In this document: positions 1 through 64,000 of the stretch, piece after piece | How positions within the stretch are numbered: position 1 is the first letter of the stretch | How the letters are laid out: the number at the start of each line of letters is the position of its first letter | Assembly (NCBI GenBank): GCA_963790535.1 | Contig: CAWBOZ010000008.1 | Coordinates: 55,591-119,590 of the forward strand | DNA from: an uncultured Alphaproteobacteria bacterium | Lineage (GTDB): Bacteria; Pseudomonadota; Alphaproteobacteria; Acetobacterales; Acetobacteraceae | Length of the DNA: 64,000 nt | Direction: 5' to 3' | The notes under the pieces: generated by a model | Database searches by the model: none | Told to the model about the DNA's origin: nothing | Seen by the model: only the letters and a program-made list of their open reading frames with translations | Position numbers and translations under genes: made by a program

Positions 1-741
1 GCTCAAGGTCCGCAGCATCACCGCGCCGCCGCGCACCGTGAGGTCTCGCGGCTCAACGACGGCGCAGCCCAGCACGCGGGCGAGCGCGAGGTGCCCAGGC
101 CAGTGCGCGTCGGCGGCACCCGCCGTCAGGATTGCCACGAACCCCGGCGCCGACCGCATGAGCGCCTCCTGCCAGGCCTCGCAGAACGGCCGGATCGGCT
201 CGACTGGCTGCGGCAGGAACATCTCCGGCAGCACGCGCGCGAGCAATTGCCGGGTCTCCGCTACGGAGCCTATGCCGGGCGCGCCTTCGAGCCGGTCCGC
301 GAGCACGCGCCACTGCCCGTCCGGCCCGCGCACCAGGTCCGCGGCGTAGGCGTGCAGGAACGGACCAGGCAGCCCGCGGCAAGCGCGCTCGAAGCTGGGG
401 TTGGCGAACACCAGGGCGGACGGCAACGCCCCGCTGGCGAGAACCTGCTGCGGGCCGTGCAGATCCGCGAGCAGCGCCTCCAGCAGCCGCGCGCGCTGCG
501 CGAGGCCGTCCGCCAGCGCCGCGAACTCCGCCGCGGGCAGCGGCAGCGGCAGCGGATCGCACACCCAACCTGGCTGCCCCGCACCCGCCGCTGCCGCGCC
601 TTCCTCGTCCGCGAGCCGCGCGATCCGCTCCGCGCGCGCGAGCAACTCCGTTGGACCGAGCGAGGCGAAGGCGGCGAACGCGCCCCGCCAGTGCGGCCGT
701 ACACCGCTCCGCCCATCCACCATCTCGTCGAAAACTGCCAT
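1..741 (-). CDS. circularly permuted type-2 ATP-grasp protein, N-terminal 247 codons (3' end lies beyond the window)
   Basis: Not in the ORF track because there is no stop in the window. Manual minus-strand translation from ATG 741..739 stays open to position 1: MAVFDEMVDGRSGVRPHWRGAFAAFASLG...DGQWRVLADRLEGAPGIGSVAETRQLLARVLPEMF. The N-terminus matches my memory of this family. Confidence 0.55.
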   Translation of the reverse strand, partial: MAVFDEMVDGRSGVRPHWRGAFAAFASLGPTELLARAERIARLADEEGAAAAGAGQPGWVCDPLPLPLPAAEFAALADGLAQRARLLEALLADLHGPQQVLASGALPSALVFANPSFERACRGLPGPFLHAYAADLVRGPDGQWRVLADRLEGAPGIGSVAETRQLLARVLPEMFLPQPVEPIRPFCEAWQEALMRSAPGFVAILTAGAADAHWPGHLALARVLGCAVVEPRDLTVRGGAVMLRTLS

Positions 742-765
742 CACGGGCAGATTACCGCGGGAAGA

Positions 766-1881
766 TTAAGGCGAGACGAAGCGAGCCGGGGTGACGCGCG
801 CCACGATACGCCCGGCCTCGCCTGGGTCGCGCCCGGCGATCAGGTCCGCGACCAGCCTGCCCGCTGCCGGCGAGGTCTGGATGCCGTAGCCGCCCTGGCC
901 GACGCACCAGAAGAACCCCTCCACCGCCGGGTCCCAGCCGAAGGCGAGGCTACGGTCAGGGGTGAAGGTGCGCAGGCCCGCCCAGGCGTGCTCGACCCGG
1001 CGCACCTCGATGTCGAGCGCCTGCTGCATCCGGTCCACGCCGACCGCGATGTCCAGCTCGTCCGGCCGCACGTCGTGCGGCGTCGTGGGCGTCTCGTCCG
1101 CGGGCGAGACCATCAGCTTCGTGCGCGCCTCGGGGCGCACATACCAGGTGTGGTCCACGTCGTTGACCATGGGCCAGCGGGCCGCGTCCCAAGGGAGCGG
1201 CTCGATGATCGCGCCTGTCCGCCGCTTGGGCACGAGGCCGAGCGGCGCCGCCCCCGCCTGCTCCGCCACGACATCGCCCCAGGCGCCCGCGCAGTTGACG
1301 ATCACGGGCGCGGAGAAAGCGGCGCCGCTCGACGTCCGCACCTCCCACGCCGCGCCGCGCCGCTCGATCGGCCCCGCCCGGCTGCGCAGCGCGAGCACGC
1401 CGCCGGCTGCGCGGAGCTGCCGCAGGAAGCCCTGGTGCAGCGCCGCCACGTCCATGTCGAAGGCGTCCCCCTCGATGGCCGCCGCGACGGCGTAATCGGG
1501 ACGCAGGGCGGGCACCATCGCGCGCACCTGCTCCGGCGTGAGTTCCCGCAGGCCGATGCCCTCGCCGAGCAAGCGGCTCAGGTGCTCCACCTGCGTCGGG
1601 GGCGCGAGGAAGACGACCGGGCGCGGCGAGAGGATCGGCTGATCCGCGAAGCCGGGGGGAGGGTTCTCGAAGAAGGCGCGCGAGAGGCCCGTGAGCACGC
1701 GCACGTCTGGCGGCCCGTAGTTGAGGATCCAGATCGCGGCCGAGCGTCCGGTGCTGTGATAGCCCGCCGCGTCCTCCGCCTCGACGAGCGCCACGCGCCG
1801 GTCGGCGGCGAGGTGGGCGGCGGTCGAGGCGCCCGCGATGCCGGCGCCGATGACGATCGCGTCGAAGCCCTGGGCGTCCAT
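766..1881 (-). CDS. FAD-dependent oxidoreductase (DAO-type)
   Basis: ORF 766..1998. Internal ATG at 1881 gives MDAQGFDAIVIGAGIAGASTAAHLA (GxGxxG Rossmann N-terminus); C-terminal part reads GFFWCVGQGGYGIQTSPA. Confidence 0.8.
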   Translation of the reverse strand: MDAQGFDAIVIGAGIAGASTAAHLAADRRVALVEAEDAAGYHSTGRSAAIWILNYGPPDVRVLTGLSRAFFENPPPGFADQPILSPRPVVFLAPPTQVEHLSRLLGEGIGLRELTPEQVRAMVPALRPDYAVAAAIEGDAFDMDVAALHQGFLRQLRAAGGVLALRSRAGPIERRGAAWEVRTSSGAAFSAPVIVNCAGAWGDVVAEQAGAAPLGLVPKRRTGAIIEPLPWDAARWPMVNDVDHTWYVRPEARTKLMVSPADETPTTPHDVRPDELDIAVGVDRMQQALDIEVRRVEHAWAGLRTFTPDRSLAFGWDPAVEGFFWCVGQGGYGIQTSPAAGRLVADLIAGRDPGEAGRIVARVTPARFVSP

Positions 1882-2169
1882 GGCCCCAGCATCGCGGCGG
1901 CGCCTGCCCGGCGCAAGCGTGTTGATGGCGGCGACCGGTAGGCCGTGAGGCAACACTTCTTTCACGAAAGGCCACGTGGTGATGTGGGCCGGTGGCACTG
2001 TGGCATTTGCGGCGACGCCGCCCTAGTCGCGGCCGGTATGACCAACACGACCGAGCGTTGAGCTGCCTGTCCGCCTGATGAAGGTTTGGCGGCCATTGAG
2101 CCGGGGCAACCGTACCACTCTGTCAGTCGGTCGTTTGACACACTGTTACTCTTGATAAGGTATTAGTCT

Positions 2170-3126
2170 CTAAGCTGCTTTGCCCCTGAAGCGCTGCCGG
2201 TATGTCCCAGGGCTCAATCCAACGATCCGCTGAAAACGCGCACGAAATGTCACCGACGATTCGAAACCGGACCTCGCGGCAACCTCGTGGACTTTTATAG
2301 AGGTCCCTTCTAGCAGTTCCTGCGCGCGACGAACCCGCGCCGTGAGCAGCCATTGCAGAGGCGTCGTTCCGGTCTGTTCGTGAAAGCGACGGCCAAAGGT
2401 ACGTTCGCTCATTCCCGCCCGAAGCGCCATCGCGGCCACGTCTAGCGGTTGCTCCAAACGCTCCATCATCCAGTCCAGTGTCGCGGCCAGGCTGCACTGG
2501 CTTCGCGGCAGCGCGTGACGAATGAACTGCGCCTGCCCGCCGTCTCGGTTGAGCGGTGCCACCGCCAGGCGGGCTGCGTGCGCGGCAATCTCCTGCCCGT
2601 GGTCGCGACGGACTAGGTGCAGGCACATGTCGAGGCCGGCCGAAGCGCCCGCCGAGGTCACGAGACGCTCCTCATCAACATACAGCACGTCAGGTTCGAT
2701 GGTCGCTTGAGGATAGCGGCGCGCAAGGTCGCCGGCGGCCGCCCAATGGGTGGTGGCGCGCCGGCCGTCGAGCAGCCCGGCCGCCGCCAATACAAACGCG
2801 CCGGTGCAGATGGACACAACCCGCGCGCCTCTGTCCCAAGCCGCCTGTAGGCTAGCGATCACCAAGGGCGCGATCGGCGCGTCCACATCCTCGATTCCCG
2901 GCACGACCACGGTGTCCGCAGCCGCGACCTCGTTCAACCTGCCGGCCACGCGCAGGCCGAAGGCGTTTGCCCGCACGCTCAGCCGCTCGCCGCAGACGCG
3001 GACGCTATAGCCCTGCGCTCCGTCTGGCAGCCGCACTCGGGAGAACACCTCACAGGCGATGCCAAGATCCAACGCGATGACGCCGTCAAGCGCCAGAACC
3101 GCAATGCTGTGCATGGATGCTTTCAA
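2170..3126 (-). CDS. GlxA-family transcriptional regulator (DJ-1/PfpI-like domain plus AraC HTH)
   Basis: 318-aa ORF. N-terminal part ICTGAFVLAAAGLLDGRRATTHW; C-terminal AraC-type part GMSERTFGRRFHEQTGTTPLQWLLTARVRRAQELLE. Divergent from the DJ-1 gene. Confidence 0.8.
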   Translation of the reverse strand: MKASMHSIAVLALDGVIALDLGIACEVFSRVRLPDGAQGYSVRVCGERLSVRANAFGLRVAGRLNEVAAADTVVVPGIEDVDAPIAPLVIASLQAAWDRGARVVSICTGAFVLAAAGLLDGRRATTHWAAAGDLARRYPQATIEPDVLYVDEERLVTSAGASAGLDMCLHLVRRDHGQEIAAHAARLAVAPLNRDGGQAQFIRHALPRSQCSLAATLDWMMERLEQPLDVAAMALRAGMSERTFGRRFHEQTGTTPLQWLLTARVRRAQELLEGTSIKVHEVAARSGFESSVTFRARFQRIVGLSPGTYRQRFRGKAA

Positions 3127-3234
3127 GTCTGTTGTGTAAACCGATTGGCGGAATCCGATCGTTTATTGTCGTTCCTGCCACTCACTCCAGCGGATTGCAA
3201 GCCTTACACAAGGCGGCACCGCAGGAGGTTCACC

Positions 3235-3945
3235 ATGTCCGCCCAGCTCGAACCGCCCGTCCCGCCGCTCTCGCTCGGGATCGTGCTCTACCCCGGATTC
3301 ACCTTGCTCGACCTCGCCGGCCCGCAATCAGCCTTGGGTCTGCACGGCCAAACCCACCTGTTCTCGAAGTCGCTGGATCCGGTGATGTCGGACAGCGGTG
3401 TCGCACTCGTGCCGACGACGACGTTCGCGGGTTTCGATGGCGCGCTCGATATCCTGATGGTGCCCGGCGGCTTTGGCACCAACGACGCGATGTGCGATGC
3501 GAAGCTCATTGATTTCCTCGCGCGGACGGCACCCAAGGCGCGATACGTCACCTCCGTCTGCTCGGGATCGCTGATCCTCGGCATGGCCGGGCTGCTTGAC
3601 GGTCACCGCGCGGCAACCCACTGGGCGCTGTATGAGGCGCTTGAAGCGGTCGGCGCCACACCGGTTCATGAGCGTGTGGTGATCGACCGCAACCGGATCA
3701 CTGGTGGTGGCGTCACGGCCGGCATCGACTTCGGCCTGCGGCTCCTTGCGGAGCTACGAGGCGATGAGGTCGCCAAGATGACCCAGCTCATGATGGAGTA
3801 TGACCCCGAACCCCCGTTCGACACCGGCCACCCCCGCACATGCGACCCGGCGCTGGTGGCGGCGGCCCGCGCGGCGATGGGGGATGAGATGACCGGCGCC
3901 GCCGTGCAAATCGCTCGGAGCCACCGCGTGCCCGAACCGGCTTGA
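3235..3945 (+). CDS. DJ-1/PfpI family protein
   Basis: Internal ATG 3235 preceded by AGGAGG. LGIVLYPGFTLLDLAGP...VCSGSLILGMAGLLDGHRAATHW...ITGGGVTAGIDFGL. Confidence 0.8.
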   Translation: MSAQLEPPVPPLSLGIVLYPGFTLLDLAGPQSALGLHGQTHLFSKSLDPVMSDSGVALVPTTTFAGFDGALDILMVPGGFGTNDAMCDAKLIDFLARTAPKARYVTSVCSGSLILGMAGLLDGHRAATHWALYEALEAVGATPVHERVVIDRNRITGGGVTAGIDFGLRLLAELRGDEVAKMTQLMMEYDPEPPFDTGHPRTCDPALVAAARAAMGDEMTGAAVQIARSHRVPEPA

Positions 3946-4042
3946 CGCAGGAGGCAGGCAATGGCCGGTCGCGGCATCAGGATGGTCCTCGGTATCGGTT
4001 TTTGCTGGCGAGCCGGATTCGAACACTCAGCAAGGCAATGGC

Positions 4043-4841
4043 ATGAGCAGCAAAATGAGCATCCACAGCGTCAATGGCGTGAGTTCTGAATGTTCTCGAT
4101 ACGGGTGAGGGAGGACCTGCCCTGATATTTCTCCATTACTGGGGCGGATCGGTCCGGAGTTGGGAGCCCGTAATCAAGAGCCTTTCAAAGGATTATCGCT
4201 GCATAGCGATCGACTTCCGTGGTTGGGGACAGTCGAGCCGGGACGCTGAAGACTACGGTCTCAAAACGCTCGCTGACGACGTCATTGCCATCATCGACGA
4301 TCTCGGCCTCAAGCAGTTTGTCATCCTCGGTCATTCGATGGGGGGCAAAGTGGCTCAGCTTGTCGCCGCTCGGAGGCCGGAAGGTCTTCGACAGCTCATT
4401 TTGATGGCGCCCGCGCCGCCCATGCCGCTCGAGGTTCCCGAGGAGCAGCGACAGGCCATGGCCGTCGCGTATCAGACGCGTGAGGGCGTGATGGGAATCA
4501 TTGCGAACCTGCCGCTATCCGAGGTGTCTCGCCAGCAGATCGTCGAGGACGCAGTAAGCGGCGCGCCAACGGCGAAACGGGCCTGGCCCGAACAGGGCAT
4601 GGCCATGGACATCCGTGACCAGGCGGTCCGGATTGATGTTCCGGTACACGTCATCGTCGGCAGTGTTGATGTAGTTGAGACCGAAGCGTCTCTCCGCAAG
4701 GATTTCGGGGAGGTGCTTCCCTCGACGACGTTTACGGTGCTCCCCGGCGTCAGCCACATGGCTCCGCTCGAAGCGACGTCACAGGTCGTCGACGCGATCC
4801 GTTCTGCGTTGACGACCGAGCCCCATCACCAAGCGGATTGA
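4043..4841 (+). pseudogene. alpha/beta hydrolase, frame broken at 4081-4086 as given (probable single-T artefact)
   Basis: MSSKMSIHSVNGV (frame 2) runs into the stop at 4080. The frame-0 continuation LNVLDTGEGGPALIFLHYWGGS...FVILGHSMGGKVAQ carries the nucleophile elbow GHSMGG. Deleting one T of GAGTTC joins the two parts. Confidence 0.7.
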
Positions 4842-4854
4842 AGGGACATGCCCA

Positions 4855-5478
4855 ATGATTGCAGATATCAAGATCCCGGATAGCAGCATCGTCCGGCAGG
4901 CGGGGGAGCTTGCCCGCTCGGTGTCCAGTGAATGGCTCTTCAACCATGTCATGCGGTGCTACTGGTTTAGCGCGTTGTTCGCGCATGCAGAGGGCGCCAA
5001 GGTCGATAGCGAGTTGATGTTCCTGTCATCTGTGCTGCACGACATTGGCCTGACCGATCACGGTCGCGGTAACCACCGCTTCGAAATAGATGGAGCGGTC
5101 GCGGCGCGCACTTTCCTGGTCGACAAGGGCGTTTCGCGCGAACGGGCGCAGGGCGTATTCGATAACATCGCCCTGCACACCTGGGACATTAACCTGTTTC
5201 GTGATGACACCAGCCGCCTCACCGAGTTCGGTATTGTCCATGATGTCGCAGGCCTGCCAGGTGTGACGCTTGATCCGCCGGACGTGGCTGAGGTCGTCCG
5301 CCGCTACCCGCGGCTCAACTTCAAACGCCAATTCAATGCGGCGCTTGAGCGCGACATCGAAAGCAAGCAGCCTTACCCGCACTGGTTCCATCCCTGCACT
5401 CGCATCGAGCACAACCGAGCGCCGATTCAAATGGAGGACATGGTCACCCTCATGGCGAATGCGCCGTTCGATGAATGA
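4855..5478 (+). CDS. HD domain-containing protein (cyanamide-hydratase-like)
   Basis: 207-aa ORF; LSSVLHDIGLTDHG HD motif; overall HD-fold-like composition. Confidence 0.65.
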   Translation: MIADIKIPDSSIVRQAGELARSVSSEWLFNHVMRCYWFSALFAHAEGAKVDSELMFLSSVLHDIGLTDHGRGNHRFEIDGAVAARTFLVDKGVSRERAQGVFDNIALHTWDINLFRDDTSRLTEFGIVHDVAGLPGVTLDPPDVAEVVRRYPRLNFKRQFNAALERDIESKQPYPHWFHPCTRIEHNRAPIQMEDMVTLMANAPFDE

Positions 5479-5522
5479 TGCAACGAACGCTGCCTCCGCC
5501 CTGCTTACCATCGGAGTTTCTG

Positions 5523-5909
5523 ATGTCACATAACGTAAAGATCGTGGAGATCGACGACTACGAATCCGTAGTAGCGGTCTCCCAAACCTTCGTCGATGCC
5601 TTGCGCGACGGCGATTCCGACGCGCTGATGACCGTGTTCCACCCGGAGGCCGTGGTCTTCGGGTTGGGTGACGGCGCTTGGATAGCTGGCCCGGCGCACA
5701 ATTTGCGGGGCTTGATTGCTCAGGTCGGGGCTGCGCCGAACATCAGGTCACGCATCGACGTGCTGGCAATCACGCCAACGACGGCGGTGGTCCGTGCCGA
5801 CATCGAAGGGGATGCCCTGGGTGCGGACTATACGGACTTCTACACGTTGATAAAACAGGACGGCCCATGGAAGATCGTCACGAATGCGCTGCACCAGTAT
5901 AACCGTTGA
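5523..5909 (+). CDS. NTF2-like / SnoaL-like small protein
   Basis: ATG 5523 after GGAG. MSHNVKIVEIDDYESVVAVSQTFVDALRDGDSDALMTVFHPEA...DGPWKIVTNALH is typical of the NTF2-fold family. Confidence 0.55.
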   Translation: MSHNVKIVEIDDYESVVAVSQTFVDALRDGDSDALMTVFHPEAVVFGLGDGAWIAGPAHNLRGLIAQVGAAPNIRSRIDVLAITPTTAVVRADIEGDALGADYTDFYTLIKQDGPWKIVTNALHQYNR

Positions 5910-6104
5910 GGTTGGGAGTTGATCGTGGTCAAGCTGTCATCTGCATCTATCACCTACGCCCGCACAGTATCACGTAATGCCTTATACGCGCGACCGTAGC
6001 CCTGAACACGACCGGGCGCTAACAGCTGATCCCCAACGAGGATATGGCGATATCGCGCCCAAGCAATTGCAACCGTTGTGACTGCTCGAAGAAGGGGTAT
6101 GTGT

Positions 6105-6500
6105 ATGATTCAGGGTGGATGCCATTGCGGTGCAATCCAGTTCGAAATGCCAGACCAGGTCGCGCACAGCACAATCTGTTATTGCAACGGCTGTCGTAGG
6201 CAGTCTGGAACCCCACTGTTAGCGTGGGCTATGGTCCCCGCAGCTTCAGTGATCATACGGGGCGAGCCTAAGGTTTACGCCTCTTCGGAAAGCGGACGCC
6301 GCTCCTTCTGCGGCGCCTGCGGCACCGGGCTGTTCTTTACAAACGCGGTCCTCGTTCAGATGGGCATGATGCAGGTGCGGATCGCGACACTCGACGATCC
6401 CGATGCGATATCTCCCAAGCTGCAGGTACAAACTGCTGAGGAGATCGGCTGGATGAAGTCCGCGCATATGCTTCCAGCTGTCGAACGTTTCCCATCGTAG
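6105..6500 (+). CDS. GFA (glutathione-dependent formaldehyde-activating / CENP-V) family protein
   Basis: MIQGGCHCGAIQFE...YCNGCRRQSG...FCGACGTGLFF Zn-Cys motifs; RBS GAAGGGG lies 7 nt upstream of ATG 6105. Confidence 0.8.
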   Translation: MIQGGCHCGAIQFEMPDQVAHSTICYCNGCRRQSGTPLLAWAMVPAASVIIRGEPKVYASSESGRRSFCGACGTGLFFTNAVLVQMGMMQVRIATLDDPDAISPKLQVQTAEEIGWMKSAHMLPAVERFPS

Positions 6501-6631
6501 GTCTAAAGTCGTAGGTAACCGTCCGGCAAACGACCGTTGGCCGGCCACGCCCAGTCTGTCCGCCAACCCTGGCGCGCGCACGGGAAAGCGGACACGATGA
6601 TTGCCGGACGGGAAAACGGACATGGACGCCC

Positions 6632-6727
6632 ATGGCCTATGTTGGCTACGCGCGGGTGAACACGCTGGACCAGCTCGCGCCGCCAAGTGGCCCTTTGTTA
6701 CAGAAATGTTGGCTCAGGGCCCGGTAG
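6632..6727 (+). pseudogene. serine recombinase (resolvase/invertase) N-terminal remnant, 31 codons
   Basis: MAYVGYARVNTLDQ resembles the resolvase N-terminus (M..IGYARVST..Q) with the catalytic Ser position reading N. It then degenerates and stops at TAG 6725-6727. Confidence 0.45.
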
Positions 6728-6813
6728 GGCGCCATAGCCGATCTCGCGAGCAAAGCACTGGAACAGGCAGAGCGCATCGGGCGTAAGAGCGTCAGCATGA
6801 AGGAGACCAGGCG

Positions 6814-6990
6814 TTGGGACAGGATAGCAGCGGCTCGGGTCGGCAGCTCATCGCGGCGTGCATCGTCATCGCGGTGATCGTGGTGGCCGGCCTGTGGCTC
6901 TCGGGCGTTCTTCACCAGACCGGCAGCGTGCAGGATTGCGCGATGAGCGGACGCACGAATTGCGCGCCGATCGAGGCTCCGGCGCGCTGA
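6814..6990 (+). CDS. hypothetical small single-pass membrane protein (TTG start)
   Basis: AGGAG at 6801-6805 lies 8 nt before TTG 6814. 58 codons: GQDSSGSGRQLIAACIVIAVIVVAGLWLSGVLHQTGSVQDCAMSGRTNCAPIEAPAR. Below the track length cut-off. Confidence 0.3.
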   Translation: MGQDSSGSGRQLIAACIVIAVIVVAGLWLSGVLHQTGSVQDCAMSGRTNCAPIEAPAR

Positions 6991-7001
6991 ACCTTCCCTA
7001 A

Positions 7002-8104
7002 GAGGCTGTTAAGAAATTAAAGTATAGGCGAGAGGCCTCATGCGCGACTATCCATTGGAGTATACGTCTGAGCCAATCACTTTATATCAACCTGGCTGCT
7101 CCAGTAAGGCTTTCGTAGCGGAGTTGTATTGTTGTAGTTAACGCGGGCGTGGTAGCTGCTAATTTTCAGCCCGTGGGAGCAGGACTTCGGGAACCTTATT
7201 GGCCTCCAGCCAGCCTGCGCAGCGTGACGCGCGCCATGGCGGCATACAGCAGCATCTCCGCCGTCGCGATCAGGCGCTCGTAGTCCCGGCTGATGCGTCG
7301 GTTGCGACCCAACCAGGCCAGTGTCCGCTCCACCACCCACCTTCGCTTGAGCACGTGGAAGCCACGCGGGATCTCGGGCGGCTGCTGGCGGGGGTGACCC
7401 ACACGCCGTGCAGCCCCGTCCACCAGTGCTTGCTGATCACGAGCGCCCAGCCCAGCGTCGTGGCCAGCCAGGACTGCAGCCCTTGGTAGGCGGTATCGGC
7501 CCAGATAAGCACGATGTGCGGGAACTCCGCCTTGAGGCCCGCAAGCAGCAACTCGGCGCCGCGCCGGTCATGGATGTCGGCAGGATGCACGCAGGCCTTG
7601 AGCAGTGTGCCTTCGGTGTCCACGAGCACGTGGCGCTTGCGCCCGGAGACCTTCTTGCCCCCATCATACCCACGCGGCCCTCCAGAACTCGGTGGTCCGT
7701 GCGGACTGGCTGTCGATGATCGCCGCCGTGGGTTGGGCCTTGCGGCGGAGGCGACGCGATAGCGCTGCGCAGGCTGGTGTTGATCTGCTCCCAGGTGCCC
7801 TGATGGCGCCACTTGGCGTAGTGATAGAACACGCTGGGCCAAGGTGGATACTCGTGCGGCAGGGCTCGCCACTGACATCCGGTGCGCAGCAGGTAGAACA
7901 CCGCGTCCAAGATGCAGCGCAGCTCAAGCACCTGCGGGTGGCCGGCCTGCTTGCCGGGTGTAATGAGGGGTGTCAAGATGGCCCATTCCTCATCGCTCAG
8001 GTCGGAGGGTAAGGGTGAGTATTCATCCACCGAAGATGGCTACAGAAGCCGGCAAAACGATGCTTCCTGCACGAGTTTTGCGCAATAAAATTGCTCAACA
8101 GCTC
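7002..8104 (-). mobile_element. IS5-family element, IS1031-group-like, copy L (1103 bp), decayed
   Basis: Terminal inverted repeats GAGGCTGTTAAGAAAT (7002) and rc GAGCTGTTGAGCAAT (8104). Flanked by direct TAA at 6999-7001 and 8105-8107. About 90% similar by eye to copy R in inverted orientation. Confidence 0.85.
7196..8030 (-). pseudogene. IS5-family DDE transposase (DUF4096 N-terminus plus DDE_Tnp_1), split over 4 frames
   Basis: Pieces: SDLSDEEWAILTPLITPGKQAGHPQ..LRTGCQWRALP, then RKAQPTAAIIDSQSARTTE, then GYDGGKKVSGRKRHVLVDTEG..ADTAYQG, then [31 protein letters not shown]. Several 1-nt deletions relative to copy R, plus GAACTC at 7685-7690. Confidence 0.85.
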
Positions 8105-8193
8105 TAATACCAGGTCCCGGAGAGCGTGAACTCCTGAGGGATTCCCAAGGCGGCCGCGATCTAATTCAAGGTGGCGAACAAGGGAGGTTCGCT

Positions 8194-9191
8194 ATGCCGA
8201 TCCCGCTTCGGGCTGATGTCGAGGCGCAGCACCTACGGGCATGCGGCGAAGCAGACCAAGGATGCCGCGCAAGCTCGGCGGCTGCTGGCGCTTGCTGCCG
8301 TCTATGACGGAGCGACGCGAACGGAAGCGGCCCGGATCGGCGGCGTGACCTTGCAGGTCGTGCGCGACTGGGTGCTGAAGTTCAACGCCCAGGGCGCCGG
8401 TGGCCTGTTGGACCGCAAGGCGCCGGGCCAGCCCTCCAAGCTCGACGACACGCATCGCGCGGCTTTAGCGGCGACGATCGACAGCGGGCCGATCCCTGCC
8501 ATTCACGGCGTGGTCCGGTGGCGGATCATCGACCTGTGCCAGTGGCTGTGGGAGGAGTTTCGGGTCAGCGTGGCTAAGCAGACCCTCAGCCGCGAGCTGC
8601 GCGCCATGGGCTATCGCAAGCTCTCGGCCCGTCCGCGCCATCATGCCCAGGCTGAGGGCGCGATCGAGGCATTTTAAAAAAGACTTCCCCGCCCGTCTGG
8701 ACACGATCGCGTGCGAGGCGGGCGTCGCGGCCAGCAACGTCGAGGTCTGGTTCGGCGACCAGGCCCGTGTCGGCCAGAAGAACAAGATCACCCGGCGCTG
8801 GGCCAAGCGCGGCACCCGGCCCGTAGCTCCACGGGACCAACGCACCGCCTCGACCTACATCTTCGGCGCCGTCTGCCCCAAGGAGGGCAAGGCCGCCGGC
8901 CTGATCCTGCCCTGGTGCAACACTGAGGCGATGGCCTTGCACCTGGCGGCCATCTCGGCGGAGGTCGCACCAGGGCGGCATGCCGCCCTCCTGGTCGATC
9001 AGGCCGGGTGGCACACCTCGGCCAAGCTCGCTGTCCCTGACGAACATCACCCTCGTGCCGTTGCCCGCGAAGTGTCCCGAGTTGAACTCGCAGGAGAACG
9101 TCTGGCAGTTCATGCGGGACAATTGGCTGTCAAACCGTGTCTTCAACTCCTATGACAGACCTGCTCGATCACTGCTGCTACGGCCTGGAAC
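8194..9191 (+). pseudogene. IS630-family transposase, 5' portion (multiple frame breaks)
   Basis: ATG 8194 after AGGGAGG gives MPIPLRADVEAQHLR. A frame change leads to AAKQTKDAAQARRLLALAAVYDG..VVRWRIIDLCQW..IEAF. A T4A6 run at 8672-8681 shifts to KKDFPARL..WFGDQARVGQKNK..LLVDQAGWH. A further shift gives NITLVPLPAKCPELNSQENVWQFMRDNWLSNRVFNSYD. Confidence 0.8.
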
Positions 9192-11673
9192 GAGGACGTC
9201 GGTTGATACCCCTTTCCAGAACCCGGCAGAGGGGGGTTTAGTCGAGATCGAGGTCACTGATCCCGGACACCCGCTCTTCGGTCGGCGGTTCCCGTTGGTG
9301 TCGGTGAGCAGGCCGCACGTGGTCAGCGGCGGCCAGGTTCTCGTCGCCCACCAGGGCCGCATGCTGCTGAAGCTGCCGGTCGCGGCGACGAGCCTTGTTC
9401 CTCGGCTACCTGACGGAGGGCTGAGCAAGCTCACCGCCGAGGCAGTGGCGGAGCTGGTCACCTTGGCCGAGGACAGCGGGGTGGTGGCATGCTTGTCCGA
9501 CCCGAACGCGTCTGGGGACGCGCGCCCGAGACGCTCCGGCGCGAGATCGCCGAGAACGTCGCAGCACTCCTCGCGGAGGTGATCCATGAGATCGGAACTC
9601 ATCGACGACCGCCACCTCGCGCGGCGTGCCGTCATCTACATCCGCCAGTCCACGCCGCAGCAGGTGCTCACCAACCAGGAGAGCCTGCGCCTGCAGTATG
9701 ACCTGCGCCGGCGCGCCCTCGATCTCGGCTGGCGCGAGGAGGATCTCGAGGTGATCGACACCGACCTCGGCCTGAGTGGGGCGGCGGCCGCGCACCGGGA
9801 GGGCTTCAAGGACCTGATCGCGCGCGTCACGCTGGGCCAGGTCGGCATCGTGCTCTCCTCCGAGGTGACCCGCCTCAGTCGGAACTGCACGGATTGGTAT
9901 CCGCTGCTGGATCTGTGCGGCTACCGGCAATGCCTCATCGGTGATCGCGACGGCGTGTACGATCCGGGCTCCGCGAATGGGCGGCTTCTTCTTGGCCTCA
10001 AGGGCACGATCTCCGAGATGGAGCTGCACACCATCCGTGCTCGCCTGACCGCTGGCCTGCTGAACAAGGCCGAGCGCGGCGAACTCGGCCTCATGCTGCC
10101 GGTGGGCTTGATCCGCGAGGTGGGCGGCGTGGTGGTCAAGGATCCCGACCGTGAGGTGCAGGCCCGCCTCGAACTGATCTTCGCGACCTTCCTGCGGGTC
10201 CGTTCCGCAGCCCAGGTGCTGCGCAGCCTCAACGAGGGCGGCTTGACCCTCCCGCGCCGCGGCCGCCTCGGCAACACGGTCTGGCGCCCGCCGACCGTCG
10301 CGGCGGTGCTACGTGTGCTCAAGAACCCCGCCTACGCCGGGTGCTTCGTCTACGGTCGCACGCGGTCGATCCGCGATGCTTCGGCGACATCCAGGACAAT
10401 GAGGCTTCCCCGCGAGCAGTGGAGGATCGTCGTGAGGGACAAATACCCCGCCTACGTCAGCTGGGAGACGTTCGAGAAGATCCAGGCCATGCTGGGTGAC
10501 AACTACGCCGAGTATGATCGCAACAAGACGCGCGGCATACCGCGCGACGGCGAGGCGCTGCTGCACGGCATCGTCTATTGCGGCGCGTGCGGCCACAAGA
10601 TGGTCGTGCAATACAGGGGCGGCACGCGCTATCTCTGCAACTACCTGCGCCAGCAGCACGGCACGCCCGTATGCCAGAGCATCTTGGCTGGCCCGATCGA
10701 CGCCGAAGCGGTCGCCGCGTTCTTCAAGGCGCTCGCGCCGGCCGAGTTGGACGCCTACGCGCGGGCTGTGGCGACCCGACGCGAGGCGGACGATGCGACG
10801 TTGCGGGCCCAGGCGCAGCAGGTCGAGCGGCTGCGCTACCGGGCAGCATTGGCCGAGCGCCAATACGACCAGATCGACCCGGATAACCGTCTGGTCGCGG
10901 CCGAGCTGGAGCGCCGCTGGGAAGAGACGCTGCGCGACCTGCGGCAGTCCGAAGCGGCTCTGGCCAAGGCGCGAGCGGAAGTTGGCGAGGCCCCGGTCAC
11001 GATCGATGACAAGCTCCGGGCGGCGTTCGCCGACGCTGGCCGGCGACTACCAGAGCTATGGCACGGTTCGGTTCTGACGACGGCGCGAAAGAAGGCCTTG
11101 CTGCGCTGCCTGCTCGACAAGGTCGTGATCCACCGTGCCGCGCCGGACACCATCCACATGCGCCTTGTCTGGCGCGGCGGTGATGCCAGCGCGCTCAATG
11201 TACCCGTGGCGGTCGGCTCGCTCGCCGCGCTGTCGCGGCACGAAGAGATGGAGGCGCGTATCCTCGAACTCGCGCGCGCCGGCCACGGCGACGCGGCGGT
11301 CGCCGCCGAGCTGACCGCTGCCGGGCACCGCTCGCCGATGCGCGACCGGGTGCTGCCGAGCACGGTGCAGATCATCCGGCTGCGGCACGGCGTCCTGCTG
11401 AAGCGAAACCAGTCGCACCCGCGGCACGTGCCTGGGCATCTGACCATCCCGCAACTCGCGGCTCAGCTCGGGGTGAGCGCGCACTGGATCTATGATCGTA
11501 TCCACAACGGCACCATCGCGGTCACACGCGATGAGTGCACCGGTCTATACCTGTTCCCCGGTGAGCCTGGCACCCTGAAGGGGTTACGGAAACTCCGCGA
11601 TGGCGAGTTGGATCGGATCGCATTCGACACAGAAATGGGTTCTTGAGGAGGGTAGCAAGATGCATGATCGAAC
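9192..11673 (+). mobile_element. cargo-less large-serine-recombinase element (2482 bp) inserted in the IS630 transposase gene
   Basis: IS630 coding sequence stops at ..CCTGGAAC (9191) and resumes at AAGCTCGTCGATCAACCCTGG (11674). GAAC occurs at both junctions (9188-9191 and 11670-11673). Boundaries are ambiguous within those 4 nt. Confidence 0.6.
9586..11646 (+). CDS. large serine recombinase (resolvase domain plus recombinase domain plus zinc ribbon plus coiled coil)
   Basis: 686 aa. RAVIYIRQSTPQQ holds the catalytic Ser; also SSEVTRLSRN, GLKGTISEMELHTIRARL, and CGACGHKMVVQYRGGTRYLC..C zinc ribbon. Long Ala/Arg/Glu-rich helical region. Confidence 0.9.
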   Translation: MRSELIDDRHLARRAVIYIRQSTPQQVLTNQESLRLQYDLRRRALDLGWREEDLEVIDTDLGLSGAAAAHREGFKDLIARVTLGQVGIVLSSEVTRLSRNCTDWYPLLDLCGYRQCLIGDRDGVYDPGSANGRLLLGLKGTISEMELHTIRARLTAGLLNKAERGELGLMLPVGLIREVGGVVVKDPDREVQARLELIFATFLRVRSAAQVLRSLNEGGLTLPRRGRLGNTVWRPPTVAAVLRVLKNPAYAGCFVYGRTRSIRDASATSRTMRLPREQWRIVVRDKYPAYVSWETFEKIQAMLGDNYAEYDRNKTRGIPRDGEALLHGIVYCGACGHKMVVQYRGGTRYLCNYLRQQHGTPVCQSILAGPIDAEAVAAFFKALAPAELDAYARAVATRREADDATLRAQAQQVERLRYRAALAERQYDQIDPDNRLVAAELERRWEETLRDLRQSEAALAKARAEVGEAPVTIDDKLRAAFADAGRRLPELWHGSVLTTARKKALLRCLLDKVVIHRAAPDTIHMRLVWRGGDASALNVPVAVGSLAALSRHEEMEARILELARAGHGDAAVAAELTAAGHRSPMRDRVLPSTVQIIRLRHGVLLKRNQSHPRHVPGHLTIPQLAAQLGVSAHWIYDRIHNGTIAVTRDECTGLYLFPGEPGTLKGLRKLRDGELDRIAFDTEMGS

Positions 11674-11739
11674 AAGCTCGTCGATCAACCCTGGCGCATC
11701 ATGTCCCTCGGCTTGCGCGCCTGGGCGCATGGGTTCTGA
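11674..11739 (+). pseudogene. IS630-family transposase, displaced 3' end (22 codons)
   Basis: KLVDQPWRIMSLGLRAWAHGF* is the typical IS630 C-terminus. It continues ..DHCCY(A)WN from 9191. Confidence 0.7.
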
Positions 11740-11758
11740 TCAACGGGCCTTGGTATTA

Positions 11759-12871
11759 GAGGCTGTTGAGCAATTTTATTGCGCGACGATCCGTGCGGAA
11801 AGCATCGTTTTGCCGGGCGTCCGTAACCATCTCCGGTGGATGAATACTCACCCTTACCCGTCCGACCTGAGCGATGAAGAGTGGGCCATCCTCGCGCCGC
11901 TCATTACACCCGGCAAGCAGGCCGGCCACCCGCAGGTGCTTGAGCTGCGCCGCATCGTGGATGCGGTGTTCTACCTGCTGCGCACCGGATGCCAGTGGCG
12001 AGCCCTGCCGCACGAGTTTCCACCTTGGCCCAGCGTGTTCTATCACTACGCCAAGTGGCGCCATCAGGGCACCTGGGAGCGGATCAACACCAGCCTGCGC
12101 GAGCGCTATCGCGTCGCCTCCGGCCGCAAGGCCCAGCCGACGGCGGCGATCATCGACAGCCAGTCCGTGCGCACGACCGAGGCGGAGGGCCGCGTGGGTA
12201 CGATGGGGGCAAGAAGGTCTCCGGGCGCAAGCGCCACGTGCTCGTGGACACCGAAGGCACCCTGCTCAAGGCTTGCGTGCATCCTGCCGACATCCATGAC
12301 CGGCGCGGCGCCGAGTTGCTGCTTGCGGGCCTCAAGGCGGAGTTCCCGCACATCGTGCTTATCTGGGCCGATACCGCCTACCAGGGGCTGCAGTCCTGGC
12401 TGGCCACGACGCTGGGCTGGGCGCTCGTGATCAGCAAGCACTGGTGGACGGGGCTGCACGGCGTGTGGGTCGCCCCCGGCCAGCAGCCGCCCGAGATCCC
12501 GCGTGGCTTCCACGTGCTCAAGCGAAGGTGGGTGGTGGAGCGGACACTGGCCTGGTTCGGGCGCAACCGGCGCATGAGCCGGGACTACGAGCGCCTGATC
12601 GCGACGGCGGAGATGCTGCTGTATGCCGCCATGGCGCGCGTCACGCTGCGCAGGCTGGCCGACGACGGCGTAATAAGGTTGCCCGAAGTCCTGCTCCTAC
12701 AGGCTGAAAGTTAGCAGCCACCACGCCCGCGTTGACTATAACAATACAACTCCGCTACGAAAGCCTTGCTGGAGCAGCCAGGTTGATATAAAGCGATTGG
12801 CTCAGGCCTATACTTCGATGGATAGTCGCGCATGAGGCTTCTCGCTTATACTTTAATTTCTTAACAGCCTC
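11759..12871 (+). mobile_element. IS5-family element, IS1031-group-like, copy R (1113 bp)
   Basis: Ends GAGGCTGTTGAGCAAT (11759) and rc GAGGCTGTTAAGAAAT (12871). Flanked by direct TTA at 11756-11758 and 12872-12874. Confidence 0.85.
11840..12714 (+). pseudogene. IS5-family DDE transposase, one frame break near 12179-12183
   Basis: MNTHPYPSDLSDEEWAILAPLITPGKQ..IIDSQSVRTTE continues in the -1 frame as [60 protein letters not shown]. The break is at the position homologous to the GAGT(T)C site of copy L. Confidence 0.8.
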
Positions 12872-14404
12872 TTAGTGCCCCATCTCGCGCGGGATCTCCG
12901 TCGAGCGCAGCGGCACGTCCCGCGTCACGGCGGCGATGGCCAGCGCCAGCATCGTGACGCCTGCACAGGTCCAGAACGCGAGATGGAATCCGGAGACCAG
13001 TGCACTCCGCGCCGCAGCTAGGCCGGCATTGCCGATGCCGCCCAGCGCGCCTGCCCCACCCTGGAGTGCCCCGAGGCTCACCTCGCCCGCACCTGTCGCC
13101 CGCAGCCCGGCGTTGAACCGCGCCACGAGCAGCGCGCCCGTCACCGTGCTGCCGAACGCGCCGCCCATCGAGCGCAGGAACAGCAGCGACCCCGTCGCCG
13201 CACCCACGTCGCCGTGCTCCGCCGAGTTCTGCACCTGCACGAGCACGCTCGGCATCACGCCGCCGATCCCAAACCCAAGCAATACCGTGGCGCCAAGAAC
13301 CACGACCTCCGGCGTTCGGGTCCCGACCAAACCGAGGATCACGAAGCCCGTGGTGCAGGCGCAGAGGGCCGTGAGCACGATGGCCTTCGTGCGGCCGAGC
13401 TTTCGGGCGAGCTGGCCTGCGGTGTAGGCGCCTATCGTGTTCGCGGCCAGGAACGGCATCACGAGCAGCCCAGACCGTGCGGGCGCGACCCCGATCACGA
13501 GCTGGAACCAGAGCGGCAGCATGAAGATCGCACCCAGCAGGCCGAGCGACACGCAGAACGCGACGGCGACGCCGCCGAGGAACACTGGACGGGTGAACAG
13601 GCGTGGCGGCAGGATCGGGTCCGCCGCCCGGCGCTCGACGGGAACCAGCACCGCCAAGAAGACGACGCCCAGGACAACCATCCCGAGCACCGGCGCCGAC
13701 CCCCAGGGGAACTCGATGCCGCCCCAGCTCAGCACGAGCAGCCAGGCCGTGACCGCGCCGATGAGCAGCCCGGCGCCGATGCCATCGATGTGCGCCCGCC
13801 CGCCGCGCACCGGCAGCATCCTGAGTCCCCGGTTGCACAGCCACATGGCGACGAGGCCCAGCGGCAGGTTCGCCCAGAACAGCCAGCGCCAGGAGAGGTG
13901 CTGCGTCACGTAGCCGCCGACGACCGGCCCGGCGATGCTCGCGACGCCCCAGGCGCCGGCCATGTAGCCTTGGTAGCGCCCTCGCTCACGCGGCGAGACC
14001 ACGTCCGCGATCGCCGCCTGCGCCATGGACATCAGCCCGGCGCCTCCCAGCCCTTGCAGCGCACGCGCTAGGATAAGCTGGACGATGGTCCTGGAAAAAC
14101 CGCAGAGCAGGCTCGCCACGATGAACACGACGAGCGCGCCGAGCAGCAGTCGGCGTCGCCCGTAGATGTCCGAGAGCTTGCCGTAGATCGGTGTCGCCGC
14201 CGTGCTGGTGAGCAAGTAGGCGGTCACGATCCAGGCGAGGTGTCCGAAGGCGCCCATCTCCGCCGCGATCACCGGGACCGCCGGCACCACCACTGTCTGG
14301 TCGAGGGCTGCAAGCAGGATGCAGAGCATGATCCCGGTGATGACGCGGATGATCTGCTCGTGGGTGTAGCGCGGGGGGGCCTCGGGCGCGGTGGTTGTGC
14401 TCAT
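12872..14404 (-). CDS. MFS transporter, DHA2 (EmrB/QacA-like, 14-TMS type)
   Basis: 510 aa. LDQTVVVPAVPVIAAEMG..YGKLSDIYGRRRLLL..ALQGLGGAGLMSMAQAAIADVVSPRERGRYQGYM. The stop codon TAA (rc of 12872-12874) coincides with the IS5-R target duplication. Confidence 0.85.
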   Translation of the reverse strand: MSTTTAPEAPPRYTHEQIIRVITGIMLCILLAALDQTVVVPAVPVIAAEMGAFGHLAWIVTAYLLTSTAATPIYGKLSDIYGRRRLLLGALVVFIVASLLCGFSRTIVQLILARALQGLGGAGLMSMAQAAIADVVSPRERGRYQGYMAGAWGVASIAGPVVGGYVTQHLSWRWLFWANLPLGLVAMWLCNRGLRMLPVRGGRAHIDGIGAGLLIGAVTAWLLVLSWGGIEFPWGSAPVLGMVVLGVVFLAVLVPVERRAADPILPPRLFTRPVFLGGVAVAFCVSLGLLGAIFMLPLWFQLVIGVAPARSGLLVMPFLAANTIGAYTAGQLARKLGRTKAIVLTALCACTTGFVILGLVGTRTPEVVVLGATVLLGFGIGGVMPSVLVQVQNSAEHGDVGAATGSLLFLRSMGGAFGSTVTGALLVARFNAGLRATGAGEVSLGALQGGAGALGGIGNAGLAAARSALVSGFHLAFWTCAGVTMLALAIAAVTRDVPLRSTEIPREMGH

Positions 14405-14529
14405 TGAGGGGTTTGATGCAACGGCCGGGCCATCACGGCAACCGCTGGCTTAGCGGGGCGGCTATTCATCCTCGGCAGGAGGTGGACCGCGCATAGTGTC
14501 GAGGCTGCTGCCAGCCGAGTCGCGCAGCC

Positions 14530-14991
14530 TCAGCCCAGCTTGGCGACGAGCACGGCCATGTCGGCGTCGTCGGTCAGAAGCTCGTCCAATGAGAACGGGC
14601 AGTTCACTGGCAGGGTGCGCGCCCGCTCCTCGCTCTCGGCGCGAATGCTCTTGACCGCTTGGCGGTAGAGCTTATCGAGGCTGATCCTCTGCCGCATGGA
14701 CGGGCTGAAGCGCCTCTGCGCCTGAGCCAGAAACGTGACCGTCGCGCCCCGCCAGTGCGCGACGGCTCGGGCCTTCGGCCAGCCGTGCAGCTTGAGCAGG
14801 TGGACGAGGGCTTGCAGCAGGAAGCTCTCGCACCCGTGCAGCTCCGACAGCCCCACGTCCTGTAGCTCCTCGATGACGTTGGGCCAGTCCACCGCATCGT
14901 TGACGCGCTCGCCGGCCGCGAGACGCCGCAGCAGGTCAGCTTGCTGCTCGGACCAAGCCAAGGCGTCGCGCTCGTAAAGGCTGTCAGGCAT
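14530..14991 (-). CDS. DUF29 domain-containing protein
   Basis: MPDSLYERDALAWSEQQADLLRRLAAGE..DWPNVIEELQDVGLSEL..LLQALVHLLKLHGWP. Confidence 0.75.
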   Translation of the reverse strand: MPDSLYERDALAWSEQQADLLRRLAAGERVNDAVDWPNVIEELQDVGLSELHGCESFLLQALVHLLKLHGWPKARAVAHWRGATVTFLAQAQRRFSPSMRQRISLDKLYRQAVKSIRAESEERARTLPVNCPFSLDELLTDDADMAVLVAKLG

Positions 14992-15012
14992 GGCGTTCAC
15001 TTTATCACGGCG

Positions 15013-16092
15013 TCACGCCGCCCGCGCCACCGTCTCGCGCAGCAGCGCGTCCACCTGGAGCGCCCGCCGGTCATAGGTGTGCCCGGCGAGGATGCGGCGC
15101 CGGGCTGCGTCGCCGATGGCATGGGCGCGCTCGGGGGTGAGCGTGCGCAAGTGCTCGGCCACATCCGCGCCGTCTCGCGCGACGAGCACCTCCGTGCCGG
15201 GTTGGAGGAACAGCTCGATCCCCTCCCACTCGTCCGTAATCAGGCAGGCACCAGCGCCGGCTGCCTCGAACACGCGGGTCGCCGGGCTGAATCCCACCTC
15301 CGCCATGCTGTCGCGAGCCACATTGAGCACGGCGAGCGAGGAGCAGTTGAAGGCGTTGTGGTCGCCCGTGCCGACGTGGCCGATGGCGCGCACGTTGCCG
15401 GGCATCGGCTTGTCGTGCCAGCCGTTGCCGCCGAGCAGGAAGGCGCGGTCGGGCAGCCGCGCCGCAGCGTCCAGGAAGAACGTCTCCACTCGCCGCTCGC
15501 GGTCCGGCAGGCGGTTGGCGAGGAAGTTCAGGTCGGCGGCGAAGCGCGGCTCGGATGGGACCGGATGGTGCGTCGCCGGGTCGAGCGCGTTGTAGATCGG
15601 GACGCAGCGCCTCGCGCCGAAGCCCTCATACGCGGCGACGACGGGTGGGCCGCCCCCGTAGGTCAGGACGAGGTCGAGCTGCCCCAGCGCTCGGCGCACT
15701 GGATGATCCGCGCTCTCCCGCATCGCGGCCAGCGTCGCCGGCGCATCCACGTCTAGGAACACGCGCAAGCTCCCAGGGCGGGCATGGTCCAGGATGCCGG
15801 CCAGCAGCTCATCGTCGAACACGCCGACGCCGCTCGCCTTCACGACCACGTCCGCCCGGACCGCCTCGGCGAGCACGGCGCGGACCGCCTCGGGCGTCGC
15901 CGGATAGACGCGGCTCTCGCACCAGTCGGGCGGCTCGATGTCGCGGTGGCTCTGCCGGTCGAAGGCGTCCGGCTCGTAGAAGGTGGTTCGGTAGCCGAGC
16001 CGGGCGAGGCCGTGCAGCAGGCCACGGTAGTACGTTGCTGCCCCGTTCCAATAGGCGGAGAGCAGGCTCGACCCGTAGAACGCGATCCGCAT
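15013..16092 (-). CDS. CgeB-like glycosyltransferase
   Basis: Internal ATG 16092 gives MRIAFYGSSLLSAYWNGAATYYRGLLHGLARLGY...NVARDSMAEVGFSPATRVFEAAGAGACLITDEWEGIE. The start overlaps the upstream stop (TGATG). Confidence 0.7.
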   Translation of the reverse strand: MRIAFYGSSLLSAYWNGAATYYRGLLHGLARLGYRTTFYEPDAFDRQSHRDIEPPDWCESRVYPATPEAVRAVLAEAVRADVVVKASGVGVFDDELLAGILDHARPGSLRVFLDVDAPATLAAMRESADHPVRRALGQLDLVLTYGGGPPVVAAYEGFGARRCVPIYNALDPATHHPVPSEPRFAADLNFLANRLPDRERRVETFFLDAAARLPDRAFLLGGNGWHDKPMPGNVRAIGHVGTGDHNAFNCSSLAVLNVARDSMAEVGFSPATRVFEAAGAGACLITDEWEGIELFLQPGTEVLVARDGADVAEHLRTLTPERAHAIGDAARRRILAGHTYDRRALQVDALLRETVARAA

Positions 16093-17198
16093 CAGGCGGC
16101 AGCCTCCGTCGTTGCTCCGAGCTGCGCGAGGATGCCGAGCAATTCGTCGGCGCGATAGGCACAGGTGTGCCGGGCGCGGATGGTGGCGAGGCCGTGAGCG
16201 GCGAGCCGGGCACAGAGCGCGGGATCGTCGCGCAGGGCTTCGAGGTGATCGCGCATCTCGGTTCCATCGCGCGCCACCAGGTAATCCTGGCCTGGCGTAA
16301 ACAAATCTTCCGCGTCGTCCCAGGGCGCGGAGACGAGCGGGATGCCGCACGCCAGCGCCTCGAACACGCGGATGGTCGGGATGCCGGGCAGGACCGTCGC
16401 GTAGTAGCGGCGGGGAACGTGGACGGTGGCGAGGTGCCGGGCGAAGGCGTCCGGCGCGCGGGGGTTCGGCAGCCAGCCGCGGTATCGCGCGCCGTAGCGG
16501 GCGAGCATCGCCAGTGCATCCTCTGGGTAGCGGACGCCATGCACGTCGAGCGGCAGCCTGGCCTCCTGGGTCGGGCGGAGCAGGAATTATTCCAGTTCCG
16601 CTTCGCGCTCGCCGTCACCCCAGTTGCCGATCCAGACGAGGCCCTCGCGCGGTCCCTCGCGTTCCGGAGGACGGAACAGGCGCGTGTCCGCGGCCTCGTG
16701 CCAGACGTGGACGCGGCCCGCCCAGCCCCAGCCCTCATACACCAGGGCAAGCGCCCGCCCGAAAGCGAGGACGCCGTCATAGCCGGAGAGGTCGTAGCGC
16801 CGGATCGCATCGGGGTCACTGACGGCGCGGTGGTGCGTGTCGTGGAACAGCAGCCGCCACGGCGCGCCCGTCCGACGCATGGCGCCCAGCGCCGCAACCA
16901 ACGCCGGCTCGTTCCATTCATGGACGATCACGGCGTCGGCGCCCCGCACCATGGCCGCAAGGTCGGGCGCGGCACCGTAGGCCGTCGTCGTAAGCTCCGG
17001 GTAGTCCGCGCGCCAGGCGTCGAGCGCCGCTGGGCCGGCATCCGTGGCCAGGTTCTGCCGGCTCCACGCCGCTTCCGGCTCGAAGGCGCTGACGTGGTGC
17101 CCTGCTGCCCTCAACTCGCGCAGGACGCCGCGCAGGAAATGCGCGTTGCCATGATTCCAGCAGGAAGCGAGCGAGTGCGTGAAATAGACGAGGCGCAT
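16092..17198 (-). pseudogene. CgeB-like glycosyltransferase interrupted by an in-frame TAA at 16587-16589
   Basis: Track ORFs 16587..17198 and 16092..16544 are in the same frame. Read-through gives ..WIGNWGDGEREAELE*FLLRPTQEARLPLDVHGVRYPEDAL.., a continuous single-protein architecture. Confidence 0.65.
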
Positions 17199-18313
17199 CA
17201 GTGGGCCCAGTTTGCCTCGTGCAGGGCAAACGTGCGCGCGGCCATTGCGGCGGCGGTGTAGCGCCCGGCACGCTCGCGGGCCGCAGCAGCGAGCGGCGCC
17301 GGGTCATCGAGCGCGTGCCGCAGCGTGGCGGCGAGGCTGTCGCCCGACGCGAACAGCGCGGCACCGTCCCATAGCTCGCGGAAGACGGGAATGTCCGAGA
17401 GCACAAGCGCCTGTCCGGCCTGCGCCGCTTCCAGCACGGCTAAACCGAACGGCTCGTAGCGCGCAGGCGCGGCGAACACGGTTGCCGCTGAGCGCGCCCG
17501 TGCCATGCCTGCCTCGTCGAGTGCCCCGAGCAATTCCAGGTTTGCGAAAGCGACACTGCCTCCCGGCCCCTGCACCGGGCCCGCCGCGCGCACCGGCGCG
17601 CCCAGCCCCGCCGCGGCCCGGTCGAGCGCCGCCATGCCTTTCCCCTCATCCCACAGCCGCCCGGCGGCGAGGACTGCCCGTGTTACGAGGGCCGTATCCG
17701 GCACGGGCCGGCGCCCGTTATGGATCACTCTGATGCGCTCGACGCCGTACTCCGCGCGCAGCGCCTCGGCGAAGGCGCGGCTCGGAGCCACGGAGACGCT
17801 TGCCCGGCGCAATCCCTCCCCTGTCGCCGCCGCGCGCCAGGCAAGGTCCGGCGGCAATTCTCCGTCGCGGACGGCGCGCCACCAGGTCGCGACACAGCTA
17901 TGCGCGACAACCACGAGCGGGATCGGCCAGGGTGCATCGCCGACCAGGGCCGGCGCGTGGAGGTGCGCGCTGCGCACACGGGAACGTGTCGCGAGCGTAT
18001 GCAGGGCCGCCGTGGACGCGGCGAGCGATGCCGCATCCGGCGCCGTCCAGTCGAGTGCTAGCCCGGTTTCGACGAGAGCGAGGCCCGGGATCGCCTCCGC
18101 CTCTGCCCGCTGCGCCGGGCTGGCGGCCGGTCCCAGGCTCGCGAGGACGATGCCGACACCTCGCTCGGCGAGGGCGGCGGCCAACTCGATGCTGTAGCGC
18201 CACACGCCGCCGACGGCGTCCGTCGTCACCAGGATGCGGTTGCTGGACCGGACTACAGCGTTTCGCGTCCAAGTTGGGACGCGAAACGCTGTAGCTTTCG
18301 TTTTGGCGAGCAT
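17198..18313 (-). CDS. glycosyltransferase family 4/1
   Basis: NRILVTTDAVGGVWRYSIELAAALAERG...ARYEPFGLAVLEAAQAGQALVLSDIPVFRELW. Start is uncertain (ATG 18313 or GTG 18229) because an 18-bp palindrome lies between them. Confidence 0.7.
   Translation of the reverse strand: MLAKTKATAFRVPTWTRNAVVRSSNRILVTTDAVGGVWRYSIELAAALAERGVGIVLASLGPAASPAQRAEAEAIPGLALVETGLALDWTAPDAASLAASTAALHTLATRSRVRSAHLHAPALVGDAPWPIPLVVVAHSCVATWWRAVRDGELPPDLAWRAAATGEGLRRASVSVAPSRAFAEALRAEYGVERIRVIHNGRRPVPDTALVTRAVLAAGRLWDEGKGMAALDRAAAGLGAPVRAAGPVQGPGGSVAFANLELLGALDEAGMARARSAATVFAAPARYEPFGLAVLEAAQAGQALVLSDIPVFRELWDGAALFASGDSLAATLRHALDDPAPLAAAARERAGRYTAAAMAARTFALHEANWAH
18253..18294. repeat. perfect 18-bp-stem palindrome (loop AAGTTG)
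   Basis: CTACAGCGTTTCGCGTCC (18253-18270) and GGACGCGAAACGCTGTAG (18277-18294). Confidence 0.9.
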
Positions 18314-18319
18314 CTTCAC

Positions 18320-18346
18320 GCAGGACGCTTGTCCCAAGCGTCCTGC
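18320..18346. repeat. perfect 12-bp-stem palindrome (loop TCC)
   Basis: GCAGGACGCTTG (18320-18331) and CAAGCGTCCTGC (18335-18346), in the spacer between the rSAM stop and the GT gene. Confidence 0.9.
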
Positions 18347-18354
18347 GATCTGCT

Positions 18355-19635
18355 CTAGGCCGTCCGGCACAGGACTTCCAACTCCGGAAGCGACAACGGT
18401 GTCTCTTCTTGAATGTCGGAGAAGCGTGTGAACTGGCCGAGGTAGTGGGCGTGGGCGCGTTCCCAGGCCTGGTCGTCCGGGGCGCCGAACAGCCGTCGAT
18501 AGTCGGGCGAGCTGGGATAGGGATAGAGCGGCACCGGGTCGTTGGCCCAGACGCCCGCGGCGCGCAGCCGGTCGCGCCAGGCTTCGACCAGCGCCGAATC
18601 GTCGTCGCCCATCTCGATCAGGTTGGCCTGCACGAACGGGACATGCCGCCGGGCGAGGATAAGGAGATCGGCCAGCTCGTCCGTGCTCAGCTTGCAGCGC
18701 TTGTCGAGCGCGGCGCGGCCGCTCTCGGTCAGGCTCTCGACGCCCGCCTCGATGCTGACGCAGCCGGCGCGTCCGAGGAGCTCGATCATCTCGGGCTTCC
18801 AGAGATCAATGCGCGTCTGCATCCCGAACTCGACAGGGCGCGAGACCAGCGCCTCGAGCAGCGCGCGCTGGGGCAGGAAGATCTCGTCTATGAAATAAAG
18901 GTATTCGACCCCTTGCGCGATCAGCCCGTCTATCTCTTCGAGCAGGGGTGCGAGGTCGCGGCGGCGGTAGCGATCGCGGAAATCCACCTTGGCGCAGAAG
19001 GTGCAGGAGTAGGGACAACCGCGGCTCGCCTCGACCTCGGCGCCGGGTGCCTGCGGCTTCCGGTCAAAGCGGTGGTGATGATGGCGGTGCCGCCGAACCC
19101 AGTCGTCCGGCCACTGCAAGGCAGGCAGGTCCGTGAAGCGCGCCGCCTGCGGGCCGCCGGCTTTGCGGCCGGGCACAGCGGTACCGGGCAACTCGCCAGG
19201 CGTGGCCCCGTTCGCGAGCGCGGCCACGACTTCCTCGCACTCGCCCATGACCACGGCGTCGCATCCGAGCTTGCGGAGTGCCGCGCCCGGCGTCGCCGAG
19301 CCGTGCGGCCCGACCGCCACCGTCATCCCGCCCGCATCCGCGACCGCGTCGAGCAACGCGCGCGGCACGCGAAGCTCGGGTGGGGCGCAACGCCAGAATA
19401 GGTAACTCGGCGCCGTCGCCACTACCGTCATGCCGGGCGCGAAGCGGGCGACCTCCGCCGCTACCGCCGCATGATCGAGGTCTTGCAAGTGCCCGTCCAG
19501 CAACAGGACCTCATGGCCGTTCCGCTCCAGCAGCGCCCGGCAGTAGCCCAGCTCCAAAGGCAAATGCGGCTCACGGCATCCGAAATAGATGCTGCCCTCA
19601 AACGTCCAGCGTGGGTTGAGGAGCGCGACCCTCAC
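18355..19635 (-). CDS. B12-binding domain / radical SAM protein
   Basis: 426 aa. N-terminal cobalamin-binding-like domain (HEVLLLDGHLQ..MTVVATAPSYLFW); EASRGCPYSCTFC is the CxxxCxxC cluster motif; GTG start. Confidence 0.85.
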   Translation of the reverse strand: MRVALLNPRWTFEGSIYFGCREPHLPLELGYCRALLERNGHEVLLLDGHLQDLDHAAVAAEVARFAPGMTVVATAPSYLFWRCAPPELRVPRALLDAVADAGGMTVAVGPHGSATPGAALRKLGCDAVVMGECEEVVAALANGATPGELPGTAVPGRKAGGPQAARFTDLPALQWPDDWVRRHRHHHHRFDRKPQAPGAEVEASRGCPYSCTFCAKVDFRDRYRRRDLAPLLEEIDGLIAQGVEYLYFIDEIFLPQRALLEALVSRPVEFGMQTRIDLWKPEMIELLGRAGCVSIEAGVESLTESGRAALDKRCKLSTDELADLLILARRHVPFVQANLIEMGDDDSALVEAWRDRLRAAGVWANDPVPLYPYPSSPDYRRLFGAPDDQAWERAHAHYLGQFTRFSDIQEETPLSLPELEVLCRTA

Positions 19636-19636
19636 C

Positions 19637-20719
19637 CTAGTCGTCCCCGCTCGCCGCGAATTGGCGGGCCGGCGCGCGCCGCTCCGCCATGGCCCAGCGG
19701 GCCAGGCGGCGCAGGCCGTCGCGCCATGCCACGGGCCGCGGCAAGCCGAGCGCCGAGCGCACCCGCCTGCTGTCGGAGACGAAGTAGCGCTGATCGCCCG
19801 GCCGCCAATCGGCGAAGTTGATCTCGGGTGCGCGGCCCACGATGGCGCCGATCTCGTCCAGCACCGTGCGCAGCGTCACGGCGTTCTCGGGGCCGCCACC
19901 CAGGTTGAAGGCCTGGCCGGCAACCTCGCCGATCCGGTCCCATGCGGCGAGATAGGCCGCCACGGCGTCGTCCACGTAGAGCGCATCGCGCACCTGCCGC
20001 CCGTCGCCGTAGATGCTGATCGGTTGGCCGGCAAGAACCGAGAACAGGAAGTGCGCGAGCCAGCCCTGGTCCTCAGTACCCATCTGCCGCGGGCCGTAGA
20101 TGCAGCTCATCCGCAGCACGCAGGTGGGCACGCCGAAGCTGCGCGCGTAGTCGAGCACGTATTGGTCCGCGGCGCCCTTGGAACAGCCGTAGGGCGTGTA
20201 GAAGGAGAGCGGCCGATCCTCGGCGATACCGTGGGCACGGCGGGCTTCGTCCTCCGGCACCCAGGCGTCGTTGTCTTGGACGAGCGCCACGTCGGCGAGG
20301 CTGCCATAGACCTTGTTCGTGCTGGCGAAGACGAGCGGCGGCGGCTTCGGCTGGCGGCGCAGGGCTTCCAGAAGGTGCAGCGTGCCCTGCACGTTCACGG
20401 CGAAGTCCGCCTCCGGATCGGCAAGGCTGGTCGTGACGGCGACCTGGGCAGCGAGGTGGAACACCGCCCGCGCCCGGCCCGCCGCTTCCTCCAGCGCTGG
20501 GCGGTCGCGCAGATCGGCGACCAAGCTGGTGACGCGCTGCGGGTGTCGGCGGCGCAGCCAGGCCAGGTTCGCCTCGACGCCGGGCCGCACGAGCGCGTCG
20601 AAGACGAGCACGTCGTGGCCATCGGACGCGAGCCGGTCCACGAGGTTCGCGCCAATGAAGCCGGCGCCGCCCGTGACCAGGATCGGCCGCCCACGCAGGG
20701 GGGCGATCGCCCCCGTCAT
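19637..20719 (-). CDS. NAD-dependent epimerase/dehydratase (CDP-paratose 2-epimerase-like SDR)
   Basis: ATG 20719 gives MTGAIAPLRGRPILVTGGAGFIGANLVDRL..STNKVYG..YGCSKGAADQY. Confidence 0.85.
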   Translation of the reverse strand: MTGAIAPLRGRPILVTGGAGFIGANLVDRLASDGHDVLVFDALVRPGVEANLAWLRRRHPQRVTSLVADLRDRPALEEAAGRARAVFHLAAQVAVTTSLADPEADFAVNVQGTLHLLEALRRQPKPPPLVFASTNKVYGSLADVALVQDNDAWVPEDEARRAHGIAEDRPLSFYTPYGCSKGAADQYVLDYARSFGVPTCVLRMSCIYGPRQMGTEDQGWLAHFLFSVLAGQPISIYGDGRQVRDALYVDDAVAAYLAAWDRIGEVAGQAFNLGGGPENAVTLRTVLDEIGAIVGRAPEINFADWRPGDQRYFVSDSRRVRSALGLPRPVAWRDGLRRLARWAMAERRAPARQFAASGDD

Positions 20720-20745
20720 GCGACAAGTCCCGTCATGCGACAAGT
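20712..20745. repeat. 17-bp perfect tandem duplication (x2) spanning a stop/start junction
   Basis: CCCGTCATGCGACAAGT at 20712-20728 and again at 20729-20745. Confidence 0.9.
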
Positions 20746-21834
20746 CCTCGGCGTTCCAGCTCGCGCCGGGCTTCCGCGACGCGGTCCACCGCCTGTTGCT
20801 GGCCGACCCAATCCGCCAGCTCGCCGAGGCTGTCCGCGAAGGTGCGGCGCGGCCGGAAGCCGAGGATCTGCTGCGCGAGGCCGATATCGGCGAAGCAGTG
20901 GCGGATGTCGCCGACGCGGGTCTTGCCCATGATTTCGGGGTCGAGCTGCGGCACGCCCATGGCGTCGGCGAGCGCGCGGGCTACATCGAGGATACTCACG
21001 TCGCGCCCGCTGCCGATGTTGAACACTCGGCCCGGCGCGTCCTTGTGCTCCAGCGCGAGCACGAAGGCGCGCGCAACGTCCTCGACGTGAACGAAATCCC
21101 GCCGCTGCTCACCGTCCTCGAACACGAGCGGGCGCTCGCTGTTGAGCAGGCGCGAGGCGAAGATGGCGAGCACCCCCGTGTAGGGGTTGGAGAGTGCCTG
21201 GCCGGGGCCATAGACGTTGAACAGGCGCAGCGCGACGCCCTGCATCCCGTAGGCGGGCGCCACGGTCAGCGTCAGCCGCTCCTGCACATACTTGGTCAGC
21301 GCATAGACCGAGGCGAGGCTGGGCCGCTTCGAACTCCGGCGTCGCGACCGGCACCAGCGGCCGCCCGTCCGGCCCTGCAGGGTCCCAGCCGCCGGGCTGG
21401 CGCTGGGCATCCTCGACCGGCACGCCATCCGCGGTGCGGTAGAGGCCCTCCCCGTAGATGCTCATGGAGGAAGCGACGACGACGCGCTCGACCGGGCGGT
21501 CTATGAGCGCCTGGAACAACACCGCCGTGCCTTGGTCGTTCACCGAGACGTAGCGGTCTATGGCGTACATGCTCTGGCCGACGCCGACCTCGGCGGCGAG
21601 GTGAACGACGAGGTCCACGTCCTCCAGCGCCGCCGCGACTCGGTCGAGGTCGCGGACGTCGGCGCGGATGAACTCCACCTCGCCGAGAACCGGGTGGCGT
21701 GGTCCACCCCGGGCATGGACCTGCTCGATCAGGCTGTCGAGGACGCGAACCCGGTAGCCCCCCGCGAGCAGCGCCCGCGCGACATGGCAGCCGATGAATC
21801 CCGCGCCGCCCGTGACCAGCACCCGTTTCTGCAT
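20733..21834 (-). pseudogene. NAD-dependent epimerase/dehydratase, frame broken at 21331-21336 as given (probable single-T artefact)
   Basis: MQKRVLVTGGAGFIGCHVARAL..VATPE, then a shift, then SKRPSLASVYALTKYVQE..NVYGPGQ. Deleting one T of GAGTTC (minus strand) restores TPESKRPSLASVYALTKY. Confidence 0.75.
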
Positions 21835-21995
21835 CCTCGCCCCTAACTCCGGTCCCTGTTCATTCCCGACCCTCCGCCGTGAGAACGGGCCTGTCAAGGA
21901 TCAAAGCCGGTTGCGTTGTGTGACACAGATGCCTATCTTGCGCACAATTAGGAGAGCGACAATCATGAGAAAGGTGCAGACCGAGCCTCGAATTC

Positions 21996-22241
21996 GTGAC
22001 GGTGGCGACCGCGATCCTGGACGAAGCCAGGCAAGCCGGCCTTCTCGATGACGCGACGGAGCATGTCTCGTTCCGGGCGCCCAAGGCACTGGTCGAGGCT
22101 GCGAAGAGGGAGACCGGGCTGCGGTCAACGACGGAACTTGGCCTGGTGGCGCTCGCTGCCCTGGCGCGACCGGACCCGGTCTCCGAAGCGATGAAGCGAA
22201 TCCGCGGAACGCTCGGCAAGACGCACACGCTTGAGTATTGA
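21996..22241 (+). CDS. putative RHH-type antitoxin
   Basis: 81 aa, GTG start. VSFRAPKALVEAAKRETGLRSTTELGLVALAALA. Overlaps the PIN gene by 11 nt. Confidence 0.5.
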   Translation: MTVATAILDEARQAGLLDDATEHVSFRAPKALVEAAKRETGLRSTTELGLVALAALARPDPVSEAMKRIRGTLGKTHTLEY

Positions 22242-22791
22242 TCTCGACGCGCTCCTGCGGCGTTGGAAACCCGAGAAGCGGACCACCCAACTCACGACGC
22301 GCCCGGCTGGCGACCTGGTGGCGGCGGCCCAGCTCATGGCCGCGAGGCGCCTGAGGCTGGTCCCGGATACCAACGTGTATATCCGCAACGTCGCCGGGAC
22401 GCTGCCGCCGGAGGTGGAGGCCCTGTTGGACGATGCCTTGCAATGGCACTGCTCGGTATGCCTGAGCGAGATCGCTGCCGGCATCGCCAACCACAGCCCG
22501 GCGGCGCCCACTTGGGAGGCTGTCCGGGACCGGTATGGCGAGCTTTTCCGCGCCATTCCGGACAGCCGCGTCCTGGTGCCCGACGAAGAGACCTGGCAGG
22601 CGGCGGGCATCGTGTCAGGCACGCTCGCGCGCACCCAGGGCTTCCAGCGGCACCAACGGAAGGAGTGCCTGAACGACGCCTTGATCTACCTGACTGCCGC
22701 CAAGGCAGGACTCCCGGTGCTGACGGCGAATCGGGATGAGTTCGACCTCATCCAGCAGGTGGTCGGCGCCGGGAGCTTCGTCCACTTCTGA
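22231..22791 (+). CDS. PIN-domain (VapC-like) toxin with a roughly 45-aa N-terminal extension
   Basis: LVPDTNVYIRN holds the first acidic residue; NDALIYLTAAKAGLPVLTANRDEFDLI is the C-terminal PIN motif. 186 aa. Confidence 0.65.
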   Translation: MSIDLDALLRRWKPEKRTTQLTTRPAGDLVAAAQLMAARRLRLVPDTNVYIRNVAGTLPPEVEALLDDALQWHCSVCLSEIAAGIANHSPAAPTWEAVRDRYGELFRAIPDSRVLVPDEETWQAAGIVSGTLARTQGFQRHQRKECLNDALIYLTAAKAGLPVLTANRDEFDLIQQVVGAGSFVHF

Positions 22792-22809
22792 TGCCGCCCT
22801 GGACTCTCG

Positions 22810-24034
22810 TCAGCTGCGCACCAAGGCGCATCCGCCCTCGCTCATAGGCCGGAACGCCTGGTCAGCCGGGATGGTGTCCAGGAGCTTGTAGTAGTCCCAC
22901 GGTCCCTTGCTCTCGCCCGGCGCCTTGACCTCGAACAGGTAGCACGGGTGCAGCGCGCGCCCATCGGCCCTGATGCTCCCCGGTCCGAAGCAGTCGTCGT
23001 CGGTCGGCATCGCTTTCATGCGCTCGACCGTGGCCTTCCCGCTCCGCTTCGCCTCAGCCGGTCCCATGGCCACCACCGCCTTGAGGTAATGCAGCGTGCC
23101 GGCGTAGCAGCCCGCCTGGTCCATGCCGGGGCGCACGCCACCGATCCTCGGTGCCACGCGGTCGGCGAACGCGCGGGTGCGGTCGTTCAGGTCCCAGTAG
23201 TACGTGGTGCTGAGCACGAGGCCTTGCGCCGCGGCGAGGCCGAGCGCGTTCACGTCGCTGATGAAGAGCAGGAGGGCCGCGAGCCGGGTCTTGCCGCGGT
23301 CCAGTCCGAACTCGGCCGCCTGCTTGATGCAGTTGACCGTGTCCGCGCCGGCGTTGCACAGGCCGATCACGTTGGCGCCGCTCGCCTGCGCTTGGAGCAG
23401 GAAGGAGGAGAAGTCGCTTGCGCCGGGCGGGTGCTTGACGCTCCCCGCGACGGTGCCGCCGGCACCCTTCACGAACGCCGCGGTGTCGCGCTCAAGCGCG
23501 GCGCCGAAGGCGTAGTCGGCGGTGATGAAGAACCACTTGGTCCCGCCCTGCTTCACCAGCGCGCCACCGGTCGAGTGCGCGAGCATCCAGGTGTCGTAGG
23601 TCCAATGGACCGTCGTCGGGGAGCACTGCTTGCCCGTGAGGTCCACGGTCCCGGCGCCGGAGTCGATGAAGACCTTGTCCTTCTCCCGGCACACGTTCGC
23701 GACCGCCAGCGCCACGGCGCTGTTCGGCACGTCCGTCACCATGTCCACGCCGTCGCGATCGAACCACTGGCGAACGATGCCCGCTCCCACGTCGGGCTTG
23801 TTCTGATGGTCGCCGACGAGCACCTCCGCGGTCACGCCATGGTCTGCCATCTCCCGCACAGCCTGGCGGACGCACTCGGCGGATACCGGCCCGCTCAGGT
23901 CCTTGTACATGCCCGAACTCGTCGTTGAGCACGCCGATCTTGATGGTGGCCTGGTCCTGCGCCCAGGACCGGCGCGACGGCGCCAGCACGGCGGCGCTGG
24001 CCGCTCCGAGCAATGTCCGGCGGCTCATCGGCAT
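22810..24034 (-). pseudogene. LivK-type (Peripla_BP_6) ABC substrate-binding protein, frame broken at 23915-23920 as given (probable single-T artefact)
   Basis: MPMSRRTLLGAASAAVLAPS..IKIGVLNDE, then a shift, then SGMYKDLSGPVSAECVRQAV.... Deleting one T of GAGTTC restores NDESGMYKDLSGP. Confidence 0.75.
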
Positions 24035-24079
24035 GGTGTCTCGTCTCCCTTCTCGCGCATGGATGCAGCATAGAGGCTT

Positions 24080-25057
24080 TCAGCGGCGGCGGCGCGCTTC
24101 CACCAGCAGGCAGAGGATCTCATAGAGGATCGAGGCCGCGTTGAAGGGCGTAAGGTAGGAGGGGTCCCAGGCAGGCGCGACCTCGACCAGGTCGGCGGCG
24201 ACCAGGTCGAGCCCGGCCAGCGCCCGCATGAGGCGCAGCGCCTCGATGCTGGTCAGGCCGCCGGCCTCGGGCGTGCCGGTGCCCGGCGCGAAGGCAGGGT
24301 CGAGGCTGTCTATGTCGTAGGAGAGGTAGGCCGGCCCCTCGCCCACGACCCGGCGCGCTTCCTCCGCGGCCCAGCGCCAGCCCTTGTCGCTGAACTCGTC
24401 CATGGTAACGACGCGCATTCCCGTGCGCTCGCTGAAAGCCCACATGCCGGCGTCGTTCGTCGAGCCGCGGATGCCGATCTGGATGCAGCGCCGCGGATCG
24501 AGCAAGCCTTCCTCGACGGCGCGGCTGAACGGCGCCCCGTGGTGGAAGCGGCTGCCCATGTAGTCGCCGCCGGTGTCTGGATGCGCGTCCACGTGGACAA
24601 GGCCGAGCGGGCGGTCCTTCGCCACGGCGCGCAGGATCGGCAGCGTGATCGAGTGGTCGCCGCCGACGCACAACGGGGCGGCGCCGGCCTCGGTGACGGC
24701 GCGCAGGAAGGACTCGATCTCGCGGTGGGCGCCGGTCAGCTCGTAGGGCTGCTCGATCCAGCAGTCGCCGAGGTCGCGCACGCGCATGTCCGCGAACGGC
24801 GAGACCCCAGTCGCGGCGTTGTGGCGGCGGAGCATGGTTGACTGCTCGCGCACCGCGCGCGGGCCGTGCCGGGCGCCGCTGCGATGGGTGACGCCGCCGT
24901 CGAACGGCACGCCGAGGAGGGCGATGTCGGCCTGTGCCGGGGCGTCTGACATGGGCGCGCGGAAGAAGGTGGCGATCCCTGTGTAGCGCGGCCGCGCCTG
25001 CGGATCGGCCATCTCCGGGTATCGCTCGGGACGCTTGGGGTCTTGGTGCTGGCTCAT
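24080..25057 (-). CDS. agmatinase-family ureohydrolase (agmatinase / guanidino-acid hydrolase)
   Basis: ATG 25057 gives MSQHQDPKR..LLGVPFDGG..GGDHSITLPILRA..VHVDAHPDT..SYDIDSLDPAFAPGTGTPE (Mn-binding motifs). Confidence 0.85.
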   Translation of the reverse strand: MSQHQDPKRPERYPEMADPQARPRYTGIATFFRAPMSDAPAQADIALLGVPFDGGVTHRSGARHGPRAVREQSTMLRRHNAATGVSPFADMRVRDLGDCWIEQPYELTGAHREIESFLRAVTEAGAAPLCVGGDHSITLPILRAVAKDRPLGLVHVDAHPDTGGDYMGSRFHHGAPFSRAVEEGLLDPRRCIQIGIRGSTNDAGMWAFSERTGMRVVTMDEFSDKGWRWAAEEARRVVGEGPAYLSYDIDSLDPAFAPGTGTPEAGGLTSIEALRLMRALAGLDLVAADLVEVAPAWDPSYLTPFNAASILYEILCLLVEARRRR

Positions 25058-25065
25058 CAGGTTCC

Positions 25066-25767
25066 TCACGCAGGCTGGGAGTGGCGCCCCGGGTTGTGCC
25101 CTGTACCCAGCCGCCGCTCCAGCCACGCCTGGCCGAGCATCAGCACCGAGACGATCACGAGGTAGTAGGTGAGCGCGACCGCGTAGAGCTCGGTGAAGTG
25201 GAACGTCACCGAGATCGTGCGCGACGTCACGGCCAGCAGCTCCTGCAGCGAGATCACGGACGCGAGCGACGTGGTCTTGAGCAGGGTGATGAACTCGTTG
25301 GCCGTGGGCGGCAGGCCGACGCGCGCAGCCTGGGGCAGCCGGACGAGGAAGAAGCCCTGGGCGGGCGAGAGGCCGAGAGCGCGGGCGGCATCAAGCTGGC
25401 CCTGCTCGACGGAGAGCAGGGCGGCGCGGCTGATCTCGGCCTGGTAGGCGGCCTCGTTGAGCGAGAGCGCGAGCAGCGCCGCGAGGAACGGGGAGAACCA
25501 GTCCTGCCGCAAGGCGGGCACGAGCTGCGGCAGCGCATTCCAGACGAACAGGAGCTGCAGCAACGTCGGCGCGCCGCGGAACAGCCAGGTATAGGCGCCG
25601 ACGAGCAGGCGCCGCCAGCGCGCGCCCTCGGCGGCGAGGGCCAGAGCGAGGCCGAGCACGATCCCGACGGAATGCGCCGCCACGGCCAGGGCGAGTGAGG
25701 TGAGCGCACCGAGCGCGAACGGTCGGGAGAGCAGCGCATCCCAGAAGACACGCGGGTCGAACGACAC
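25066..25767 (-). CDS. amino-acid ABC transporter permease (His/Glu/Gln/Arg/opine type)
   Basis: 233 aa. LSLNEAAYQAEISRAALLSVEQGQLDAARALGLS is the EAA loop. Confidence 0.85.
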   Translation of the reverse strand: MSFDPRVFWDALLSRPFALGALTSLALAVAAHSVGIVLGLALALAAEGARWRRLLVGAYTWLFRGAPTLLQLLFVWNALPQLVPALRQDWFSPFLAALLALSLNEAAYQAEISRAALLSVEQGQLDAARALGLSPAQGFFLVRLPQAARVGLPPTANEFITLLKTTSLASVISLQELLAVTSRTISVTFHFTELYAVALTYYLVIVSVLMLGQAWLERRLGTGHNPGRHSQPA

Positions 25768-25773
25768 CCGCCG

Positions 25774-26574
25774 CTACGGCGCCTGCGCGCCCGCTGCCGG
25801 CATATGCCATGCGGCTACGAGCTTGCCCAAGGTCCCGTCGCTTCGGAGCTTGTCCACCGCCTCCTGCACGGCTTGCTTGTCCGCGTCCTTGGGCAAATAG
25901 ATGCCGAAGGTGTCGGTCGGGGGATAGGTATAGGCAACGGCGAACTTGCCGGGCTCCACCTCGGCGCGATACGCGGCCTCGGTATCCTGCGTGATCCCGA
26001 CCGCGGCGCGGCCCGTGAGAAGCTGCTCGGCCACGTCGGACCCCTTGGGATAGGCTTGGACGGTGAGGCCAGGCTTGCCCTCGGCGCGGAGCTTCTCGTC
26101 GAGCGCGTGGGCGCGCTTCTCATATTCGGTGCCGGCCTGGACGGCAACCGTCTTGCCCGCGAGGTCGTCCGGCCCGGCGATGCCAGTCATGCCGGCGCGG
26201 ACGAGCAGGACCTCGCTGGAGCGGAGATAGGGCACCGCCGGGAACTGCGCCGTGCGCGCGGGGGTCACGAACATGCCGCTGATGACAGCATTGCAGCGGC
26301 CAGCAGCCAGCGCGGGCAGGAGGCCGGGAAAGTCGGTCGCCACGATGCGCAGCTTGGCATCCCAGCCCTTCGCGAGCGCGGACGCCATATCCATGTCGAA
26401 CCCGACCGGATCGCGCTCGCCCGGCGCGCGATAGAACTCCATGGGCGGGTATGAAGCATCCGTGCAGACGGTGAACTGCCCGTCGCGCAATGGCGGCGCC
26501 GCGAGCGCCTGCCCGCTGGCGCCGAGCACCAGCAGGACGATCATTCCACTCCACACGGCTGCCCGATGCTGCAT
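25774..26574 (-). CDS. amino-acid ABC transporter substrate-binding protein (family 3)
   Basis: ATG 26574 gives MQHRAAVWSGMIVLLVLGASGQALA (signal peptide), then FTVCTDASYPPMEFY..GFDMDMASALA. Confidence 0.8.
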   Translation of the reverse strand: MQHRAAVWSGMIVLLVLGASGQALAAPPLRDGQFTVCTDASYPPMEFYRAPGERDPVGFDMDMASALAKGWDAKLRIVATDFPGLLPALAAGRCNAVISGMFVTPARTAQFPAVPYLRSSEVLLVRAGMTGIAGPDDLAGKTVAVQAGTEYEKRAHALDEKLRAEGKPGLTVQAYPKGSDVAEQLLTGRAAVGITQDTEAAYRAEVEPGKFAVAYTYPPTDTFGIYLPKDADKQAVQEAVDKLRSDGTLGKLVAAWHMPAAGAQAP

Positions 26575-26638
26575 CCTTCTGCCCCTGCCCCGTGCCCTGC
26601 AAGGATCGTGCGGGAAGCTGAAGCCTCGCGCAAGCTCC

Positions 26639-26703
26639 GTCGCAGGCTCTCGTCGCAGGCTCTCGTCGCAGGTTCTTGTCGCAGGTTCTTGTCGCAGGTT
26701 CTC
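26639..26703. repeat. five tandem copies of a 13-bp unit GTCGCAGG(C/T)TCT(C/T)
   Basis: Units start at 26639, 26652, 26665, 26678 and 26691. The array lies between the Tim44-like stop (26709) and the SBP start (26574). Confidence 0.9.
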
Positions 26704-26708
26704 TGGGG

Positions 26709-27374
26709 CTAGCCGGAGCGGGCCGCGACGAGGCGCCAATTGGGACCGGCGTGGGCCAGGTCGCGCTCGAAGGTCCAGGTATCCACCATCTCGGTGATGG
26801 CCTCGGTGCCCGTGAGGGGCTTGCCGTCGCGGTCGAGCGTGAGCGCGACCTGGTCGGATACGAAGCGGACGGCGATGGCAGCGAGGCTGCCGCGCAGGCT
26901 CGCGTCCTCGATGGTGGCGGACAAGATCGCCTTAATCTCGCTGCGCTGCGTCTCACCCGCTTCCTCACGGGCGGTGATGGCCTGATCGAAGCCCGCGTAG
27001 ATGTCGTCGCAGAGCAGTGGCCGCAGGGTGGCACGGTCTCCAGTGGCGAACGCGCCCACGATGAGGCGGAACGCGGCCTCGGCGCCCGTGAGGAAGCGGG
27101 CCGGGTCGAAGTCGCGGTCAACCGCGTGGATGCGCGTCAGCTCGCCGCCGAGCGGACTCGCTGGGTCGGGCACGGGACGGGTGGGCACGGCCTCGGCGTG
27201 GCCCTCGATGATAGGGGCGGTGCCGGGCGTCGGCGCCGGCCTGTCGAGCGGCGCGGCGGCGCGCTCGAACCCGGTGCGCCGGCCCAGCACGCTGCGCAGG
27301 CGCAGCACGAGGAAGACCGCGATCATCGCGAACAGCACGAGATCGAGGGGAAAGCTGCCGGCGGCGCCGTTCAT
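26709..27374 (-). CDS. Tim44-like domain protein (membrane-anchored)
   Basis: ATG 27374 after AGGAG gives MNGAAGSFPLDLVLFAMIAVFLVLRLRSVLG (TM segment), then FDPARFLTGAEAAFRLIVGAFATGD..WTFERDL. Confidence 0.75.
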   Translation of the reverse strand: MNGAAGSFPLDLVLFAMIAVFLVLRLRSVLGRRTGFERAAAPLDRPAPTPGTAPIIEGHAEAVPTRPVPDPASPLGGELTRIHAVDRDFDPARFLTGAEAAFRLIVGAFATGDRATLRPLLCDDIYAGFDQAITAREEAGETQRSEIKAILSATIEDASLRGSLAAIAVRFVSDQVALTLDRDGKPLTGTEAITEMVDTWTFERDLAHAGPNWRLVAARSG

Positions 27375-27471
27375 TCCTGGGACTCCTAGCATAATCGTCA
27401 GATGGGGTGCCTGCCGGGCCGCGGCAACGAAGGCCGGCGTCGAGGCTTGCCCTTCTTCGGCCCGTCGAGGC

Positions 27472-28040
27472 ATGGTGCCCCGCATGATCCTTCTCCGGCA
27501 TGGGCAGAGTTGGTTCAATCACCATTTCAGCCAGACCCGCCGAGACCCCGGCATCCACGACCCGGCGCTCACTCCAGTCGGCGAGCAGCAGGCCGAAGCG
27601 GCAGCAGAGGCACTGGCCGGCGAGGATATCCAACGCATCCTCGCCTCGCCCTACACGCGCGCCTTGCAGACCGCGGCGCCCATCGCCCGGCGCCGCGATC
27701 TTCCCGTGCTGGTCCACCCCGCGGTGCGCGAGCGCTACGCCTTCGCCTGCGACGTGGGCACGCCTTGCGCCGCGCTCGCGAGCGCCTGGCCTGGGCTCGA
27801 TTTCGCGCACCTCGACGAGGTGTGGTGGCCCGGCGGCGAGGAGTTCAGCGGACCAAGTGGTCGCCCGCGCCGCGCTGTTCCGCGCCGAGATGGCGGCAGA
27901 GCCGGGCTGGGAGAGCACGCTCGTCGTCAGCCACTGGGGCTTCATCCTGGCGCTCACGGGAACCAGCGTGATGAACGGCAAGTGGGTGCGCTACGACCCG
28001 CGGGATGCGCCGCCTTCGGAGCATCATATGGAAGCCGTAG
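27472..28040 (+). pseudogene. histidine phosphatase (phosphoglycerate-mutase-like) family protein, frame broken at 27841-27846; 3' end unresolved
   Basis: MVPRMILLRHGQSWFN..ASPYTRALQTA..WWPGGEE, then a shift, then SADQVVARAALF..TLVVSHWGFILALTG..KWVRYDP. Deleting one T of GAGTTC joins them. There is no in-frame stop before the ORF runs antisense into atzF. Confidence 0.6.
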
Positions 28041-29732
28041 CGCCGCTCGGCGAGCCAGGCGCGCCAGCCGCCAAGATGCGTGATGTCCGGGGCGTCCGCG
28101 CAGCCGGCCGGCTCGGCGAGGAAGCCGAGGCAAGGGCCGTCCTCCAGCTCGACCGTGCCGAAACCGAGCGGCGCCGGCACCTGGGCCAGCAACGCGCCGA
28201 TGGCGGCAGCGGCAGCGCCCAGACCTCGCCCTCGACCGCGCCACCCGGCGTCGCCCGATATAAACCGGGGCGGCTGCCCAGCGCGTGCAGCCTGTAGGCA
28301 GGGACCGTGTCGCGCGACCCGCACGAAGCGGCCGCCGAGCGCCACGATCTGCCCGTTGAGCGGCAGTCCCGCCATATGCGCGCCGATGCAGAACAGCGCC
28401 GTCTCGTCCGCCTGGACTGGATCTGGCGGCGCGGATGGGGGTAGCGCCTCGCCGGAGGCACCCCAGGTCGCGTTCAACGCGCGGTGGAGCCGGTCCGCAA
28501 GCGGCGCGAGCCGGCCCTCGGACCACGCCGGGCCGACGAGCGTGACCCCGAACGGCAGCCCGTCCTCGCCCATGCCCGCCGGCACCGCGATCGCGGCGAG
28601 GTCGCAGAGATTGACGAAATTGGTCCAGGTGCCGAGCCGCGCGTTGATCCCGACCGGGTCCGCCTCGACCTCGGCGAGCGTGGGGCAGGGCAACGTCGTG
28701 GGCAGGAGCAGCGCGTCGTAGCGGGCGAACAGCCGCTCGGCTGAGCGCCGCGCGTGGGCGAGTTGGTGGAAGGCGGGGAAGGCATCCACCGTGCGCCGGG
28801 TCAGCCCGTTCTCCAGGATCGAGCGCGTGACGGGGTGCAGGATCTCGGGACGCCCCTCGACCACCTCACGCAGCGCCGCCGTGCGCTCGGCGACCCAGGG
28901 GCCATCGTAGAGCAACTGTGCGACGGCGAGGAACTCGCTTATGTCCACCGCCTCGGCGCTGAGTAGCGACGCCGCGCGCGCGTATGGGACCGCGACGGCG
29001 CCTTCGGGCACGATCCCGGCGATGCGGGCGTTGGCGGGGGTGGTGCCGCGGCGGAGATGGGGGAACGGGGCGCGGCGCGAATACGGGTCCGCCTCGTCGA
29101 AGGCGGCGATCACGCGCAGCACGGAAAGCGCCTCGTCCACGGTGCGGGCGAACACCGAGACCGTGTCGAGCGACCGGCAGGCCGGCACGACTCCCCTCGC
29201 CGACACGCTGCCCACCGTAGGCTTGAGGCCGACGACATTGCCGAACGCTGCCGGCACACGCCCTGACCCGGCCGTATCCGTGCCTAGCGCGAAGTGGGCG
29301 ATCCCGGCTGCCACCGCCACCGCCGATCCCGACGATGAGCCGCCCGGCACGCGCGCTCGCATCGAACGGGTTGCGCGGTGTCCCGTACGGGCTGCGCGTG
29401 CCGACGAGGCCAGTCGCGAACTGGTCGAGATTCGTCTTGCCGAGCAGGACGGCGCCTGCATCGAGCAGACGCTGCACGGCGGGCGCTGTCTTCTCGGGCA
29501 TGTAGGCGTAGCCGGGGCAGGCGGCGGTCGTCGGCAGCCCGGCCACGTCCAGGTTGTCCTTGACCGCGAACGGCAGGCCCCAGAGCGGGCGGTCGCGGCG
29601 GCCCTCCGCCTCCAGCGCGGCCGCGCGCGCGAGCACGGAGTCGTCGGAGAGCCGGGTGATCCAGAGCGCCGGGTCGGCGTAGGCCTGGTCCGCCGCGAGG
29701 GCCGCCCGCGCCGCGGCTACGGGAGTATTCAC
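28024..29732 (-). pseudogene. atzF: allophanate hydrolase (amidase-signature, AtzF-like); needs at least 3 frame switches as given
   Basis: GTG 29732 gives ..LWGLPFAVKDNLDVAGLPTTAACP..GKTNLDQFATGL..NPFDA, then a shift to RVPGGSSSGSAVAVAAGIAHFALGTDTAGSGRVPAAFG. The C-terminal domain reads TVPAYRLHALGSRPGLYR..EGEVWALPLP in another frame, then VPAPLGFGTVELEDG..DITHLGGWRAWLA. The stop is taken from frame of ORF 28024..28461. Confidence 0.6.
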
Positions 29733-30400
29733 GCCGTGAGCGCCGCGAGCACCGCCGTACTCGGGGCCGTCCAGCCGACGATTGCGTTCTGGGCCCGCAC
29801 CATCTTCAGCACGGCCGCCTTGAACTCCGGGAAGTAGCTCGCCGTCGCATCCTCGACGAGCAGGCATTCGTAGCCGCGGTCGTTCGCCTCGCGCATGGTG
29901 GTCTGCACGCAGACCTCCGTGGTGACGCCGGCGATCAGCAGGTGCGTGATGCCCCGGTCCCGTAGGGCGCTGTCGAGGCCCGTGGCGTAGAAAGCGCCCT
30001 TGCCGGGCTTGTCCACGACCAGCTCGCCCGGCAGCGGCGCCACCTCGGGCACGATGTCGGCGCCTGGCTCGCCGCGGACGAGGATGCGCCCCATGGGGCC
30101 GGGGTCGCCGATGCGGAGACTCGACGATCCTCGCTCACGCTTGGAAACCGGACAGTCCGTGAGGTCTGGAGCGTGGCACTCGCGGGTGTGAACCACCATC
30201 AGCCGGGCAGCGCGCGCCCCGTCCAGCAGCGCGCGCGCGGGCGCTACGGCCCTGCCGAGCCGCGACACGTCGTTGCCGAGCGCCTCGCCGAAGCCGCCCG
30301 GCTCCAGGAAGTCGCGCTGCATGTCAATCACGACGAGCGCCGTCCTCTCCGGCGGGAGCGCGTAGGCGAAGGGCCGCGCCAGCACGACCGCGGATTTCAA
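29729..30400 (-). CDS. isochorismatase-family cysteine hydrolase (BiuH/TrtA/GuuH-like), copy 1
   Basis: [11 protein letters not shown] (Asp), [10 protein letters not shown] (Lys) and [16 protein letters not shown] (Cys). TTG start overlaps the ATPase stop (TTGA). Confidence 0.8.
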
Positions 30401-31923
30401 GCGCCGCCACCGACCATGTGGCCGCCGATCTCCTGGGCACTCGCCCCAGAAGTCGCGCCGTTATTAGCAGCCTCATGGACGAGCTTTCCGTCGCGCATGA
30501 CCACGATGCGGTCGGCGAGATCGAGCAGCTCGTCGAGGTCCTCGGAGACGAGCAGCACGGCCGCGCCCGCGTTGCGCGCGGCGACGATCCGCGCCCGCAC
30601 CTCCGCCGTCGCCCGCACGTCCAGCCCGAAGCAGGGATTGGCGACGATGAGCAGCCGCGCGTCCCCGTCCAGCTCGCGCGCCAGGACGCAGCGCTGCACG
30701 TTGCCGCCCGAGAGTGCGGCGATGGGCGCCTCGCGCGAGGGCGCACGCACGCCATAGGCGGCGATCAGGCGTCCGGCGTGGTCGGCCATGGCGCGTCCGT
30801 TGAGCAGCGCGCGGCGTCGCCCGGCGCTGTCGCGGTCGAAGGCGCGCAGGTTGAGGTTGTCGCCCACGGACATGCGCGGCACGCAGCCGTTGCGCAGCGG
30901 CTCCTCCGGCAGCACGCGCACGCCGCGCGCCTGCGCCTCGGCGCGCGTGGCGCCGTAAGGCTGGTTCTCGACGAGGATCTCGCCGGATGCTGCCGGGCGC
31001 TGACCGCCGAGCACCTCGACAAGCTCCCGCTGACCGTTGCCTGAGACGCCGGCAACGCCGACGATCTCCCGCGGGTGGACGGCGAGGTGGGCCACGTCGA
31101 GGCCGGCATGCCCCCGGTCATCAGCGGCGCGCAGGCTCCGCACGAGCAGGCGCGGCGCTGAATCCGGTGCGCCGCGGCGTTCGGGCTGGGCCGGGCGATG
31201 CGGCTCGCCGATCATCATCCGCGTCAGGTCCTCGGGAGAGAGCGACGCGACCGGGCCGCCACCCGCGACCCGGCCGCGGCGCAGCACCGTGACCGCGTCG
31301 GCGAAGCGCGCGACCTCGCGGAGCTTGTGCGTGATGATGAGGACCGTGACCTGCCCGGCTTGCGCGAGGCCGCGGACCAGGCCGAGCATCTCCTCGGCCT
31401 CCTGCGGCGTCAGCACGCTGGTCGGCTCGTCGAGCACCAGGAAGCGGCGTTGCAGGTACAGCTGCTTCACGATCTCGGCTTTCTGCCGCTGCCCGGCGGC
31501 GAGTGCCCCGGCGCGAGCATCGAGAGGCAGGCGGAAGGGCATCCCGGCCATGAACTGGTCCAGCGCCGCGCGCTCCCGCGCCCAGGAGACCACGCGGGGC
31601 ACGTCCCTGCGCGCCATGACCAGGTTCTCCGCCAGCGTCATGGAGGGGACCAGCGTGAAGTGCTGATAGACCATGCCGAGGCCGAGGCGGTCCGCATCCG
31701 CAGGGCGGCTGATCTCCGCCTCGCGCCCGTCCACCAGGAAGCTCCCCGCGTCCGCCTGATAGTAGCCGAGCAGGCACTTGACGACGGTGGACTTGCCGGC
31801 GCCGTTCTCGCCGAGGAGGGCGTGGACGGTGCCGGGCGCGACGCGGAAGGATACGTCGTCCAGCGCGGTGAAGGCGCCGAACCGCTTACCGACGCCAGCG
31901 GCCTCAACGCCGATCGCGGTCAT
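30397..31923 (-). CDS. ABC transporter ATP-binding protein with two NBDs (BMP/sugar type)
   Basis: ATG 31923 gives [37 protein letters not shown]; second NBD has [33 protein letters not shown]. Confidence 0.85.
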
Positions 31924-32627
31924 CCGACCGCTGCCAGGAGCGCCGCGCTGGACGCGACGGCGCCGAACACGCCGCCCTGCATCGTCACCATCCGGATTGC
32001 CGCCTCGTGGTTGCCCCGGTCGGTGGCAGCACAGCAATCCGTGAGCAGCAAGCACTCGAAGCCGCGGTCGTTCGCCTCGCGCATGGTGGTGCTGACGCAC
32101 ACGTCCGTCGTGATGCCGGTGATGACCAGGTTGCGGATGGTCCTGGTGCGGAGGATCAACTCCAGGTCGGTGGCGCAGAAGCTGCCCTTGCCGGGCTTGT
32201 CCACAACGACCTCGCCCGGCAACGGCGCCAGTTCGGGGATGATCCCCCAGCCCGGCTCGCCGCGGACCAGGATGCGGCCGCACGGGCCGGGATCGCCGAT
32301 GCCGGCGCCGATGCGTCGCGAGCGCCAGCGCTTGTTCTCGGGCAGGTCGGAGAGGTCGGGGCGGTGTCCCTCCCGCGTGTGCAGCACGGGACCGCCCCAG
32401 GCGCGAAACGCCGCCATCACCCGGCGGATCGGCTCGATGGGCGCGCGGGTGAGCGAGAGGTCGTAGCCCATGCGGTCCACGTAGCCGCCAGGGCCGCAGA
32501 AATCGGTCTGCATGTCTATGACGAGCAGCGCCGTGTTCGCCGGGCGGAAATCGCCGTCGAACGGCCAAGGGTAAGGGTCGGCCGCGACGGCGCCCGCCGG
32601 ATCGGCAAGGCTGCGGGCGGCGCTCAC
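31920..32627 (-). CDS. isochorismatase-family cysteine hydrolase (BiuH/TrtA/GuuH-like), copy 2
   Basis: GTG 32627 overlaps the amidase stop (GTGA). [21 protein letters not shown] and [16 protein letters not shown]. Clear paralogue of copy 1. Confidence 0.8.
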
Positions 32628-33640
32628 TCGGCAGCCTTCGGGAGCGGCGTCTGGTAGGCACGCGTAGGCGCTGCGAGGCCGCAGCCAGTGCCGTCCACTA
32701 CCTGCACCTGCTCCTCCCAGGGGAGCCGATACCGCCCGGCGGCGAGGTCGTGCATGTAGGTGTAGGGGCAGTCGCCCGCGCCGCCTGATACGGCGGAGAA
32801 GCCGCGATGGCCGAACTGGTAGATGTTGTTCTCGACGCCCCAAACCGCCCGCGCCTCGCGCACCAGGTCCGGCCGCACCTCCGCCGTCACGATCTCGTCC
32901 GCCCGGCCCGAGGCGCCGTGCGCGATCACGCTGCCGTCGAAGTTGCAGACCATGGCCTCGCCCATGGAATCGAACGTGCCGTCCGAGCCGGACATGCACA
33001 CGCTCGCCGTCACTATCAGGTTACAGAAGGCGTTGGACTGGTTCGTGAAACGCCAGGCGTCGCGGATCGGCGCGGTGTAGCCTGCGGTGCGCAGCATGAT
33101 CTCGGCGCCCTTGTAGGCGGCCTCGCGGGCCATCTCCGGGAACATGCCGTCGTGGCAGATGATCAGCGCGATCTTGCAGCCCTTCGGCCCCTCCACGACC
33201 GGGATGCCGAGGTCGCCGGGTTCCCACGGCTCGACCGGCACCCAGGGGTGCATCTTGCGGTAGTAGAGGCGGATCGAGCCGGTCTCGTCCACGAGGATGC
33301 CGGAGTTCCAGGGATTGCCGCCGGGGTTGCGCTCCATGAGCGAGAAGCAGCCCCAGACCGCGTTCTCGGCGCAGGCCCGGCGCAGCAAGGCGATCTCCGG
33401 CCCATCCAGGCTGCACAGCACCTCGTCGCGCGTGTCCATCGAGAGGCCGTGCAGCGCGTATTCCGGGAACACGACGAGGTCGAGCGTGCCCATGCCGCGC
33501 TTCGCCTTGCCTACCATGGCCGCGACCCGCTCCGCCTGGCGCATCACGTCGGCGCGCGCCTCGATCACCGGGAGCTGGAGCTGCACCAGCCCGATCACTA
33601 CGCCACCCGGCGCCTTGTTCAGCCCGCCTAGACCATTCAT
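32624..33640 (-). CDS. amiF: formamidase / aliphatic amidase (nitrilase superfamily, AmiF-like)
   Basis: 338 aa. [79 protein letters not shown] closely parallels remembered H. pylori AmiF. Confidence 0.8.
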
Positions 33641-33650
33641 GCCCGTCCCC

Positions 33651-34565
33651 TCACCGCGCTATGCTCAATTCGCCCGGCATCCCCCGCAACGCCCGGCCGG
33701 GTCGCACGGTGGCGACGAGGATCAACAGCGTCGCGACGTAGGGCGCCGCGTAGAACAGGTAGTAGCCCCAGGTGACGCCGACGGTCTGCAATGACGGGCC
33801 GAGAGCGCCTGCCGCTCCGAAGATCAGGGCCGCGACGATGCACCAGAGCGGGTTCCAGCGCGCGAACACCACGAGCGCCACCGCCATCAGCCCCTGCCCG
33901 GACGACAGGCCCTCGTTCCAGCTTCCGGGGTAGCAGAGGGAGAGGAAGGCGCCGCCCACGCCCGCGAGGCCGCTGCCGATCGCGGTCGCGAGGAACCGCA
34001 TCCGATTGACCGGCAGCCCGAGGGCGCGCGCCGCGTCCGCGTTGTCGCCGACGATGCGCAGGCGCAGCCCGGCCCGCATAGAGCGCAGCGCCCACCACAT
34101 GGCGAAGGCCACCGCGAGACCCAGGAAGAACAGCGGGCTGACCTCCAGCGCGCTGCGCACCTGCGGCGATGCCGACCACAGCCCGAGCGGGAGCGTGGGC
34201 AGGTGCGGCGCGCTCGGCTGCACGTAGGGCTTGCCGAGGAAGAACGCGATCCCGGTCCCGGCGAGCATGACCGCGATCCCCATCGCCACGTCGTTCACCC
34301 GCGGCAGCGCGCAGACCGCGCCGTGGACCGCGCCCAGGGCAGCCCCCGCCCCTGCCCCGGCCAGAACGCCGAGCCAGGGATTCCCGGTCTGGTAGGCGCA
34401 GGCGTAGGCGGCCATCGCACCCAGCACCAAGGCGCCCTCGTTGCCGAGGTTGATGCGACCCCCCGTCTCGGTCAGGCACTCGCCGAGGCTCACGAACAGG
34501 AACGGCGTGCTGACCCGGATCGCGCCCGCAACCATGGCGACCAGAACCGTGTCGAGCGCCCCCAT
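33651..34565 (-). CDS. ABC transporter permease (BMP/nucleoside type)
   Basis: ATG 34565 gives MGALDTVLVAMVAGAIRVSTPFLFVSLGECLTETGGRINLGNEG..; polytopic. Confidence 0.85.
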   Translation of the reverse strand: MGALDTVLVAMVAGAIRVSTPFLFVSLGECLTETGGRINLGNEGALVLGAMAAYACAYQTGNPWLGVLAGAGAGAALGAVHGAVCALPRVNDVAMGIAVMLAGTGIAFFLGKPYVQPSAPHLPTLPLGLWSASPQVRSALEVSPLFFLGLAVAFAMWWALRSMRAGLRLRIVGDNADAARALGLPVNRMRFLATAIGSGLAGVGGAFLSLCYPGSWNEGLSSGQGLMAVALVVFARWNPLWCIVAALIFGAAGALGPSLQTVGVTWGYYLFYAAPYVATLLILVATVRPGRALRGMPGELSIAR

Positions 34566-35704
34566 CAGCGCACCTCCGCCGCCCGTGGCTGGAACCACGG
34601 CACCCGGCCGAACAAGGTCTCGCTCGCGAGCACGCTGACGAACACGAGGCCCTGCAGGACGAGCACCGTCGCGTCCGGAAGCCCGAGCCGCCGCTGCAGC
34701 AGGCCGCCCGCGGCGCCGATGCCGCCGACCAGGACGGCCATGGGGATGATGGCGAGCGGGTTCTGCCGGGCGAGGAAGGCGATGAGGATCCCGGCGTAGC
34801 CGTAGCCCGCGATGAGCGAGGCGTTGGCGCGCTGCTGGACGGCCGCGACCTCGATCATCCCTGCCAGCCCTGCGAACGCGCCCCCGAGCGCGCAGGCGCC
34901 GATCATCAGGGCGCCCACTGGCAGCCCTTGCAGCCGCGCCGCGCGCAGATTGCCCCCCGCGATCCGCGCCGCGAAGCCGAGCGTCGTCCGGCTGATCAAG
35001 ACCCAGCACAGCACGCAGGCCACGACGCCGACGAGCAGCCCAGGATGCAGGTCGGTGCCGGGCACCGGGCCGAGGATGTCCCGATCCGGAATCGCGTAGG
35101 TGGACGGCTTGTTGAGGCTCGACGGGTCGCGCAGCGGCCCCTCGACCAGATGATTGAACAGCGCGATGGCGATGTAGGCGAGCACGAGGCTCGCGACCGT
35201 CTCGTTGATCCCGCGCCAGACACGAAGCACGCCCGTCAGCCCGATCCAGGCCGCCCCTGCGGCCGCGCCCGCGAGCGCCATGGCGAGCAGCGTTATGACC
35301 GGGGGCAGCGGTGCCGCCGCCAGCCCGATGCAGGTCGCGGCCAGGCCCCCCAGCACCACCGCCCCTTCGCCACCGATCACCACCATCCCGAGCTGCGCCG
35401 GCACGGCGACGCAGAGCGCCGTCAGCAGCAGGGGTGCTGCGCGCGCCAGCGTGTTCTGGAGCGAGAACGCGCTGCCGAAAGCCCCGCGCCAGACGACGGC
35501 GCAGAACTCCGCCGGCGACTTGCCGAGTGCGACCAGGAACACCGAGAACAGCACCGCCGCGACGACGAGTGCGCCGACCGGGGCAGCGGTGGCCTCCAAC
35601 GCCCGGCGCACCGGATACCAGCGGTCGCCCCGGTTGGGCGCAGGAAGGGACGGCGCCCCCGTCCGCTCCGCCGCGACCGCTCCGCCTGCCATCTTTCCCG
35701 ACAT
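34565..35704 (-). CDS. ABC transporter permease (BMP/nucleoside type)
   Basis: 379 aa, polytopic. GGEGAVVLGGLAA..TTLGFAARIAGGNLRAARLQGLP. Confidence 0.85.
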   Translation of the reverse strand: MSGKMAGGAVAAERTGAPSLPAPNRGDRWYPVRRALEATAAPVGALVVAAVLFSVFLVALGKSPAEFCAVVWRGAFGSAFSLQNTLARAAPLLLTALCVAVPAQLGMVVIGGEGAVVLGGLAATCIGLAAAPLPPVITLLAMALAGAAAGAAWIGLTGVLRVWRGINETVASLVLAYIAIALFNHLVEGPLRDPSSLNKPSTYAIPDRDILGPVPGTDLHPGLLVGVVACVLCWVLISRTTLGFAARIAGGNLRAARLQGLPVGALMIGACALGGAFAGLAGMIEVAAVQQRANASLIAGYGYAGILIAFLARQNPLAIIPMAVLVGGIGAAGGLLQRRLGLPDATVLVLQGLVFVSVLASETLFGRVPWFQPRAAEVR

Positions 35705-35714
35705 GGCGCCCGCG

Positions 35715-36839
35715 CTAGCTGACCGCGCCGTTCACGCCCTGAACGAGGTAGTTCATGGATTCCAGTTGGATCGCCGTCTCCGGATAGGCGGTGCCGGCAG
35801 GGATCACCTGGTTGCCCTTGTTGTCCTTGAGCGGCCCCTTGAAGACGGCGTAGCCGCCCTTCATCATCTCCGCCTTCACGCTGTCCGCGTTCTGGCGCGC
35901 CGCCGCGGTGACGGCCGGGCCGTAGGGCGAGGTCTTGACGTAACCCTCCACCAGGCCGCCGCGCACGAAGTTGGGCAGCGCCTCGCCCGCGAGCGCCTTC
36001 TTGGCGAACATCTGATACACGGTCGCCCAGTTCCACTCGGCGCCGGTGAGGTAGCCCTTCGGCGCGAGCGGCGCCTGGTTCACGTGGTAGCCGCAGGTGT
36101 AGATTCCCCGCCCCTCCGCGGTCTGGATCACCACCTTCGGCCCGTCCACATGGCAGGTGACGACGTCCACGCCCTCGTCGGCCAGCGAGTTCGTCGCCTC
36201 CGCCTCCTTCACCGGCATGGACCAGTCGCCCGTGAAGAGAACGCGCGTCGTGATGGACGGGTCCACTGACTGTGCCCCGAGCGTGAAGCTGTTGATGTTG
36301 ATGAGCACCTGGGGGATGGGCTTCGCCGCGACGAAGCCAAGCTTCTTCGTCTTCGTCATGTGCCCGGCGACGACGCCGCTGAGATACTGCGCCATGCCGA
36401 TATAGCCGAAGTAGGACCCGGCGTTCATCGGGTCCTTGTCCTTCTGCCACAGGCCGCCGCAGTGCCGGAATTGCACCTTCGGGTATTTCCGCGCCATGCG
36501 CAGCACGTACGGGTCGAAGTAGCCGAAGCTGGTCGGGAACAGGAGCGGCGCGCCGTCCAGCTCGATCATGCTCTGCATGGTCTTCTCGACAGCATCGGTC
36601 TCGGGGACGCGCTCCTCCTCGGTGATGCTGACGCCCGGCAGGGATTTGAGCGTCGCCGCGCCCTCGGCGTGCGCCTGGTTGTAGCCGTAGTCGTCCTTGG
36701 GACCGACGTAGATGAAGCCGATGACCAGCTCGCGCGCGTGCGCTCTCCTGATCCCACTGCCTAATCCTAAGGCAAGTGTTGAGGCGCCAAGCCCTCCGGC
36801 GAGCACGCGCCGCCGACTCAGATCACCGAATGTGGTCAT
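35715..36839 (-). CDS. BMP-family ABC transporter substrate-binding protein (Tat signal)
   Basis: ATG 36839 gives MTTFGDLSRRRVLAGGLGAS..ELVIGFIYVGPKDDYGYNQAH..FPTSFGYFDP..LGFVAAKPIPQV. Confidence 0.85.
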   Translation of the reverse strand: MTTFGDLSRRRVLAGGLGASTLALGLGSGIRRAHARELVIGFIYVGPKDDYGYNQAHAEGAATLKSLPGVSITEEERVPETDAVEKTMQSMIELDGAPLLFPTSFGYFDPYVLRMARKYPKVQFRHCGGLWQKDKDPMNAGSYFGYIGMAQYLSGVVAGHMTKTKKLGFVAAKPIPQVLININSFTLGAQSVDPSITTRVLFTGDWSMPVKEAEATNSLADEGVDVVTCHVDGPKVVIQTAEGRGIYTCGYHVNQAPLAPKGYLTGAEWNWATVYQMFAKKALAGEALPNFVRGGLVEGYVKTSPYGPAVTAAARQNADSVKAEMMKGGYAVFKGPLKDNKGNQVIPAGTAYPETAIQLESMNYLVQGVNGAVS

Positions 36840-36976
36840 CGCATCCCCCAAACCGTCCACCCTGGCAGTCGGCGAAGCAAGCTGTATGCCAGTGGGAAAA
36901 GCCGATCTGCGGTACCGGCTCTTCGGTCCTGCCGTGCCGGCACGCGGCTTGCTTCACACTGGTGGAGGGGGCTGAT

Positions 36977-37963
36977 TTGGATCTCGCGCACGACGTTGAG
37001 TTGGTCGGAGTGGTCAAGCGCTACGGCGCCACTGTCGCCGTGAAGGACGTGAGTCTGCGCGTGGCGCCGACGAGCTACTGCTGCCTGCTTGGGCCGAGCG
37101 GCTGCGGCAAGACGACGACGCTGCGCATGATCGCCGGGCACGAGACGGTCTCCGAGGGCGACGTCCTCATTCACGGGAAGAACGTGACGCTGCTGCCGCC
37201 GGGTCGGCGCGGGACGGCGATGATGTTCCAGAGCTACGCGCTGTTCCCGCACCTGTCCTGCCTCGACAACGTGGCGTTCCCGCTGAAGGTGCGGGGCATG
37301 GGGCGGACCGCACGCCGGGCGCGGGCGCGGGAGCAGCTCTCGCGCGTGGACATGGAGCCGCTCGCGGACCGGTTGCCCTCGCAGCTCTCAGGTGGTCAGC
37401 AGCAGCGCGTGGCGCTCGCCCGCGCGCTGGTAACGGAGCCGCGCGTGCTCTTGCTCGACGAGCCGCTGTCGGCGCTCGATCCGTTCCTGCGGGGACGGAT
37501 GCGCGAGGAGCTGAAGCGCTTCCAGCGCGACCTCGGGCTGACCTTCATCCACGTGACGCACAGCCAGGAGGAGGCGATGGCGCTTGCCGACCTCGTCGTG
37601 GTGATGGAGGGCGGGCGCATCCTGCAGGCGGCGCCGCCGCGCGAGGTGTTCGAGCGGCCCGCCACGGCCTTCGTCGCCCGGTTCATCGGCGGGCACAACG
37701 TCCTGTCCCAGGGGAACGGGGCGGTCGCCGTGCGCGCCGACCGCTGCCGGCTGGGGATGCCGGGCGAAGGGCCGCACGTCTCCGGGCGAGTTGCCGCAGT
37801 CGAGTACCAAGGGCCGAGCGTGCGCGTCGCCGTGGCGACGGACGCGGGCGAGGCGTCCGCGCTCCTGCCCGATGCCAGCTTCTTCGCCGCCCCGGTCGCC
37901 GTCGGCGATCCCGCGACGCTCGTCTGGTCGCCCGCGGACGGGCACGCGGTCGAGCCGGCCTGA
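36977..37963 (+). CDS. ABC transporter ATP-binding protein (PotA/Fe3+-type)
   Basis: TTG 36977 (or GTG 36962) after GGAGGGGG. LLGPSGCGKTTTLRMIAG..LSGGQQQRVALARAL..LLLDEPLSALD. Confidence 0.8.
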   Translation: MDLAHDVELVGVVKRYGATVAVKDVSLRVAPTSYCCLLGPSGCGKTTTLRMIAGHETVSEGDVLIHGKNVTLLPPGRRGTAMMFQSYALFPHLSCLDNVAFPLKVRGMGRTARRARAREQLSRVDMEPLADRLPSQLSGGQQQRVALARALVTEPRVLLLDEPLSALDPFLRGRMREELKRFQRDLGLTFIHVTHSQEEAMALADLVVVMEGGRILQAAPPREVFERPATAFVARFIGGHNVLSQGNGAVAVRADRCRLGMPGEGPHVSGRVAAVEYQGPSVRVAVATDAGEASALLPDASFFAAPVAVGDPATLVWSPADGHAVEPA

Positions 37964-37987
37964 TCCCATCACCAGAGGAGCCGCATC

Positions 37988-39253
37988 ATGGCCACACCCA
38001 TCAGCAGACGAACCGCCCTCGCGCTCGCCGGCGCCGCGGCAGGGTCAGGGGCCATCACCGGCTTCCCGACGATCTGGGCGCAGACCATCAAGGACGTGAC
38101 GCTGCGCCAGTTCGGCACCGGTGTCTCGAACCTGAACGCCATCTCCGAGAAGGTGAAGCAGGACCTCGGCTTCACCCTGCAGATGACCGCGCTCGACAGC
38201 GACGCCGTGACGCAGAAGGCGGTGACGCAGCCGCGCTCCTACGACATCGCGGACATCGAGTACTGGATCTGCAAGAAGATCTTCCCGAGCGGCGTCCTGC
38301 AGCCGATGCAGACGGACAAGATCAAGCTCTACGACAAGATCGTGCCCCTCTTCACAACCGGGCACCTCACGCCCGCGACGCCCATCGCCCAGGGCACCGC
38401 GCCCAACACGGTCGGCTACGTCGAGAAGCCCGGCGCCAAGACTTTCGCCACGCAGCCGACCGGGTGGATGACGCTCATCCCCACGATCTACAACGCCGAC
38501 ACGCTCGGCATCCGCCCCGACCTCGTGGGCCGCCCGATCACGAACTGGCGCGACCTCGTGGACCCCGCGTTCAAGGGCAAGTCCGCGATCCTGAACATCC
38601 CAAGCATCGGGATCATGGACGCCGCGATGGTCATGGAGAGCCTGGGCAAGATCAAATATGGCGACAAGGGAAACATGACGAAGGACGAGATCGACAAGAC
38701 GATCGCGTTCCTCATAGAGACCAAGAAGGCGGGACAGTTCCGCGCCTTCTGGAAGAGCTTCGATGAGAGCGTGAACCTGATGTCCTCGGGCGAGGTGGTG
38801 ATCCAGTCCATGTGGTCGCCGGCCGTGACCGCCGTGCGCGCGAAAGACATCCCCTGCAAGTATCAGCCGCTCGCCGAAGGCTACCGCGCCTGGGGCGGGG
38901 GCCTCGGCATCGCGACCCACCTCAAGGGGATCGAGCTGGACGCCGCCTACGAGTACATCAACTGGTATCTCTCCGGCTGGTGCGGCGCTTACCTCAACAG
39001 GCAAGGTTATTACAGCGCCGTGCTGGAGACCGCGAAGGAGAACATGAGCGCGAACGAGTGGGGCTACTGGATGGAAGGCAAGCCTGCGACCGCGGACATC
39101 GTCTCGCCCGAGGGCAAGGTCATAGACAAGGCCGGCGCCGTGCGCGACGGCGGCTCGTTCATGGAGCGCATGGGTCACATCGCCTGCTGGAACTCGGTGA
39201 TGGACCAGGACCGCTACATGGTTGGGAAATGGAACGAGTTCATCTCGGCGTGA
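37988..39253 (+). CDS. ABC transporter substrate-binding protein (PotD/PotF-like, Tat signal)
   Basis: MATPISRRTALALAGAAAGSGAITGFPTIWAQ; 421 aa; GAGGAG RBS. Confidence 0.85.
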   Translation: MATPISRRTALALAGAAAGSGAITGFPTIWAQTIKDVTLRQFGTGVSNLNAISEKVKQDLGFTLQMTALDSDAVTQKAVTQPRSYDIADIEYWICKKIFPSGVLQPMQTDKIKLYDKIVPLFTTGHLTPATPIAQGTAPNTVGYVEKPGAKTFATQPTGWMTLIPTIYNADTLGIRPDLVGRPITNWRDLVDPAFKGKSAILNIPSIGIMDAAMVMESLGKIKYGDKGNMTKDEIDKTIAFLIETKKAGQFRAFWKSFDESVNLMSSGEVVIQSMWSPAVTAVRAKDIPCKYQPLAEGYRAWGGGLGIATHLKGIELDAAYEYINWYLSGWCGAYLNRQGYYSAVLETAKENMSANEWGYWMEGKPATADIVSPEGKVIDKAGAVRDGGSFMERMGHIACWNSVMDQDRYMVGKWNEFISA

Positions 39254-39355
39254 CGGCGGCTGGCCCCCTCCTCCGTGATGCGCGGCCTCCGGATCGAGTC
39301 CGGGGACAGGCTCCGGCGGACATCCACGATTTGCCCGCGCGCACGAAAGTCGTAG

Positions 39356-39378
39356 ATGGCCGGGACAAGCCCGGCCAT
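39356..39378. repeat. 9-bp-stem palindrome inside an intergenic REP-like unit
   Basis: ATGGCCGGG-ACAAG-CCCGGCCAT. The surrounding approx. 39280-39395 translates to the junk peptide ..VVDGRDKPGHD.., which I recognise from dispersed intergenic repeats of alphaproteobacterial genomes. Confidence 0.6.
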
Positions 39379-39414
39379 GACGCGGGAAGGTCAAGGGGCA
39401 GCGCTGCCCCTCTC

Positions 39415-40239
39415 TTGCAGGCCTTGCCGCTCGCGCTCGTGCTCGGCATCTTTCTCCTGCTGCCGCTCCTCGCGCTCGTCGTCGTGTCGTTCTTCGACTA
39501 TGACAGCGTCCGCCTCATCCCGGCCTTCATCCTCGGCAACTACCGCGACGCGCTCTTCTCCGCCGTGACCTGGCGAACCTACCTCAACACCGCCAAGTAT
39601 GCCGCGCTCACCTGGGCGGCGACGCTCGCCATCGGCTTCCCGGTCGCATACTTCCTCGCCTTCCAGGTGCGTTCGCGCGCGATGCAGATGGGGCTGTTCC
39701 TGATCTGCACGGTGCCGTTCCTCACGTCCAACATCATCCGCATGATCTCGTGGATTCCCTTCCTCGGGCGCAACGGGCTGATCAACGGCCTGCTCCTCCA
39801 CGTGGGCGCGATACGCTCGCCGCTGGAGTTCCTGCTCTACTCCGATTTCTCGGTCGTGCTGGCCTTCGTTCATCTTTATGCCTTGTTCATGATCACGCCG
39901 ATCTTCAACGCCATGGTGCGCATGGACCGGCGCCTGATCGAGGCGGCCGTGGACGCGGGAGCAAAGCCCTGGCAGGTAGTGCGCGACGTGGTAGTGCCGC
40001 TGAGCAAGCCCGGCATCGCCATCGGCTCGATCTTCGTCGTGACGCTCGTGATGGGCGACTTCGTGACCGTGCAGGTCATGGGCGGCGGGCAGCGCGCCTC
40101 GGTCGGGCTGATGATCTACAACGAGATCTCGCTGCTCCAATACCCGGCGGCCTGCGCCAACGCCGTCATCCTGCTGCTCGTGGTGCTGCTGATGGTGGGT
40201 GCGATCCTGCGCACGGTGAACATCCGGGGCGAGCTCTGA
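39415..40239 (+). CDS. ABC transporter permease (PotB-like)
   Basis: Start uncertain (TTG 39415). LALVLGIFLLLPLLALVVVSFFDYD..TVPFLTSNIIRMISWIPFLGRNGLING..IEAAVDAGAKPWQV. Confidence 0.7.
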   Translation: MQALPLALVLGIFLLLPLLALVVVSFFDYDSVRLIPAFILGNYRDALFSAVTWRTYLNTAKYAALTWAATLAIGFPVAYFLAFQVRSRAMQMGLFLICTVPFLTSNIIRMISWIPFLGRNGLINGLLLHVGAIRSPLEFLLYSDFSVVLAFVHLYALFMITPIFNAMVRMDRRLIEAAVDAGAKPWQVVRDVVVPLSKPGIAIGSIFVVTLVMGDFVTVQVMGGGQRASVGLMIYNEISLLQYPAACANAVILLLVVLLMVGAILRTVNIRGEL

Positions 40240-41051
40240 TGCGCCTGCGCCGGGCGCTGCTCGCCGGGTTCTTCGCGCTGTTCGTGCTGTTCCTCTACGG
40301 GCCGACGGCGACGATCCTCGTCCTGTCCTTCCAGGGGCCGGATGGCGGCCTCACCTTCCCGATGAACGGAGTCTCGCTGCACTGGTTCGCAGGCCTCTTC
40401 GGGACGCAGCGGGTCGGCGACCTGGGCGGCGCGTTCCGCCGCTCCATCGCGCTCGCCTTCATGGTCATGGCGGCGACGGTGCTGGTCGTGCTGCCGGCCG
40501 GCCTCGCCTTTCGCCGACGGTTCCCCGGCAGCGGCGCGCTGCTCACCCTCACGGTCGCGAGCCTGATCGTGCCCTCGATCCTGGTGAGCCTTGGCGTCGG
40601 CCTCCTGTTCAGCGCGGTCGGGCTCGATGCCGATTGGTGGAGCAGCGCGTTCGGCGCGCAGCTCACCTGGACGCTGCCGTTCGGCGTGCTGGTCATGTTC
40701 GCGGTGTTCAACCGCTTCGACAAATCCTGGGAGGAGGCGGCGCGCGACCTCGGCGCGTCGCCGTGGCAGGTGTTCAGCCAGGTCGTGCTGCCGATCATCC
40801 TGCCCGGCGTCGTCGGAATTGCCTTGTTCGGCTTCACCTTGTCCTACGACGAGTTCGCCCGCACCCTGCTCACGGCCGGGAGCAGCAACACGCTGCCGCT
40901 GGAGATCTTCGGGATGACCACGAACATCACGACGCCCGTGCTCTACGCACTCGGCACGCTGACGACGGGGTTGTCGTTCCTGGCCATCGGCGCTGCGCTC
41001 GGCGCCATCACGGCGCTCGCGCGGCGCCGGGCGCGGCGGGTCGCGGCGTAG
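40239..41051 (+). CDS. ABC transporter permease (PotC-like)
   Basis: ATG 40239 overlaps the upstream stop (TGATG). MRLRRALLAGFFALFVLFLYGP..WEEAARDLGASPWQVFSQVVLPI. Confidence 0.85.
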   Translation: MRLRRALLAGFFALFVLFLYGPTATILVLSFQGPDGGLTFPMNGVSLHWFAGLFGTQRVGDLGGAFRRSIALAFMVMAATVLVVLPAGLAFRRRFPGSGALLTLTVASLIVPSILVSLGVGLLFSAVGLDADWWSSAFGAQLTWTLPFGVLVMFAVFNRFDKSWEEAARDLGASPWQVFSQVVLPIILPGVVGIALFGFTLSYDEFARTLLTAGSSNTLPLEIFGMTTNITTPVLYALGTLTTGLSFLAIGAALGAITALARRRARRVAA

Positions 41052-41071
41052 GCGGGCGGAGAGGGAGATTC

Positions 41072-42517
41072 ATGGCTGACTACGACCTGGTGATCCGGGG
41101 CGGCACCGTGGTGACGGCCGCCGACCAGTTCCGCGCCGACGTGGGCGTGCGCGCCGGACGCGTCGCGGCGCTGGGGGATGGGCTGCGCGGCGACCGGGAG
41201 CTGGACGCGGGCGGGTTGCTCGTGATGCCGGGCGGCGTGGATACGCATTGCCACATCGAGCAGCTTCGCGAGGGTGGCGAGGCCGACGAGGAAACCTGGG
41301 AGACCGGCAGCCGCAGCGCGCTCGCGGGCGGGACGACCAGCGTCGTCACCTTCTCCATGCAGTTCAAGGGCCGCGCCATCGCGCCGTCCCTTGCCGACTA
41401 TCGTGGACGGGCGGAACGGGGCGCGATGGTGGATTACAGCTTCCACCAGATCGTCACCGACCCCACGGACGAGGTGCTCGCGGAACTCCCCGGCATCGTG
41501 GAGAGCGGGATACGCAGCTTCAAAGTGTTCCTGACCTACGATCCCCTGCGGCTCGACGACCGACAGTTCCTCCGCGTCCTCGCCGCCGCGCGGCGCACGG
41601 GGGCGCTCGTCACCGTCCACTGCGAGAACTACGATGCCATCGCCTGGCGCACGGAGGCCCTGCTGGCCGCTGGCATGACGGCGCCCAAGTATCACGCCTG
41701 GTCGCGCCCCAGCGTGATCGAGCGCGAGGCGACGCACCGGGCGGTGGCGCTGGCGGAGCTGGTGGACCAGCCAATCCAAGTGTTCCACGTCTCCTGTCCC
41801 GAGGCGGCCGACGAGATCAGGCGCGGGCAGGAGCGGGGCCTCAAGGTGTGGGGCGAGACGTGCCCGCAGTATTTCATGCTGAGCGCCGCGGACATGGATC
41901 GGCCCGGCTTCGAGGGCGCCAAATGGATGTGCAGCCCGGCGCCCCGCAATGCGGCCGCGAGCGCCGGGCTTTGGGACGCGATCCGGTTGGGAACGCTCGA
42001 CGTGGTGAGCAGCGACCACTCCGGCTGGAGCTACGAGGGGCCGCGCGGCAAGCGGGTGAACGGGACGGACGCGCCGTTCCGCGATATCCCGAACGGCGTG
42101 CCGGGCCTGGCGGCGCGGCTGCCGATCCTGTGGAGCGAAGGGGTGGGCAAGGGCCGCATCACGGCGTGCGACTTCGTGCGCCTGGTCGCGCACCAGCCCG
42201 CGCGGCTGTTCGGGCTGCAAGGCAAGGGCACGGTGGCACCCGGCGCCGACGCGGACCTGGTGCTGTGGGATCCGGGAAAGCGCGTGACGTTGACCAACGC
42301 GCTCATGCAGCAGGCGATAGACTACACGCCCTACGAAGGGATGGAGGTCACGGGTTGGCCGGTTGCGACGGTGCGCCGGGGTGAGGTCGTGATGCAGGAT
42401 GGGCGCGTGCAGGCCGCGCCCGGCAGCGGGCAGTTTCTCGCGCGCGGCCCCTACGCGCTCATCAAGCCGCGCGGCGTGCTGCCGGATGGGTTCGACGCGA
42501 GCGCGTTCAGCGGCTGA
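41072..42517 (+). CDS. dihydropyrimidinase / D-hydantoinase (cyclic amidohydrolase)
   Basis: MADYDLVIRGGTVVTA..GGVDTHCHIEQ..FKVFLTY..VHCEN..VFHVS..SSDHS; 481 aa. Confidence 0.85.
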   Translation: MADYDLVIRGGTVVTAADQFRADVGVRAGRVAALGDGLRGDRELDAGGLLVMPGGVDTHCHIEQLREGGEADEETWETGSRSALAGGTTSVVTFSMQFKGRAIAPSLADYRGRAERGAMVDYSFHQIVTDPTDEVLAELPGIVESGIRSFKVFLTYDPLRLDDRQFLRVLAAARRTGALVTVHCENYDAIAWRTEALLAAGMTAPKYHAWSRPSVIEREATHRAVALAELVDQPIQVFHVSCPEAADEIRRGQERGLKVWGETCPQYFMLSAADMDRPGFEGAKWMCSPAPRNAAASAGLWDAIRLGTLDVVSSDHSGWSYEGPRGKRVNGTDAPFRDIPNGVPGLAARLPILWSEGVGKGRITACDFVRLVAHQPARLFGLQGKGTVAPGADADLVLWDPGKRVTLTNALMQQAIDYTPYEGMEVTGWPVATVRRGEVVMQDGRVQAAPGSGQFLARGPYALIKPRGVLPDGFDASAFSG

Positions 42518-42701
42518 GCAAGGGGTGGGTGACAGGGACCTGTACCAGTCAACACAAGTGCCAGGGACGACCTCGCATCTATTGTATGGAGGTTGAAACC
42601 GTAACCGAACTATGGTGCCGGAGCTGCCGGAGGTTGCTGGCGTGCAGGACGGGCGATGGTAGCCGAGGCTGGCTGCGGCCCGCACCGTGAAAGAGAAGCG
42701 C

Positions 42702-44180
42702 ATGCACCAGGTTCTGATTGTTGGCGCCGGACCTGTCGGACTCACCCTAGCGGCGGAACTGGCACGGTATGGGGTGCAGGTCCGCATCATCGATCGCAGC
42801 CCGCATCCGACCGAGACCTCCAAGGCCCTCGTCATCTGGAGCCGCACGCTCGAACTGATGGACCGAATGGGCTGTACACCCGCTTTCCTCGACGCCGGGC
42901 TGCCAGCCCGTGGGGCGTCCATCCGCAGCGGCCGGACCGTGCTGGGGCACGCCGGGTTCGACGGCGTCGCTAGTCCTTACAATTTTGCCCTGATGATCCC
43001 GCAATGCGACACGGAACGGCTGCTGACCGCGCATCTCAAGTCTCTCGGCGTGACGGTGGAACGGACGGTGGAGCTGTTGGGCTTCAGCGAGACGGCAGAC
43101 CACGTCGAGGCGCGCCTGGGCCACGCCGACGGGCGGGAAGAGACGGTCGAGACATCCTGGCTGATCGGCTGCGACGGCGCGCACAGCACGGTGCGGCACG
43201 GCCTCGCCCTCGCGTTCCAGGGCGTGGCGCAGGGTGACGACTGGATGCTTGCCGACGTTCGATTGGAAGGTGACGGCACGCCGCCGGGCGACGAGATCGC
43301 CACGTTCCTGCATCGGGACGGGCCGTTCGTCATCTTTCCGATTCCCGGCGGCCGGGCGCGGATCGTCGCTACCGTGGGCAAGACGGTGGCGGGACAGTCC
43401 AGGCCGGATCCGACGCTCTCGGAGGTGCAGGCCATGGCGGACGAGCGCACCGGCGGCGGCTTCCGCGTTGTTGATCCCATTTGGCTGGCTAATTTCCGCA
43501 TCAACGAGCGCAAGGTGTCCGACTACGCGAAGGGGCGGGTCTTCCTGGCCGGAGACGCCGCGCACGTCCACAGCCCCGCCGGCGGCCAGGGCATGAATAC
43601 CGGCATGCAGGACGCTTTCAACCTGTCCTGGAAACTGGCCATGGTGATCCGGGGAGAGGCCCCGCGCACCTTACTCGACAGTTACACGCCAGAGCGGAGC
43701 GCGGTGGGCGACATGGTGCTGCGCAACGCGACCCTGCTGACAGACATGGGGACACTCGCCCATCCTGGTGCGCAGGCCGCCCGCAACCTCGCCCTGCGCT
43801 TCATGCTCGGCTTCTACGCCGTGCAGGAACGAATGGCCGCCACCATGAGCGAGGTCGAGATCGCCTATGCGAAGAGTCCCCTCTCGCGCGGCCGCCACGC
43901 GGGTGACCGGCTGCCGCCGGAGCAGTATGCTGGGCCGCCGCCGGGTAACGGGGCCGCGCCTCGCTTCGTGCTGTTCGCGGCCGACGGCGTGAGGGGCGCG
44001 GCGTTGGCGGCGCGCTTCCCTGGCGTGCTCGACCCGAGCCCACGGACACCGCCCGACCCGCACAGGCTCCTCATCGTCCGGCCTGACGGCTATGTCGGCC
44101 TGTCTGCCGCCGGCACCGATTGGGCGGAGGCGGAGCGTTACCTCCGCCTGCTGGCCGTCCCAGCTGCTGGTCTCAGCTGA
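42702..44180 (+). CDS. FAD-dependent aromatic-ring monooxygenase (PheA/TfdB family)
   Basis: MHQVLIVGAGPVGLTLAAELARYG..GRVFLAGDAAHVHSPAGGQGMNTGMQDAFNLSWKLA. Confidence 0.8.
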   Translation: MHQVLIVGAGPVGLTLAAELARYGVQVRIIDRSPHPTETSKALVIWSRTLELMDRMGCTPAFLDAGLPARGASIRSGRTVLGHAGFDGVASPYNFALMIPQCDTERLLTAHLKSLGVTVERTVELLGFSETADHVEARLGHADGREETVETSWLIGCDGAHSTVRHGLALAFQGVAQGDDWMLADVRLEGDGTPPGDEIATFLHRDGPFVIFPIPGGRARIVATVGKTVAGQSRPDPTLSEVQAMADERTGGGFRVVDPIWLANFRINERKVSDYAKGRVFLAGDAAHVHSPAGGQGMNTGMQDAFNLSWKLAMVIRGEAPRTLLDSYTPERSAVGDMVLRNATLLTDMGTLAHPGAQAARNLALRFMLGFYAVQERMAATMSEVEIAYAKSPLSRGRHAGDRLPPEQYAGPPPGNGAAPRFVLFAADGVRGAALAARFPGVLDPSPRTPPDPHRLLIVRPDGYVGLSAAGTDWAEAERYLRLLAVPAAGLS

Positions 44181-44913
44181 CCGCCGTCGCATCCTGCCCA
44201 TGGACAACCGCGCCGATGTAGATATCCGCGAGCGCCGGGTCGCGGATCAGCGCGTCGGTTGGCCCCTCCGCCTCGACGCGGCCGCGGCTCAGCACGTAGC
44301 AGCGCTCGGTCATCGCGGCGGCGAGGGTGACGTTCTGCTCGACCAGGAGGATCGCCGTCCCTGACTCGCGCACTCCTTGCAGGATCTCGCGCACACTCGC
44401 GACCGCGACGGGCGAGAGACCGCTCGACGGCTCGTCCATCAGCAGCAGCCGCGGCTTCGCCATCAGCGCGCGGCCGATCGCTAGGAGCTGCTGCTCGCCG
44501 CCGCTGAACGAGCCTGCAAGCTCGCGGCGGCGCTCGCGGAGCAGGCGGAAGCGCTCGTAGATCGAGGCGAGGCGGGCGTGGGCCTCGCGCCGGCCCGCGC
44601 GGTAGGCGCCGAGCAGGAGATTGTCCTCGACCGACATCGCCGGGAACACCTGCCGCCCCTCCGGGCAGAGCGACAGCCCGGCCTCGACCCGGCGCCGCGT
44701 CGGCAGCCCGGCGACATCCTGCCCGTCAAGCCGGATCACGCCCGCCGCCGCCGCGACGCGGCCCATGATGGCGCGGAGCAGCGTCGTCTTGCCGGCGCCG
44801 TTCGCGCCGAGCACGGCGACCGAGCCGCCCGCGTCCACCGCGAGTTCGACGCCGCGGAGCGCCGGGACGGTGCCGAAGGCGACGTCGAGGCCGGAGACGA
44901 CGAGCAGTGCCAT
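44173..44913 (-). CDS. branched-chain amino-acid ABC transporter ATP-binding protein (LivF-like)
   Basis: VLGANGAGKTTLLRAIMG..FSGGEQQLLAIGRALMAKPRLLLMDEPSSGL. Confidence 0.85.
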   Translation of the reverse strand: MALLVVSGLDVAFGTVPALRGVELAVDAGGSVAVLGANGAGKTTLLRAIMGRVAAAAGVIRLDGQDVAGLPTRRRVEAGLSLCPEGRQVFPAMSVEDNLLLGAYRAGRREAHARLASIYERFRLLRERRRELAGSFSGGEQQLLAIGRALMAKPRLLLMDEPSSGLSPVAVASVREILQGVRESGTAILLVEQNVTLAAAMTERCYVLSRGRVEAEGPTDALIRDPALADIYIGAVVHGQDATAVS

Positions 44914-45615
44914 TCAGGTTCCCAGGTAGGCCGCGACGACGTCGGGGTTCGCGCGGATCTCCGCGGGCGTCCCCTCGGCGAGCAGCCGGCCGGCGTTCAT
45001 CGCGGCGATGCGGTCGGCAAGCCCCATCATCAGGTGCATGTTGTGCTCGACGATCATCACGGTCACGCCGAGCGTGTCGCGGACGCGGCGGATCGCGCGC
45101 GCGAGGGCCGCCGCCTCCGAGGGCGCCATGCCGACCGCCGGCTCGTCGAGCAGCAGCAGGCACGGGCGCGTCGCGAGGGCTACGGCGATCATCGCGAGCC
45201 GCTGCTCGGCGTTCGAGAGCGCGGCGCAGACGACCCCGCCGCGTCCCGCAAGCCCGGTGAGTTCGAGCAGCGCCGCGGCGTCCGGCCCGCCGCCGCGGAC
45301 GCCGGACGCGACCAGCAGGTTCTCATCGAGCGTCCAGCGCGGGAAGAGGCGCGTCGTCTGGAAGGTCCGCGCGACGCCCGCCTCGACGGTTCGGTGCGCG
45401 GAGAGCCGGTCGAGCCGCCGCCCGCCGAGCAGGATTGTGCCGCGATCCGCGCGGTAGGTGCCGCTCAGCAGGCCGAGGAAGGTCGTCTTGCCGGAGCCGT
45501 TCGGGCCGATGATGCCGAAGATCATCCCCGCCTCGACCGCGACCCCCATGCCGTCCACGGCGCGCACGCCGCCGAACGCCTTGGCGAGATCGCGCACCTC
45601 CAGGAGCGCGGTCAT
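44914..45615 (-). CDS. branched-chain amino-acid ABC transporter ATP-binding protein (LivG-like)
   Basis: IIGPNGSGKTTFLGLLSG..LSNAEQRLAMIAVALATRPCLLLLDEPAVGM. Confidence 0.85.
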   Translation of the reverse strand: MTALLEVRDLAKAFGGVRAVDGMGVAVEAGMIFGIIGPNGSGKTTFLGLLSGTYRADRGTILLGGRRLDRLSAHRTVEAGVARTFQTTRLFPRWTLDENLLVASGVRGGGPDAAALLELTGLAGRGGVVCAALSNAEQRLAMIAVALATRPCLLLLDEPAVGMAPSEAAALARAIRRVRDTLGVTVMIVEHNMHLMMGLADRIAAMNAGRLLAEGTPAEIRANPDVVAAYLGT

Positions 45616-46595
45616 CGCCGCCCCCGCCTCATGACGGCGCCTGCGACGGCATCCACCGCGCTCATCAGCCCGCCTGGGATGAGCAGCGTGACCGCGACGA
45701 ACACGACCCCCACCAGCAGCAGCCCGATGCCCGACGGCAGGTTCAGCAGGTCGGGGACGCCCACGATGAAGGCGCTGCCGAGCAGCGGCCCGAGCACGCG
45801 CCCGGCACCGCCGACGCTCAGCGCCACGAACATGACGAAGCCGACATCGGCGGCGAAGAGGTCGGGCGAGATCGTGCCGTTGTACTGCGCGATCAGCACG
45901 CCCGCGCCGCCGCCGACCAGCGCCGAGAGCACGAAGCCCGCGAGCTTGGCGCGCGCCGTCGGCACCCCGACATGCTCGGCGAGGTCCTCGTCCTCGCGCA
46001 CCGTGAGCAGGCGGCGGCCGAGCCGGTGCGCCGAGATGAAGCGGAACAGCATGAGCGCGGCCCCGGCGCAGGCGGGGATGACCGCGTTGAGTTCGTCGGC
46101 GCTGTCGAACGCGAAGGGCACGCTGAGGCCGAGCGCGCCCTGGGTGAACGACGCCCAGTTCACGAGGACGAGGGCCACCACGGCACCGAAGAACAAGGTG
46201 CCGATCGCGAAATACTGGCCGCGCACCCGCGAGAACACGAGGCCGATCAGCAAGCCCGCCGCCCCCGCGAGCGCGAACGCGGCCAGCACGGCGAGCCAGA
46301 ACGGGGCGCCGTGGGCGAGCGCGAGGCTCGAACCGTAGGCGCCGAGACCGTAGAAGGCAGCCTGCACCAGGCTCGGATAGCCGCCTAGCCCGGCGATGAT
46401 GTTCAACCCGCTGGTCGCGACGGTCCAGATCAGGATGGAGGCGAGAACGCTCGAGTAGAACGCGTTGACATGGGTCAGCAGCAGCCAGAGCGCGAACGCG
46501 AGCAGCGCGAGGCCCGCGTAGTCGCGCCCGGCACGGAGCGCGGCTAAGCGGCCGGCCTGCGCAGGGGCGCGCAGCACCGGCGAGGCAGCGTCCAT
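45612..46595 (-). CDS. branched-chain amino-acid ABC transporter permease (LivM-like)
   Basis: 327 aa, polytopic; GLNIIAGLGGYPSLVQAAFYGLGAY. Confidence 0.85.
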   Translation of the reverse strand: MDAASPVLRAPAQAGRLAALRAGRDYAGLALLAFALWLLLTHVNAFYSSVLASILIWTVATSGLNIIAGLGGYPSLVQAAFYGLGAYGSSLALAHGAPFWLAVLAAFALAGAAGLLIGLVFSRVRGQYFAIGTLFFGAVVALVLVNWASFTQGALGLSVPFAFDSADELNAVIPACAGAALMLFRFISAHRLGRRLLTVREDEDLAEHVGVPTARAKLAGFVLSALVGGGAGVLIAQYNGTISPDLFAADVGFVMFVALSVGGAGRVLGPLLGSAFIVGVPDLLNLPSGIGLLLVGVVFVAVTLLIPGGLMSAVDAVAGAVMRRGRR

Positions 46596-46605
46596 CAGCG
46601 CCGCG

Positions 46606-47472
46606 TCACGCGACGCGCCGCGAGCGCGTCGTGAACAGGCCCGAGGGCCGGAACACGATCACCAGCAGCAGCACCGCGAAGCCGAACACCGCCTGGTAGG
46701 CGGCCGAGCCATAGACGGCGCCGAGGCTCTCGACGACGCCGACGAGCAACCCGCCACTCACCGCGCCCCAGACGTTGCCGAGTCCGCCGAGGATGACGAC
46801 GACGAACGCGTCGAGGATGATGTTGTCCGCCATGTAGGGGAAGACGGCGTAGGTCGGCGCATAGGCGAAGGCGGCGACCCCCGCGAGCAGGCCCGAGATG
46901 AGGAAGGCGACGACGTATTGCCGCTCCAGATCTATGCCCAGGATCGCCGCCGCCTCGCTGTTCTGCGACACGGCGCGGATCGCCCGGCCGACGCTCGTGC
47001 GGCTCAGCACGAGATGCAGCACGAGGAGTGCTGCCGCGGCCGTCACGACGACGGCGACGCCGACCGCCGAGACGGTCGCCGAGCCGATGTGCACGACGTC
47101 CGCGGCGTAAGGCGGCGAGAGCGAGACGTGGTCGCCGCCCCACAGCTCCAGGGCGCTGTTGTCGAGCACGAGCAGGAGGCCGAGCGCCACGACGGGGGCG
47201 GCGAGCGGCCGGGTGCGCACGTATCGGTAGGCGAGCCGCTCGGTGAGCACCGAGAGCACGCCCGCCGCCAGGATCCCACAGGCGACCGCGACCCAGAACG
47301 GCAGGCCCACGCCCTGGTTGAGCCAGAGCATGACGTAGGCGGCGAGCGTTATGACACCGGCCTGCGCGAAGTTCGGCACCTCCATCACGCCATAAACGAG
47401 CGTGAGCCCGGCGCCGAGCAAGGCGTAGAGCGAGCCGAGGACGATGCCGTTCAGGATCGCCTGGAAGAGCAC
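46606..47472 (-). CDS. branched-chain amino-acid ABC transporter permease (LivH-like)
   Basis: GTG 47472 gives VLFQAILNGIVLGSLYALLGAGLTLVYGVMEVPNFAQ. Confidence 0.85.
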   Translation of the reverse strand: MLFQAILNGIVLGSLYALLGAGLTLVYGVMEVPNFAQAGVITLAAYVMLWLNQGVGLPFWVAVACGILAAGVLSVLTERLAYRYVRTRPLAAPVVALGLLLVLDNSALELWGGDHVSLSPPYAADVVHIGSATVSAVGVAVVVTAAAALLVLHLVLSRTSVGRAIRAVSQNSEAAAILGIDLERQYVVAFLISGLLAGVAAFAYAPTYAVFPYMADNIILDAFVVVILGGLGNVWGAVSGGLLVGVVESLGAVYGSAAYQAVFGFAVLLLVIVFRPSGLFTTRSRRVA

Positions 47473-47474
47473 CG

Positions 47475-48764
47475 CTAGTGCGTCTCGCAGGGGTGCTCGA
47501 TCACCTTCTGCTGCGCCATGTCCAGGCCGTTCAGGAAGTAGAGGAAGACGGGTGCGATGGTCTTCTTGTCGGTGCACCAGGCGACGCCCTCGGAGAGCGT
47601 CTGCGCGTCGCGATCATGGAACAGCTTGTTGCCAGCCGCGGGAATCCAGCCGCTGATCGTCTGCGGCGGGACCGGCATGGTCAGCATCGCTTGGTAGATC
47701 TTCTCGCGGTCCGACACGCTGCCTGCCCGCTTCATCGCCTCGACGACGACGAACGGCGCGTCATAGGCCCACATGGTCAGGTCGTCCGGATACTCGTGGA
47801 AGCGGGCGAGGTAGTCCTGGTAGAACGCTTTCGCGCCCGCCGTGTCGGTGGTCTCGGGCAGCGTGCCGGCGAAATCGTAGTTCTGCGCCATCACCTCGTT
47901 GTAGAGCTGCTCGCCGATGATCTGCTTCGCCTGCGTCGGCGTAGCACCCGAGTTGTGCACGACCGGCAGGTCGCGCACGCCCGCCTGGTAGAGCTGCTTC
48001 GCGACCGGCAGCACCTCCTGGGTGACGCCGCCGAGATAGATCGCATCGGGCTTCGCCGCCATCACGGTCTCGATGAAGGACGCGAAGTTCGTCGTCCCCG
48101 CCGGGTAGTTCACCGAGGCGACGACCTCGGCGCCGTAGGCGGCTGCGGCCTTCTTCACCCAGGTCTCGATGCCTGCCGAGTAGGGGTCGGCCGCTGAGCC
48201 GATGAAGCCGATGCGGGACTTATGGAGCACGTTCTTGAGGTAGTACACCGCGCCGGGCACGTAGGCGGGCGTGTCGGAGCGCAGCAGGAAGATGTGCTTG
48301 TTGACGTCGAGGATGCTCGGATAGGTGCTGTCGAGGATGTTCAGCACCGGCAGCGGATAGCGCTGGAAGAGCGAGCCGTAGTTGCGCGTGCCGTCGGCGA
48401 TCACCAGCACCGGGACCTGGTCAACCTGGGCGAGCTGGCGGTAGTCGGAGACGCCGACCGTCGCCGGGCTGGACTCGTCGTCGAGCACCTTCAGCTCCAG
48501 CGTGTAGTGCTGGCCGCCGACCTCGAAGCCGCCGGCACCGTTGATCTTCTCGACCGCCATCGTGATGGCGTTGCGCTCGGGCGGCCCGAGCGTCGAGAAG
48601 AGGCCCGAGAGCGGCAGGATCGCGCCGAACACGACCGGCTTGGCGGCCGGCTCCGCCGCGGCCGCAGGAGGCTGGGCGAGCGCCAACCCGAACGCCGCCG
48701 CGCCCGCGAGGAGTGCCGCGCGCTTCGCCAAGGAGGCAGCCGCGCCGCCGAGAGTCTTCATCAT
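47475..48764 (-). CDS. LivK-type ABC substrate-binding protein
   Basis: Signal peptide MMKTLGGAAASLAKRAALLAGAAAFGLALA, then VVFGAILPLSGLFSTLGPPERNAI. Confidence 0.85.
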   Translation of the reverse strand: MMKTLGGAAASLAKRAALLAGAAAFGLALAQPPAAAAEPAAKPVVFGAILPLSGLFSTLGPPERNAITMAVEKINGAGGFEVGGQHYTLELKVLDDESSPATVGVSDYRQLAQVDQVPVLVIADGTRNYGSLFQRYPLPVLNILDSTYPSILDVNKHIFLLRSDTPAYVPGAVYYLKNVLHKSRIGFIGSAADPYSAGIETWVKKAAAAYGAEVVASVNYPAGTTNFASFIETVMAAKPDAIYLGGVTQEVLPVAKQLYQAGVRDLPVVHNSGATPTQAKQIIGEQLYNEVMAQNYDFAGTLPETTDTAGAKAFYQDYLARFHEYPDDLTMWAYDAPFVVVEAMKRAGSVSDREKIYQAMLTMPVPPQTISGWIPAAGNKLFHDRDAQTLSEGVAWCTDKKTIAPVFLYFLNGLDMAQQKVIEHPCETH

Positions 48765-48813
48765 GTCCGTCCCGTTCCCCTCTGTTGTTCGGTTGCTTGC
48801 GCGGCGCCTGCGG

Positions 48814-49572
48814 TCAGCGCCCGGCGATCGAGCGGACGAAGCGCACCGCCGCGTCCGCGATCAGCGGCGCGTCATGGTCGAGCGTCGCGACGTGATACGA
48901 GTTCTCCAGCCAGAGCTGCTCGACCCGCGCCGCGCCGATCCGCGTCGCGATGATCCCTGCGTTCAGCGGCGGCACGACGTGGTCCTCGCGCGACGTGATC
49001 ACGAGCGTCGGGCAGGTGATGCGGGGCAGCATGGTGCGCGTGACGCCGACCAGTGCGTGAATCTCGGCGAAACAGGCGACCGGCACCTCCGCGTAGGCGA
49101 GTTCGCGGCTCGCCGGGTCCTTGATGTCCGAGCCGATGCCGGGAACCGTCGCGGGCGCCGCAGGGTCGAAGGCGAGCGCCGCCATGTCCATGCCACCGAT
49201 CTCGACGCACCCGTTGATCGGGATCGCGCCGGCGACCGCGTCCGCGTGCTTGGCCGCGAGATAGAGCGTGAGCGTTCCGCCCATCGAGAGGCCGGTGACG
49301 AAGACCTGGCGGCAGCGCGCGCGCAGGTCGGCGAACGCTTGCTCGGCGGAGGCGACCCAGTCGCGCGCGCCGGTTTTCGCCATCGCCGCCGGCGAGATGC
49401 CGTGGCCGGCGAGACGTGGGCCGCTCACCGTGTAGCCCGCTTGAGCCAGCGCCGCGCCGAGGGGGCGCATGCTCTGCGTTGAGCCGGTGAAGCCATGCAC
49501 GACGAGGACGCCGATCTCGTTGCCTTCGTGGAAGAACGGCTCGGCGCCAGGCAGAATCGGTCCGTCGCTCAC
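48814..49572 (-). CDS. alpha/beta hydrolase (carboxylesterase / lysophospholipase-like)
   Basis: GTG 49572 after GGAGGGAGG. GVLVVHGFTGS..VFVTGLSMGGTLTL..SREDHVV..SYHVATLD (Ser-Asp-His). Confidence 0.8.
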   Translation of the reverse strand: MSDGPILPGAEPFFHEGNEIGVLVVHGFTGSTQSMRPLGAALAQAGYTVSGPRLAGHGISPAAMAKTGARDWVASAEQAFADLRARCRQVFVTGLSMGGTLTLYLAAKHADAVAGAIPINGCVEIGGMDMAALAFDPAAPATVPGIGSDIKDPASRELAYAEVPVACFAEIHALVGVTRTMLPRITCPTLVITSREDHVVPPLNAGIIATRIGAARVEQLWLENSYHVATLDHDAPLIADAAVRFVRSIAGR

Positions 49573-49690
49573 GTCACCTCCCTCCGTCGTGCGCAAGCCG
49601 CCGACGGTTGCAGGCGTGCATTGCGCCGCGGAGGGGCTACCGAGTCAAGGCGCTGAGCAGGCGGGGAAGCGACGGGACTTCAACCCTCGC

Positions 49691-51016
49691 TTACGCGCGC
49701 GCCGCCGCGCTCAGCTCCTCCAGGCTCCGCCCCTTCGTTTCCGGCAGCATCCAGAGCGTCACGACCAAGCCCAGTACGCTCGCGGCGGCCGCGGCCAGCT
49801 CGGCCGTGAGCAGGCCGTGCCAGGCCATCAGCAGGGGAAACGTGAACACGCCCACGAAGCCGCCGACCTTGCCCGTCGCCGCCGCGATGCCGTGCCCGGT
49901 CGTGCGGGTCTCCACCGGGAAGATCTCCGCCGGATAGACGAACGTCGTCGCGTTCGGCCCGAACTCGGTGAAGAAGTAGCTGATGCCGTAGATGACCAGG
50001 AACGGGAAGATGAGCTTCTCGACGCCCGGGATCAGCGCCATCGCCAGGAAGCTGCCCGCCATCATCGCGAAACCGAGGATCTGGATCGGCTTGCGTCCCA
50101 TCCGGTCCATCATCGCCGCCGCCACGAAGTAGCCCGGCACCGCCGCTGCGGCGAACACCGCGAGTTGCGTCAGCGTCTCGGTGAGCAAGCTCGCCTTGGG
50201 CGAGAGCGCGTGCAGCACCATCGGGCTGCTCACCGTGTTGCCGTAGTAGGCGAAATCCATCAATCCCCAGGCCAGGCTTGCCCCGAGGAGACGCAGCCGC
50301 AGGTCCCGCCGGCTCAGGAGCGCGTGGAAGCCTTTGGAGAAGCCTGCCTTCTCAGTCTCCTTCCGCTGCGATTGCGCGTGCTGGTAGCGCGGGCTCTCCC
50401 CGAGATGCCGCCGCATCTGGAACACCGCGAGCGCCGGCACCGCGCCGAACGCCAGCAGCAACCGCCAGACGATGTCGTGCCTCAGGCCCGACCACAGGAG
50501 CGTCGCCGCCAGGAGCGGCCCGACGATCAGGCCTGCCGCCTGCATCGCGAACACCAGCGACACCATCATGCCGCGCGACTTCTTGCCTGCGTACTCGCTC
50601 ATGAGCGTGGCGCTCACCGGGTAGTCGCCCCCGATGCCGACGCCGAGGATGACCCGGAAGCCGATCAGCCACCAGATGTTCGGCGAGAACGCGGACGCGA
50701 TGGCGCCGGCGGCGAGCACGAGCACCTCGTAGCCGTAGATGCGCTTGCGCCCGAGCATGTCCGCGACGCGCCCGAACAGCACCGCGCCCACCGCCGAGGC
50801 GAGGAGCGCCGTCGAGGTGACAAGGCCGACCGCCAGCGGCGACGGGTGCCACTCCCCCTTCAGGATGTTCATCACTACGCCGATGATGAACAGGTCGTAG
50901 GCGTCGCAGAAGAAGCCCATGCCGGAGATGAACATGATCTTCCACTGCTCACGCGTGACGCCGGAGGCGTCCAGGTGCGCGAACTGGTCCGCGTTGGTGT
51001 CCGCCGTGACCGACAT
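49691..51016 (-). CDS. MFS transporter, Pho84-like phosphate:H+ symporter family
   Basis: ATG 51016 gives MSVTADTNADQFAHLD..GMGFFCDAYDLFIIGV..GRVADMLGRKRIYG..GIGGDYPVSATLMSEYA..PETKGRSLEEL. Confidence 0.8.
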   Translation of the reverse strand: MSVTADTNADQFAHLDASGVTREQWKIMFISGMGFFCDAYDLFIIGVVMNILKGEWHPSPLAVGLVTSTALLASAVGAVLFGRVADMLGRKRIYGYEVLVLAAGAIASAFSPNIWWLIGFRVILGVGIGGDYPVSATLMSEYAGKKSRGMMVSLVFAMQAAGLIVGPLLAATLLWSGLRHDIVWRLLLAFGAVPALAVFQMRRHLGESPRYQHAQSQRKETEKAGFSKGFHALLSRRDLRLRLLGASLAWGLMDFAYYGNTVSSPMVLHALSPKASLLTETLTQLAVFAAAAVPGYFVAAAMMDRMGRKPIQILGFAMMAGSFLAMALIPGVEKLIFPFLVIYGISYFFTEFGPNATTFVYPAEIFPVETRTTGHGIAAATGKVGGFVGVFTFPLLMAWHGLLTAELAAAAASVLGLVVTLWMLPETKGRSLEELSAAARA

Positions 51017-51101
51017 CGTTGCCCCCCTCTGGTCGTAGATCTGAGGCAGCGAATACCGGGCTGGTTCGGGGGCGGTGCATGAAGGTTTTGCGGCAATCCC
51101 G

Positions 51102-52886
51102 TCAGAGAGGCGCACAAGCGCGCTCCAGCCATGCGCGCGCGTCCTCCTCCAACCCGGAACCGACCTCGGCCAGCACCCTCGCGTGATAGCCGTCGAGCCA
51201 AGCGCGCTCCTCCGCGGTGAGCAGCCCCGGCTCGATGAGTTTCCGGTCGAGCGGCGCCAGCGTCAGCGTCTCGAAGCGGAGGAACGGCTTGCGCGCGCCT
51301 AGCCCCTCGGCCGCCTGCACCAGCAGCAAGTTCTCCAGCCTGATCCCGTAGGCGCCCGGCTCGTAGTAGCCGGGCTCGTCGGACAGGATCATCCCTGGCG
51401 CCAGAGGCACGACGCGCCCGGCGCGGGACAGGCTCGCCGGCCCCTCGTGAACCGATAAGTAGCTCCCGACGCCGTGCCCGGTCCCGTGATCGTAGTCCAG
51501 CCCAGCCTGCCACAGCGCGCGCCGGGCGAAGGCCTCGAGGTGCGGGCCGCTCACGCCCTCAGGGAAGCGCAGCGTCGCCAGGGCGATGTGACCCTGCAGG
51601 ACGCGGGTGAACCGCTCGCGCAGAGCGGCCGGCGGCGTGCCGGGGCCGGTCCAGACGGTGCGGGTCACGTCCGTGGTGCCGTCGAGGTACTGGGCGCCGG
51701 AGTCGATCAGGTACACTTCGTCGGGCCGGATCGGGCGGTCGCTCTCCGGGGTGACGCGGTAGTGGATGATCGCGCCGTGCTCGCCGGCGCCGGAAATCGC
51801 GGGGAAGCTCTCGCCCTGGAACAAGGGCTGCTCGGTGCGGAAGGCAAGCAGGCGCGCGGCGGCGCTCATCTCGGTTTCGCGCCCCGCCGCACCTTCCAGC
51901 CAATGCAGGAAGCGGCAGAGGGCGACGGCGTCGCGGGCGTGCGCGGCGCGGGTGCCGTCCTGCTCGGTCGGGTTCTTCGCGGCCTTGGGCAGAAGACAGG
52001 GATCGCTCCCGGACACCGGCTCCGCGCCAGCTGCGCGCAGCGTCTGGGCGAACCAGCCGGGCGAGCCAGCCGGGTCCACCCGCACGCGACGGCCCGCGAG
52101 CGCGGCGAGGGCGGCCGGGAGGTCGGCTGGGTCCCGCGCCTCGACCGCGTTGCCGAGCCAGGCGCGGGTCTCGGGGCCGAGCTTCGCCGGGTCCATGAAC
52201 AGGGCCACGTGTCCGTCCGCGTGAACGAGGGCGAAGCCGAGGGCGAGCGGCGTGTAGGGCACGTCGTTGCCGCGGATATTGAGCAGCCATGCGATGCTGG
52301 CCGGATCGGTGATCACGGCCGCGTCCTGGCCCGCCTTGCGCAGCGCCGCCGCGATCTCGGCGCGCTTCTCGGCGGAGCTTCGCCCGGCGTAGGCGAGCGG
52401 CTGTGGCACGGCCGGTGAGCGGGGCGGCGCTGGGCGGTCGCGCCACACTTCATCCACCGGATTCGCGGCGAGCGGGACGAGAAGCAGCCCGGCGTCCGCG
52501 TAGGGACGCAACCCGTCCTCGCTGTGCAGCCACGGGCTGTAGCCGATGCGCGCGCCCGGCGCCGTGGCGGCGAGCCAGGGCGCGGGCGGCTCCTCGGTCA
52601 GATGATGGTGCTCGAAGAGCGCGGAATCGGCCTGCTCGGCGAGCTGCAAGGTGTAGCGCCCATCGGCGAACACCGCGGCACGGTCGCGCAGCACGACGGC
52701 CAGGCCGGCGCTGCCCGTGAAGCCCGTGAGCCACGCGAGGCGCTCGGCGCCGGGCGGCACGTATTCACCTAGGTGCTCGTCCGCACGCGGCACGAGGAAG
52801 CCGTCAACGGCCTGGCGGTCGAGGATCGTGCGCATGGCGGTGAGCCGCCCGGCGTGGGCTTCGGTTGGAACAGGTCTAGTTGTCAC
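51102..52886 (-). CDS. pepP: aminopeptidase P family protein (M24B, Xaa-Pro)
   Basis: 594 aa. YLIDSGAQYLDGTTDVTRT..YDHGTGHGVGSYLSVHE..ILSDEPGYY..IRLENL metal-binding motifs. Confidence 0.85.
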   Translation of the reverse strand: MTTRPVPTEAHAGRLTAMRTILDRQAVDGFLVPRADEHLGEYVPPGAERLAWLTGFTGSAGLAVVLRDRAAVFADGRYTLQLAEQADSALFEHHHLTEEPPAPWLAATAPGARIGYSPWLHSEDGLRPYADAGLLLVPLAANPVDEVWRDRPAPPRSPAVPQPLAYAGRSSAEKRAEIAAALRKAGQDAAVITDPASIAWLLNIRGNDVPYTPLALGFALVHADGHVALFMDPAKLGPETRAWLGNAVEARDPADLPAALAALAGRRVRVDPAGSPGWFAQTLRAAGAEPVSGSDPCLLPKAAKNPTEQDGTRAAHARDAVALCRFLHWLEGAAGRETEMSAAARLLAFRTEQPLFQGESFPAISGAGEHGAIIHYRVTPESDRPIRPDEVYLIDSGAQYLDGTTDVTRTVWTGPGTPPAALRERFTRVLQGHIALATLRFPEGVSGPHLEAFARRALWQAGLDYDHGTGHGVGSYLSVHEGPASLSRAGRVVPLAPGMILSDEPGYYEPGAYGIRLENLLLVQAAEGLGARKPFLRFETLTLAPLDRKLIEPGLLTAEERAWLDGYHARVLAEVGSGLEEDARAWLERACAPL

Positions 52887-52914
52887 ATAATTCTCACATA
52901 ACTGTTAACATAGT

Positions 52915-52931
52915 CATGCGTCAGACGCATG
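52915..52931. promoter_or_regulatory. 17-bp perfect palindrome in the pepP / DUF1127 divergent spacer (possible operator)
   Basis: CATGCGTC-A-GACGCATG. Nearby direct repeat TCACATAA at 52883 and 52894, in the only AT-rich stretch of this region. Confidence 0.3.
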
Positions 52932-53028
52932 GCTGCGGGAGAGAAGCAACGCGAGCATTGTGCAGTGCAACATGAGATATCAGCCCGTGACGGCGTCGAG
53001 AGCGCCGAGCGACGAAAAGGATAAGACG

Positions 53029-53337
53029 ATGAACGCTCCGCTTAGCAAGGAGCAACTTGCACGGCTCATGGACGCCAACCTGGCGTACCATGGTCAGTAT
53101 GTCCCGGAGCTGAACGCCCCGGTCGCAGTCCCCGCCCGAGACGGCCGAGCCAATGGCGCGTCCCGGTGGCTGGGCGGCATAAACGCGTGGATCAAGGCGC
53201 ATCGTGAGCGCCGGGCCGTGATGAACGAGCTGGCCCAGCTCTCGGATCGTGAGCTGGCCGATATCGGGCTGAGCCGCGGACAGCTGTGGCGCGTGTTCGA
53301 CCCCGAGTTCGCGCGTGACCACGGCGTGCAAGCTTAG
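53029..53337 (+). CDS. DUF1127 domain-containing protein
   Basis: ATG 53029 after AAGGA. C-terminal VMNELAQLSDRELADIGLSRGQL is the DUF1127 signature. Confidence 0.7.
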   Translation: MNAPLSKEQLARLMDANLAYHGQYVPELNAPVAVPARDGRANGASRWLGGINAWIKAHRERRAVMNELAQLSDRELADIGLSRGQLWRVFDPEFARDHGVQA

Positions 53338-54254
53338 TTCCGAGGCCGGGCAGGCGATCTAGCCTGCCCGGCTTTCCGGACGATCAACGTCGTCCACCCC
53401 CCTTCCCTCACGACCCGTTCGAGCCGCAGTCCTTGTCGCCGGTGCGCCGCGAGTACCATGCGGGCCTGCGACGCGAGCAACCCCGACAGGATCACCCTCC
53501 CACCCGGCGCTAGATTGAGGGCGAGGTTGCGCGCCATGGCGCAGAGCGGGCGCGCAAGGATGTTGGCGAACACCAGATCGTAGGGTGCACCCGCGCGCAC
53601 CAGGCGGCCGTGCCAACCTGGCGAGAGCACCGTCCTAACGAACGGTGCGACCTGGTTCAGCCGGGCGTTCTGCCCGGCGACGCGCACGGCCCACGGCTCG
53701 ATGTCCGTTCCCAGCACCGGGCGGCGCAGCAGCTTCGCAGCAGCGACGGCGAGGATGCCGGAGCCGGTGCCGAGATCGAGCACCCGACACGGAGGTCGCC
53801 TCCGCGCCGCTACTTCTAGCGCGCGTAGGCAGCCTCGCGTCGAGCCATGCTCCCCCGAGCCGAACGCGACTCCAGCGTCGAGCCGCAGTAGGATGCGGCC
53901 AGGCGGAGCCTCGGCGTCCAGGTGCGTGCCGTGCACCGCGAAGCGGCGGCCGACGCGCTGCTCGGGGAATGCGGCCTGGGTGCGCGCAAGCCAGCCCTCC
54001 GCCTCGACCGGCTCGCGCCGCAGCGTCGCCTCGATCCCGCTCGCGGCGGCAGCGAGCGCGAGGGCGGCGGTGAGTGATCCCTCGTCCACGCTGGCCTCGC
54101 GCACGCCCTCGACGCGCCAAATGCCGCGCGGCTCGTCGGCGAAGAAGAAGCCCACGGCGTCGCAGACGGACGACAGCGCAGCCTCGTAGGCCTCGACGGC
54201 GCCTTCTGGAACTTCGACCCAGACTTGCTCCAACGCCGCGACGCTTCTCTTCAT
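53334..54254 (-). CDS. prmA: ribosomal protein L11 methyltransferase
   Basis: ATG 54254 gives MKRSVAALEQVWVEVP..FGSGEHGSTRGCL..VLDLGTGSGILAVAAAKL..DLVFANILARPL. Confidence 0.8.
   Translation of the reverse strand: MKRSVAALEQVWVEVPEGAVEAYEAALSSVCDAVGFFFADEPRGIWRVEGVREASVDEGSLTAALALAAAASGIEATLRREPVEAEGWLARTQAAFPEQRVGRRFAVHGTHLDAEAPPGRILLRLDAGVAFGSGEHGSTRGCLRALEVAARRRPPCRVLDLGTGSGILAVAAAKLLRRPVLGTDIEPWAVRVAGQNARLNQVAPFVRTVLSPGWHGRLVRAGAPYDLVFANILARPLCAMARNLALNLAPGGRVILSGLLASQARMVLAAHRRQGLRLERVVREGGWTTLIVRKAGQARSPARPRN
53345..53375 (+). terminator. 11-bp-stem hairpin followed by TTT (terminator of the DUF1127 gene; overlaps the prmA tail)
   Basis: GCCGGGCAGGC-GATCTA-GCCTGCCCGGC-TTT. Confidence 0.5.
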
Positions 54255-54264
54255 GCCTTGGGTT

Positions 54265-56451
54265 TCACGCCGGCTCCACGAACAATTCGAGCAGTCGCTT
54301 CGTGCCCGCCTTCTCGAACTCGACCTCGACGCGGTCGTCCTCGACAGCACGCACAGTGCCGTAGCCGAACTTCTGATGGAACACGCGGGTGCCGACCGGG
54401 AGCGCCAACTCGCGCGCCGGGCGGGCGGGCTGCTCCCAGGCGTCGATAATCCGCGGGCGGCGTGCTGCGAGCGGGCCGGCGGTGAATACGCTCGGCGCCA
54501 TCGTGACCCGGCGCTCGCGCTCAAGTGCTGCCGAGCCGGCGCGCTCCACGTGCTCGTCCGGCAACTCGTCGAGGAAGCGGCTCGGGATGCTCGATTGCCA
54601 GTTGGCGTAGATGCGGCGGTTCGCGACGTGGCTGACGATGGCGCGCTTACGGGCGCGGGTCAGGCCCACGTAGGCCAGCCGCCGCTCCTCTTCCAGGCTC
54701 TTGGCGCCGCCCTCGTCGAGCGCGCGCTGGTTGGGGAACAGGCCTTCCTCCCATCCCGGCAGGAACACGGTGTCGAACTCCAGGCCCTTCGCGGCGTGCA
54801 GCGTCATCAGCGACAGGCGGTCGCCCTCCGCGCCTTCCTCGTTCTCCATGACGAGCGAGACGTGGTCGAGGAAGCCGGCCAGGCTCTCGAAATCGGCGAG
54901 CGCGCGGATCAGCTCCTTGAGGTTCTCCAGCCGCCCTGGCGCCTCGGCCGACTTGTCCTGGCGCCACATCTCCGTGTAGCCGCTCTCGTCGAGCATGGCC
55001 GCGACAGTGGCGACGTGGCCGTCGCGCGGCAGCATGGCGCGCCAGCGGCGGAAACCCTCGAACAGCTGGTTCAGCGCCTCGCGGGGCTTGCCCTTGAGGC
55101 CGCCAGTCGTCGCGAGCTGCTCGGCCGCGGCGGCGAGCGGCATCGGCCCTGTCCGCGCCGCGCCGTGCATGGCCCGCAGCGCCACGTCGCCAATTCCGCG
55201 GCGGGGCGTGTTGGCGATGCGCTCGAAGGCGAGGTCGTCGCTGGGCTGGTGCAGGATGCGCATGTAGGCGACGGCGTCGCGGATCTCGGCGCGCTCGTAG
55301 AACCGCAAGCCGCCCACGACGCGGTAGGGAATGCCGATCTGGAACAGCCGCTCCTCGAAGGCGCGGGTCTGGAAGCCGGCGCGGACGAGCACGGCCATCT
55401 CCGCGAGCGCGTGGCCGTCGCGGCGCAAGGTCTCCACGCGCTCACCGACCATGCGCGCCTCCTCGTCCGAGTCCCACAACGCCACGATCGCGACGCGCTC
55501 ACCGGCGGCGTCGTTGCGCCCTGGGCGCAGCGTCTTGCCGAGCCGCCCCTCGTTATGCGCGATCAGCCCCGAGGCCGCGGCGAGGATGGGCGCGGTGCTG
55601 CGGTAGTTGCTTTCGAGACGGATGATCGTAGCACCTGGGAAGTCCTTCTCGAAGCGGAGGATGTTCTCTACCTCGGCGCCTCGCCACGAGTAGATTGATT
55701 GATCATCATCTCCCACGCAACAGATGTTGCGATGGCCTTGGGCGAGGAGACGGAGCCATAGGTATTGAACAGTATTCGTGTCCTGATACTCATCCACCAA
55801 GATATACCGGAACATGCGGTGATACTGCGCCAGCACGTCGGGCTGGGTGCGCAGGATCTCGGTCATGTGCAGCAGCAGGTCGCCGAAATCCACCGTGTTA
55901 AGCTGGCGCAGGCGTTCCTGATAGCTTGCATACGAGGCCCGCGACTGCCCTCCCGCGAAGTCGCCCTCTTCGCTGAGCGGCACGCGGTCGTGCGTGATCC
56001 CGCGGTCCTTCCAGCGCTGGATCATGCCCATCAGCGCCTGCGGCGGCCAGCGCTTGAGGTCGAGACGCGCGGCCTCCATCACCTGCTTGAGTAGGCGGAG
56101 CTGGTCGTCGGAGTCTAGGATCGTGAAGCCGGAGGTGAGGCCGACGAGCTCGGCGTGCCGCCGCAGCATCCGGGCGCAGAGGGCGTGGAACGTGCCGAGC
56201 CACAGCCCCTCCGCCGGGCGGCCGAGGAGGGCGGAGACGCGTTCACGCATCTCGCGGGCAGCCTTGTTCGTGAAGGTCACGGCGAGGACTTGGTTGGGAA
56301 AGGCCCGGCCCGTGAGCAGGATATGGGCGAAGCGCGTCGTGAGCACGCGGGTCTTGCCCGTCCCGGCGCCGGCGAGGACCAACACCGGGCCATCCACGGC
56401 CTCGACGGCCTCGCGCTGCTCCGCGTTGAGGCGGGCGAGGTAGGTGGTCAC
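54265..56451 (-). CDS. uvrD: ATP-dependent DNA helicase UvrD/PcrA family (housekeeping type)
   Basis: GTG 56451 gives (M)TTYLARLNAEQREAVEAVDGPVLVLAGAGTGKTRVLT..VTFTNKAAREM..ILVDEYQDTN..LEYVGLTRA-like YVGLTRARK. C-terminal FHQKFGYGTV. Confidence 0.85.
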   Translation of the reverse strand: MTTYLARLNAEQREAVEAVDGPVLVLAGAGTGKTRVLTTRFAHILLTGRAFPNQVLAVTFTNKAAREMRERVSALLGRPAEGLWLGTFHALCARMLRRHAELVGLTSGFTILDSDDQLRLLKQVMEAARLDLKRWPPQALMGMIQRWKDRGITHDRVPLSEEGDFAGGQSRASYASYQERLRQLNTVDFGDLLLHMTEILRTQPDVLAQYHRMFRYILVDEYQDTNTVQYLWLRLLAQGHRNICCVGDDDQSIYSWRGAEVENILRFEKDFPGATIIRLESNYRSTAPILAAASGLIAHNEGRLGKTLRPGRNDAAGERVAIVALWDSDEEARMVGERVETLRRDGHALAEMAVLVRAGFQTRAFEERLFQIGIPYRVVGGLRFYERAEIRDAVAYMRILHQPSDDLAFERIANTPRRGIGDVALRAMHGAARTGPMPLAAAAEQLATTGGLKGKPREALNQLFEGFRRWRAMLPRDGHVATVAAMLDESGYTEMWRQDKSAEAPGRLENLKELIRALADFESLAGFLDHVSLVMENEEGAEGDRLSLMTLHAAKGLEFDTVFLPGWEEGLFPNQRALDEGGAKSLEEERRLAYVGLTRARKRAIVSHVANRRIYANWQSSIPSRFLDELPDEHVERAGSAALERERRVTMAPSVFTAGPLAARRPRIIDAWEQPARPARELALPVGTRVFHQKFGYGTVRAVEDDRVEVEFEKAGTKRLLELFVEPA

Positions 56452-56559
56452 GGTGGGGTGGAGGGCGGCGTCATGGAGGGGATATGGACGCGGTTGCGGA
56501 CGAGGCCAACCCGGCGCGGGCGCTTGCGACCCGCGGGAGCCTCGGGGTAGCCTGCCTGG

Positions 56560-57159
56560 ATGGGCATCCAGCTCCCGCCTAGCGGCACCCCGGCGCTGCT
56601 CCGCATCACGGCAGAACAGCTCGAAACCATGGCGGCGCGGGGCGCCTTCGACTTTCTGCCGCGCGTCGAACTGCGCGAAGGCTTGCTCTACCAAATGAAC
56701 CCGCAGCACTTCCCGCACGGCATCGCGAAAGCCGACGTGACCGAGGCCCTGGTCGCTGCGTTGACACGCCTGAACCTCTCCTTACGCGTCCTCTCCGAAG
56801 TTTCGGTCCGCGTGAGTGAAACCGAGGTGCCGATGCCGGACGTCTCCCTCGTGCGGCGCGCTCGCTATCCCGCTGCCGTCCCGGTCGAGCACGTTCGGCT
56901 CGCAGTCGAGATTTCTGACACCACGCTCGCCGACGATCTTGGCCGCAAGCGCACCCTATACGCTCTCGGCGGCATCCCCGAATACTGGGTCGTTGACCTC
57001 TCTGCGCGCGTGATCTCCCAGCACTGGTCGCCAGATGGCGGTACTTACGCGAAGTCGGCCGTCGTGCCGTTCGGTGACGACATCGCGTCGGCGACGCTGC
57101 CAGGGTTGGTCACTCCGACGGCCGCGCTCCGTGACGACAGCGACGATGGCCTCACATAG
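56560..57159 (+). CDS. Uma2-family (DUF820) putative endonuclease
   Basis: PMPDVSLV..LAVEISDTTLADDLGRKRTLYALGGIPEYWVVDL. Confidence 0.75.
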   Translation: MGIQLPPSGTPALLRITAEQLETMAARGAFDFLPRVELREGLLYQMNPQHFPHGIAKADVTEALVAALTRLNLSLRVLSEVSVRVSETEVPMPDVSLVRRARYPAAVPVEHVRLAVEISDTTLADDLGRKRTLYALGGIPEYWVVDLSARVISQHWSPDGGTYAKSAVVPFGDDIASATLPGLVTPTAALRDDSDDGLT

Positions 57160-57162
57160 GCG

Positions 57163-58062
57163 TCAGCCTTCTCCCTTTGCGGCCAACGCATCCGCGGGGG
57201 GTGCGGGCCTGACACCGAGCAGATGCGCGATGGCGTAGGTAAGGTCCGGACGGTTGAGCGTGTAGAAGTGGAACTCGTCCACACCATTTGCTTGCAACAG
57301 CCGGACCTGCTCGGCGGCGACGATGGCGGCGATCATGCGCCGGGTCTCAGCGTCGTTCTCGGTGCCCTCGAACAGCCGCCCGAGCCAGGGCGGCACCGTC
57401 GCGCCGCACATGGCGCTGAAGCGGGCGGCCTGGGCGTAGTTGGAAACGGGCATGATGCCCGGCACCAGCGGCGCCGAGATCCCGGCAGCCACGGCCCGGT
57501 CGAGGAAGCGCAGGAACACGTGGCCGTCGAAGAAATACTGCGTGATGGCGCGGGTGGCGCCCGCGTCGAGCTTGCGTTTGAGATTGTCGAGGTCGGCGTC
57601 GGGGCTGAGCGCCCCTGGGTGCGTCTCGGGATAGGCCGCGACGGAAACCTCGAAGTCGGCGACGCGCCGCAATCCCGCGACCAAGTCGGCGGCGTAGGCG
57701 TAGCCGTCCGGGTGGGGCACATACTCCTCGCCGCCGGGCATGTCGCCGCGCAGCGCCACGATGTGGCGCACGCCCGCGTCCCAGTATTGCCGGGCGACCT
57801 CGTCCACCTCGGCGCATGAGGCGCCGACGCAGGTGAGATGGGCTGCGGGCGTCAGCGTGGTCTCCTTGATGATGCGGGTGACGGTCGCGTGGGTGCGGGC
57901 CTGGGTGCTGCCGCCGGCGCCGTAGGTCACGGAGACGAAACGCGGGTGCAGCGACTCCAGGCGACGGACACAGGACCAGAGCTGGGATTCCAGCGCCTCG
58001 GTCCGCGGCGGGAAGAACTCGAAGGAGAGGAGCGGCGCGGACGCCGAGTTGGGTGCCGGCAA
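57163..58062 (-). CDS. metF: methylenetetrahydrofolate reductase
   Basis: LSFEFFPPRT..FVSVTYGAGGST..AAHLTCVG..IVALRGD..AAYPE.HP..ITQYFFD. Confidence 0.9.
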   Translation of the reverse strand: MPAPNSASAPLLSFEFFPPRTEALESQLWSCVRRLESLHPRFVSVTYGAGGSTQARTHATVTRIIKETTLTPAAHLTCVGASCAEVDEVARQYWDAGVRHIVALRGDMPGGEEYVPHPDGYAYAADLVAGLRRVADFEVSVAAYPETHPGALSPDADLDNLKRKLDAGATRAITQYFFDGHVFLRFLDRAVAAGISAPLVPGIMPVSNYAQAARFSAMCGATVPPWLGRLFEGTENDAETRRMIAAIVAAEQVRLLQANGVDEFHFYTLNRPDLTYAIAHLLGVRPAPPADALAAKGEG

Positions 58063-58285
58063 CCCCGCGAATCGGGGGCCGGTCAGCCAGCGGTCGAGGG
58101 TGGCGGCGTCGGAGCGGGGGGGATCTGGTTCATCGCGGTGCTAGGTGGCGCAGATGGGACACGGTTTGCAAGTTTCGCACGCGCGGAACGCACGATCCTG
58201 TGCACGCGCACAGCCCACGCTGGACAGCAGGGGCGACCGTTGTTCTTATGCTGGGCACATCCAGCGCATACCGCCAAGGAGTCCC

Positions 58286-59050
58286 ATGCGCCTGTCCTCT
58301 TCCTTCCTGATCGCCGCCGCGGCATGCGCGCTGCTCGGAGCCTGCGCACACCCGCCGCCCGCGAGCGACCAGGAGGCGCTGGCCGAGTATCGCCAGACGA
58401 ACGACCCGCTCGAGCCGACGAACCGCGTCTTCTACTCCATCAACAACGGCCTCGACACGGTGATCCTGGCCCCCTTGGCGCGGGGCTACCGCTACGCGGT
58501 GCCGAGGCCGGCACGAACGGGCATCCACAACGTGCTGGCCAACATCACCAGTCCCGTGCTGCTCGCCAACAACGTGCTGGAGGCGAAGCCGCGCCGGGCG
58601 GGCGACACGTTCATGCGCTTCCTCATCAACACGTCCCTGGGCGTTGGCGGCCTCTTCGACGTGGCTACCGATTTCGGCTACCCGGCGGAGGACTCGGATT
58701 TCGGCATCACGCTCGCGCTGTGGGGCGTCGGCGCGGGGCCGTTCCTGTTCCTGCCCGTCCTCGGCCCGAGCAACCCGCGCGACGCGGGCGGCTTCGGCGG
58801 CGACATCCTGCTCGATCCGCTGACCTGGGCGAGCTTCGGCGGCTCGCGAACGCTGGGCATCTCGCGCTACGCCCTCGGCGCCGTGGACGCGCGCTCGCGG
58901 GTGCTCGACCAAGTGAGCCAGATCAAGAAGACCGCGCTCGACCCCTACGCCACGTTCCGCAGCCTCTACCGCCAGCACCGGAGTGCCCAGATCGATGAGG
59001 TGCGCGACGACAACGCCGCGACCGTGCCGGCCTGGTTCAACAACCGCTAG
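58286..59050 (+). CDS. mlaA: MlaA/VacJ family lipoprotein
   Basis: ATG 58286 after AAGGAG. Lipobox MRLSSSFLIAAAACALLGAC; NDPLEPTNRVFYSIN..FLINTSLGVGGLFDVA. Confidence 0.85.
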   Translation: MRLSSSFLIAAAACALLGACAHPPPASDQEALAEYRQTNDPLEPTNRVFYSINNGLDTVILAPLARGYRYAVPRPARTGIHNVLANITSPVLLANNVLEAKPRRAGDTFMRFLINTSLGVGGLFDVATDFGYPAEDSDFGITLALWGVGAGPFLFLPVLGPSNPRDAGGFGGDILLDPLTWASFGGSRTLGISRYALGAVDARSRVLDQVSQIKKTALDPYATFRSLYRQHRSAQIDEVRDDNAATVPAWFNNR

Positions 59051-59061
59051 ATGCCTGCACC

Positions 59062-59667
59062 ATGCTGACCCGGCGCACCCTCCCTGCGCTCGCCGCCGCA
59101 AGCGCCCTCGCTGCCATGCTGTCTCCCGCGCTGGCCCAGAGCGTGGATGCGGCGCAGGCGACGAGCTTCGTGCAGACCTTGGGCAGTCAGCTCGTGGCCA
59201 TCGTCAACGGGCCTGGCACGACGGCCGAGAAGCAGGCCAAGGTCGCACCGCTGATCGAGCGGGACGTGGACGTGGATGGGATCGCCCGCTTCTGCCTGGG
59301 ACGCTTCTGGCGCGCTGCCACGCCGCCGCAGCAGCAGAACTACGTCCGCGAGTTCCACAAAGTGATGCTCTACAGCATCACGACCAAGCTCGGCGAGTTC
59401 AAAGGCGTCACCTTCGCCATGACGCGGACGGCGCAGCGCGAGGGCGCCACCCTCGTCGGCACCCGCATTACCCGCCCGAACGAGGAGCCTGCCCAGGTTC
59501 AGTGGGTCGTGGACCAGGTAGGCGGCCAACCGAAGATCGTGGACCTGATCGCCGAGGGCACGAGCTTGCGGCTCACGCAGCGCAGCGACTACGCGAGCTT
59601 CTTGAGCCGCAACGGCGGCAATTTGGACGCCCTGATCGCGGCGATGCGGCGGCAAGTCGGCGCCTGA
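59062..59667 (+). CDS. MlaC/Ttg2D-family phospholipid-binding periplasmic protein
   Basis: Signal peptide MLTRRTLPALAAASALAAMLSPALA; DVDGIARFCLGRFWR..QQQNYVREF. Confidence 0.75.
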   Translation: MLTRRTLPALAAASALAAMLSPALAQSVDAAQATSFVQTLGSQLVAIVNGPGTTAEKQAKVAPLIERDVDVDGIARFCLGRFWRAATPPQQQNYVREFHKVMLYSITTKLGEFKGVTFAMTRTAQREGATLVGTRITRPNEEPAQVQWVVDQVGGQPKIVDLIAEGTSLRLTQRSDYASFLSRNGGNLDALIAAMRRQVGA

Positions 59668-59730
59668 TTGCTTCGCCGCGAGGTGATGCGCTAGCGTTCC
59701 CTCCCCAAGCAGGAACAGGAGGCAAGCGCG

Positions 59731-61230
59731 ATGAGCTCGCACGCGACGGGAGACCCCGGCGGAGGCACCGCCTGGGGACCGCACAACACGGTGACGGTGG
59801 TGGACCCGTCCCCGGTGAACTGGCTGTCCATCACCTGGAACACCATGGAAGAGGCAGACCGGGTTGACTACGAGGGCATCGGCCAGCCCAGCCTCGCCGC
59901 CGGGTGGAAATGGGTTGACGACGAGACTCTCGAACTCGACCTGCGCCGCGATGCCGTGTTCCAGGACGGCGAGAAGTATGACGCGAAGCTGTTCAAGCTC
60001 GCGTTCGACAAGGTGCAGGAGTGGACCAACCCGCATCCGCCGGGCGCCTTCCTGAACTTCGCGCGCGACACCGAGCTGCAAGTCGTTGACGACTACACGG
60101 TGCGGATGCGCTTCCCCGGCGGCGACTCCGCGGCGCTGATGAAGCTGCGCGGGATGCACATCCCGTCCACGCGCTTCTGGAACGAGTGGGGCTTCATAGA
60201 TCCCGAGACGGGGTCCGCCGAAGGCCATTGGTGAGTTATTGATGCGCCCGGTCCGTGGGGGACTGGCCCATTCGTGCTTGCCGACGGCATCTCGACGCTG
60301 AAGACCCGTTCGCCCCAGGTCGTGATGGAGCCGAACGAGACCTATTGGAACCCGGACCGCAAGCCGGCGGTGCGGATCATCTACGACAACGCCATCTTCA
60401 AGGACGATGCGATCCGCTCCGTGGCGAGCGGCGACGGCAAGATCGACGTGGTTATGGACCTGAACGTGGACGAGGCCCGCGCCTTCAACGGCAACGGCAA
60501 CGGGAAGCTCCAGACGCAGCCTGCCAAGACGGTGCTGGTTGGTTTGTTCAACGAGAACAAGCCGAACTCGCCGTGGCGCGATCCCGAGCTGCGCCGGGCG
60601 ATGAACCTGGCGCTGGATCGGCAGATGATCCTCGACAAGGGTGCCGACGGCTACGGCATGGTCATGCCGGCGTTCATCCAGCCGGGCCGCTACGGCGCCG
60701 ACCCGGCGATGAAGGCCTACGCGCTCGACGTGCAGAAGGCCTTGGGCACGATCGAGGGCGCCAACATTCCGGGCAAGGAGATCGTGATCTTCTCAGGCCC
60801 GGACTGGAAAGGGGTCGTCGAGGCGGTCGCGGAGTGCCTGCAGAGGGTCGGCCTCAAGGTGAAGCCGATCTACGGCAAAGAGGACCCGCCAGACTGGGAC
60901 ATCAAGCTCGTCTGGCACTTCGACTGGTCGCCGCAGTATCCCGTGGGCGTGGTGCATCGCGAGTTCTTCGGGAGCAACGGGGCGCTGCGCGCCTCGCCCG
61001 AGGACGAGCGGTTCGACGCGCTCTACGCGAAGCTGCTGCGGACGCCGCACCAGCCGGAGCAGGAGAACGTCGTCCGCGAGGTCGAACGCTATGTGTTCGA
61101 CGAAGCCAAGGCGCTGTTCCTGTTCTCACCCTACACGCTGTTCGCGGTGAGCGACCGCGTGGAGTTCGTGGCCTACGACACCTGCATGTCGGAGTTGGCC
61201 GAGACCAAGATCCGGTCGAAGCCCGCCTAG
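59731..61230 (+). CDS. leaderless family-5 (SBP_bac_5) solute-binding-like protein with one in-frame TGA at 60232-60234 (candidate Sec codon, or nonsense)
   Basis: Track ORFs 59731..60234 and 60274..61230 share a frame. Read-through gives ..DPETGSAEGHW[TGA]VIDAPGPWGTGPFVLADG... AGGAGG lies 8 nt before ATG 59731, and an in-frame TAG at 59692 excludes a longer N-terminus. Confidence 0.6.
60248..60266 (+). promoter_or_regulatory. SECIS-like hairpin candidate 13 nt downstream of the in-frame UGA
   Basis: CCGGUCC-GUGGG-GGACUGG: 7 bp including one G-U, pentaloop starting GU, loop begins 20 nt after the UGA. A possible lower helix pairs 60241-60246 with 60268-60272. Confidence 0.35.
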
Positions 61231-61306
61231 ACGTGCGACGCGAGCGATGCCGGGGGTTCAGCCCTCGGCACCGCGAGCGCCCTGCCCTACCAAGGTGCGG
61301 CCAGCG

Positions 61307-63232
61307 ATGATCGTGGCGACCGCCGGCCACATAGACCACGGCAAGACGGCGCTCGTGAAGGCGCTCACCGGCACCGACGCCGACCGGTTGCCGGAGGAGA
61401 AGAGCCGCGGCATCACGATAGACCTCGGCTTCGCCTATCTCCGGCTGCCCGGCGGCGGATCGGTCGGGTTCGTGGACGTGCCGGGCCACGAGCGGCTGGT
61501 CCGCACGATGCTGGCCGGCGCCGGCGGCGTGGATTTCGCCCTCCTCGTCGTCGCTGCCGATGACGGCGTGATGCCGCAGACGCTTGAGCACCTCGCCATT
61601 CTCGACCTTCTAGGCGTGCGCAGAGGCATCGTCGCGCTGACCAAGGCCGACCGCGTGGACAGCGCACGGATCGCGGAGGTCACGGCCGAGATCCAGGACC
61701 TCCTGCACGGCACTGCGCTGCAGGGCGCCCCGGTCCTGCCATGCTCCAGCCTCACGGGCGAGGGTATCCCGGAGATCGCCCGGCACCTGCACGAGGCCGC
61801 ATCCGGCACGCGCGAGCGGGCCGTTGCCGGACGCTTCCGCCTCGCGGTGGACCGCAGCTTCACGCTGCCCGGCGTCGGCTTGGTCGTCACTGGCACCGTC
61901 CACGCGGGCCGGGTGAGCGTGGGCGACCGCCTCCTGCTCTCCCCCGCGGGCGTCGAGGTGCGCGTGCGTGGGCTGCACACGCAGAACGAGGCGGCCGCGA
62001 GCGGCGTGGCCGGGCAGCGCTGCGCGCTCAACCTGACGGGCGCGCGCCTCGACAAGGACGGCATCAAGCGGGGCGACTGGATCGTCGCCCCCGAGCTTCA
62101 CGCGCCCACGGCCCGGCTCGACGTGCGGCTGCGGCTCCTCCGCTCCGAGGCCCACGCGCTGCGCCACTGGACGCCCGTGCACCTGCACCTCGGCGCCGCG
62201 AGCGTGACCGGGCGCGTGTCGCTGCTCGGGAGCCGGGCCTTGGCACCTGGGGAAGGGACGCTCGCGCAGATCGTGCTCGACGCACCCATCGGCGCCCTCT
62301 CGGGAGACCGCTTCGTCGTCCGTGACGCCTCGGCCCAGCGCACGATGGGGGGCGGCAGCGTCCTCGACCCGTTCCCGCCGCGCCGCGGCAGCCGCAGGCC
62401 CGAGCGTGAAATCGTTCTCGCCGCCCTCGGCCGTGAAAGCCACGAGGATGCGCTACGGGCGCTCCTGCAGGCGGAGCCGGCCGGGAGCGCCCTCGACCGC
62501 TTCCAGCTCGCGCGCAACCTCGGCGATGCAGAGATGAAGGCGCTGTTCGCCGCGTGCAATCTTGTCGAGGTGGCGCTCCCACGGCAGCGCCTGGGCTTCA
62601 CCGCGTCGCGCTGGGGCGAGATCAAGGCTGACCTGCTCGAAGCGCTCGCGCGCCATCACGCGCTCAACCCGGATACTTGGGGCGCGACGGCCGAGGAGCT
62701 TGCGGACACCGTTCCATCTTCGCTGCGGCCGGCCGTGATGGCCGCGGTAAAGGCGCTGGCCGAGGACCGCGCGATCCGGCGCACGGGCCAGTTGCTTCAC
62801 CTCCCCGGCCGCGAGATCCGCCTCGCGCCAGCGGACGAGAGCCTCTGGGGAGAGATCCGCGTCGTGCTGGAAGCGGCCAGCCTCGATCCCCTGCGCGTCA
62901 CCGTCTTGGCGGAGCGGCTTGGCCTGGACGAGGAGAAGGTCAGGCCGCTGCTCGACAAGCTCGGCCGCATCGGCTGGCTGTGCCGGGCGTCGCGTTCCTA
63001 CTATCTCCTGCCGGACGTGGTGGCACAGCTAGCCATGCAGGCACGGCGCGTCGCGGAGGAGCACCCCGCGCGGCTCCTCACGGTCGGGCATTTCCGCGAG
63101 GCGACCGGCATCAGCCGGCACGCGACGATGCCGGTCCTGGAGCTCCTCGACCGGGTGGGCTTCACGAGACGGGTCAACGAAGGGCGGGAGATACGGGAGG
63201 GCTGGTCGGAGGTCTTCTCCCTCGCGGGGTGA
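61307..63232 (+). CDS. selB: selenocysteine-specific translation elongation factor
   Basis: ATG 61307 gives [58 protein letters not shown]. Long C-terminal winged-helix extension; 641 aa. Confidence 0.9.
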
Positions 63233-63351
63233 CTCTTGGCGACCGCCTGACGCTACAAGCGACCGGATGTAAGCGGATATTACATTTCGTGTGTTGACGC
63301 CGCGCTCCGAAAGGTCAAGCTCAAGGTGCCAACAACTTCATGGGTGTAGCT

Positions 63352-63657
63352 ATGAAACAGGTGATTGCAATCGCTCTAGCCGGCATGGTGGCGGTGCCAT
63401 TCGGCTACGCCGGCCGCGCCTCCGCGGAGCCGGGCGGCTGCCTCAAGTATGGCGCGGCGGGCGCCGTGGGTGGCCACTTGGCAGGGCACGGCATTGCCGG
63501 CGCGGCCGCGGGGTGCGCGACCGGGATGGCGGTCCGCCACCACGCCCGCCAGCGCGCTCGCGAGCAGACGTATCAGCAGGACAACGGCACCATGCAGCGG
63601 GATACGGCACCCGGCGCCAACGCGGTGGCGCCTGACAGCGGCTCAAACACCCGCTGA
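63352..63657 (+). CDS. small secreted Gly/Ala-rich hypothetical protein
   Basis: MKQVIAIALAGMVAVPFGYAGRASA signal-like N-terminus, then GAAGAVGGHLAGHGIAGAAAGCATG glycine-zipper-like segment. Confidence 0.45.
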   Translation: MKQVIAIALAGMVAVPFGYAGRASAEPGGCLKYGAAGAVGGHLAGHGIAGAAAGCATGMAVRHHARQRAREQTYQQDNGTMQRDTAPGANAVAPDSGSNTR

Positions 63658-63667
63658 TGCACGCGAC

Positions 63668-63700
63668 CCCCGGCGGATCATGCCGGGGGTTCCCGTTGTG
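63668..63700 (+). terminator. rho-independent terminator-like hairpin
   Basis: CCCCCGGC-GGATCAT-GCCGGGGG followed by TTCCCGTTGT. Confidence 0.5.
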
Positions 63701-63726
63701 CCGCGTTGCAAGCTGTTGGAAAGCAC

Positions 63727-63800
63727 GGTAGCGGCGGGCGGATTTGAACCACCGACCAAGGGATTATGATTCCCCTGCTCTACCGCTGAGCTACGCCGCC
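63727..63800 (-). tRNA. tRNA with CAT anticodon (Met or lysidine-modified Ile2)
   Basis: rc: GGCGGCG TA GCTC AGCGGTA GAGC A GGGGA ATCATAA TCCCT TGGTC GGTGG TTCAAAT CCGCC CGCCGCT A CC. Full cloverleaf. The anticodon-arm to T-arm segment resembles remembered E. coli ileX. Confidence 0.85.
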
Positions 63801-64000
63801 ATCCGCCCGGCACATGCCTCCGCCTGGGTCCGAAGTCAACCGCCTAGCGGAGAGCTTGTGCCCCGCTGCCGCGGCCCCAACATCGCCGGTGCAGACGAGG
63901 AGAACCGGCGCCTTGGACATCATCACGCCTTCGCTTCAGGACGGCACCGCTCAGGAGGGCACTGGGGCGAGCGACGCTCGGCCGACGCAGGAGGAGGCAG

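What the first reader, a model, noticed from the sequence alone, without database searches (positions are those of the whole stretch)
9192..11673. 2.48-kb cargo-less element encoding only a large serine recombinase, inserted inside an IS630 transposase gene
The IS630 transposase reading ..NRVFNSYD/DLLDHCCY/AWN ends at 9191 and resumes precisely with KLVDQPWRIMSLGLRAWAHGF* at 11674. The 2482 bp between is therefore an insertion.

It contains two things:
- A 686-aa LSR with catalytic Ser in YIRQST, a zinc ribbon and a coiled coil.
- A 394-bp leader holding an open frame: ..VEIEVTDPGHPLFGRRFPLVSVSRPHVVSGGQVLVAHQGRMLLKLPVAATSL... This frame ends at TGA 9580-9582, 3 nt before the recombinase ATG. 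It is preceded by a strong SD GAGGGGGG (9229-9236), but has no ATG, GTG or TTG before 9295.

GAAC is present at both junctions (9188-9191 and 11670-11673). It includes GA, the crossover dinucleotide known for the TnpX/TndX class of LSR transposons. Short imperfect inverted motifs CCAGAACCC (9215-9223) and GGGTTCTTG (11637-11645) lie near the ends.

An IS-sized element moved by an LSR alone does not fit the standard IS families, because IS607 uses a small serine recombinase.
Basis: partly seen in the sequence, partly recalled or inferred. Interest (0 to 1): 0.6.

Follow-up and report, generated by a model that had tools for sequence, protein, structure and literature searches.

The report
Mini serine-recombinase element splitting IS630
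A 2.48-kb jumping element carrying a large serine recombinase and one small conserved gene sits inside an IS630 transposase gene. It belongs to a widespread, barely described family that inserts into the genes of other mobile elements, and its small gene has a start codon only when the element's two ends are joined in a circle.

Summary
Window 9191-11672 is a discrete insertion in an IS630 transposase gene, and uninterrupted IS630 relatives read straight across the site.

It is not LSR-only. It is a compact two-gene relative of NGRIS-4 of Sinorhizobium NGR234. The LSR is 38% identical to y4bA, and the "leader" is a distant DUF5372-like protein with an SH3-like barrel.

The family is large:
- 208 loci were found in genome contigs.
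- 450 plasmid records hold a relative.
- The leader profile matches 915 protein clusters.

Copies are 2455-2485 bp, multi-copy, and carry the same 2-bp core at both ends. The window's core is AA, not the GA of TnpX.

Most members sit in genes of other mobile elements: the group II intron RT motif DIxxCF|D, IS66 tnpB, or another LSR gene. Microvirga ossetica carries the element at exactly the window's IS630 codon.

The leader ORF has no start inside the element. A conserved Shine-Dalgarno plus ATG lies at the right end, 8 nt before the core, and is in frame across the joint. Two circular metagenome contigs and one linear contig carry this joint with the ORF's start attached.

The scan has flagged this superfamily before on other DNA. 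Expression and the leader's function are inferred, not shown.

The parts
8110..9188 (+). IS630 left part: inverted repeat CCAGGTCCCG and the transposase HTH and DDE_3 regions. It is already frameshifted. The TA target copy is at 8108-8109.
   Evidence: Pfam HTH_33, HTH_32 and DDE_3; alignment to uninterrupted IS630 copies shows two 1-nt insertions near the junction
9189..9190 (+). Left copy of the crossover core dinucleotide AA (attL)
   Evidence: The core is the same at both ends in all family members. The AA register is fixed by L020/L022 and L101.
9191..9211 (+). P' arm of attP: CGA next to the core, then inverted repeat IR-L GTTGATACCC at 9202-9211
   Evidence: Conserved CGA-N11-(G/A)AT(A/G)CCC in 34 distinct left arms, mirroring the right arm
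9193..9582 (+). Body of the leader gene: codons 6-134 plus the TGA stop. It encodes a DUF5372-like small protein (..PFQNP..EIEVTDPGHPLFGRRF..). There is no start codon inside the element upstream of the conserved core.
   Evidence: sub-threshold DUF5372 hits in 25 of 36 members; hhalign against y4bD, probability 87%; fold is an SH3-like barrel plus a helix; codon periodicity
9586..11646 (+). Large serine recombinase gene, 686 aa, with catalytic Ser in YIRQST and its own Shine-Dalgarno GGAGGTGA at 9575-9582
   Evidence: Pfam Resolvase, Recombinase and Zn_ribbon_recom, plus a weak C-terminal HTH_17; 38% identity to NGRIS-4 y4bA, E 5e-133
11647..11659 (+). Right-end GGAGGG (Shine-Dalgarno-like) overlapping inverted repeat IR-R GGGTAGCAAG at 11650-11659
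   Evidence: Conserved in nearly all right ends
11660..11672 (+). ATG and the first 4 1/3 codons (MHDR-) of the leader gene, ending in the right copy of core AA at 11671-11672. They continue in frame at 9191 only if the ends are joined.
   Evidence: ATG in 33 of 33 distinct right ends against 1 of 34 at the mirror position of the left arm. The joined ORF is 134 aa and open. Joints are seen in L082, L130 and L083.
11673..11753 (+). IS630 right part (..KLVDQPWRIMSLGLRAWAHGF*) and right inverted repeat. The TA target copy is at 11754-11755.

Best explanation
Window 9191-11672 is one intact copy of an insertion-sequence-like element moved by a large serine recombinase (LSR). It is a compact two-gene variant of the NGRIS-4 type.

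Proposed cycle:
1. The LSR excises the element as a circle.
2. The attP on the circle is the 44-bp joint IR-R, 11 nt, AA, 11 nt, IR-L.
3. The LSR recombines attP with short target sequences at a 2-bp core.

The family's preferred targets are conserved coding motifs of other mobile elements. The window's site in IS630 (CCTGG-AA-CAAGCT, codons W-N|K-L) is a recurrent secondary target of its clade.

attP lies inside the 5' end of the element's first gene. Integration therefore leaves the ribosome-binding site, the ATG and four codons at the right end, and the rest of the DUF5372-like gene, followed closely by the LSR gene, at the left end.

Inferred, not shown:
- The small protein is made, and the two-gene unit is fully expressed, only from the excised circle. 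This would boost integration and silence the element once integrated.
- Basal LSR from its own Shine-Dalgarno sequence on read-through transcripts gives rare excision.
For: It is an insertion:
- Uninterrupted IS630 relatives span the site.

The family is mobile:
- 208 relatives were found in genome contigs.
- Within-genome copies of 2455-2485 bp share ends but have different flanks, for example L046/L050/L062 and L020/L022.
- Five copies with identical ends in Microvirga ossetica sit in dctP, in an intron RT gene and in IS630.
- 450 plasmid records hold a relative.
- The core is equal at both ends: AA, TT, AG, CT or TA.
- Orientation in the target flips with the complementary core: AA is antisense and TT is sense in the RT motif; CT is sense and AG is antisense in IS66 tnpB.

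Targets:
- RVT_1 with maturase and HNH domains, DDE_Tnp_IS66 and TnpB_IS66.

The IS630 site recurs:
- M. ossetica L103, L105 and L107 sit at the same codon.
- The window's IS630 is closer to uninterrupted copies (80%) than to that interrupted one (72%).

The gene is split:
- ATG is present in 33 of 33 distinct right ends, against 1 of 34 at the mirror position of the left arm.
- 23 of 25 distinct joint ORFs are open and in frame.
- The L030/L034/L035 subfamily lost the canonical ATG. It has an in-frame ATG, or GTG in L035, 21 nt upstream with its own GGAGG.
- Gene callers give discordant N-termini that diverge exactly at the left end.
- Codon-position periodicity of variation starts about 24 nt after the core.
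- NGRIS-4 and a third family (L112/L113) show the same geometry and frame.

Joints seen in assemblies:
- L082 is a 3101-bp circle with an exact 127-bp terminal overlap.
- L130 is a 2570-bp circle with a 30-nt overlap.
- L083 is linear.
- All three run LSR 3' end, then SD-ATG, core, leader, LSR 5' end.
Against: - Activity of this particular copy is therefore not shown.
- This copy could have arrived passively inside a transposing IS630::LSR composite. Such a composite exists at two loci in M. ossetica.
- Circular contigs cannot be told apart from tandem dimers.
- No joint was found in closed plasmids or species-representative genomes.
- No promoter was detected, and there are no expression data.
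- The leader reaches DUF5372 only below Pfam's threshold, and its function is unknown. Fold matches are not significant.
- About half of the members have an in-frame GTG or TTG between the left end and the conserved core, so an internal start cannot be excluded for them.
- The att arm overlaps the first codons, so part of the conservation there is at the DNA level.
Confidence: 0.75

Rival explanations
1. This copy was carried in passively. The LSR element entered an IS630 long ago. The IS630::LSR composite then spread as a unit using IS630 transposase supplied in trans, and the window copy never moved by its own recombinase in this genome.
For: - In M. ossetica a 3652-bp IS630::LSR composite is present at two loci with different flanks.
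- The window composite aligns collinearly with it over 3476 bp at 75% identity.
- The window element is single-copy.
- TA duplications flank the IS630.
Against: - The window's IS630 is closer to uninterrupted IS630s (80%, 76%) than to the interrupted M. ossetica one (72%). Either two independent insertions at the same codon or precise excisions are therefore needed, and both require LSR action.
- In the same M. ossetica genome the same element also sits in dctP and in an RT gene.
Confidence: 0.15
2. The right-end ATG is incidental and is part of an asymmetric recombinase binding site. The small protein is translated in the integrated state from an internal or non-canonical start, or as a fusion with flanking sequence. 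On this reading it acts as an ordinary excision factor (RDF).
For: - The first codons overlap the att arm, so DNA-level constraint is expected.
- Several members have in-frame GTG or TTG upstream of the conserved core.
- The RefSeq record annotates NGRIS-4 y4bD with an internal GTG start.
Against: - ATG is present in 33 of 33 right arms but in 1 of 34 mirror positions.
- One subfamily relocated the start 21 nt upstream, in frame, with a new Shine-Dalgarno sequence and an ATG/GTG alternation.
- The window and 12 other distinct members have no canonical start before the most conserved residues.
- Frame is kept in three families that are only 37-38% identical.
- Called N-termini are inconsistent.
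Confidence: 0.08
3. The recombinase is the integrase of a larger prophage, ICE or genomic island whose ends lie elsewhere.
For: LSRs are most often phage or ICE integrases. The best NCBIfam hits are XisF and Ccr types, but they fall far below the cut-offs.
Against: - The ends are defined to the base by the IS630 empty site and by multi-copy relatives of the same 2.46-2.49 kb length.
- Only two genes fit inside.
- The flanks are IS630 and IS5 copies.
Confidence: 0.01

Closest known systems
NGRIS-4 of Sinorhizobium fredii NGR234 (pNGR234a 33949-37270; genes y4bD-y4bC-y4bB-y4bA, and the second copy y4pK-H). It was named as an insertion sequence in the 1997 pNGR234a work. That citation is from memory and from earlier scan notes; the paper was not readable here.
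   Same: - The LSR is homologous over its full length (38% identity, E 5e-133).
- The first gene is DUF5372, to which the window's leader is distantly related.
- It is IS-sized, with a 2-bp core (TT) at both ends.
- The right end has Shine-Dalgarno, ATG, 8 nt and core, in frame with the DUF5372 ORF across the joint.
   Different: - NGRIS-4 is 3.3 kb with two extra small genes between DUF5372 and the LSR. One is an HTH protein; the other is annotated 'transposase' and has no significant Pfam match. The window element has none, and the leader stop lies 3 nt before the LSR ATG.
- The RefSeq record annotates y4bD with an internal GTG start. The window leader has no internal start before the conserved core.
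- The leader has an extra basic, Ser-rich tail.
Tn4451/Tn4453 (TnpX) and Tn5397 (TndX), clostridial transposons moved by an LSR through a circular intermediate. The comparison is partly from my own knowledge. The multi-targeting LSR clade is described in the bioRxiv preprint 10.1101/2021.11.05.467528.
   Same: - An LSR acts as transposase.
- There is a circular intermediate.
- There is a 2-bp core and no target duplication.
- Several target sites are used.
- In Tn4451 the circle joint creates a promoter for tnpX (my knowledge), which is a comparable circle-dependent expression logic.
   Different: - The core is AA, not GA.
- There is no DUF4368 domain.
- There is no cargo and there are no conjugation genes.
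- Here the joint restores a ribosome-binding site and start codon of an upstream gene, rather than a promoter.
- The hosts are Proteobacteria, Cyanobacteria, Chloroflexota and Planctomycetota, rather than Firmicutes.
Junction promoters of DDE insertion sequences that transpose through circles (IS911, IS2, IS30, IS21). From my own knowledge.
   Same: Expression signals are assembled only when the two ends abut, giving a burst of transposase from the circle.
   Different: Those assemble the -35 and -10 promoter halves. Here a coding sequence is split by the recombination site, and the enzyme is a serine recombinase.
SSV-type 'suicidal' integrases of archaeal viruses and plasmids, where attP lies inside the int gene. 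From my own knowledge; also named in an earlier scan note.
   Same: attP lies inside a gene of the element, so integration splits that gene and excision restores it.
   Different: Those are tyrosine recombinases, and the recombinase gene itself is split. Here only the first four codons and the RBS of an accessory gene are separated.
IS607 family (small serine transposases)
   Same: They use serine-recombinase chemistry, are IS-sized, and lack inverted repeats of the DDE type.
   Different: IS607 TnpA has an N-terminal HTH and a C-terminal catalytic domain, with no Recombinase or Zn-ribbon domains. The window protein has the LSR domain order.

Membership tests
NGRIS-4-type LSR insertion sequences | Large serine recombinase homologous to y4bA as the only recombinase | tested here: met
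   BLASTP gives 38% identity over 677 aa, E 5e-133. Domains are Resolvase, Recombinase and Zn ribbon.
NGRIS-4-type LSR insertion sequences | DUF5372-family gene first in the unit, upstream of the LSR on the same strand | tested here: inconclusive
   The window leader has no Pfam hit at E<=0.01. However, 25 of 36 family members give sub-threshold DUF5372 hits with best E 2.5e-4, and hhalign against y4bD gives probability 87%, E 3.7e-6.
NGRIS-4-type LSR insertion sequences | Two further small genes (y4bC, y4bB) between DUF5372 and the LSR | tested here: not met
   The leader stop at 9580-9582 lies 3 nt before the LSR ATG at 9586. NGRIS-4 has both genes; y4bC is an HTH protein, while y4bB has no significant Pfam match.
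NGRIS-4-type LSR insertion sequences | IS-sized, multi-copy, same 2-bp core at both ends, no longer duplication | tested here: met
   The window copy itself is single.
TnpX/TndX LSR transposons | GA crossover dinucleotide | tested here: not met
   The core is AA. In L020/L022 the P arm ends ..CC|AA and the flanks read ..cg|AA and ..ag|AA. In L101 the right flank reads AA|g.
TnpX/TndX LSR transposons | DUF4368 domain typical of the multi-targeting LSR clade (10.1101/2021.11.05.467528) | tested here: not met
   No DUF4368 hit in the Pfam scan
TnpX/TndX LSR transposons | Excision to a circle and reinsertion by the LSR alone | not testable with these tools
   Circular or tandem joints are seen for relatives (L082, L130, L083). 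There is no biochemistry, and read mining was closed.
IS607 family | Small serine transposase with N-terminal HTH and C-terminal catalytic domain | tested here: not met
   The catalytic domain is N-terminal (residues 15-166), followed by the Recombinase and Zn-ribbon domains.
Phage or ICE serine integrase | Recombinase at the edge of a multi-gene phage, ICE or island | tested here: not met
   The element is 2482 bp and is bounded by the IS630 halves. Relatives have the same length.

The most novel reading that the evidence does not exclude
Across a whole superfamily of LSR insertion sequences, the recombination site lies within codons 4-5 of the first gene. The ribosome-binding site and start codon, and probably the promoter, of the DUF5372-LSR unit are therefore joined to it only in the excised circle. 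This would be a translation-level, topology-sensing switch: recombinase and a circle-specific accessory protein are made for integration, then shut off by integration itself. The same elements have evolved att specificities for the most conserved coding motifs of other mobile elements (intron RT, IS66 TnpB, IS630, other LSRs), which would make them obligate parasites of parasites.
Probability: 0.5. Interest if true: 0.75.

Novelty: new variant of a known kind. Interest (0 to 1): 0.65.

Why it matters
- LSR-driven insertion sequences are missing from the standard picture of IS families. Genome records label them only 'recombinase family protein' plus 'hypothetical protein', although they are common on rhizobial plasmids and in many phyla.
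- A gene that gains its start codon only on the circle would be a simple, new way for a mobile element to sense its own topology and limit transposition.
- The family's habit of landing in conserved motifs of other mobile elements bears on how such elements compete and hitchhike.
- These compact LSRs have short, definable att sites and natural multi-target behaviour, which may interest users of serine integrases.
- For annotation, the finding explains why gene callers give this small protein arbitrary N-termini.

Tried and rejected
1. The left flank of L016 looked like a right end abutting a left end. It is only the antisense RT target (..FDHIAHQPLL..), which resembles the P arm.
2. The L081 pattern hit is the reverse complement of a minus-strand element's left arm next to a left-arm-like sequence, with no leader after it. 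I did not count it as a joint.
3. The joint pattern was mis-registered for the window's own subfamily: the final CC is one base off. It tested only the AG and L004 clades. One search covered the window clade. Both found nothing in species-representative genomes.
4. An artificial AG-clade joint searched against closed plasmids gave only half-length matches that stop at the joint. There are no tandem copies there.
5. The GAGGGGGG Shine-Dalgarno idea with a non-canonical start at the E-I-E codon fails. That codon is ATC, ATT, GTG, GTC or GTA among relatives, and no conserved Shine-Dalgarno sequence precedes it.
7. The gin element of B. cereus (PMC5595907) is not alike. It has three recombinase genes and undergoes developmental excision.
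8. A Foldseek search of the leader model against PDB gave no significant match. The best hits were SH3, KOW and Tudor-like barrels at E >= 0.017.
9. No sigma-70-like promoter was found in the element.
11. L131 (637 bp, P0056) was too short to decide whether its MTYRT start is a true joint.
Full report
**1. The observation**

The IS630 element spans 8110-11753 and is flanked by a TA duplication at 8108-09 and 11754-55. Its transposase frame is cut at 9190/9191 and resumes at 11673.

The joined flanks are collinear with uninterrupted IS630 copies in related genomes:
- G001:C10, 81% identity.
- G014, 76%.
- G013, 76%, 14 copies.

All of these read ..CCTGGAACAAGCTCGTCGA.. with a single GAAC. The 2482 bp between are therefore an insertion.

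The host IS630 is itself dead. It carries two 1-nt insertions close to the junction. It lies between two inverted IS5-family copies.

**2. Content of the insert**

ORF 9586-11646 encodes a 686-aa large serine recombinase. It has Resolvase, Recombinase and Zn_ribbon_recom domains and a weak C-terminal HTH_17 match. It is only remotely similar to solved LSRs such as SPbeta SprA/YokA.

Upstream, the frame 9193-9582 is open and has no start. It ends 3 nt before the LSR ATG, which has its own GGAGGTGA.

**3. A real, large, mobile family**

How widespread it is:
- The LSR has 208 relatives in species-representative genomes across Proteobacteria, Cyanobacteria, Chloroflexota, Planctomycetota, Acidobacteriota and others.
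- It has relatives in 450 plasmid records, mostly rhizobial. They are annotated only as 'recombinase family protein'.

Evidence of mobility:
- Within genomes, copies share a 2455-2485-bp unit with different flanks. Examples are L046/L050/L062 and L020/L022.
- Many short contigs of about 2.45-2.49 kb are collapsed repeats.
- Both ends carry the same dinucleotide: AA (most members), TT, AG, CT or TA.
- Comparing copies fixes the register. In L020/L022 the P arm ends ..GATCC|AA while the flanks end ..cg|AA and ..ag|AA. In L101 the right flank reads AA|g. The core is therefore AA, not GA.
- The extra G and C of the window's GAAC are chance identities between attP (GATCG-AA-CGAGG) and attB (CCTGG-AA-CAAGC).

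The att site is symmetric: GGGTAGCAAG, 11 nt, AA, 11 nt, GTTGATACCC.

**4. Targets**

Reconstructed empty sites give long ORFs.
- AA-core members lie antisense in group II intron protein genes (RVT_1 with GIIM or Intron_maturas2, plus HNH). They sit exactly at D-I-x-x-C-F|D-x-I.
- TT-core members lie in the same motif in sense orientation.
- CT-core members lie sense, and AG-core members antisense, at ..LL|EGIDWR.. of IS66 tnpB. TnpB_IS66 scores E 1.6e-37, and DDE_Tnp_IS66 lies next door.
- A Rhodovastum member with core TA sits at DGV|YD of another LSR gene. Its own LSR gene is cut by an IS630.

The window's site is off this consensus but is not random. Microvirga ossetica V5/3m has five copies with identical ends of a 76%-identical element:
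- one in dctP;
- one in an RT motif;
- three in IS630 at exactly the window's codon (..CCTGG AA CAAGCT..).

The window's IS630 is closer to uninterrupted copies (80%) than to that interrupted one (72%). The site was therefore either hit twice or vacated precisely.

A 3652-bp IS630::LSR composite also occurs at two M. ossetica loci. Passive spread inside IS630 therefore happens too, and it cannot be excluded for the window copy.

**5. The leader is a gene**

It is conserved across phyla (..PFxNP..EIEVTDPxHPLFGRRF.., helix TKLTxEAxxEL, basic/Ser tail).

- A profile of it finds 915 representative clusters at E<=1e-3 and 460 at E<=1e-10.
- It has no Pfam or NCBIfam family at threshold.
- 25 of 36 members touch DUF5372 below threshold.
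- hhalign links it to y4bD of NGRIS-4 (probability 87%).
- The AlphaFold model has mean pLDDT 78, with the core above 90. It shows a small SH3-like barrel plus one helix, with no significant PDB match.

The LSR is 38% identical to NGRIS-4 y4bA. The earlier scan notes supplied the NGRIS-4 lead. I checked the homology myself.

**6. The split start**

Nearly every right end reads purine-rich GGAGG-like sequence, (T/C)ATCAA(G/C), ATG, 8 nt, core.

- ATG is present in 33 of 33 distinct, well-placed right ends. The mirror position of the left arm has ATG in 1 of 34. It is therefore not a feature of a symmetric binding site.
- From the core to the DPxHPL codons there are 68 nt (65 in L010), always in phase with that ATG.
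- 23 of 25 distinct joined ORFs are open to the leader stop. The two exceptions have mis-set ends.
- In L030/L034/L035 the canonical ATG is replaced by AAA, AAG or AAC. An in-frame ATG (GTG in L035) with its own GGAGG lies 21 nt upstream.
- The window and 12 other distinct members have no canonical in-frame start between the left end and the most conserved residues.
- Variation shows coding periodicity from about nt 24 after the core: 1.27, 1.04 and 1.57 bits at codon positions 1, 2 and 3. The att arm itself shows none.
- Gene callers give arbitrary N-termini that diverge exactly at the left end.
- NGRIS-4 (..AAGGTGCATCGTG ATG TCCGCTCC TT|) keeps the same geometry and frame. A third, 2585-bp family (L112/L113) also has a right-end Shine-Dalgarno and ATG in frame across the joint, with 11 rather than 8 nt before the core.

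For the window, the joined product is 134 aa and begins MHDRTRTSVDTPFQNP...

**7. Joints exist in assemblies**

A pattern spanning P arm, core and P' arm found two metagenome contigs.
- L082 (MWVZ01002607.1) has an exact 127-bp terminal overlap, so it is a 3101-bp circle or tandem. It runs LSR 3' end, an extra 158-aa ORF, SD-ATG, core, leader (131 aa, intact), LSR.
- L083 runs LSR C-terminus, joint, a frameshifted leader, LSR N-terminus.

A representative protein with the predicted N-terminus (P0096, MPDRTIPQLSAPFNNP..) lies on L130. This is a Logan contig of 2600 bp with a 30-nt terminal overlap, so a 2570-bp circle with the same order.

Closed plasmids and representative genomes show no such joints. 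Tandem copies are therefore not a common genomic state.

**8. Mechanism**

Shown by sequence:
- the ends, the core and the symmetric att;
- the target motifs;
- core-dependent orientation;
- the split ORF;
- joint-bearing contigs.

Inferred:
- LSR-mediated excision to a circle and attP x target integration.
- Production of the small protein, and full expression of the two-gene unit, only from the circle.
- Shut-off on integration.
- Rare excision from basal LSR translated from its own Shine-Dalgarno sequence.

The role of the small protein is unknown. It could be an integration helper, a directionality factor or a targeting factor.

**9. Limits**

- The element is single-copy in a 76%-complete MAG.
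- Read mining was closed.
- No promoter was found.
- There are no expression or biochemical data.
- A circle cannot be separated from a tandem.

**10. Literature and verdict**

Searches of the held library found the multi-targeting LSR clade (10.1101/2021.11.05.467528) and gin (PMC5595907). They found nothing on DUF5372, on NGRIS-4, or on LSR elements that target RT, IS66 or IS630 genes. The 1997 NGR234 papers are outside the searchable set.

Verdict: this is a genuine element and a new compact variant of a known but almost unstudied kind. It carries a notable split-gene architecture that this scan has also met in sister families on other DNA.

Noticed in passing
window 7437-8109 (-) and 11754-12714 (+): Two IS5-family copies (DUF4096 plus DDE_Tnp_1, each with the usual frameshift) lie head to head. 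The IS630 sits at the TA of the palindromic abutment ..CTAATA|TATTAG... This gives three layers of nesting: IS5 pair, IS630, LSR element.
   Followed up: partly
window 9150-9190: The host IS630 transposase gene has two single-base insertions relative to its uninterrupted relatives (GACAGACC against GAC-GACC, and ACGGCC against ACG-CC), just upstream of the LSR insertion. It is a pseudogene regardless of the insertion.
   Followed up: yes
L126 1440-5091 and L127 1505-5156 (Microvirga ossetica plasmid NZ_CP016617.1): A 3652-bp IS630::LSR composite is 99.8% identical at two loci with different flanks. The LSR element is evidently carried along when the disrupted IS630 is mobilised in trans.
   Followed up: partly
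L129 (Rhodovastum atsumiense plasmid NZ_OW485603.1 176-181.6 kb): A family member with core TA is inserted at the DGV|YD motif of another LSR gene. Its own LSR gene is in turn interrupted by an IS630. This is reciprocal parasitism among the same kinds of element.
   Followed up: partly
L082 432-908: The circular 3.1-kb relative carries one extra 158-aa ORF between the LSR stop and the right-end motif. It has no Pfam or NCBIfam match. By eye its N-terminal part looks ribbon-helix-helix-like. The family can therefore take up small cargo.
   Followed up: partly
L112 1013-3597 and L113 (M. ossetica): A third LSR mini-element family of 2585 bp, with 37% LSR identity and a DUF5372-like first ORF (..EVHYRWHPYFGRKV..). 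It also has Shine-Dalgarno plus ATG at its right end, in frame across the joint if the core is AC. In one copy the left core reads GC.
   Followed up: partly
L081 2929-2968: In a Pirellulaceae MAG contig, a right-end-like motif (GGGGCATCAAGATGCCCAATCG AA) is formed by the reverse complement of a minus-strand element's left arm, followed by a left-arm-like sequence without a leader gene. This may be a recombination scar or an inverted pair of ends.
   Followed up: no
window 9583-9585: In the window's clade the leader and the LSR are in the same reading frame, separated only by TGA plus one codon (AGG TGA TCC ATG). Other clades use an ATGA overlap or 15-63-nt gaps. No evidence for read-through was sought.
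   Followed up: no

Follow-up and report, generated by a model that had tools for sequence, protein, structure and literature searches.

In an uncultured alphaproteobacterium, two operons predicted to serve the breakdown of nitrogen-rich ureido compounds diverge from a common control region, each with an ABC importer of its own. An initial annotation of this DNA took both operons to serve a single compound, regarded several features of the minus-strand operon as unusual or unrecognised, and listed triuret, biuret, guanylurea and a cyclic ureide as possible substrates. Does the locus encode a new pathway, or does it combine systems that are already known? We analysed the two operons within a stretch of 64,000 nucleotides (the window; Table 1). 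Profile searches returned the gene identities of the initial annotation for all eight genes of the minus strand and all five genes of the plus strand. The four 4-nt overlaps that it reported between minus-strand genes, GTGA at 32624-32627, ATGA at 31920-31923, TTGA at 30397-30400 and GTGA at 29729-29732, were all found in the sequence, and the two permease genes have one base in common (TGATG at 34565).

Table 1. Features of the divergent operons, with positions in the window and the basis of each assignment.
Feature	Position	Strand	Basis or remark
atzF, predicted allophanate hydrolase, disrupted as assembled	28024..29732	-	frame switches ~29357, 28310, 28208, 28050
trtA, predicted triuret hydrolase (cysteine hydrolase 1, CH1)	29729..30400	-	302.2 bits to Herbaspirillum TrtA 6XIX
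Double-NBD ABC ATPase (NupA-like) of BMP importer	30397..31923	-	two PF00005 domains; between biuH and trtA in related loci
biuH, predicted biuret hydrolase (cysteine hydrolase 2, CH2)	31920..32627	-	NF050097 BiuH equivalog 418.5 bits, cut-off 370
amiF, AmiF-type formamidase, optional but regular cassette member	32624..33640	-	NCBIfam NF009803 551.3 bits, cut-off 406
ABC permease 2 (NupC-like)	33651..34565	-	PF02653 125.6 bits; ATG overlaps permease 1 stop by one base
ABC permease 1 (NupB-like)	34565..35704	-	PF02653 95.2 bits; position same in related loci
BMP/PnrA-family periplasmic SBP, first cassette gene	35715..36839	-	start ATG 36839 behind GGGGGA; PF02608 124.7 bits
Candidate σ54 -24/-12 element TGGCATACAGCTTGCT, towards BMP-SBP gene	36876..36891	-	exact match to TGGCAY-N5-TTGCW
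Candidate σ54 -24/-12 element CGGCACGCGGCTTGCT, towards PotA-like gene	36938..36953	+	one mismatch to TGGCAY-N5-TTGCW
PotA-like ABC ATPase	36977..37963	+	TTG 36977 behind GGAGG (GTG 36962 possible); PhnT2/PotA-type NCBIfam models 303-317 bits, all below cut-offs
Family-8 periplasmic binding protein SBP2, hydantoin-associated importer	37988..39253	+	PF13416 55.6 bits
REP-like spacer before PotB-like permease	39254-39414		
PotB-like permease	39415..40239	+	start uncertain (TTG 39415); NF007044 124.5 bits, below cut-off
PotC-like permease	40239..41051	+	NF007047 117.7 bits, below cut-off
D-hydantoinase/dihydropyrimidinase	41072..42517	+	TIGR02033 489 bits, cut-off 393

The minus-strand operon, which runs from 36839 to ~28024, is very probably a copy of the known triuret/biuret nitrogen-use cassette. 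In the published cassette, present in many phyla, the standard gene order is SBP, two permeases, biuH, ATPase, trtA and atzF. Operons of trtA, biuH and atzF with an ABC cassette are already known (PMC7948467), as is the co-location of a bmpA-nupABC importer with these three genes (PMC12625717), and the locus thus corresponds to a characterised pathway, an outcome for which the initial annotation had allowed. The order SBP-permease-permease-(amiF)-biuH-ATPase-trtA-(atzF) recurs on Ideonella and Rhizobium plasmids. It is also seen among 80 comparison loci, a sample biased by its choice as the best TrtA matches to the window, in genomes of Cyanobacteria, Planctomycetota, Myxococcota and Alpha- and Betaproteobacteria. 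Between the two hydrolase genes, a location previously called unusual, the ATPase gene is therefore in its normal place, and the formamidase and BMP-type importer, which had likewise seemed out of the ordinary, are standard in related loci. The unexplained features of the locus are its built-in formamidase and its last gene, which is broken in the assembly.

Structure-sequence matches, diagnostic residues, a curated model and phylogeny agree in identifying CH1, at the level of sequence, as the TrtA orthologue and CH2 as the BiuH orthologue. Both proteins show the triad contexts VIDMQ.DF, VDKPGKG.F and T(E/D)VCV.TT that had been described for them. CH1 scored 213-229 bits against BiuH structures, versus its higher score against TrtA (Table 1), and carries D24, F29, K129, K132, C162 and Q202 as well as all six TrtA-specific consensus residues as defined in PMC7948467 (F35, N41, A134, E160, Y187 and I205). 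CH2 matched Rhizobium leguminosarum BiuH (6AZO) with 405.8 bits versus 215.7 bits for TrtA, and at TrtA-specific positions its residues are those of the BiuH type (Y, Y, S, D and T). In a tree of 151 sequences, the check that the initial annotation had proposed, CH1 fell in the TrtA clade (SH-aLRT 98) and CH2 in the BiuH clade, each with its own reference structure. The earlier call of BiuH/TrtA-like enzymes linked to an allophanate hydrolase was correct and is now more exact, with the activities predicted from characterised orthologues. Triuret and biuret stay on the list of possible substrates, guanylurea is not indicated, and a cyclic ureide shared by both operons finds little support.

The importer and enzymes place the cassette among known ureide systems. 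Homologues of the BMP-type SBP with 52-71% identity open the cassette in related loci, and its top solved relative is the atrazine periplasmic binding protein AtzT (6PI5, 214.8 bits). With the trtA-biuH-atzF operons of Herbaspirillum sp. the locus shares the three enzymes with their diagnostic residues, an ABC transporter cassette within the operon and the logic of the pathway, from triuret through carboxybiuret, biuret and allophanate to ammonia; unlike those operons, it has AmiF built in, its atzF is frameshifted in the assembly, and a nearby GntR regulator, TrtB decarboxylase and AtzD are all absent. In ammonia oxidisers and comammox Nitrospira, bmpA-nupABC-biuH-trtA-atzF clusters (mSystems 2025, PMC12625717) also have a BMP-type importer beside biuH, trtA and atzF, but add trtB, allFGHK or urease genes. 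Pseudomonas sp. ADP degrades cyanuric acid by a pathway (AtzD/AtzE/AtzF) that likewise ends in AtzF, and the BMP-type SBP resembles AtzT; the present locus, however, has no cyanuric acid hydrolase, and biuret would be cut by the cysteine hydrolase BiuH rather than by the amidase AtzE.

The AmiF-type formamidase is a regular accessory of the cassette. Its gene lies between those for permease 2 and BiuH, a position that it occupies in 25 of the 57 trt cassettes in the biased comparison set. Even sampling of 300 Alphaproteobacteria and 300 Pseudomonadota gave 13 other genomes in which AmiF exceeded the cut-off. All 13 also had BiuH over the cut-off, with biuH directly adjacent in nine, within 8 kb in three more and on another contig in one; for comparison, biuH has a base rate of 14/300 among the sampled Alphaproteobacteria. 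Cassette copies of AmiF retain 67-75% mutual identity across phyla. The protein matches the formamidases of Bacillus cereus (5G3O, 361.5 bits) and Helicobacter pylori (2DYU, 329 bits) over nearly the full length and keeps the catalytic Glu-Lys-Cys contexts and the extra Glu, but its gene differs in setting, as it sits inside an operon for ureide degradation and shows translational coupling to biuH. We found no mention in the literature of a link between AmiF and the triuret/biuret cassette, and the word formamidase has no occurrence in PMC12625717.

The allophanate hydrolase gene had been annotated as a single ORF from 29732 to 28024, a reading that needs about four frame switches as assembled. 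The frame opening at 29732 ends at 28866, and the remainder lies in another frame (29461-27845) that extends 65 codons beyond the end of the family; the TGA at 28024 belongs to neither of these and is reached, in a third frame, only past the last switch. NF006043 matched the two frames with 177.1 bits (profile positions 23-147) and 470.5 bits (143-597), the region contains an AH_C domain (75.5 bits), and homologues place the frame change between 29361 and 29350. In G001, a genome of the same genus, atzF is one intact ORF, relative to which all four switches coincide with single-base indels. In our judgement these breaks more likely stem from a local error in the assembly or consensus of an incomplete MAG than from real decay. 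Were the indels real, the pathway would end at allophanate, and the cassette would free part of the nitrogen; that atzF and the convergent histidine-phosphatase gene, which is also frameshifted, are true recent pseudogenes is the less likely reading. Six single-base indels relative to G001 are clustered in 27847-29357, outside long homopolymer runs, the present genome (G000) has none inside the remaining genes of this 12 kb locus, and the precise absence of trtA from G001 indicates a locus already evolving within the genus. However, atzF has a dN/dS of 0.20 relative to G001 and the phosphatase gene one of 0.06 (intact neighbours, 0.07-0.25), which argues against relaxed selection, and four independent frameshifts with no surplus amino-acid change would be odd. 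Frameshifts in two unrelated neighbours are consistent with a consensus that is poor in this region, the metagenome-type assembly is incomplete and lacks rpoB, rpoC and dnaE, and G001 has a frameshift of its own, in permease 1. Neither a second AtzF-type gene nor a urease alpha subunit gene was found in the assembled genome (76% complete).

The control region that both operons had been proposed to share is indeed present, bounded by the start codons of the SBP gene (ATG 36839) and of the PotA-like gene (TTG 36977 or GTG 36962). Within these ~140 bp lie two pattern matches in the correct orientations, the candidate σ54 promoters of Table 1, of which the first has a counterpart in G001 and the second is identical there. 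Of 54 related trt loci, 18 have a σ54-type element upstream of the SBP gene (~0.9 expected), and 9 of 12 orthologous cassettes have one upstream of potA.

The plus-strand operon forms a module of its own for hydantoin-type uptake, tied to the trt cassette only within the genus. Twelve other Alphaproteobacteria have its PotABCD-like cassette without trt cassette or hydantoinase; the SBP2 orthologues in these genomes are 59-80% identical, with a hydantoin-racemase-family gene next in eight, so that the importer elsewhere keeps company with a hydantoin/allantoin racemase. SBP2 has no NCBIfam match and, in the PDB, a faint match to PotD only. The hydantoinase scored 640.9 bits with NF009941 (cut-off 647) and 396.4 bits with the Ralstonia pickettii D-hydantoinase (1NFG), and its translation shows the metal-site contexts DTHCH, FKVF, HCE, FHVS and SDH. 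The operon resembles hyu-type clusters in these contexts, in passing TIGR02033 and in its pairing with an importer, but it has no carbamoylase or racemase, its importer is an ABC system and not a permease, and it carries a hydantoinase where orthologous importers elsewhere have a racemase.

That both operons degrade one nitrogen-rich compound, the hydantoinase opening an imported cyclic ureide whose product is attacked by TrtA, BiuH, AmiF and AtzF, appears improbable. The arrangement, with its paired σ54 elements in a common 140-bp region, is kept in G001, a hydantoinase with 49% identity lies 1.3 kb from trtA in one distant locus (L028), and in two Roseobacter loci a more distantly related amidohydrolase is close by. 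Against this, none of the 12 orthologous PotA-SBP2-PotB-PotC cassettes adjoins trt genes or carries a hydantoinase, a cyclic amidohydrolase of any kind is near 3 of the 57 trt cassettes and missing from the surroundings of the other 54, and family relatives of this genome carry trt modules without one. D-hydantoinases yield N-carbamoyl acids. Such compounds would be unexpected substrates for TrtA and BiuH, both reported to be highly specific (PMC7948467). Since the two operons are adjacent in G001 too, they could yet be linked in function within the genus.

It is scarcely credible that the cassette is instead a nucleoside or purine importer with hydrolases of unrelated subfamilies (RutB or nicotinamidase, for example), identities raised in the initial annotation: its transporter parts match nucleoside-type and vitamin-B6-type BMP ABC models, and AtzT, the nearest solved SBP, is annotated merely as an atrazine-binding protein, but every transporter model is far under its cut-off, and the hydrolase identities are contradicted by scores of 97-108 bits with RutB structures versus 302 (TrtA) and 406 (BiuH), of 110-112 bits with the RutB model (cut-off 378) and of 35-42 bits with the nicotinamidase model (cut-off 174).

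Triuret and biuret, the presumptive substrates of the cassette, are by-products of urea. Polyureides would be taken up by the BMP-type ABC importer, and TrtA would cut the terminal amide of triuret to give carboxybiuret and, from it, biuret and CO2, a loss of CO2 presumed to be spontaneous because the decarboxylase TrtB is absent from the locus. BiuH would then convert biuret to allophanate, and AtzF allophanate to 2 NH3 and 2 CO2; the D-hydantoinase would open a cyclic ureide brought in by the PotABCD-like importer. Both operons would start from putative back-to-back σ54 promoters. No σ70-like site was found in the locus, and in agreement with the initial annotation none of the ORFs tested from 20 to 59 kb was a regulator gene, and the contig has no GntR homologue. 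Both rpoN and ntrC are encoded in the genome. Transcription from σ54 promoters under a distant activator would account for the lack of a nearby regulator gene, and when nitrogen is limiting both operons are probably activated by an enhancer-binding protein encoded at a distance, such as NtrC.

The window has a G+C content of about 70%, which gives rise to many spurious open reading frames (ORFs), and its true genes were settled by family searches (see table). The searches bear out the minus-strand gene order of the initial annotation, and the four 4-nt stop/start overlaps that it reported, GTGA, ATGA, TTGA and GTGA, are present exactly at 32624-32627, 31920-31923, 30397-30400 and 29729-29732; its description of the sequence was largely right. 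The flanks of the locus (22810-26574 and, taken jointly with it, 44173-52904) are dense in nitrogen-scavenging genes. Across these ranges lie genes of the agmatinase/arginase family and of amino-acid ABC systems, a Liv-type ABC system accompanied by two binding proteins and an alpha/beta hydrolase, and a creatinase/prolidase-type M24 peptidase adjoined by an MFS transporter.

Features of the divergent ureide locus, with positions in the window
Feature	Position	Strand	Basis
BMP-family binding protein	35715-36839	-	family searches
Permease 1	34565-35704	-	family searches
Permease 2	33651-34565	-	family searches
AmiF-type formamidase	32624-33640	-	family searches
Cysteine hydrolase 2 (CH2)	31920-32627	-	family searches
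Double-NBD ATPase	30397-31923	-	family searches
Cysteine hydrolase 1 (CH1)	29729-30400	-	family searches
Allophanate hydrolase (atzF), after CH1 and last in order		-	family searches
PotA-like ATPase, family-8 binding protein (SBP2), two PotB/PotC-like permeases, D-hydantoinase		+	family searches
Candidate sigma-54 element facing the minus-strand operon	36876-36891	-	pattern match
Candidate sigma-54 element facing the plus-strand operon	36938-36953	+	pattern match

CH1 matches PF00857 (155.3 bits) and has the isochorismatase-fold triad D24/K129/C162 as well as the substrate-binding residues F29, K132 and Q202, all at aligned positions. Six positions separate TrtA from the BiuH consensus, the TrtA residues being F35, N41, A134, E160, Y187 and I205 (PMC7948467). 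By alignment, CH1 possesses all six TrtA-type residues (F, N, A, E, Y and I), and CH2 has the BiuH-type residues Y, Y, S, D and T at discriminating positions (contexts GGY, MGY, KGS, TDVC and AAT). CH1 scores 302.2 bits to the TrtA structure 6XIX, 229.1 and 213.4 bits to BiuH structures and 108 bits to RutB structures; the corresponding scores of CH2 are 216 bits to TrtA, 405.8 bits to BiuH (6AZO) and 97 bits to RutB. The NCBIfam BiuH equivalog NF050097 (cut-off 370) is exceeded by CH2 (418.5) and not by CH1 (264.9). Phylogenetic placement, a check named in the initial annotation, put CH1 inside the clade holding the TrtA structure (SH-aLRT 98) and CH2 inside the clade holding the BiuH structure (SH-aLRT 93) in a quick maximum-likelihood tree of 151 sequences. 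Judged by structure scores, diagnostic residues, the BiuH model and the tree, CH1 is thus a TrtA orthologue, predicted to convert triuret to carboxybiuret, and CH2 a BiuH orthologue, as the proposed BiuH/TrtA-like family had implied. On the scores, both a guanylurea hydrolase and a RutB/nicotinamidase reading of either protein were rejected.

This set of genes is already described. Operons with TrtA, BiuH and AtzF are reported in Herbaspirillum sp. BH-1 and R. leguminosarum 3841 (PMC7948467), where a supplementary figure legend also names an ABC transporter cassette, GntR, trtB and atzD in such operons, and in nitrifiers bmpA-nupABC is co-located with biuH, trtA and atzF (PMC12625717). The order binding protein, permease, permease, hydrolase, ATPase, hydrolase and then atzF is annotated on plasmids of Ideonella dechloratans and Rhizobium etli, with atzF a short remnant on the latter. 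A scan of species-representative genomes found at least 585 loci encoding a TrtA relative, and in the best 80 of these the arrangement SBP-permease-permease-(amiF)-biuH-ATPase-trtA recurs in Alpha- and Betaproteobacteria, Cyanobacteria, Planctomycetota and Myxococcota. The recurrence of this order across related loci makes an ATPase gene between the two paralogues the rule; the initial annotation had called its placement unusual, and it is in fact standard. The locus fits a characterised, published pathway in its standard gene order, an outcome that the initial annotation had named as counting against its proposal, and its core is only one more member of that pathway.

Several variants of the arrangement were encountered. 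One exception to the usual order occurs in a compared genome (G310:C13:64474-65802), where biuH (424 bits) directly adjoins a TrtA-like gene (260 bits) with no ATPase between them. In two Roseobacter MAG loci a complete AmiF-bearing cassette is followed, at about 12-19 kb of each locus, by three further genes. These encode a third and distant member of the isochorismatase family (33% identity), a cyclic amidohydrolase that shares 31-33% identity with the hydantoinase, and a further ABC ATPase; the two may be extended ureide loci. The genome of the window itself contains a second ureide-type cluster outside the window, at about 90400-119300 of contig C16. It includes a third gene of the isochorismatase family (C16:90431-91081), which shares 37% identity with BiuH and TrtA, and a second BMP-family binding protein (C16:118229-119230). 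The only HpxZ/TrtB-like gene in this genome, a usual companion of the cassette, is also on this contig (C16:101252-101626), where it adjoins an amidase-signature gene (C16:101668-102843).

The trtA gene is a plug-in module of the cassette. A comparison genome of the same genus, G001, is 85-90% identical to the window over the locus and lacks exactly the stretch 29707-30396 that contains trtA. The window junctions read ATPase-TTGA-trtA-GTGA-atzF; at the G001 junction (G001:C8:77237-77251) the ATPase gene runs straight into atzF, stop and start sharing GTGA. Relatives within the family carry the modules apart: two genomes have SBP-permease-permease-amiF-biuH-ATPase, and others have trtA-atzF or atzF together with an hpxZ-like gene.

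The last gene of the cassette, atzF, is not one open frame in the window, since the frame from 29732 ends at 28866. Matches to TIGR02713/NF006043 span the whole profile, split over two frames (177.1 and 470.5 bits; cut-off 487), and the change of frame between 29361 and 29350 was seen with 7 of 7 homologues. Amidase-signature and AH_C domains are expected of AtzF, and there is a further out-of-frame stretch at 28208-28310. In G001 the gene is one uninterrupted ORF whose C-terminal domain has the canonical sequence; relative to this copy, the window differs by single bases at about 29357 (+1), 28310 (+1), 28208 (-1) and 28050 (+1). The TGA at 28024 is in frame only past the switch near 28050, which explains the end that the initial annotation gave to atzF. 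Two more differences, at 28022 and 27847, fall in the convergent histidine-phosphatase gene (27483-28297, plus strand), which is frameshifted near 27847 and whose Pfam match breaks off at position 125 of the 194-position profile. In this assembly the phosphatase ORF and the atzF ORF (27845-28461, minus strand) overlap in antisense over about 450 nt, the stops of both being shifted by single-base indels relative to G001. Compared with G001, the other 12 kb of the locus contains no frame breaks. G001 carries a frameshift of its own, in permease 1 near the equivalent of window position 35494.

A local fault in the consensus is the favoured explanation for these frameshifts. They are several, they strike two unrelated adjacent genes, and neither gene shows relaxed selection, with dN/dS against G001 of 0.20 for atzF and 0.06 for the phosphatase gene as compared with 0.07-0.25 for intact neighbours. 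The assembly is also incomplete, at 76% and without rpoB, rpoC and dnaE; the absence of these three genes shows that the MAG is truly incomplete and is silent on its indel rate. Real pseudogenisation of atzF, with which the position of the indels outside homopolymers would agree, is less likely given the same dN/dS values, the involvement of the unrelated neighbour and the incomplete assembly. The assembled part of the genome yielded neither a second AtzF-type gene nor a urease alpha subunit, and users of the sequence should be aware that atzF is broken in this assembly.

The plus-strand operon is of a different kind. Its hydantoinase scores 489 bits to the D-hydantoinase model TIGR02033 (cut-off 393.25), its closest structure is that of Ralstonia pickettii (1NFG, 396.4 bits), and the contexts of a binuclear metal site (HxH, carbamylated Lys, His, His, Asp) were seen by eye in the translation. 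Orthologues of PotA-SBP2-PotB-PotC, with 59-80% identity of the binding protein, were present in 12 of 300 sampled Alphaproteobacteria; none of the 12 cassettes adjoins trt genes or includes this hydantoinase. In eight of them potC is followed immediately by a member of the Asp/Glu/hydantoin racemase family (one of these eight cassettes also adjoins a polysaccharide-deacetylase-family gene), and thus the importer belongs with hydantoin-type cyclic ureides. In the window operon the racemase slot is filled by a ring-opening enzyme, the hydantoinase. The link between this importer and the trt cassette is confined to the genus of the window, and we treat the two divergent operons as co-regulated yet separate nitrogen-scavenging modules.

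The ORFs tested in 20-59 kb of the window included no regulator gene. In other genomes GntR genes flank the cassette, and this contig has no close homologue of them. A scan of 27400-43000 returned no sigma-70-like promoters and a single intrinsic terminator-like site, which lies inside a gene. The pattern TGGCAY-N5-TTGCW, allowing at most one mismatch, occurs four times in the 64-kb window, and two of these matches, both candidate -24/-12 elements (GG-N10-GC) upstream of the first gene, are in the 140-bp divergent region, each facing its own operon. The other two, both one-mismatch -24/-12 matches, are at 14417-14432 (minus) and 58155-58170 (plus). Both elements of the divergent region are kept in G001, where a REP-like insertion extends the spacer to about 470 bp (about 140 in the window); palindromes (CATGCCCGGACTTGATCCGGGCATC...) enlarge that control region and leave both elements in place. 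A REP-like palindromic element is also present in the window at 39254-39414, between SBP2 and the PotB-like gene, and related palindromes occur in the SBP-potA spacer of G001. Among 54 other trt loci, 18 have a like element ahead of the SBP gene, as against about 0.9 expected, and one precedes potA in 9 of the 12 orthologous PotA-SBP2 cassettes. The genome encodes both rpoN (385.8 bits) and ntrC (693.7 bits), each above its cut-off. The best reading of these pattern matches is candidate sigma-54 control by an activator encoded elsewhere, NtrC under nitrogen limitation being the simplest choice. The predicted promoter pair would provide a simple account of how the cassette is controlled where its usual GntR regulator is absent.

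For the formamidase gene of the cassette, we found within the searchable corpus no literature linking such an enzyme with biuret or triuret metabolism. The gene product scores 551.3 bits to the formamidase equivalog NF009803 (cut-off 406), aligns over nearly its full length with AmiF of B. cereus (5G3O) and H. pylori (2DYU), and keeps the catalytic Glu, Lys and Cys and the second Glu (contexts FPEY, YRK, EPW and ICHDG). It is, on this evidence, an AmiF-type formamidase predicted to hydrolyse formamide. Among 57 loci having permease 2, biuH and trtA, 25 (about two-fifths) carry amiF in the interval from permease 2 to biuH. AmiF-bearing cassettes of this type are present in Rhizobium mongolense, Variovorax rhizosphaerae, Tropicimonas marinistellae and Roseibium sp. 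When 300 Alphaproteobacteria were sampled evenly, five other genomes had AmiF over its cut-off, and in all five amiF lies 30-50 nt upstream of a biuH over its own cut-off; 14 of the 300 genomes have a biuH over that cut-off. A further sample of 300 Pseudomonadota added eight AmiF genomes, every one with biuH: four have it adjacent, three have it 3.6-7.7 kb away in the same orientation, and the eighth has it on a different contig. Pooled, biuH accompanies AmiF in 13 of 13 other genomes, directly adjacent in nine and within 8 kb in 12, counts in which related genomes are not independent and at least nine genera are represented. The linkage is strong and, within the searchable corpus, apparently undescribed. 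The formamidase operons treated in a 2026 plasmid paper belong to another cluster, which is linked to urtABCDE and has the formamidase gene fmdA.

The occurrence of biuH in every other AmiF genome sampled, mostly adjacent, and of AmiF in about two-fifths of cassettes points to an unrecognised substrate class of this pathway or to an unrecognised product, formamide. TrtA turns over formylurea at 0.3% of the triuret rate, which makes it the second-best substrate tested (PMC7948467, Table 2); within the searchable corpus this is the only paper on formylurea. We tentatively suggest, from inferred chemistry, that AmiF might belong to the biuret cassette as a dedicated enzyme and complete a formyl-ureide branch. 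BiuH or TrtA would remove the terminal amide from formylurea (or formylbiuret), as with biuret and triuret, the N-formylcarbamate so formed would lose CO2 to give formamide, and AmiF would free the last nitrogen of formamide as ammonia.

Urea fertiliser contains triuret and biuret as large-scale impurities, and both may also arise by oxidation of urate; the cassettes that mineralise them matter for nitrogen cycling in soil and water. If the formyl-ureide reading is true, a cassette that has AmiF as well as AtzF would mineralise carbamoyl-ended as well as formyl-ended polyureides, such as products of purine and pyrimidine oxidation.

What the first reader, a model, noticed from the sequence alone, without database searches (positions are those of the whole stretch)
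59731..61230. In-frame UGA plus SECIS-like hairpin in a leaderless SBP5-like gene directly upstream of selB: candidate new selenoprotein
The two track ORFs 59731..60234 and 60274..61230 are in the same frame and are separated only by TGA 60232-60234.

- The translation is continuous across it: ..RFWNEWGFIDPETGSAEGHW-[UGA]-VIDAPGPWGTGPFVLADG...
- The spacing to the family-5 SBP GTGPF motif is what an intact protein would have, so no indel is needed to explain the break.
- 13 nt after the UGA a 7-bp helix CCGGUCC/GGACUGG closes a GUGGG loop. The loop starts 20 nt from the UGA and begins with GU. As I recall, bacterial SECIS rules ask for an apical loop 16-37 nt from the UGA with G/GU at its start.
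- The next gene, 76 nt downstream, is selB.
- The protein has no signal peptide. An in-frame TAG at 59692 and AGGAGG before ATG 59731 fix the start, so it would be a cytoplasmic SBP-fold protein with an H-W-U site.
- I know of no selenoprotein family with this fold.

Caveats: the window contains many damaged ORFs; there is no nearby Cys to form a CxxU/UxxC pair; and a plain nonsense change of TGG, TGC or CGA cannot be excluded.
Basis: partly seen in the sequence, partly recalled or inferred. Interest (0 to 1): 0.8.

Follow-up and report, generated by a model that had tools for sequence, protein, structure and literature searches.

The report
New selenoprotein family beside selB
The "broken" binding-protein gene upstream of selB is very probably one intact gene whose internal UGA encodes selenocysteine. 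It belongs to a large selenoprotein family that I did not find in current catalogues and that travels with the selenocysteine machinery in aerobic alphaproteobacteria.

Summary
ORF 59731-61230 has a single in-frame TGA (60232-60234), followed by the described hairpin, and selB starts 76 nt after the stop.

It is not a nonsense mutation:
- The same codon is TGA in 55 of 55 intact homologues from three clades. The true terminal stops of the same genes are TGA 31, TAG 21 and TAA 3.
- About 240 listed protein clusters are all cut at this residue.
- In the clade of the window gene, the synonymous sites in the hairpin are fixed on minor codons that the pairing explains. One stem pair covaries (C-G 27, U-A 15, U-G 2, none broken).
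- The gene sits directly upstream of selB in most genomes. In some it lies in an island: selD, dsbD, tlpA-like gene, periplasmic paralogue, cytoplasmic paralogue, selB, tRNA-Sec, selA.
- Exported paralogues always follow a TlpA-like CxxC redoxin gene, and no ABC permease or ATPase genes are adjacent.

Distant relatives mostly carry Gly, not Cys, at this position, which may be why Cys/Sec-pair screens missed it. A 2026 inventory of 119 families and NCBIfam 20.0 do not list it.

Hairpin stability alone is not significant. The biochemical function is unknown and selenium incorporation is untested.

The parts
59692..59694 (+). In-frame TAG that closes the frame upstream, so the protein cannot have a longer N-terminus carrying a signal peptide.
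   Evidence: Sequence read directly. It lies 13 codons upstream of ATG 59731.
59717..59722 (+). Shine-Dalgarno-like AGGAGG, 8 nt before the start codon.
   Evidence: Sequence read directly.
59731..61230 (+). Single 499-residue gene for a signal-less protein with the family-5 substrate-binding-protein (SBP_bac_5) fold and selenocysteine at residue 168 (motif H-W-U-V-I-D). Gene callers split it into fragments of 167 aa and about 318 aa.
   Evidence: Translation. Pfam PF00496 hits on both halves. All homologues are split at the same residue. The AlphaFold model matches only cluster C binding proteins in Foldseek.
60232..60234 (+). UGA codon, inferred to be decoded as selenocysteine.
   Evidence: TGA in 55 of 55 intact homologues. 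The terminal stops of the same genes are TGA 31, TAG 21 and TAA 3.
60230..60282 (+). SECIS-like element. Lower stem 60230-60236 with 60276-60282 (contains the UGA). Middle stem 60241-60244 with 60269-60272. Apical 7-bp stem 60248-60254 with 60260-60266. Loop GUGGG at 60255-60259.
   Evidence: RNAalifold consensus of 44 sequences. 96.6% of cells are paired, reached by 0 of 500 shuffles; slid controls give 18-59%. Pair 60243:60270 covaries (C-G 27, U-A 15, U-G 2). Codon analysis.
61307..63232 (+). selB, the selenocysteine-specific elongation factor with its SECIS-binding winged-helix domains. The longest ORF starts at 61247; the conserved start is at 61307.
   Evidence: Pfam GTP_EFTU, Beta-barrel_SelB, SelB-wing_2 and SelB-wing_3. 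TIGR00475 at 423 bits against a cut-off of 242. Alignment to Roseomonas SelB begins at 61307.

Best explanation
ORF 59731-61230 is one gene, and its UGA at 60232-60234 is read as selenocysteine.

Proposed recoding mechanism. The mRNA immediately downstream folds into a bacterial-type SECIS. This is a 7-bp apical stem with a GUGGG loop that starts 20 nt after the UGA, sitting on two lower helices that include the UGA itself. SelB, encoded by the next gene and probably co-transcribed, would bind this hairpin and deliver Sec-tRNA(Sec). The product is a 499-residue cytoplasmic protein with the family-5 substrate-binding-protein fold and a W-U site.

The family. It has at least three clades:
- Clade Ia: no signal peptide, next to selB. 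This is the window gene.
- Clade Ib: exported by a twin-arginine signal, always preceded by a TlpA-like CxxC redoxin gene and often by dsbD.
- Clade II: signal or anchor bearing, very abundant in metagenomes, sometimes multi-copy.

The family is not part of an ABC importer. In many alphaproteobacteria it appears to be the client for which the selenocysteine genes are kept.

What is shown: conservation of the UGA, of the hairpin and of the genomic linkage.

What is inferred:
- Actual selenium insertion.
- Function, at about 0.3-0.4 confidence. I propose that the selenol is a redox-active or ligand-capturing residue on a binding-protein scaffold. It would be recycled or kept reduced by external thiols: Trx or GSH in the cytoplasm, and the TlpA-like protein fed by DsbD in the periplasm.
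- That placing selB downstream of a Sec-UGA couples selB expression to selenium supply.
For: 1. All 120 best hits to the read-through protein are C-terminal fragments of 295-333 aa. All 120 best hits to the N-terminal part are fragments of 147-208 aa covering no more than the N-terminal 167 residues of the query; all nine intact ones whose sequences I read end at ...W.

2. In 47 genome loci the codon is TGA 46 times, with the frame open on both sides. Adding paralogues and clade II gives 55 of 55 TGA, while the terminal stops of the same genes are TGA 31, TAG 21 and TAA 3.

3. Structure, shown for clades Ia/Ib (the 44 aligned sequences).
- RNAalifold gives the three-helix hairpin.
- Pair 21:48 is C-G 27, U-A 15, U-G 2 and never broken. 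Both positions are synonymous third positions.
- Of 18 conserved Gly columns, only the two inside the stem are fixed on one codon, and both are minor codons: GGU (12% usage) and GGG (19%).
- Thr178 is ACU or ACC and never ACG, although ACG has 50% usage.
- Each of these choices is what the pairing requires, and the third base of Pro175 is the invariant first G of the loop.

4. The five clade II copies I examined encode the same GPWGTG peptide with different codons. These form a different hairpin at the same distance from the UGA.

5. Linkage to the selenocysteine genes.
- selB directly follows the gene in 36 of 47 loci and lies within 2 kb downstream in three more.
- tRNA-Sec lies beside selB in 11 of the loci.
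- selA follows in L003, L004, L023, L035 and L042.
- L037 reads selD, dsbD, tlpA-like, clade Ib copy, clade Ia copy, selB, selC, selA.
- L036 and L046 read dsbD, tlpA-like, clade Ib copy, selC, selA, selB.
- No Sec-type formate dehydrogenase is present in any locus. The nearby fdhF on the M. radiotolerans plasmid is the Cys type.

6. Every clade Ib copy I examined is preceded by a periplasmic WCxPC redoxin gene.

7. Near-relative variants that read through carry C, S, W, G, R or L. All are single-nucleotide neighbours of TGA.
Against: - There is no experimental evidence of selenium incorporation.
- The hairpin is not more stable than shuffles (z = -1.24) or than synonymous recodings (fraction at least as stable 0.08-0.85). 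Any encoding of this G+C-rich peptide folds.
- Only one stem pair shows full compensatory change. Effective sequence diversity is low (1.73 effective sequences in model R1).
- No Rfam family matches.
- Cys homologues, the usual hallmark, are almost absent: one Cys variant (P0188). Most distant homologues have Gly.
- The window itself lacks selC, selA and selD.
- The AlphaFold model is of low confidence for residues 140-178, so the position of the Sec relative to the ligand cleft is unknown.
Confidence: 0.85

Rival explanations
1. Plain nonsense mutation or pseudogene: the gene is dead in this genome and the hairpin is incidental.
For: One close relative (L038) has TAA at this codon plus a frameshift. 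RefSeq apparently treats the Methylobacterium radiotolerans copy as a non-CDS. The hairpin energy is not significant.
Against: The TGA is at the identical codon in 55 of 55 intact homologues from three clades with 40-90% amino-acid identity. Both halves are under visible purifying selection, since most differences are synonymous. More than 1,200 protein clusters matched the clade II query at E <= 1e-10, and nearly all of the 120 listed are truncated at the same residue. The gene is linked to the sel genes.
Confidence: 0.02
2. A genuinely split gene: UGA is a real stop, and the N-terminal (167 aa) and C-terminal (about 330 aa) parts are made as two polypeptides by re-initiation and then assemble.
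For: Gene callers find start codons shortly after the stop in some homologues (GTG in 16 of 41 unique sequences).
Against: - The codon after the TGA is GTC in 24 of 41 sequences, which is not a start codon. No conserved start or ribosome-binding site follows.
- The stop is always TGA and never TAG or TAA, unlike the terminal stops.
- The break falls just before the conserved GPWGTGPF segment, inside the span that a single Pfam SBP_bac_5 profile covers on both sides.
- A split gene does not explain the fixed minor codons or the adjacency to selB, selC, selA and selD.
Confidence: 0.04
3. The element is mainly regulatory. The UGA and SECIS would act as a selenium or SelB sensor that sets transcription or translation of the downstream selB through termination and polarity, or by SelB titration. 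The full-length protein would be secondary.
For: selB lies directly downstream, at 10-80 nt or overlapping, in most clade Ia loci. Two precedents: a SECIS-like element in the E. coli selAB leader represses translation (Thanbichler and Bock 2002, cited in PMC8124441), and selenium-dependent translational uncoupling operates downstream of a Sec-UGA in Treponema primitia (PMC3892789; abstract only).
Against: Clades Ib and II keep the UGA and a hairpin without selB downstream, or with selB on the other strand. The C-terminal 331 residues are strongly conserved. Regulation may be an added layer, but it cannot be the main reason the element exists.
Confidence: 0.07
4. UGA is read through as a standard amino acid (Gly or Trp) by near-cognate decoding or a suppressor, not as selenocysteine.
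For: Distant homologues mostly have Gly at this position.
Against: Alphaproteobacteria use the standard genetic code. This does not explain a SelB-type hairpin with an invariant G-U at the start of the loop, nor the co-location with selB, selC, selA and selD. If Gly were wanted, a GGA codon would be simpler.
Confidence: 0.02

Closest known systems
SaoB and SaoX, the substrate-binding-protein selenoproteins of the SAO locus (Haft and Gwadz, bioRxiv 10.1101/2022.07.06.499078; J Bacteriol 2023)
   Same: They are binding-protein-fold proteins with an in-frame UGA that databases show as two fragments. The Sec is proposed to contact the ligand.
   Different: - They belong to another binding-protein family, related to the amino-acid binders 3VVE and 4ZV2, with CU or UxP motifs.
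- They occur in strict anaerobes and are encoded with their ABC permease and ATPase.
- Here the family is SBP_bac_5 with a W-U motif and no partner Cys, in aerobic alphaproteobacteria, with no transporter genes.
- Here the linkage is to the sel genes and to a TlpA-like redoxin and DsbD.
- NCBIfam models NF040727 and NF040735 do not match.
Formate dehydrogenase alpha subunit (FdnG/FdoG) with the fdh-selA-selB-selD clusters of alphaproteobacteria
   Same: It is the usual 'client' selenoprotein encoded next to the selenocysteine machinery (Roseomonas example). It is exported by the twin-arginine pathway, like clade Ib here.
   Different: It is an unrelated molybdopterin enzyme with a UHxP motif and many Cys homologues. 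In the loci studied here no Sec-type formate dehydrogenase is present, and the binding-protein-like gene takes its place.
NikA, AccA, CtaP, GsiB and GbpA: cluster C (family 5) periplasmic binding proteins
   Same: Same fold. They are the best sequence matches in the PDB (AccA E = 1e-15, NikA E = 1e-11) and the best Foldseek matches.
   Different: They share only 15-21% identity. They are exported components of ABC importers and have no Sec. The window protein has no signal peptide and no transporter partners. It scores far below the NikA equivalog cut-off (69 against 393 bits).
TlpA and DsbD, the reductive pathway of the periplasm (for example TlpA reducing ScoI and CoxB in Bradyrhizobium; from my own knowledge)
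   Same: A periplasmic CxxC thioredoxin-like protein, fed by DsbD, is encoded next to the protein it presumably keeps reduced.
   Different: The presumed substrate here is a selenol on a binding-protein scaffold, not a Cys pair on a copper chaperone. The interaction is inferred from gene order only.

Membership tests
Bacterial selenoprotein gene (UGA recoded through SECIS and SelB) | An in-frame UGA at the same codon in orthologues, with the coding frame conserved on both sides. | tested here: met
   TGA in 46 of 47 loci and in 55 of 55 intact copies including paralogues and clade II. Both halves hit PF00496. Fragments on both sides are conserved at 52-94% identity.
Bacterial selenoprotein gene (UGA recoded through SECIS and SelB) | A stem-loop immediately 3' of the UGA, with the apical loop 16-37 nt from the UGA and G or GU at its start (the bSECISearch-type rule, recalled from memory). 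| tested here: met
   The loop GUGGG starts 20 nt after the UGA. The hairpin is conserved in 44 of 44 sequences. The loop G and U are invariant, and the codon choices are explained by the pairing. The bSECISearch program itself was not available.
Bacterial selenoprotein gene (UGA recoded through SECIS and SelB) | Covariation that supports the RNA structure. | tested here: met
   One fully compensatory pair (C-G 27, U-A 15, U-G 2, none broken) plus wobble-type changes at three pairs. Paired cells 96.6% against 18-59% in slid controls, and 0 of 500 shuffles reach this. The support is modest in extent. The stability tests were negative.
Bacterial selenoprotein gene (UGA recoded through SECIS and SelB) | selA, selB, selC and selD present in the same genome. 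| tested here: inconclusive
   The window holds selB only. Related genomes have selB, tRNA-Sec, selA and selD adjacent to the gene. The rest of the window's genome could not be searched.
Bacterial selenoprotein gene (UGA recoded through SECIS and SelB) | Homologues with Cys aligned to the Sec. | tested here: inconclusive
   There is one Cys variant (P0188, within clade II). Of 75 representative homologues spanning the site, 28 have a gap, 8 have G and 1 has C.
Bacterial selenoprotein gene (UGA recoded through SECIS and SelB) | Physical incorporation of selenium (75Se labelling or mass spectrometry). | not testable with these tools
   This needs an experiment.
SBP_bac_5 (PF00496), cluster C substrate-binding proteins of ABC importers | Sequence and fold membership. 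| tested here: met
   PF00496 at 44 and 90 bits against a cut-off of 32.4. AlphaFold model with pLDDT 76 (C-terminal half above 90). All top Foldseek hits in the PDB are family-5 binding proteins.
SBP_bac_5 (PF00496), cluster C substrate-binding proteins of ABC importers | An export signal (signal peptide or lipobox). | tested here: not met
   The window protein starts MSSHATGDPGGG... with no hydrophobic segment, and an upstream in-frame TAG rules out a longer N-terminus. Clade Ib paralogues do have RR-type signals. No signal-peptide predictor was run.
SBP_bac_5 (PF00496), cluster C substrate-binding proteins of ABC importers | Encoded with cognate permease and ATPase genes. | tested here: not met
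   No Opp/Dpp-type permease or ATPase lies next to the gene in the window or in L036, L050-L056, L059 and L060.
SaoB and SaoX selenoprotein binding proteins | A match to NF040727 or NF040735, a CU or UxP motif, and the SAO neighbourhood. | tested here: not met
   No such hit in NCBIfam 20.0. The motif is H-W-U-V. The neighbourhood is different.
NikA nickel-binding protein (TIGR02294) | A score above the equivalog cut-off. | tested here: not met
   68.9 bits against a cut-off of 393.

The most novel reading that the evidence does not exclude
The periplasmic (TlpA- and DsbD-serviced) and cytoplasmic W-U binding-protein paralogues, encoded inside selD...selB-selC-selA islands, are not ordinary clients of the machinery. 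Instead they would form a dedicated selenium capture and hand-over system. The selenol would bind selenium species through Se-Se or Se-S bonds and pass them towards SelD. [quoted passage not shown] It could double as a selenium-status gate on selB expression.
Probability: 0.1. Interest if true: 0.9.

Novelty: new variant of a known kind. Interest (0 to 1): 0.75.

Why it matters
If confirmed, this adds a large and previously unrecognised selenoprotein family.

- The clade II query alone matched more than 1,200 protein clusters at 90% identity (E <= 1e-10), and nearly all of the 120 listed stop at the Sec position.
- It has a fold not previously tied to selenocysteine, and it occurs in aerobic, plant-, lichen- and soil-associated alphaproteobacteria such as Methylobacterium.
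- It would explain why these organisms keep selB, selC, selA and selD without a Sec-type formate dehydrogenase next to them.
- It would correct systematic mis-annotation: two 'ABC transporter substrate-binding protein' fragments, or a pseudogene.
- It shows a blind spot of screens that rely on Cys/Sec pairs, because this family has almost no Cys homologues.
- The pairing of the exported form with a dedicated TlpA-like redoxin and DsbD gives a directly testable redox partnership.

Tried and rejected
- Rfam, at gathering scores over the window and at E <= 10 over 60180-60340: no SECIS family match.
- Thermodynamic tests: z = -1.24 against shuffles. Native energy is no better than synonymous recodings in 7 family members. 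So 'stable hairpin' was dropped as evidence.
- A 7-codon sliding window of synonymous diversity did not single out the SECIS. Only the per-codon analysis did.
- NCBIfam 20.0: no dedicated model.
- Literature: nothing on a family-5 binding-protein selenoprotein. Haft and Tolstoy 2025 (mSystems) is not held, so I relied on the 2026 review table that cites it.
- Search for selA on the M. radiotolerans plasmid: the listing did not show that record, so it is undecided.
- Joint MAFFT alignment of N-terminal and C-terminal fragments misaligned them.
- The final model used 39 C-terminal fragments plus 4 bridging sequences. It left residues 140-178, including the Sec, at pLDDT below 50. No coordinates are returned, so the Sec could not be placed relative to the cleft.
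- Comparison with the Roseomonas fdnG SECIS showed no obvious shared apical sequence and was not pursued.
Full report
**1. Observation**

The sequence is as described.
- ATG 59731 follows AGGAGG (59717-59722) and an in-frame TAG (59692-59694).
- The frame runs 499 sense codons to TAG 61228-61230, with one internal TGA at 60232-60234, in the context ...TGSAEGHW-[TGA]-VIDAPGPWGTGPF...
- The two halves hit consecutive parts of Pfam SBP_bac_5: profile positions 3-98 and 115-324, at 44 and 90 bits against a cut-off of 32.4.
- CCGGTCC / GTGGG / GGACTGG occupies 60248-60266, so the loop starts 20 nt after the TGA. RNAfold finds this hairpin inside a longer stem that includes the UGA.
- The next gene is selB (TIGR00475 at 423 bits; SelB barrel and winged-helix domains). 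Its conserved N-terminus is at 61307, 76 nt after the stop.
- Upstream genes are MlaC, MlaA, MTHFR and UvrD.
- The 64-kb window contains no selC, selA, selD or formate dehydrogenase.

**2. It is not a lesion**

- A search with the read-through protein returned 120 best hits of 52-94% identity. All were 295-333 aa and covered only the C-terminal two thirds.
- A search with residues 1-220 returned 120 best hits of 147-208 aa, none covering more than the N-terminal 167 residues of the query. All nine intact ones whose sequences I read end at ...W.
- Forty-nine loci were fetched from species-representative genomes: Methylobacterium, Methylorubrum, Beijerinckiaceae, Lichenihabitans, Acetobacteraceae and Rhodospirillales.
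- In 46 of 47 usable loci the codon before VIDA[PA]GPWGTGPF is TGA, with the frame open upstream.
- The exception, L038, has TAA plus a frameshift and a displaced selB. It looks like a decaying copy, or possibly long-read errors.
- Counting paralogues and a second clade, the internal stop is TGA in 55 of 55 copies. The true terminal stops of the same genes are TGA 31, TAG 21 and TAA 3.

**3. The hairpin**

In an alignment of 44 distinct sequences, RNAalifold predicts three helices:
- a 7-bp apical stem with loop GUGGG;
- a 4-bp middle stem;
- a 7-bp lower stem that contains the UGA.

For the structure I named, 96.6% of cells pair, against 18-59% when the 3' partners are slid. None of 500 shuffles reaches this value or the covariation score.

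The pair at window positions 60243:60270 is C-G in 27 sequences, U-A in 15, U-G in 2 and never C-A. Both positions are synonymous third positions (Asp GAY and Pro CCR).

The codon analysis is the strongest evidence:
- Of 18 conserved Gly columns, only the two in the stem are fixed on one codon. These are GGU (12% of Gly codons in these genes) and GGG (19%).
- The U of GGU pairs with the A of the Thr codon.
- The last G of GGG pairs with a C of the Pro codon.
- Pro175 is always CCG, and its G is the first base of the loop.
- Thr178 is ACU or ACC (G-U or G-C with its partner) and never ACG, although ACG is 50% of Thr codons.

Negative results must be stated. The folding energy is unremarkable against shuffles (z = -1.24) and against synonymous recodings of the same peptide in seven family members. 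No Rfam family matches. The case therefore rests on the specific, conserved shape and not on stability.

A covariance model built from the alignment hits the window only at 60223-60300, and once per gene copy elsewhere.

**4. Genomic linkage**

- selB follows the gene directly in 36 of 47 loci and lies within 2 kb downstream in three more.
- tRNA-Sec lies just after selB in L003, L004, L023, L035, L037 and L042, about 2.4 kb downstream of it in L033, and close by in L002, L036, L046 and L049.
- selA follows the tRNA in L003, L004, L023, L035 and L042.
- L037 reads selD, dsbD, tlpA-like, exported paralogue, signal-less paralogue, selB, selC, selA.
- Methylorubrum (L036, L046) has dsbD, tlpA-like and the exported form, followed by selC, selA and selB on the other strand. 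selD is adjacent in L046.
- No Sec-type formate dehydrogenase occurs in any locus.
- On the Methylobacterium radiotolerans megaplasmid the order is MarR, the gene, then selB. The gene is not listed as a CDS, and the nearby fdhF has Cys at the catalytic position.
- A Roseomonas plasmid shows the usual alphaproteobacterial layout for comparison: fdnGHI, fdhE, selA, selB, selD.
- Flanks of the two-gene module vary and include integrase, IS and relaxase genes. This fits lateral spread.

**5. Family structure**

- Clade Ia has no signal peptide and lies upstream of selB. The window gene belongs here.
- Clade Ib is about 25-30 residues longer at the N-terminus and carries twin-arginine-like signals, for example SRRRFSLLATA. 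A gene for a periplasmic thioredoxin-like protein with WC[AI]PC precedes it in every case I examined, often with dsbD alongside.
- Clade II was found while I followed the single Cys-containing representative (P0188).
  - 1,220 clusters match it at E <= 1e-10. Nearly all of the 120 listed are exactly 173 aa, and those I read end ...GWGE[KR]xW.
  - One 1.44-Mb contig has four copies within 20 kb.
  - The five clade II copies I examined all have TGA followed, at the same distance, by a different hairpin (GGCCCGUG-GGG-CACGGGCC). It is built from other codons for the same GPWGTG peptide.
- Rare read-through variants carry C, S, W, G, R or L. All are one nucleotide away from TGA.
- More distant full-length relatives (25-37% identity) have mostly Gly after the conserved Trp.
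- Across 24 members of the three clades the Sec is invariant, and no Cys column is shared.
- No ABC permease or ATPase genes accompany any member I examined.

**6. Fold**

- The closest solved proteins by sequence are AccA (E = 1e-15) and NikA (E = 1e-11).
- An AlphaFold model has mean pLDDT 76. The C-terminal half is above 90, and residues 140-178 are below 50 because the N-terminal alignment was shallow.
- In Foldseek the model matches only cluster C binding proteins: CtaP, AppA, AccA, NikA, GsiB/YliB, GbpA, CntA and DppA.
- The Sec lies nine residues before the GTGP motif. From my own knowledge of DppA, that motif marks the crossover between domains II and I.
- Its position relative to the cleft could not be determined.

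**7. Mechanism**

Shown:
- a conserved UGA;
- a conserved hairpin constrained by pairing;
- tight linkage to the complete selenocysteine gene set;
- a dedicated redoxin partner for the exported form.

Inferred:
- SelB binds the hairpin and inserts Sec (confidence about 0.85-0.9).
- The selenol is the functional centre of an orphan binding-protein scaffold. Having no resolving Cys, it would be reduced by external thiols. I put a redox or capture function at about 0.3-0.4.
- The family is the main client that maintains the selenocysteine trait in these genomes (about 0.5).
- Placing selB behind a Sec-UGA couples selB expression to selenium supply (about 0.2-0.3). The precedents are the E. coli selAB leader and Treponema primitia fdhF (PMC8124441 reference list; PMC3892789 abstract).

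**8. Comparison with what is known, and novelty**

- A May 2026 inventory of 119 prokaryotic selenoprotein families lists SaoB, SaoX and a BtuF-like protein as the only binding-protein selenoproteins. It lists nothing with PF00496.
- Haft and Gwadz state that they knew of no earlier binding-protein selenoprotein before SaoB.
- NCBIfam 20.0 has no model for this family.
- Public annotations call the fragments 'ABC transporter substrate-binding protein'.
- The deep-Sep authors note that current methods may miss selenoproteins without Cys homologues. That fits this family.
- One relevant paper (Haft and Tolstoy 2025) could not be read directly.
- The recoding mechanism is the known one. What is new is the protein family, its lack of Cys counterparts and its role as partner of the sel genes. 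I therefore rate it a new variant of a known kind.

Noticed in passing
L055 6464-7195 (+): A 243-aa ORF that corresponds only to the C-terminal SECIS-binding winged-helix part of SelB and is highly similar to the window's SelB C-terminus. It sits next to dsbD, the tlpA-like gene and the exported paralogue. It could be a selB remnant or a stand-alone SECIS-binding protein.
   Followed up: partly
L059 4868-6472, 10001-11602, 15337-16938, 18596-20197: Four copies of the clade II gene, each split by a TGA, lie within 20 kb of a 1.44-Mb metagenomic contig. They are interspersed with toxin-antitoxin and Uma2 genes, an AhpC/TSA-type redoxin and a cytochrome c gene.
   Followed up: partly
L038 7497-9006 and flanks: The closest relative of the window locus has TAA instead of TGA, a frameshift in the C-terminal part and another in MlaC, and about 1.2 kb inserted before selB. 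This is a decaying copy or long-read assembly errors.
   Followed up: partly
window 63727-63800 (-): A tRNA-Met gene lies about 500 nt after selB. Several relatives carry tRNA-Sec right after selB instead. No tRNA-Sec is detectable anywhere in the window.
   Followed up: partly
L056 12001-13482 (NZ_CP090580.1 278133-279614): On the Methylobacterium radiotolerans NYY1 megaplasmid the gene has no CDS in the PLSDB table. Locus tags RS29210 and RS29215 are skipped, so it is probably annotated as a pseudogene. The fdhF about 10 kb upstream is the Cys type.
   Followed up: yes
window 56560-57159 (+): A Uma2-family (putative restriction-endonuclease-like) ORF lies between uvrD and the MTHFR gene. Uma2 genes also flank the clade II copies in L059. 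This is probably coincidence.
   Followed up: no
window 9586-11643 (+): A large serine recombinase (Resolvase, Recombinase and zinc-ribbon domains), hinting at a mobile element elsewhere in the window.
   Followed up: no
P0125 and P0341 (metagenomic proteins): Isolated family members read through the Sec position with Leu (HW-L-VIDAPGPW, one nucleotide from TGA) or are frameshifted just before it. These are likely sequencing errors or dead copies.
   Followed up: no
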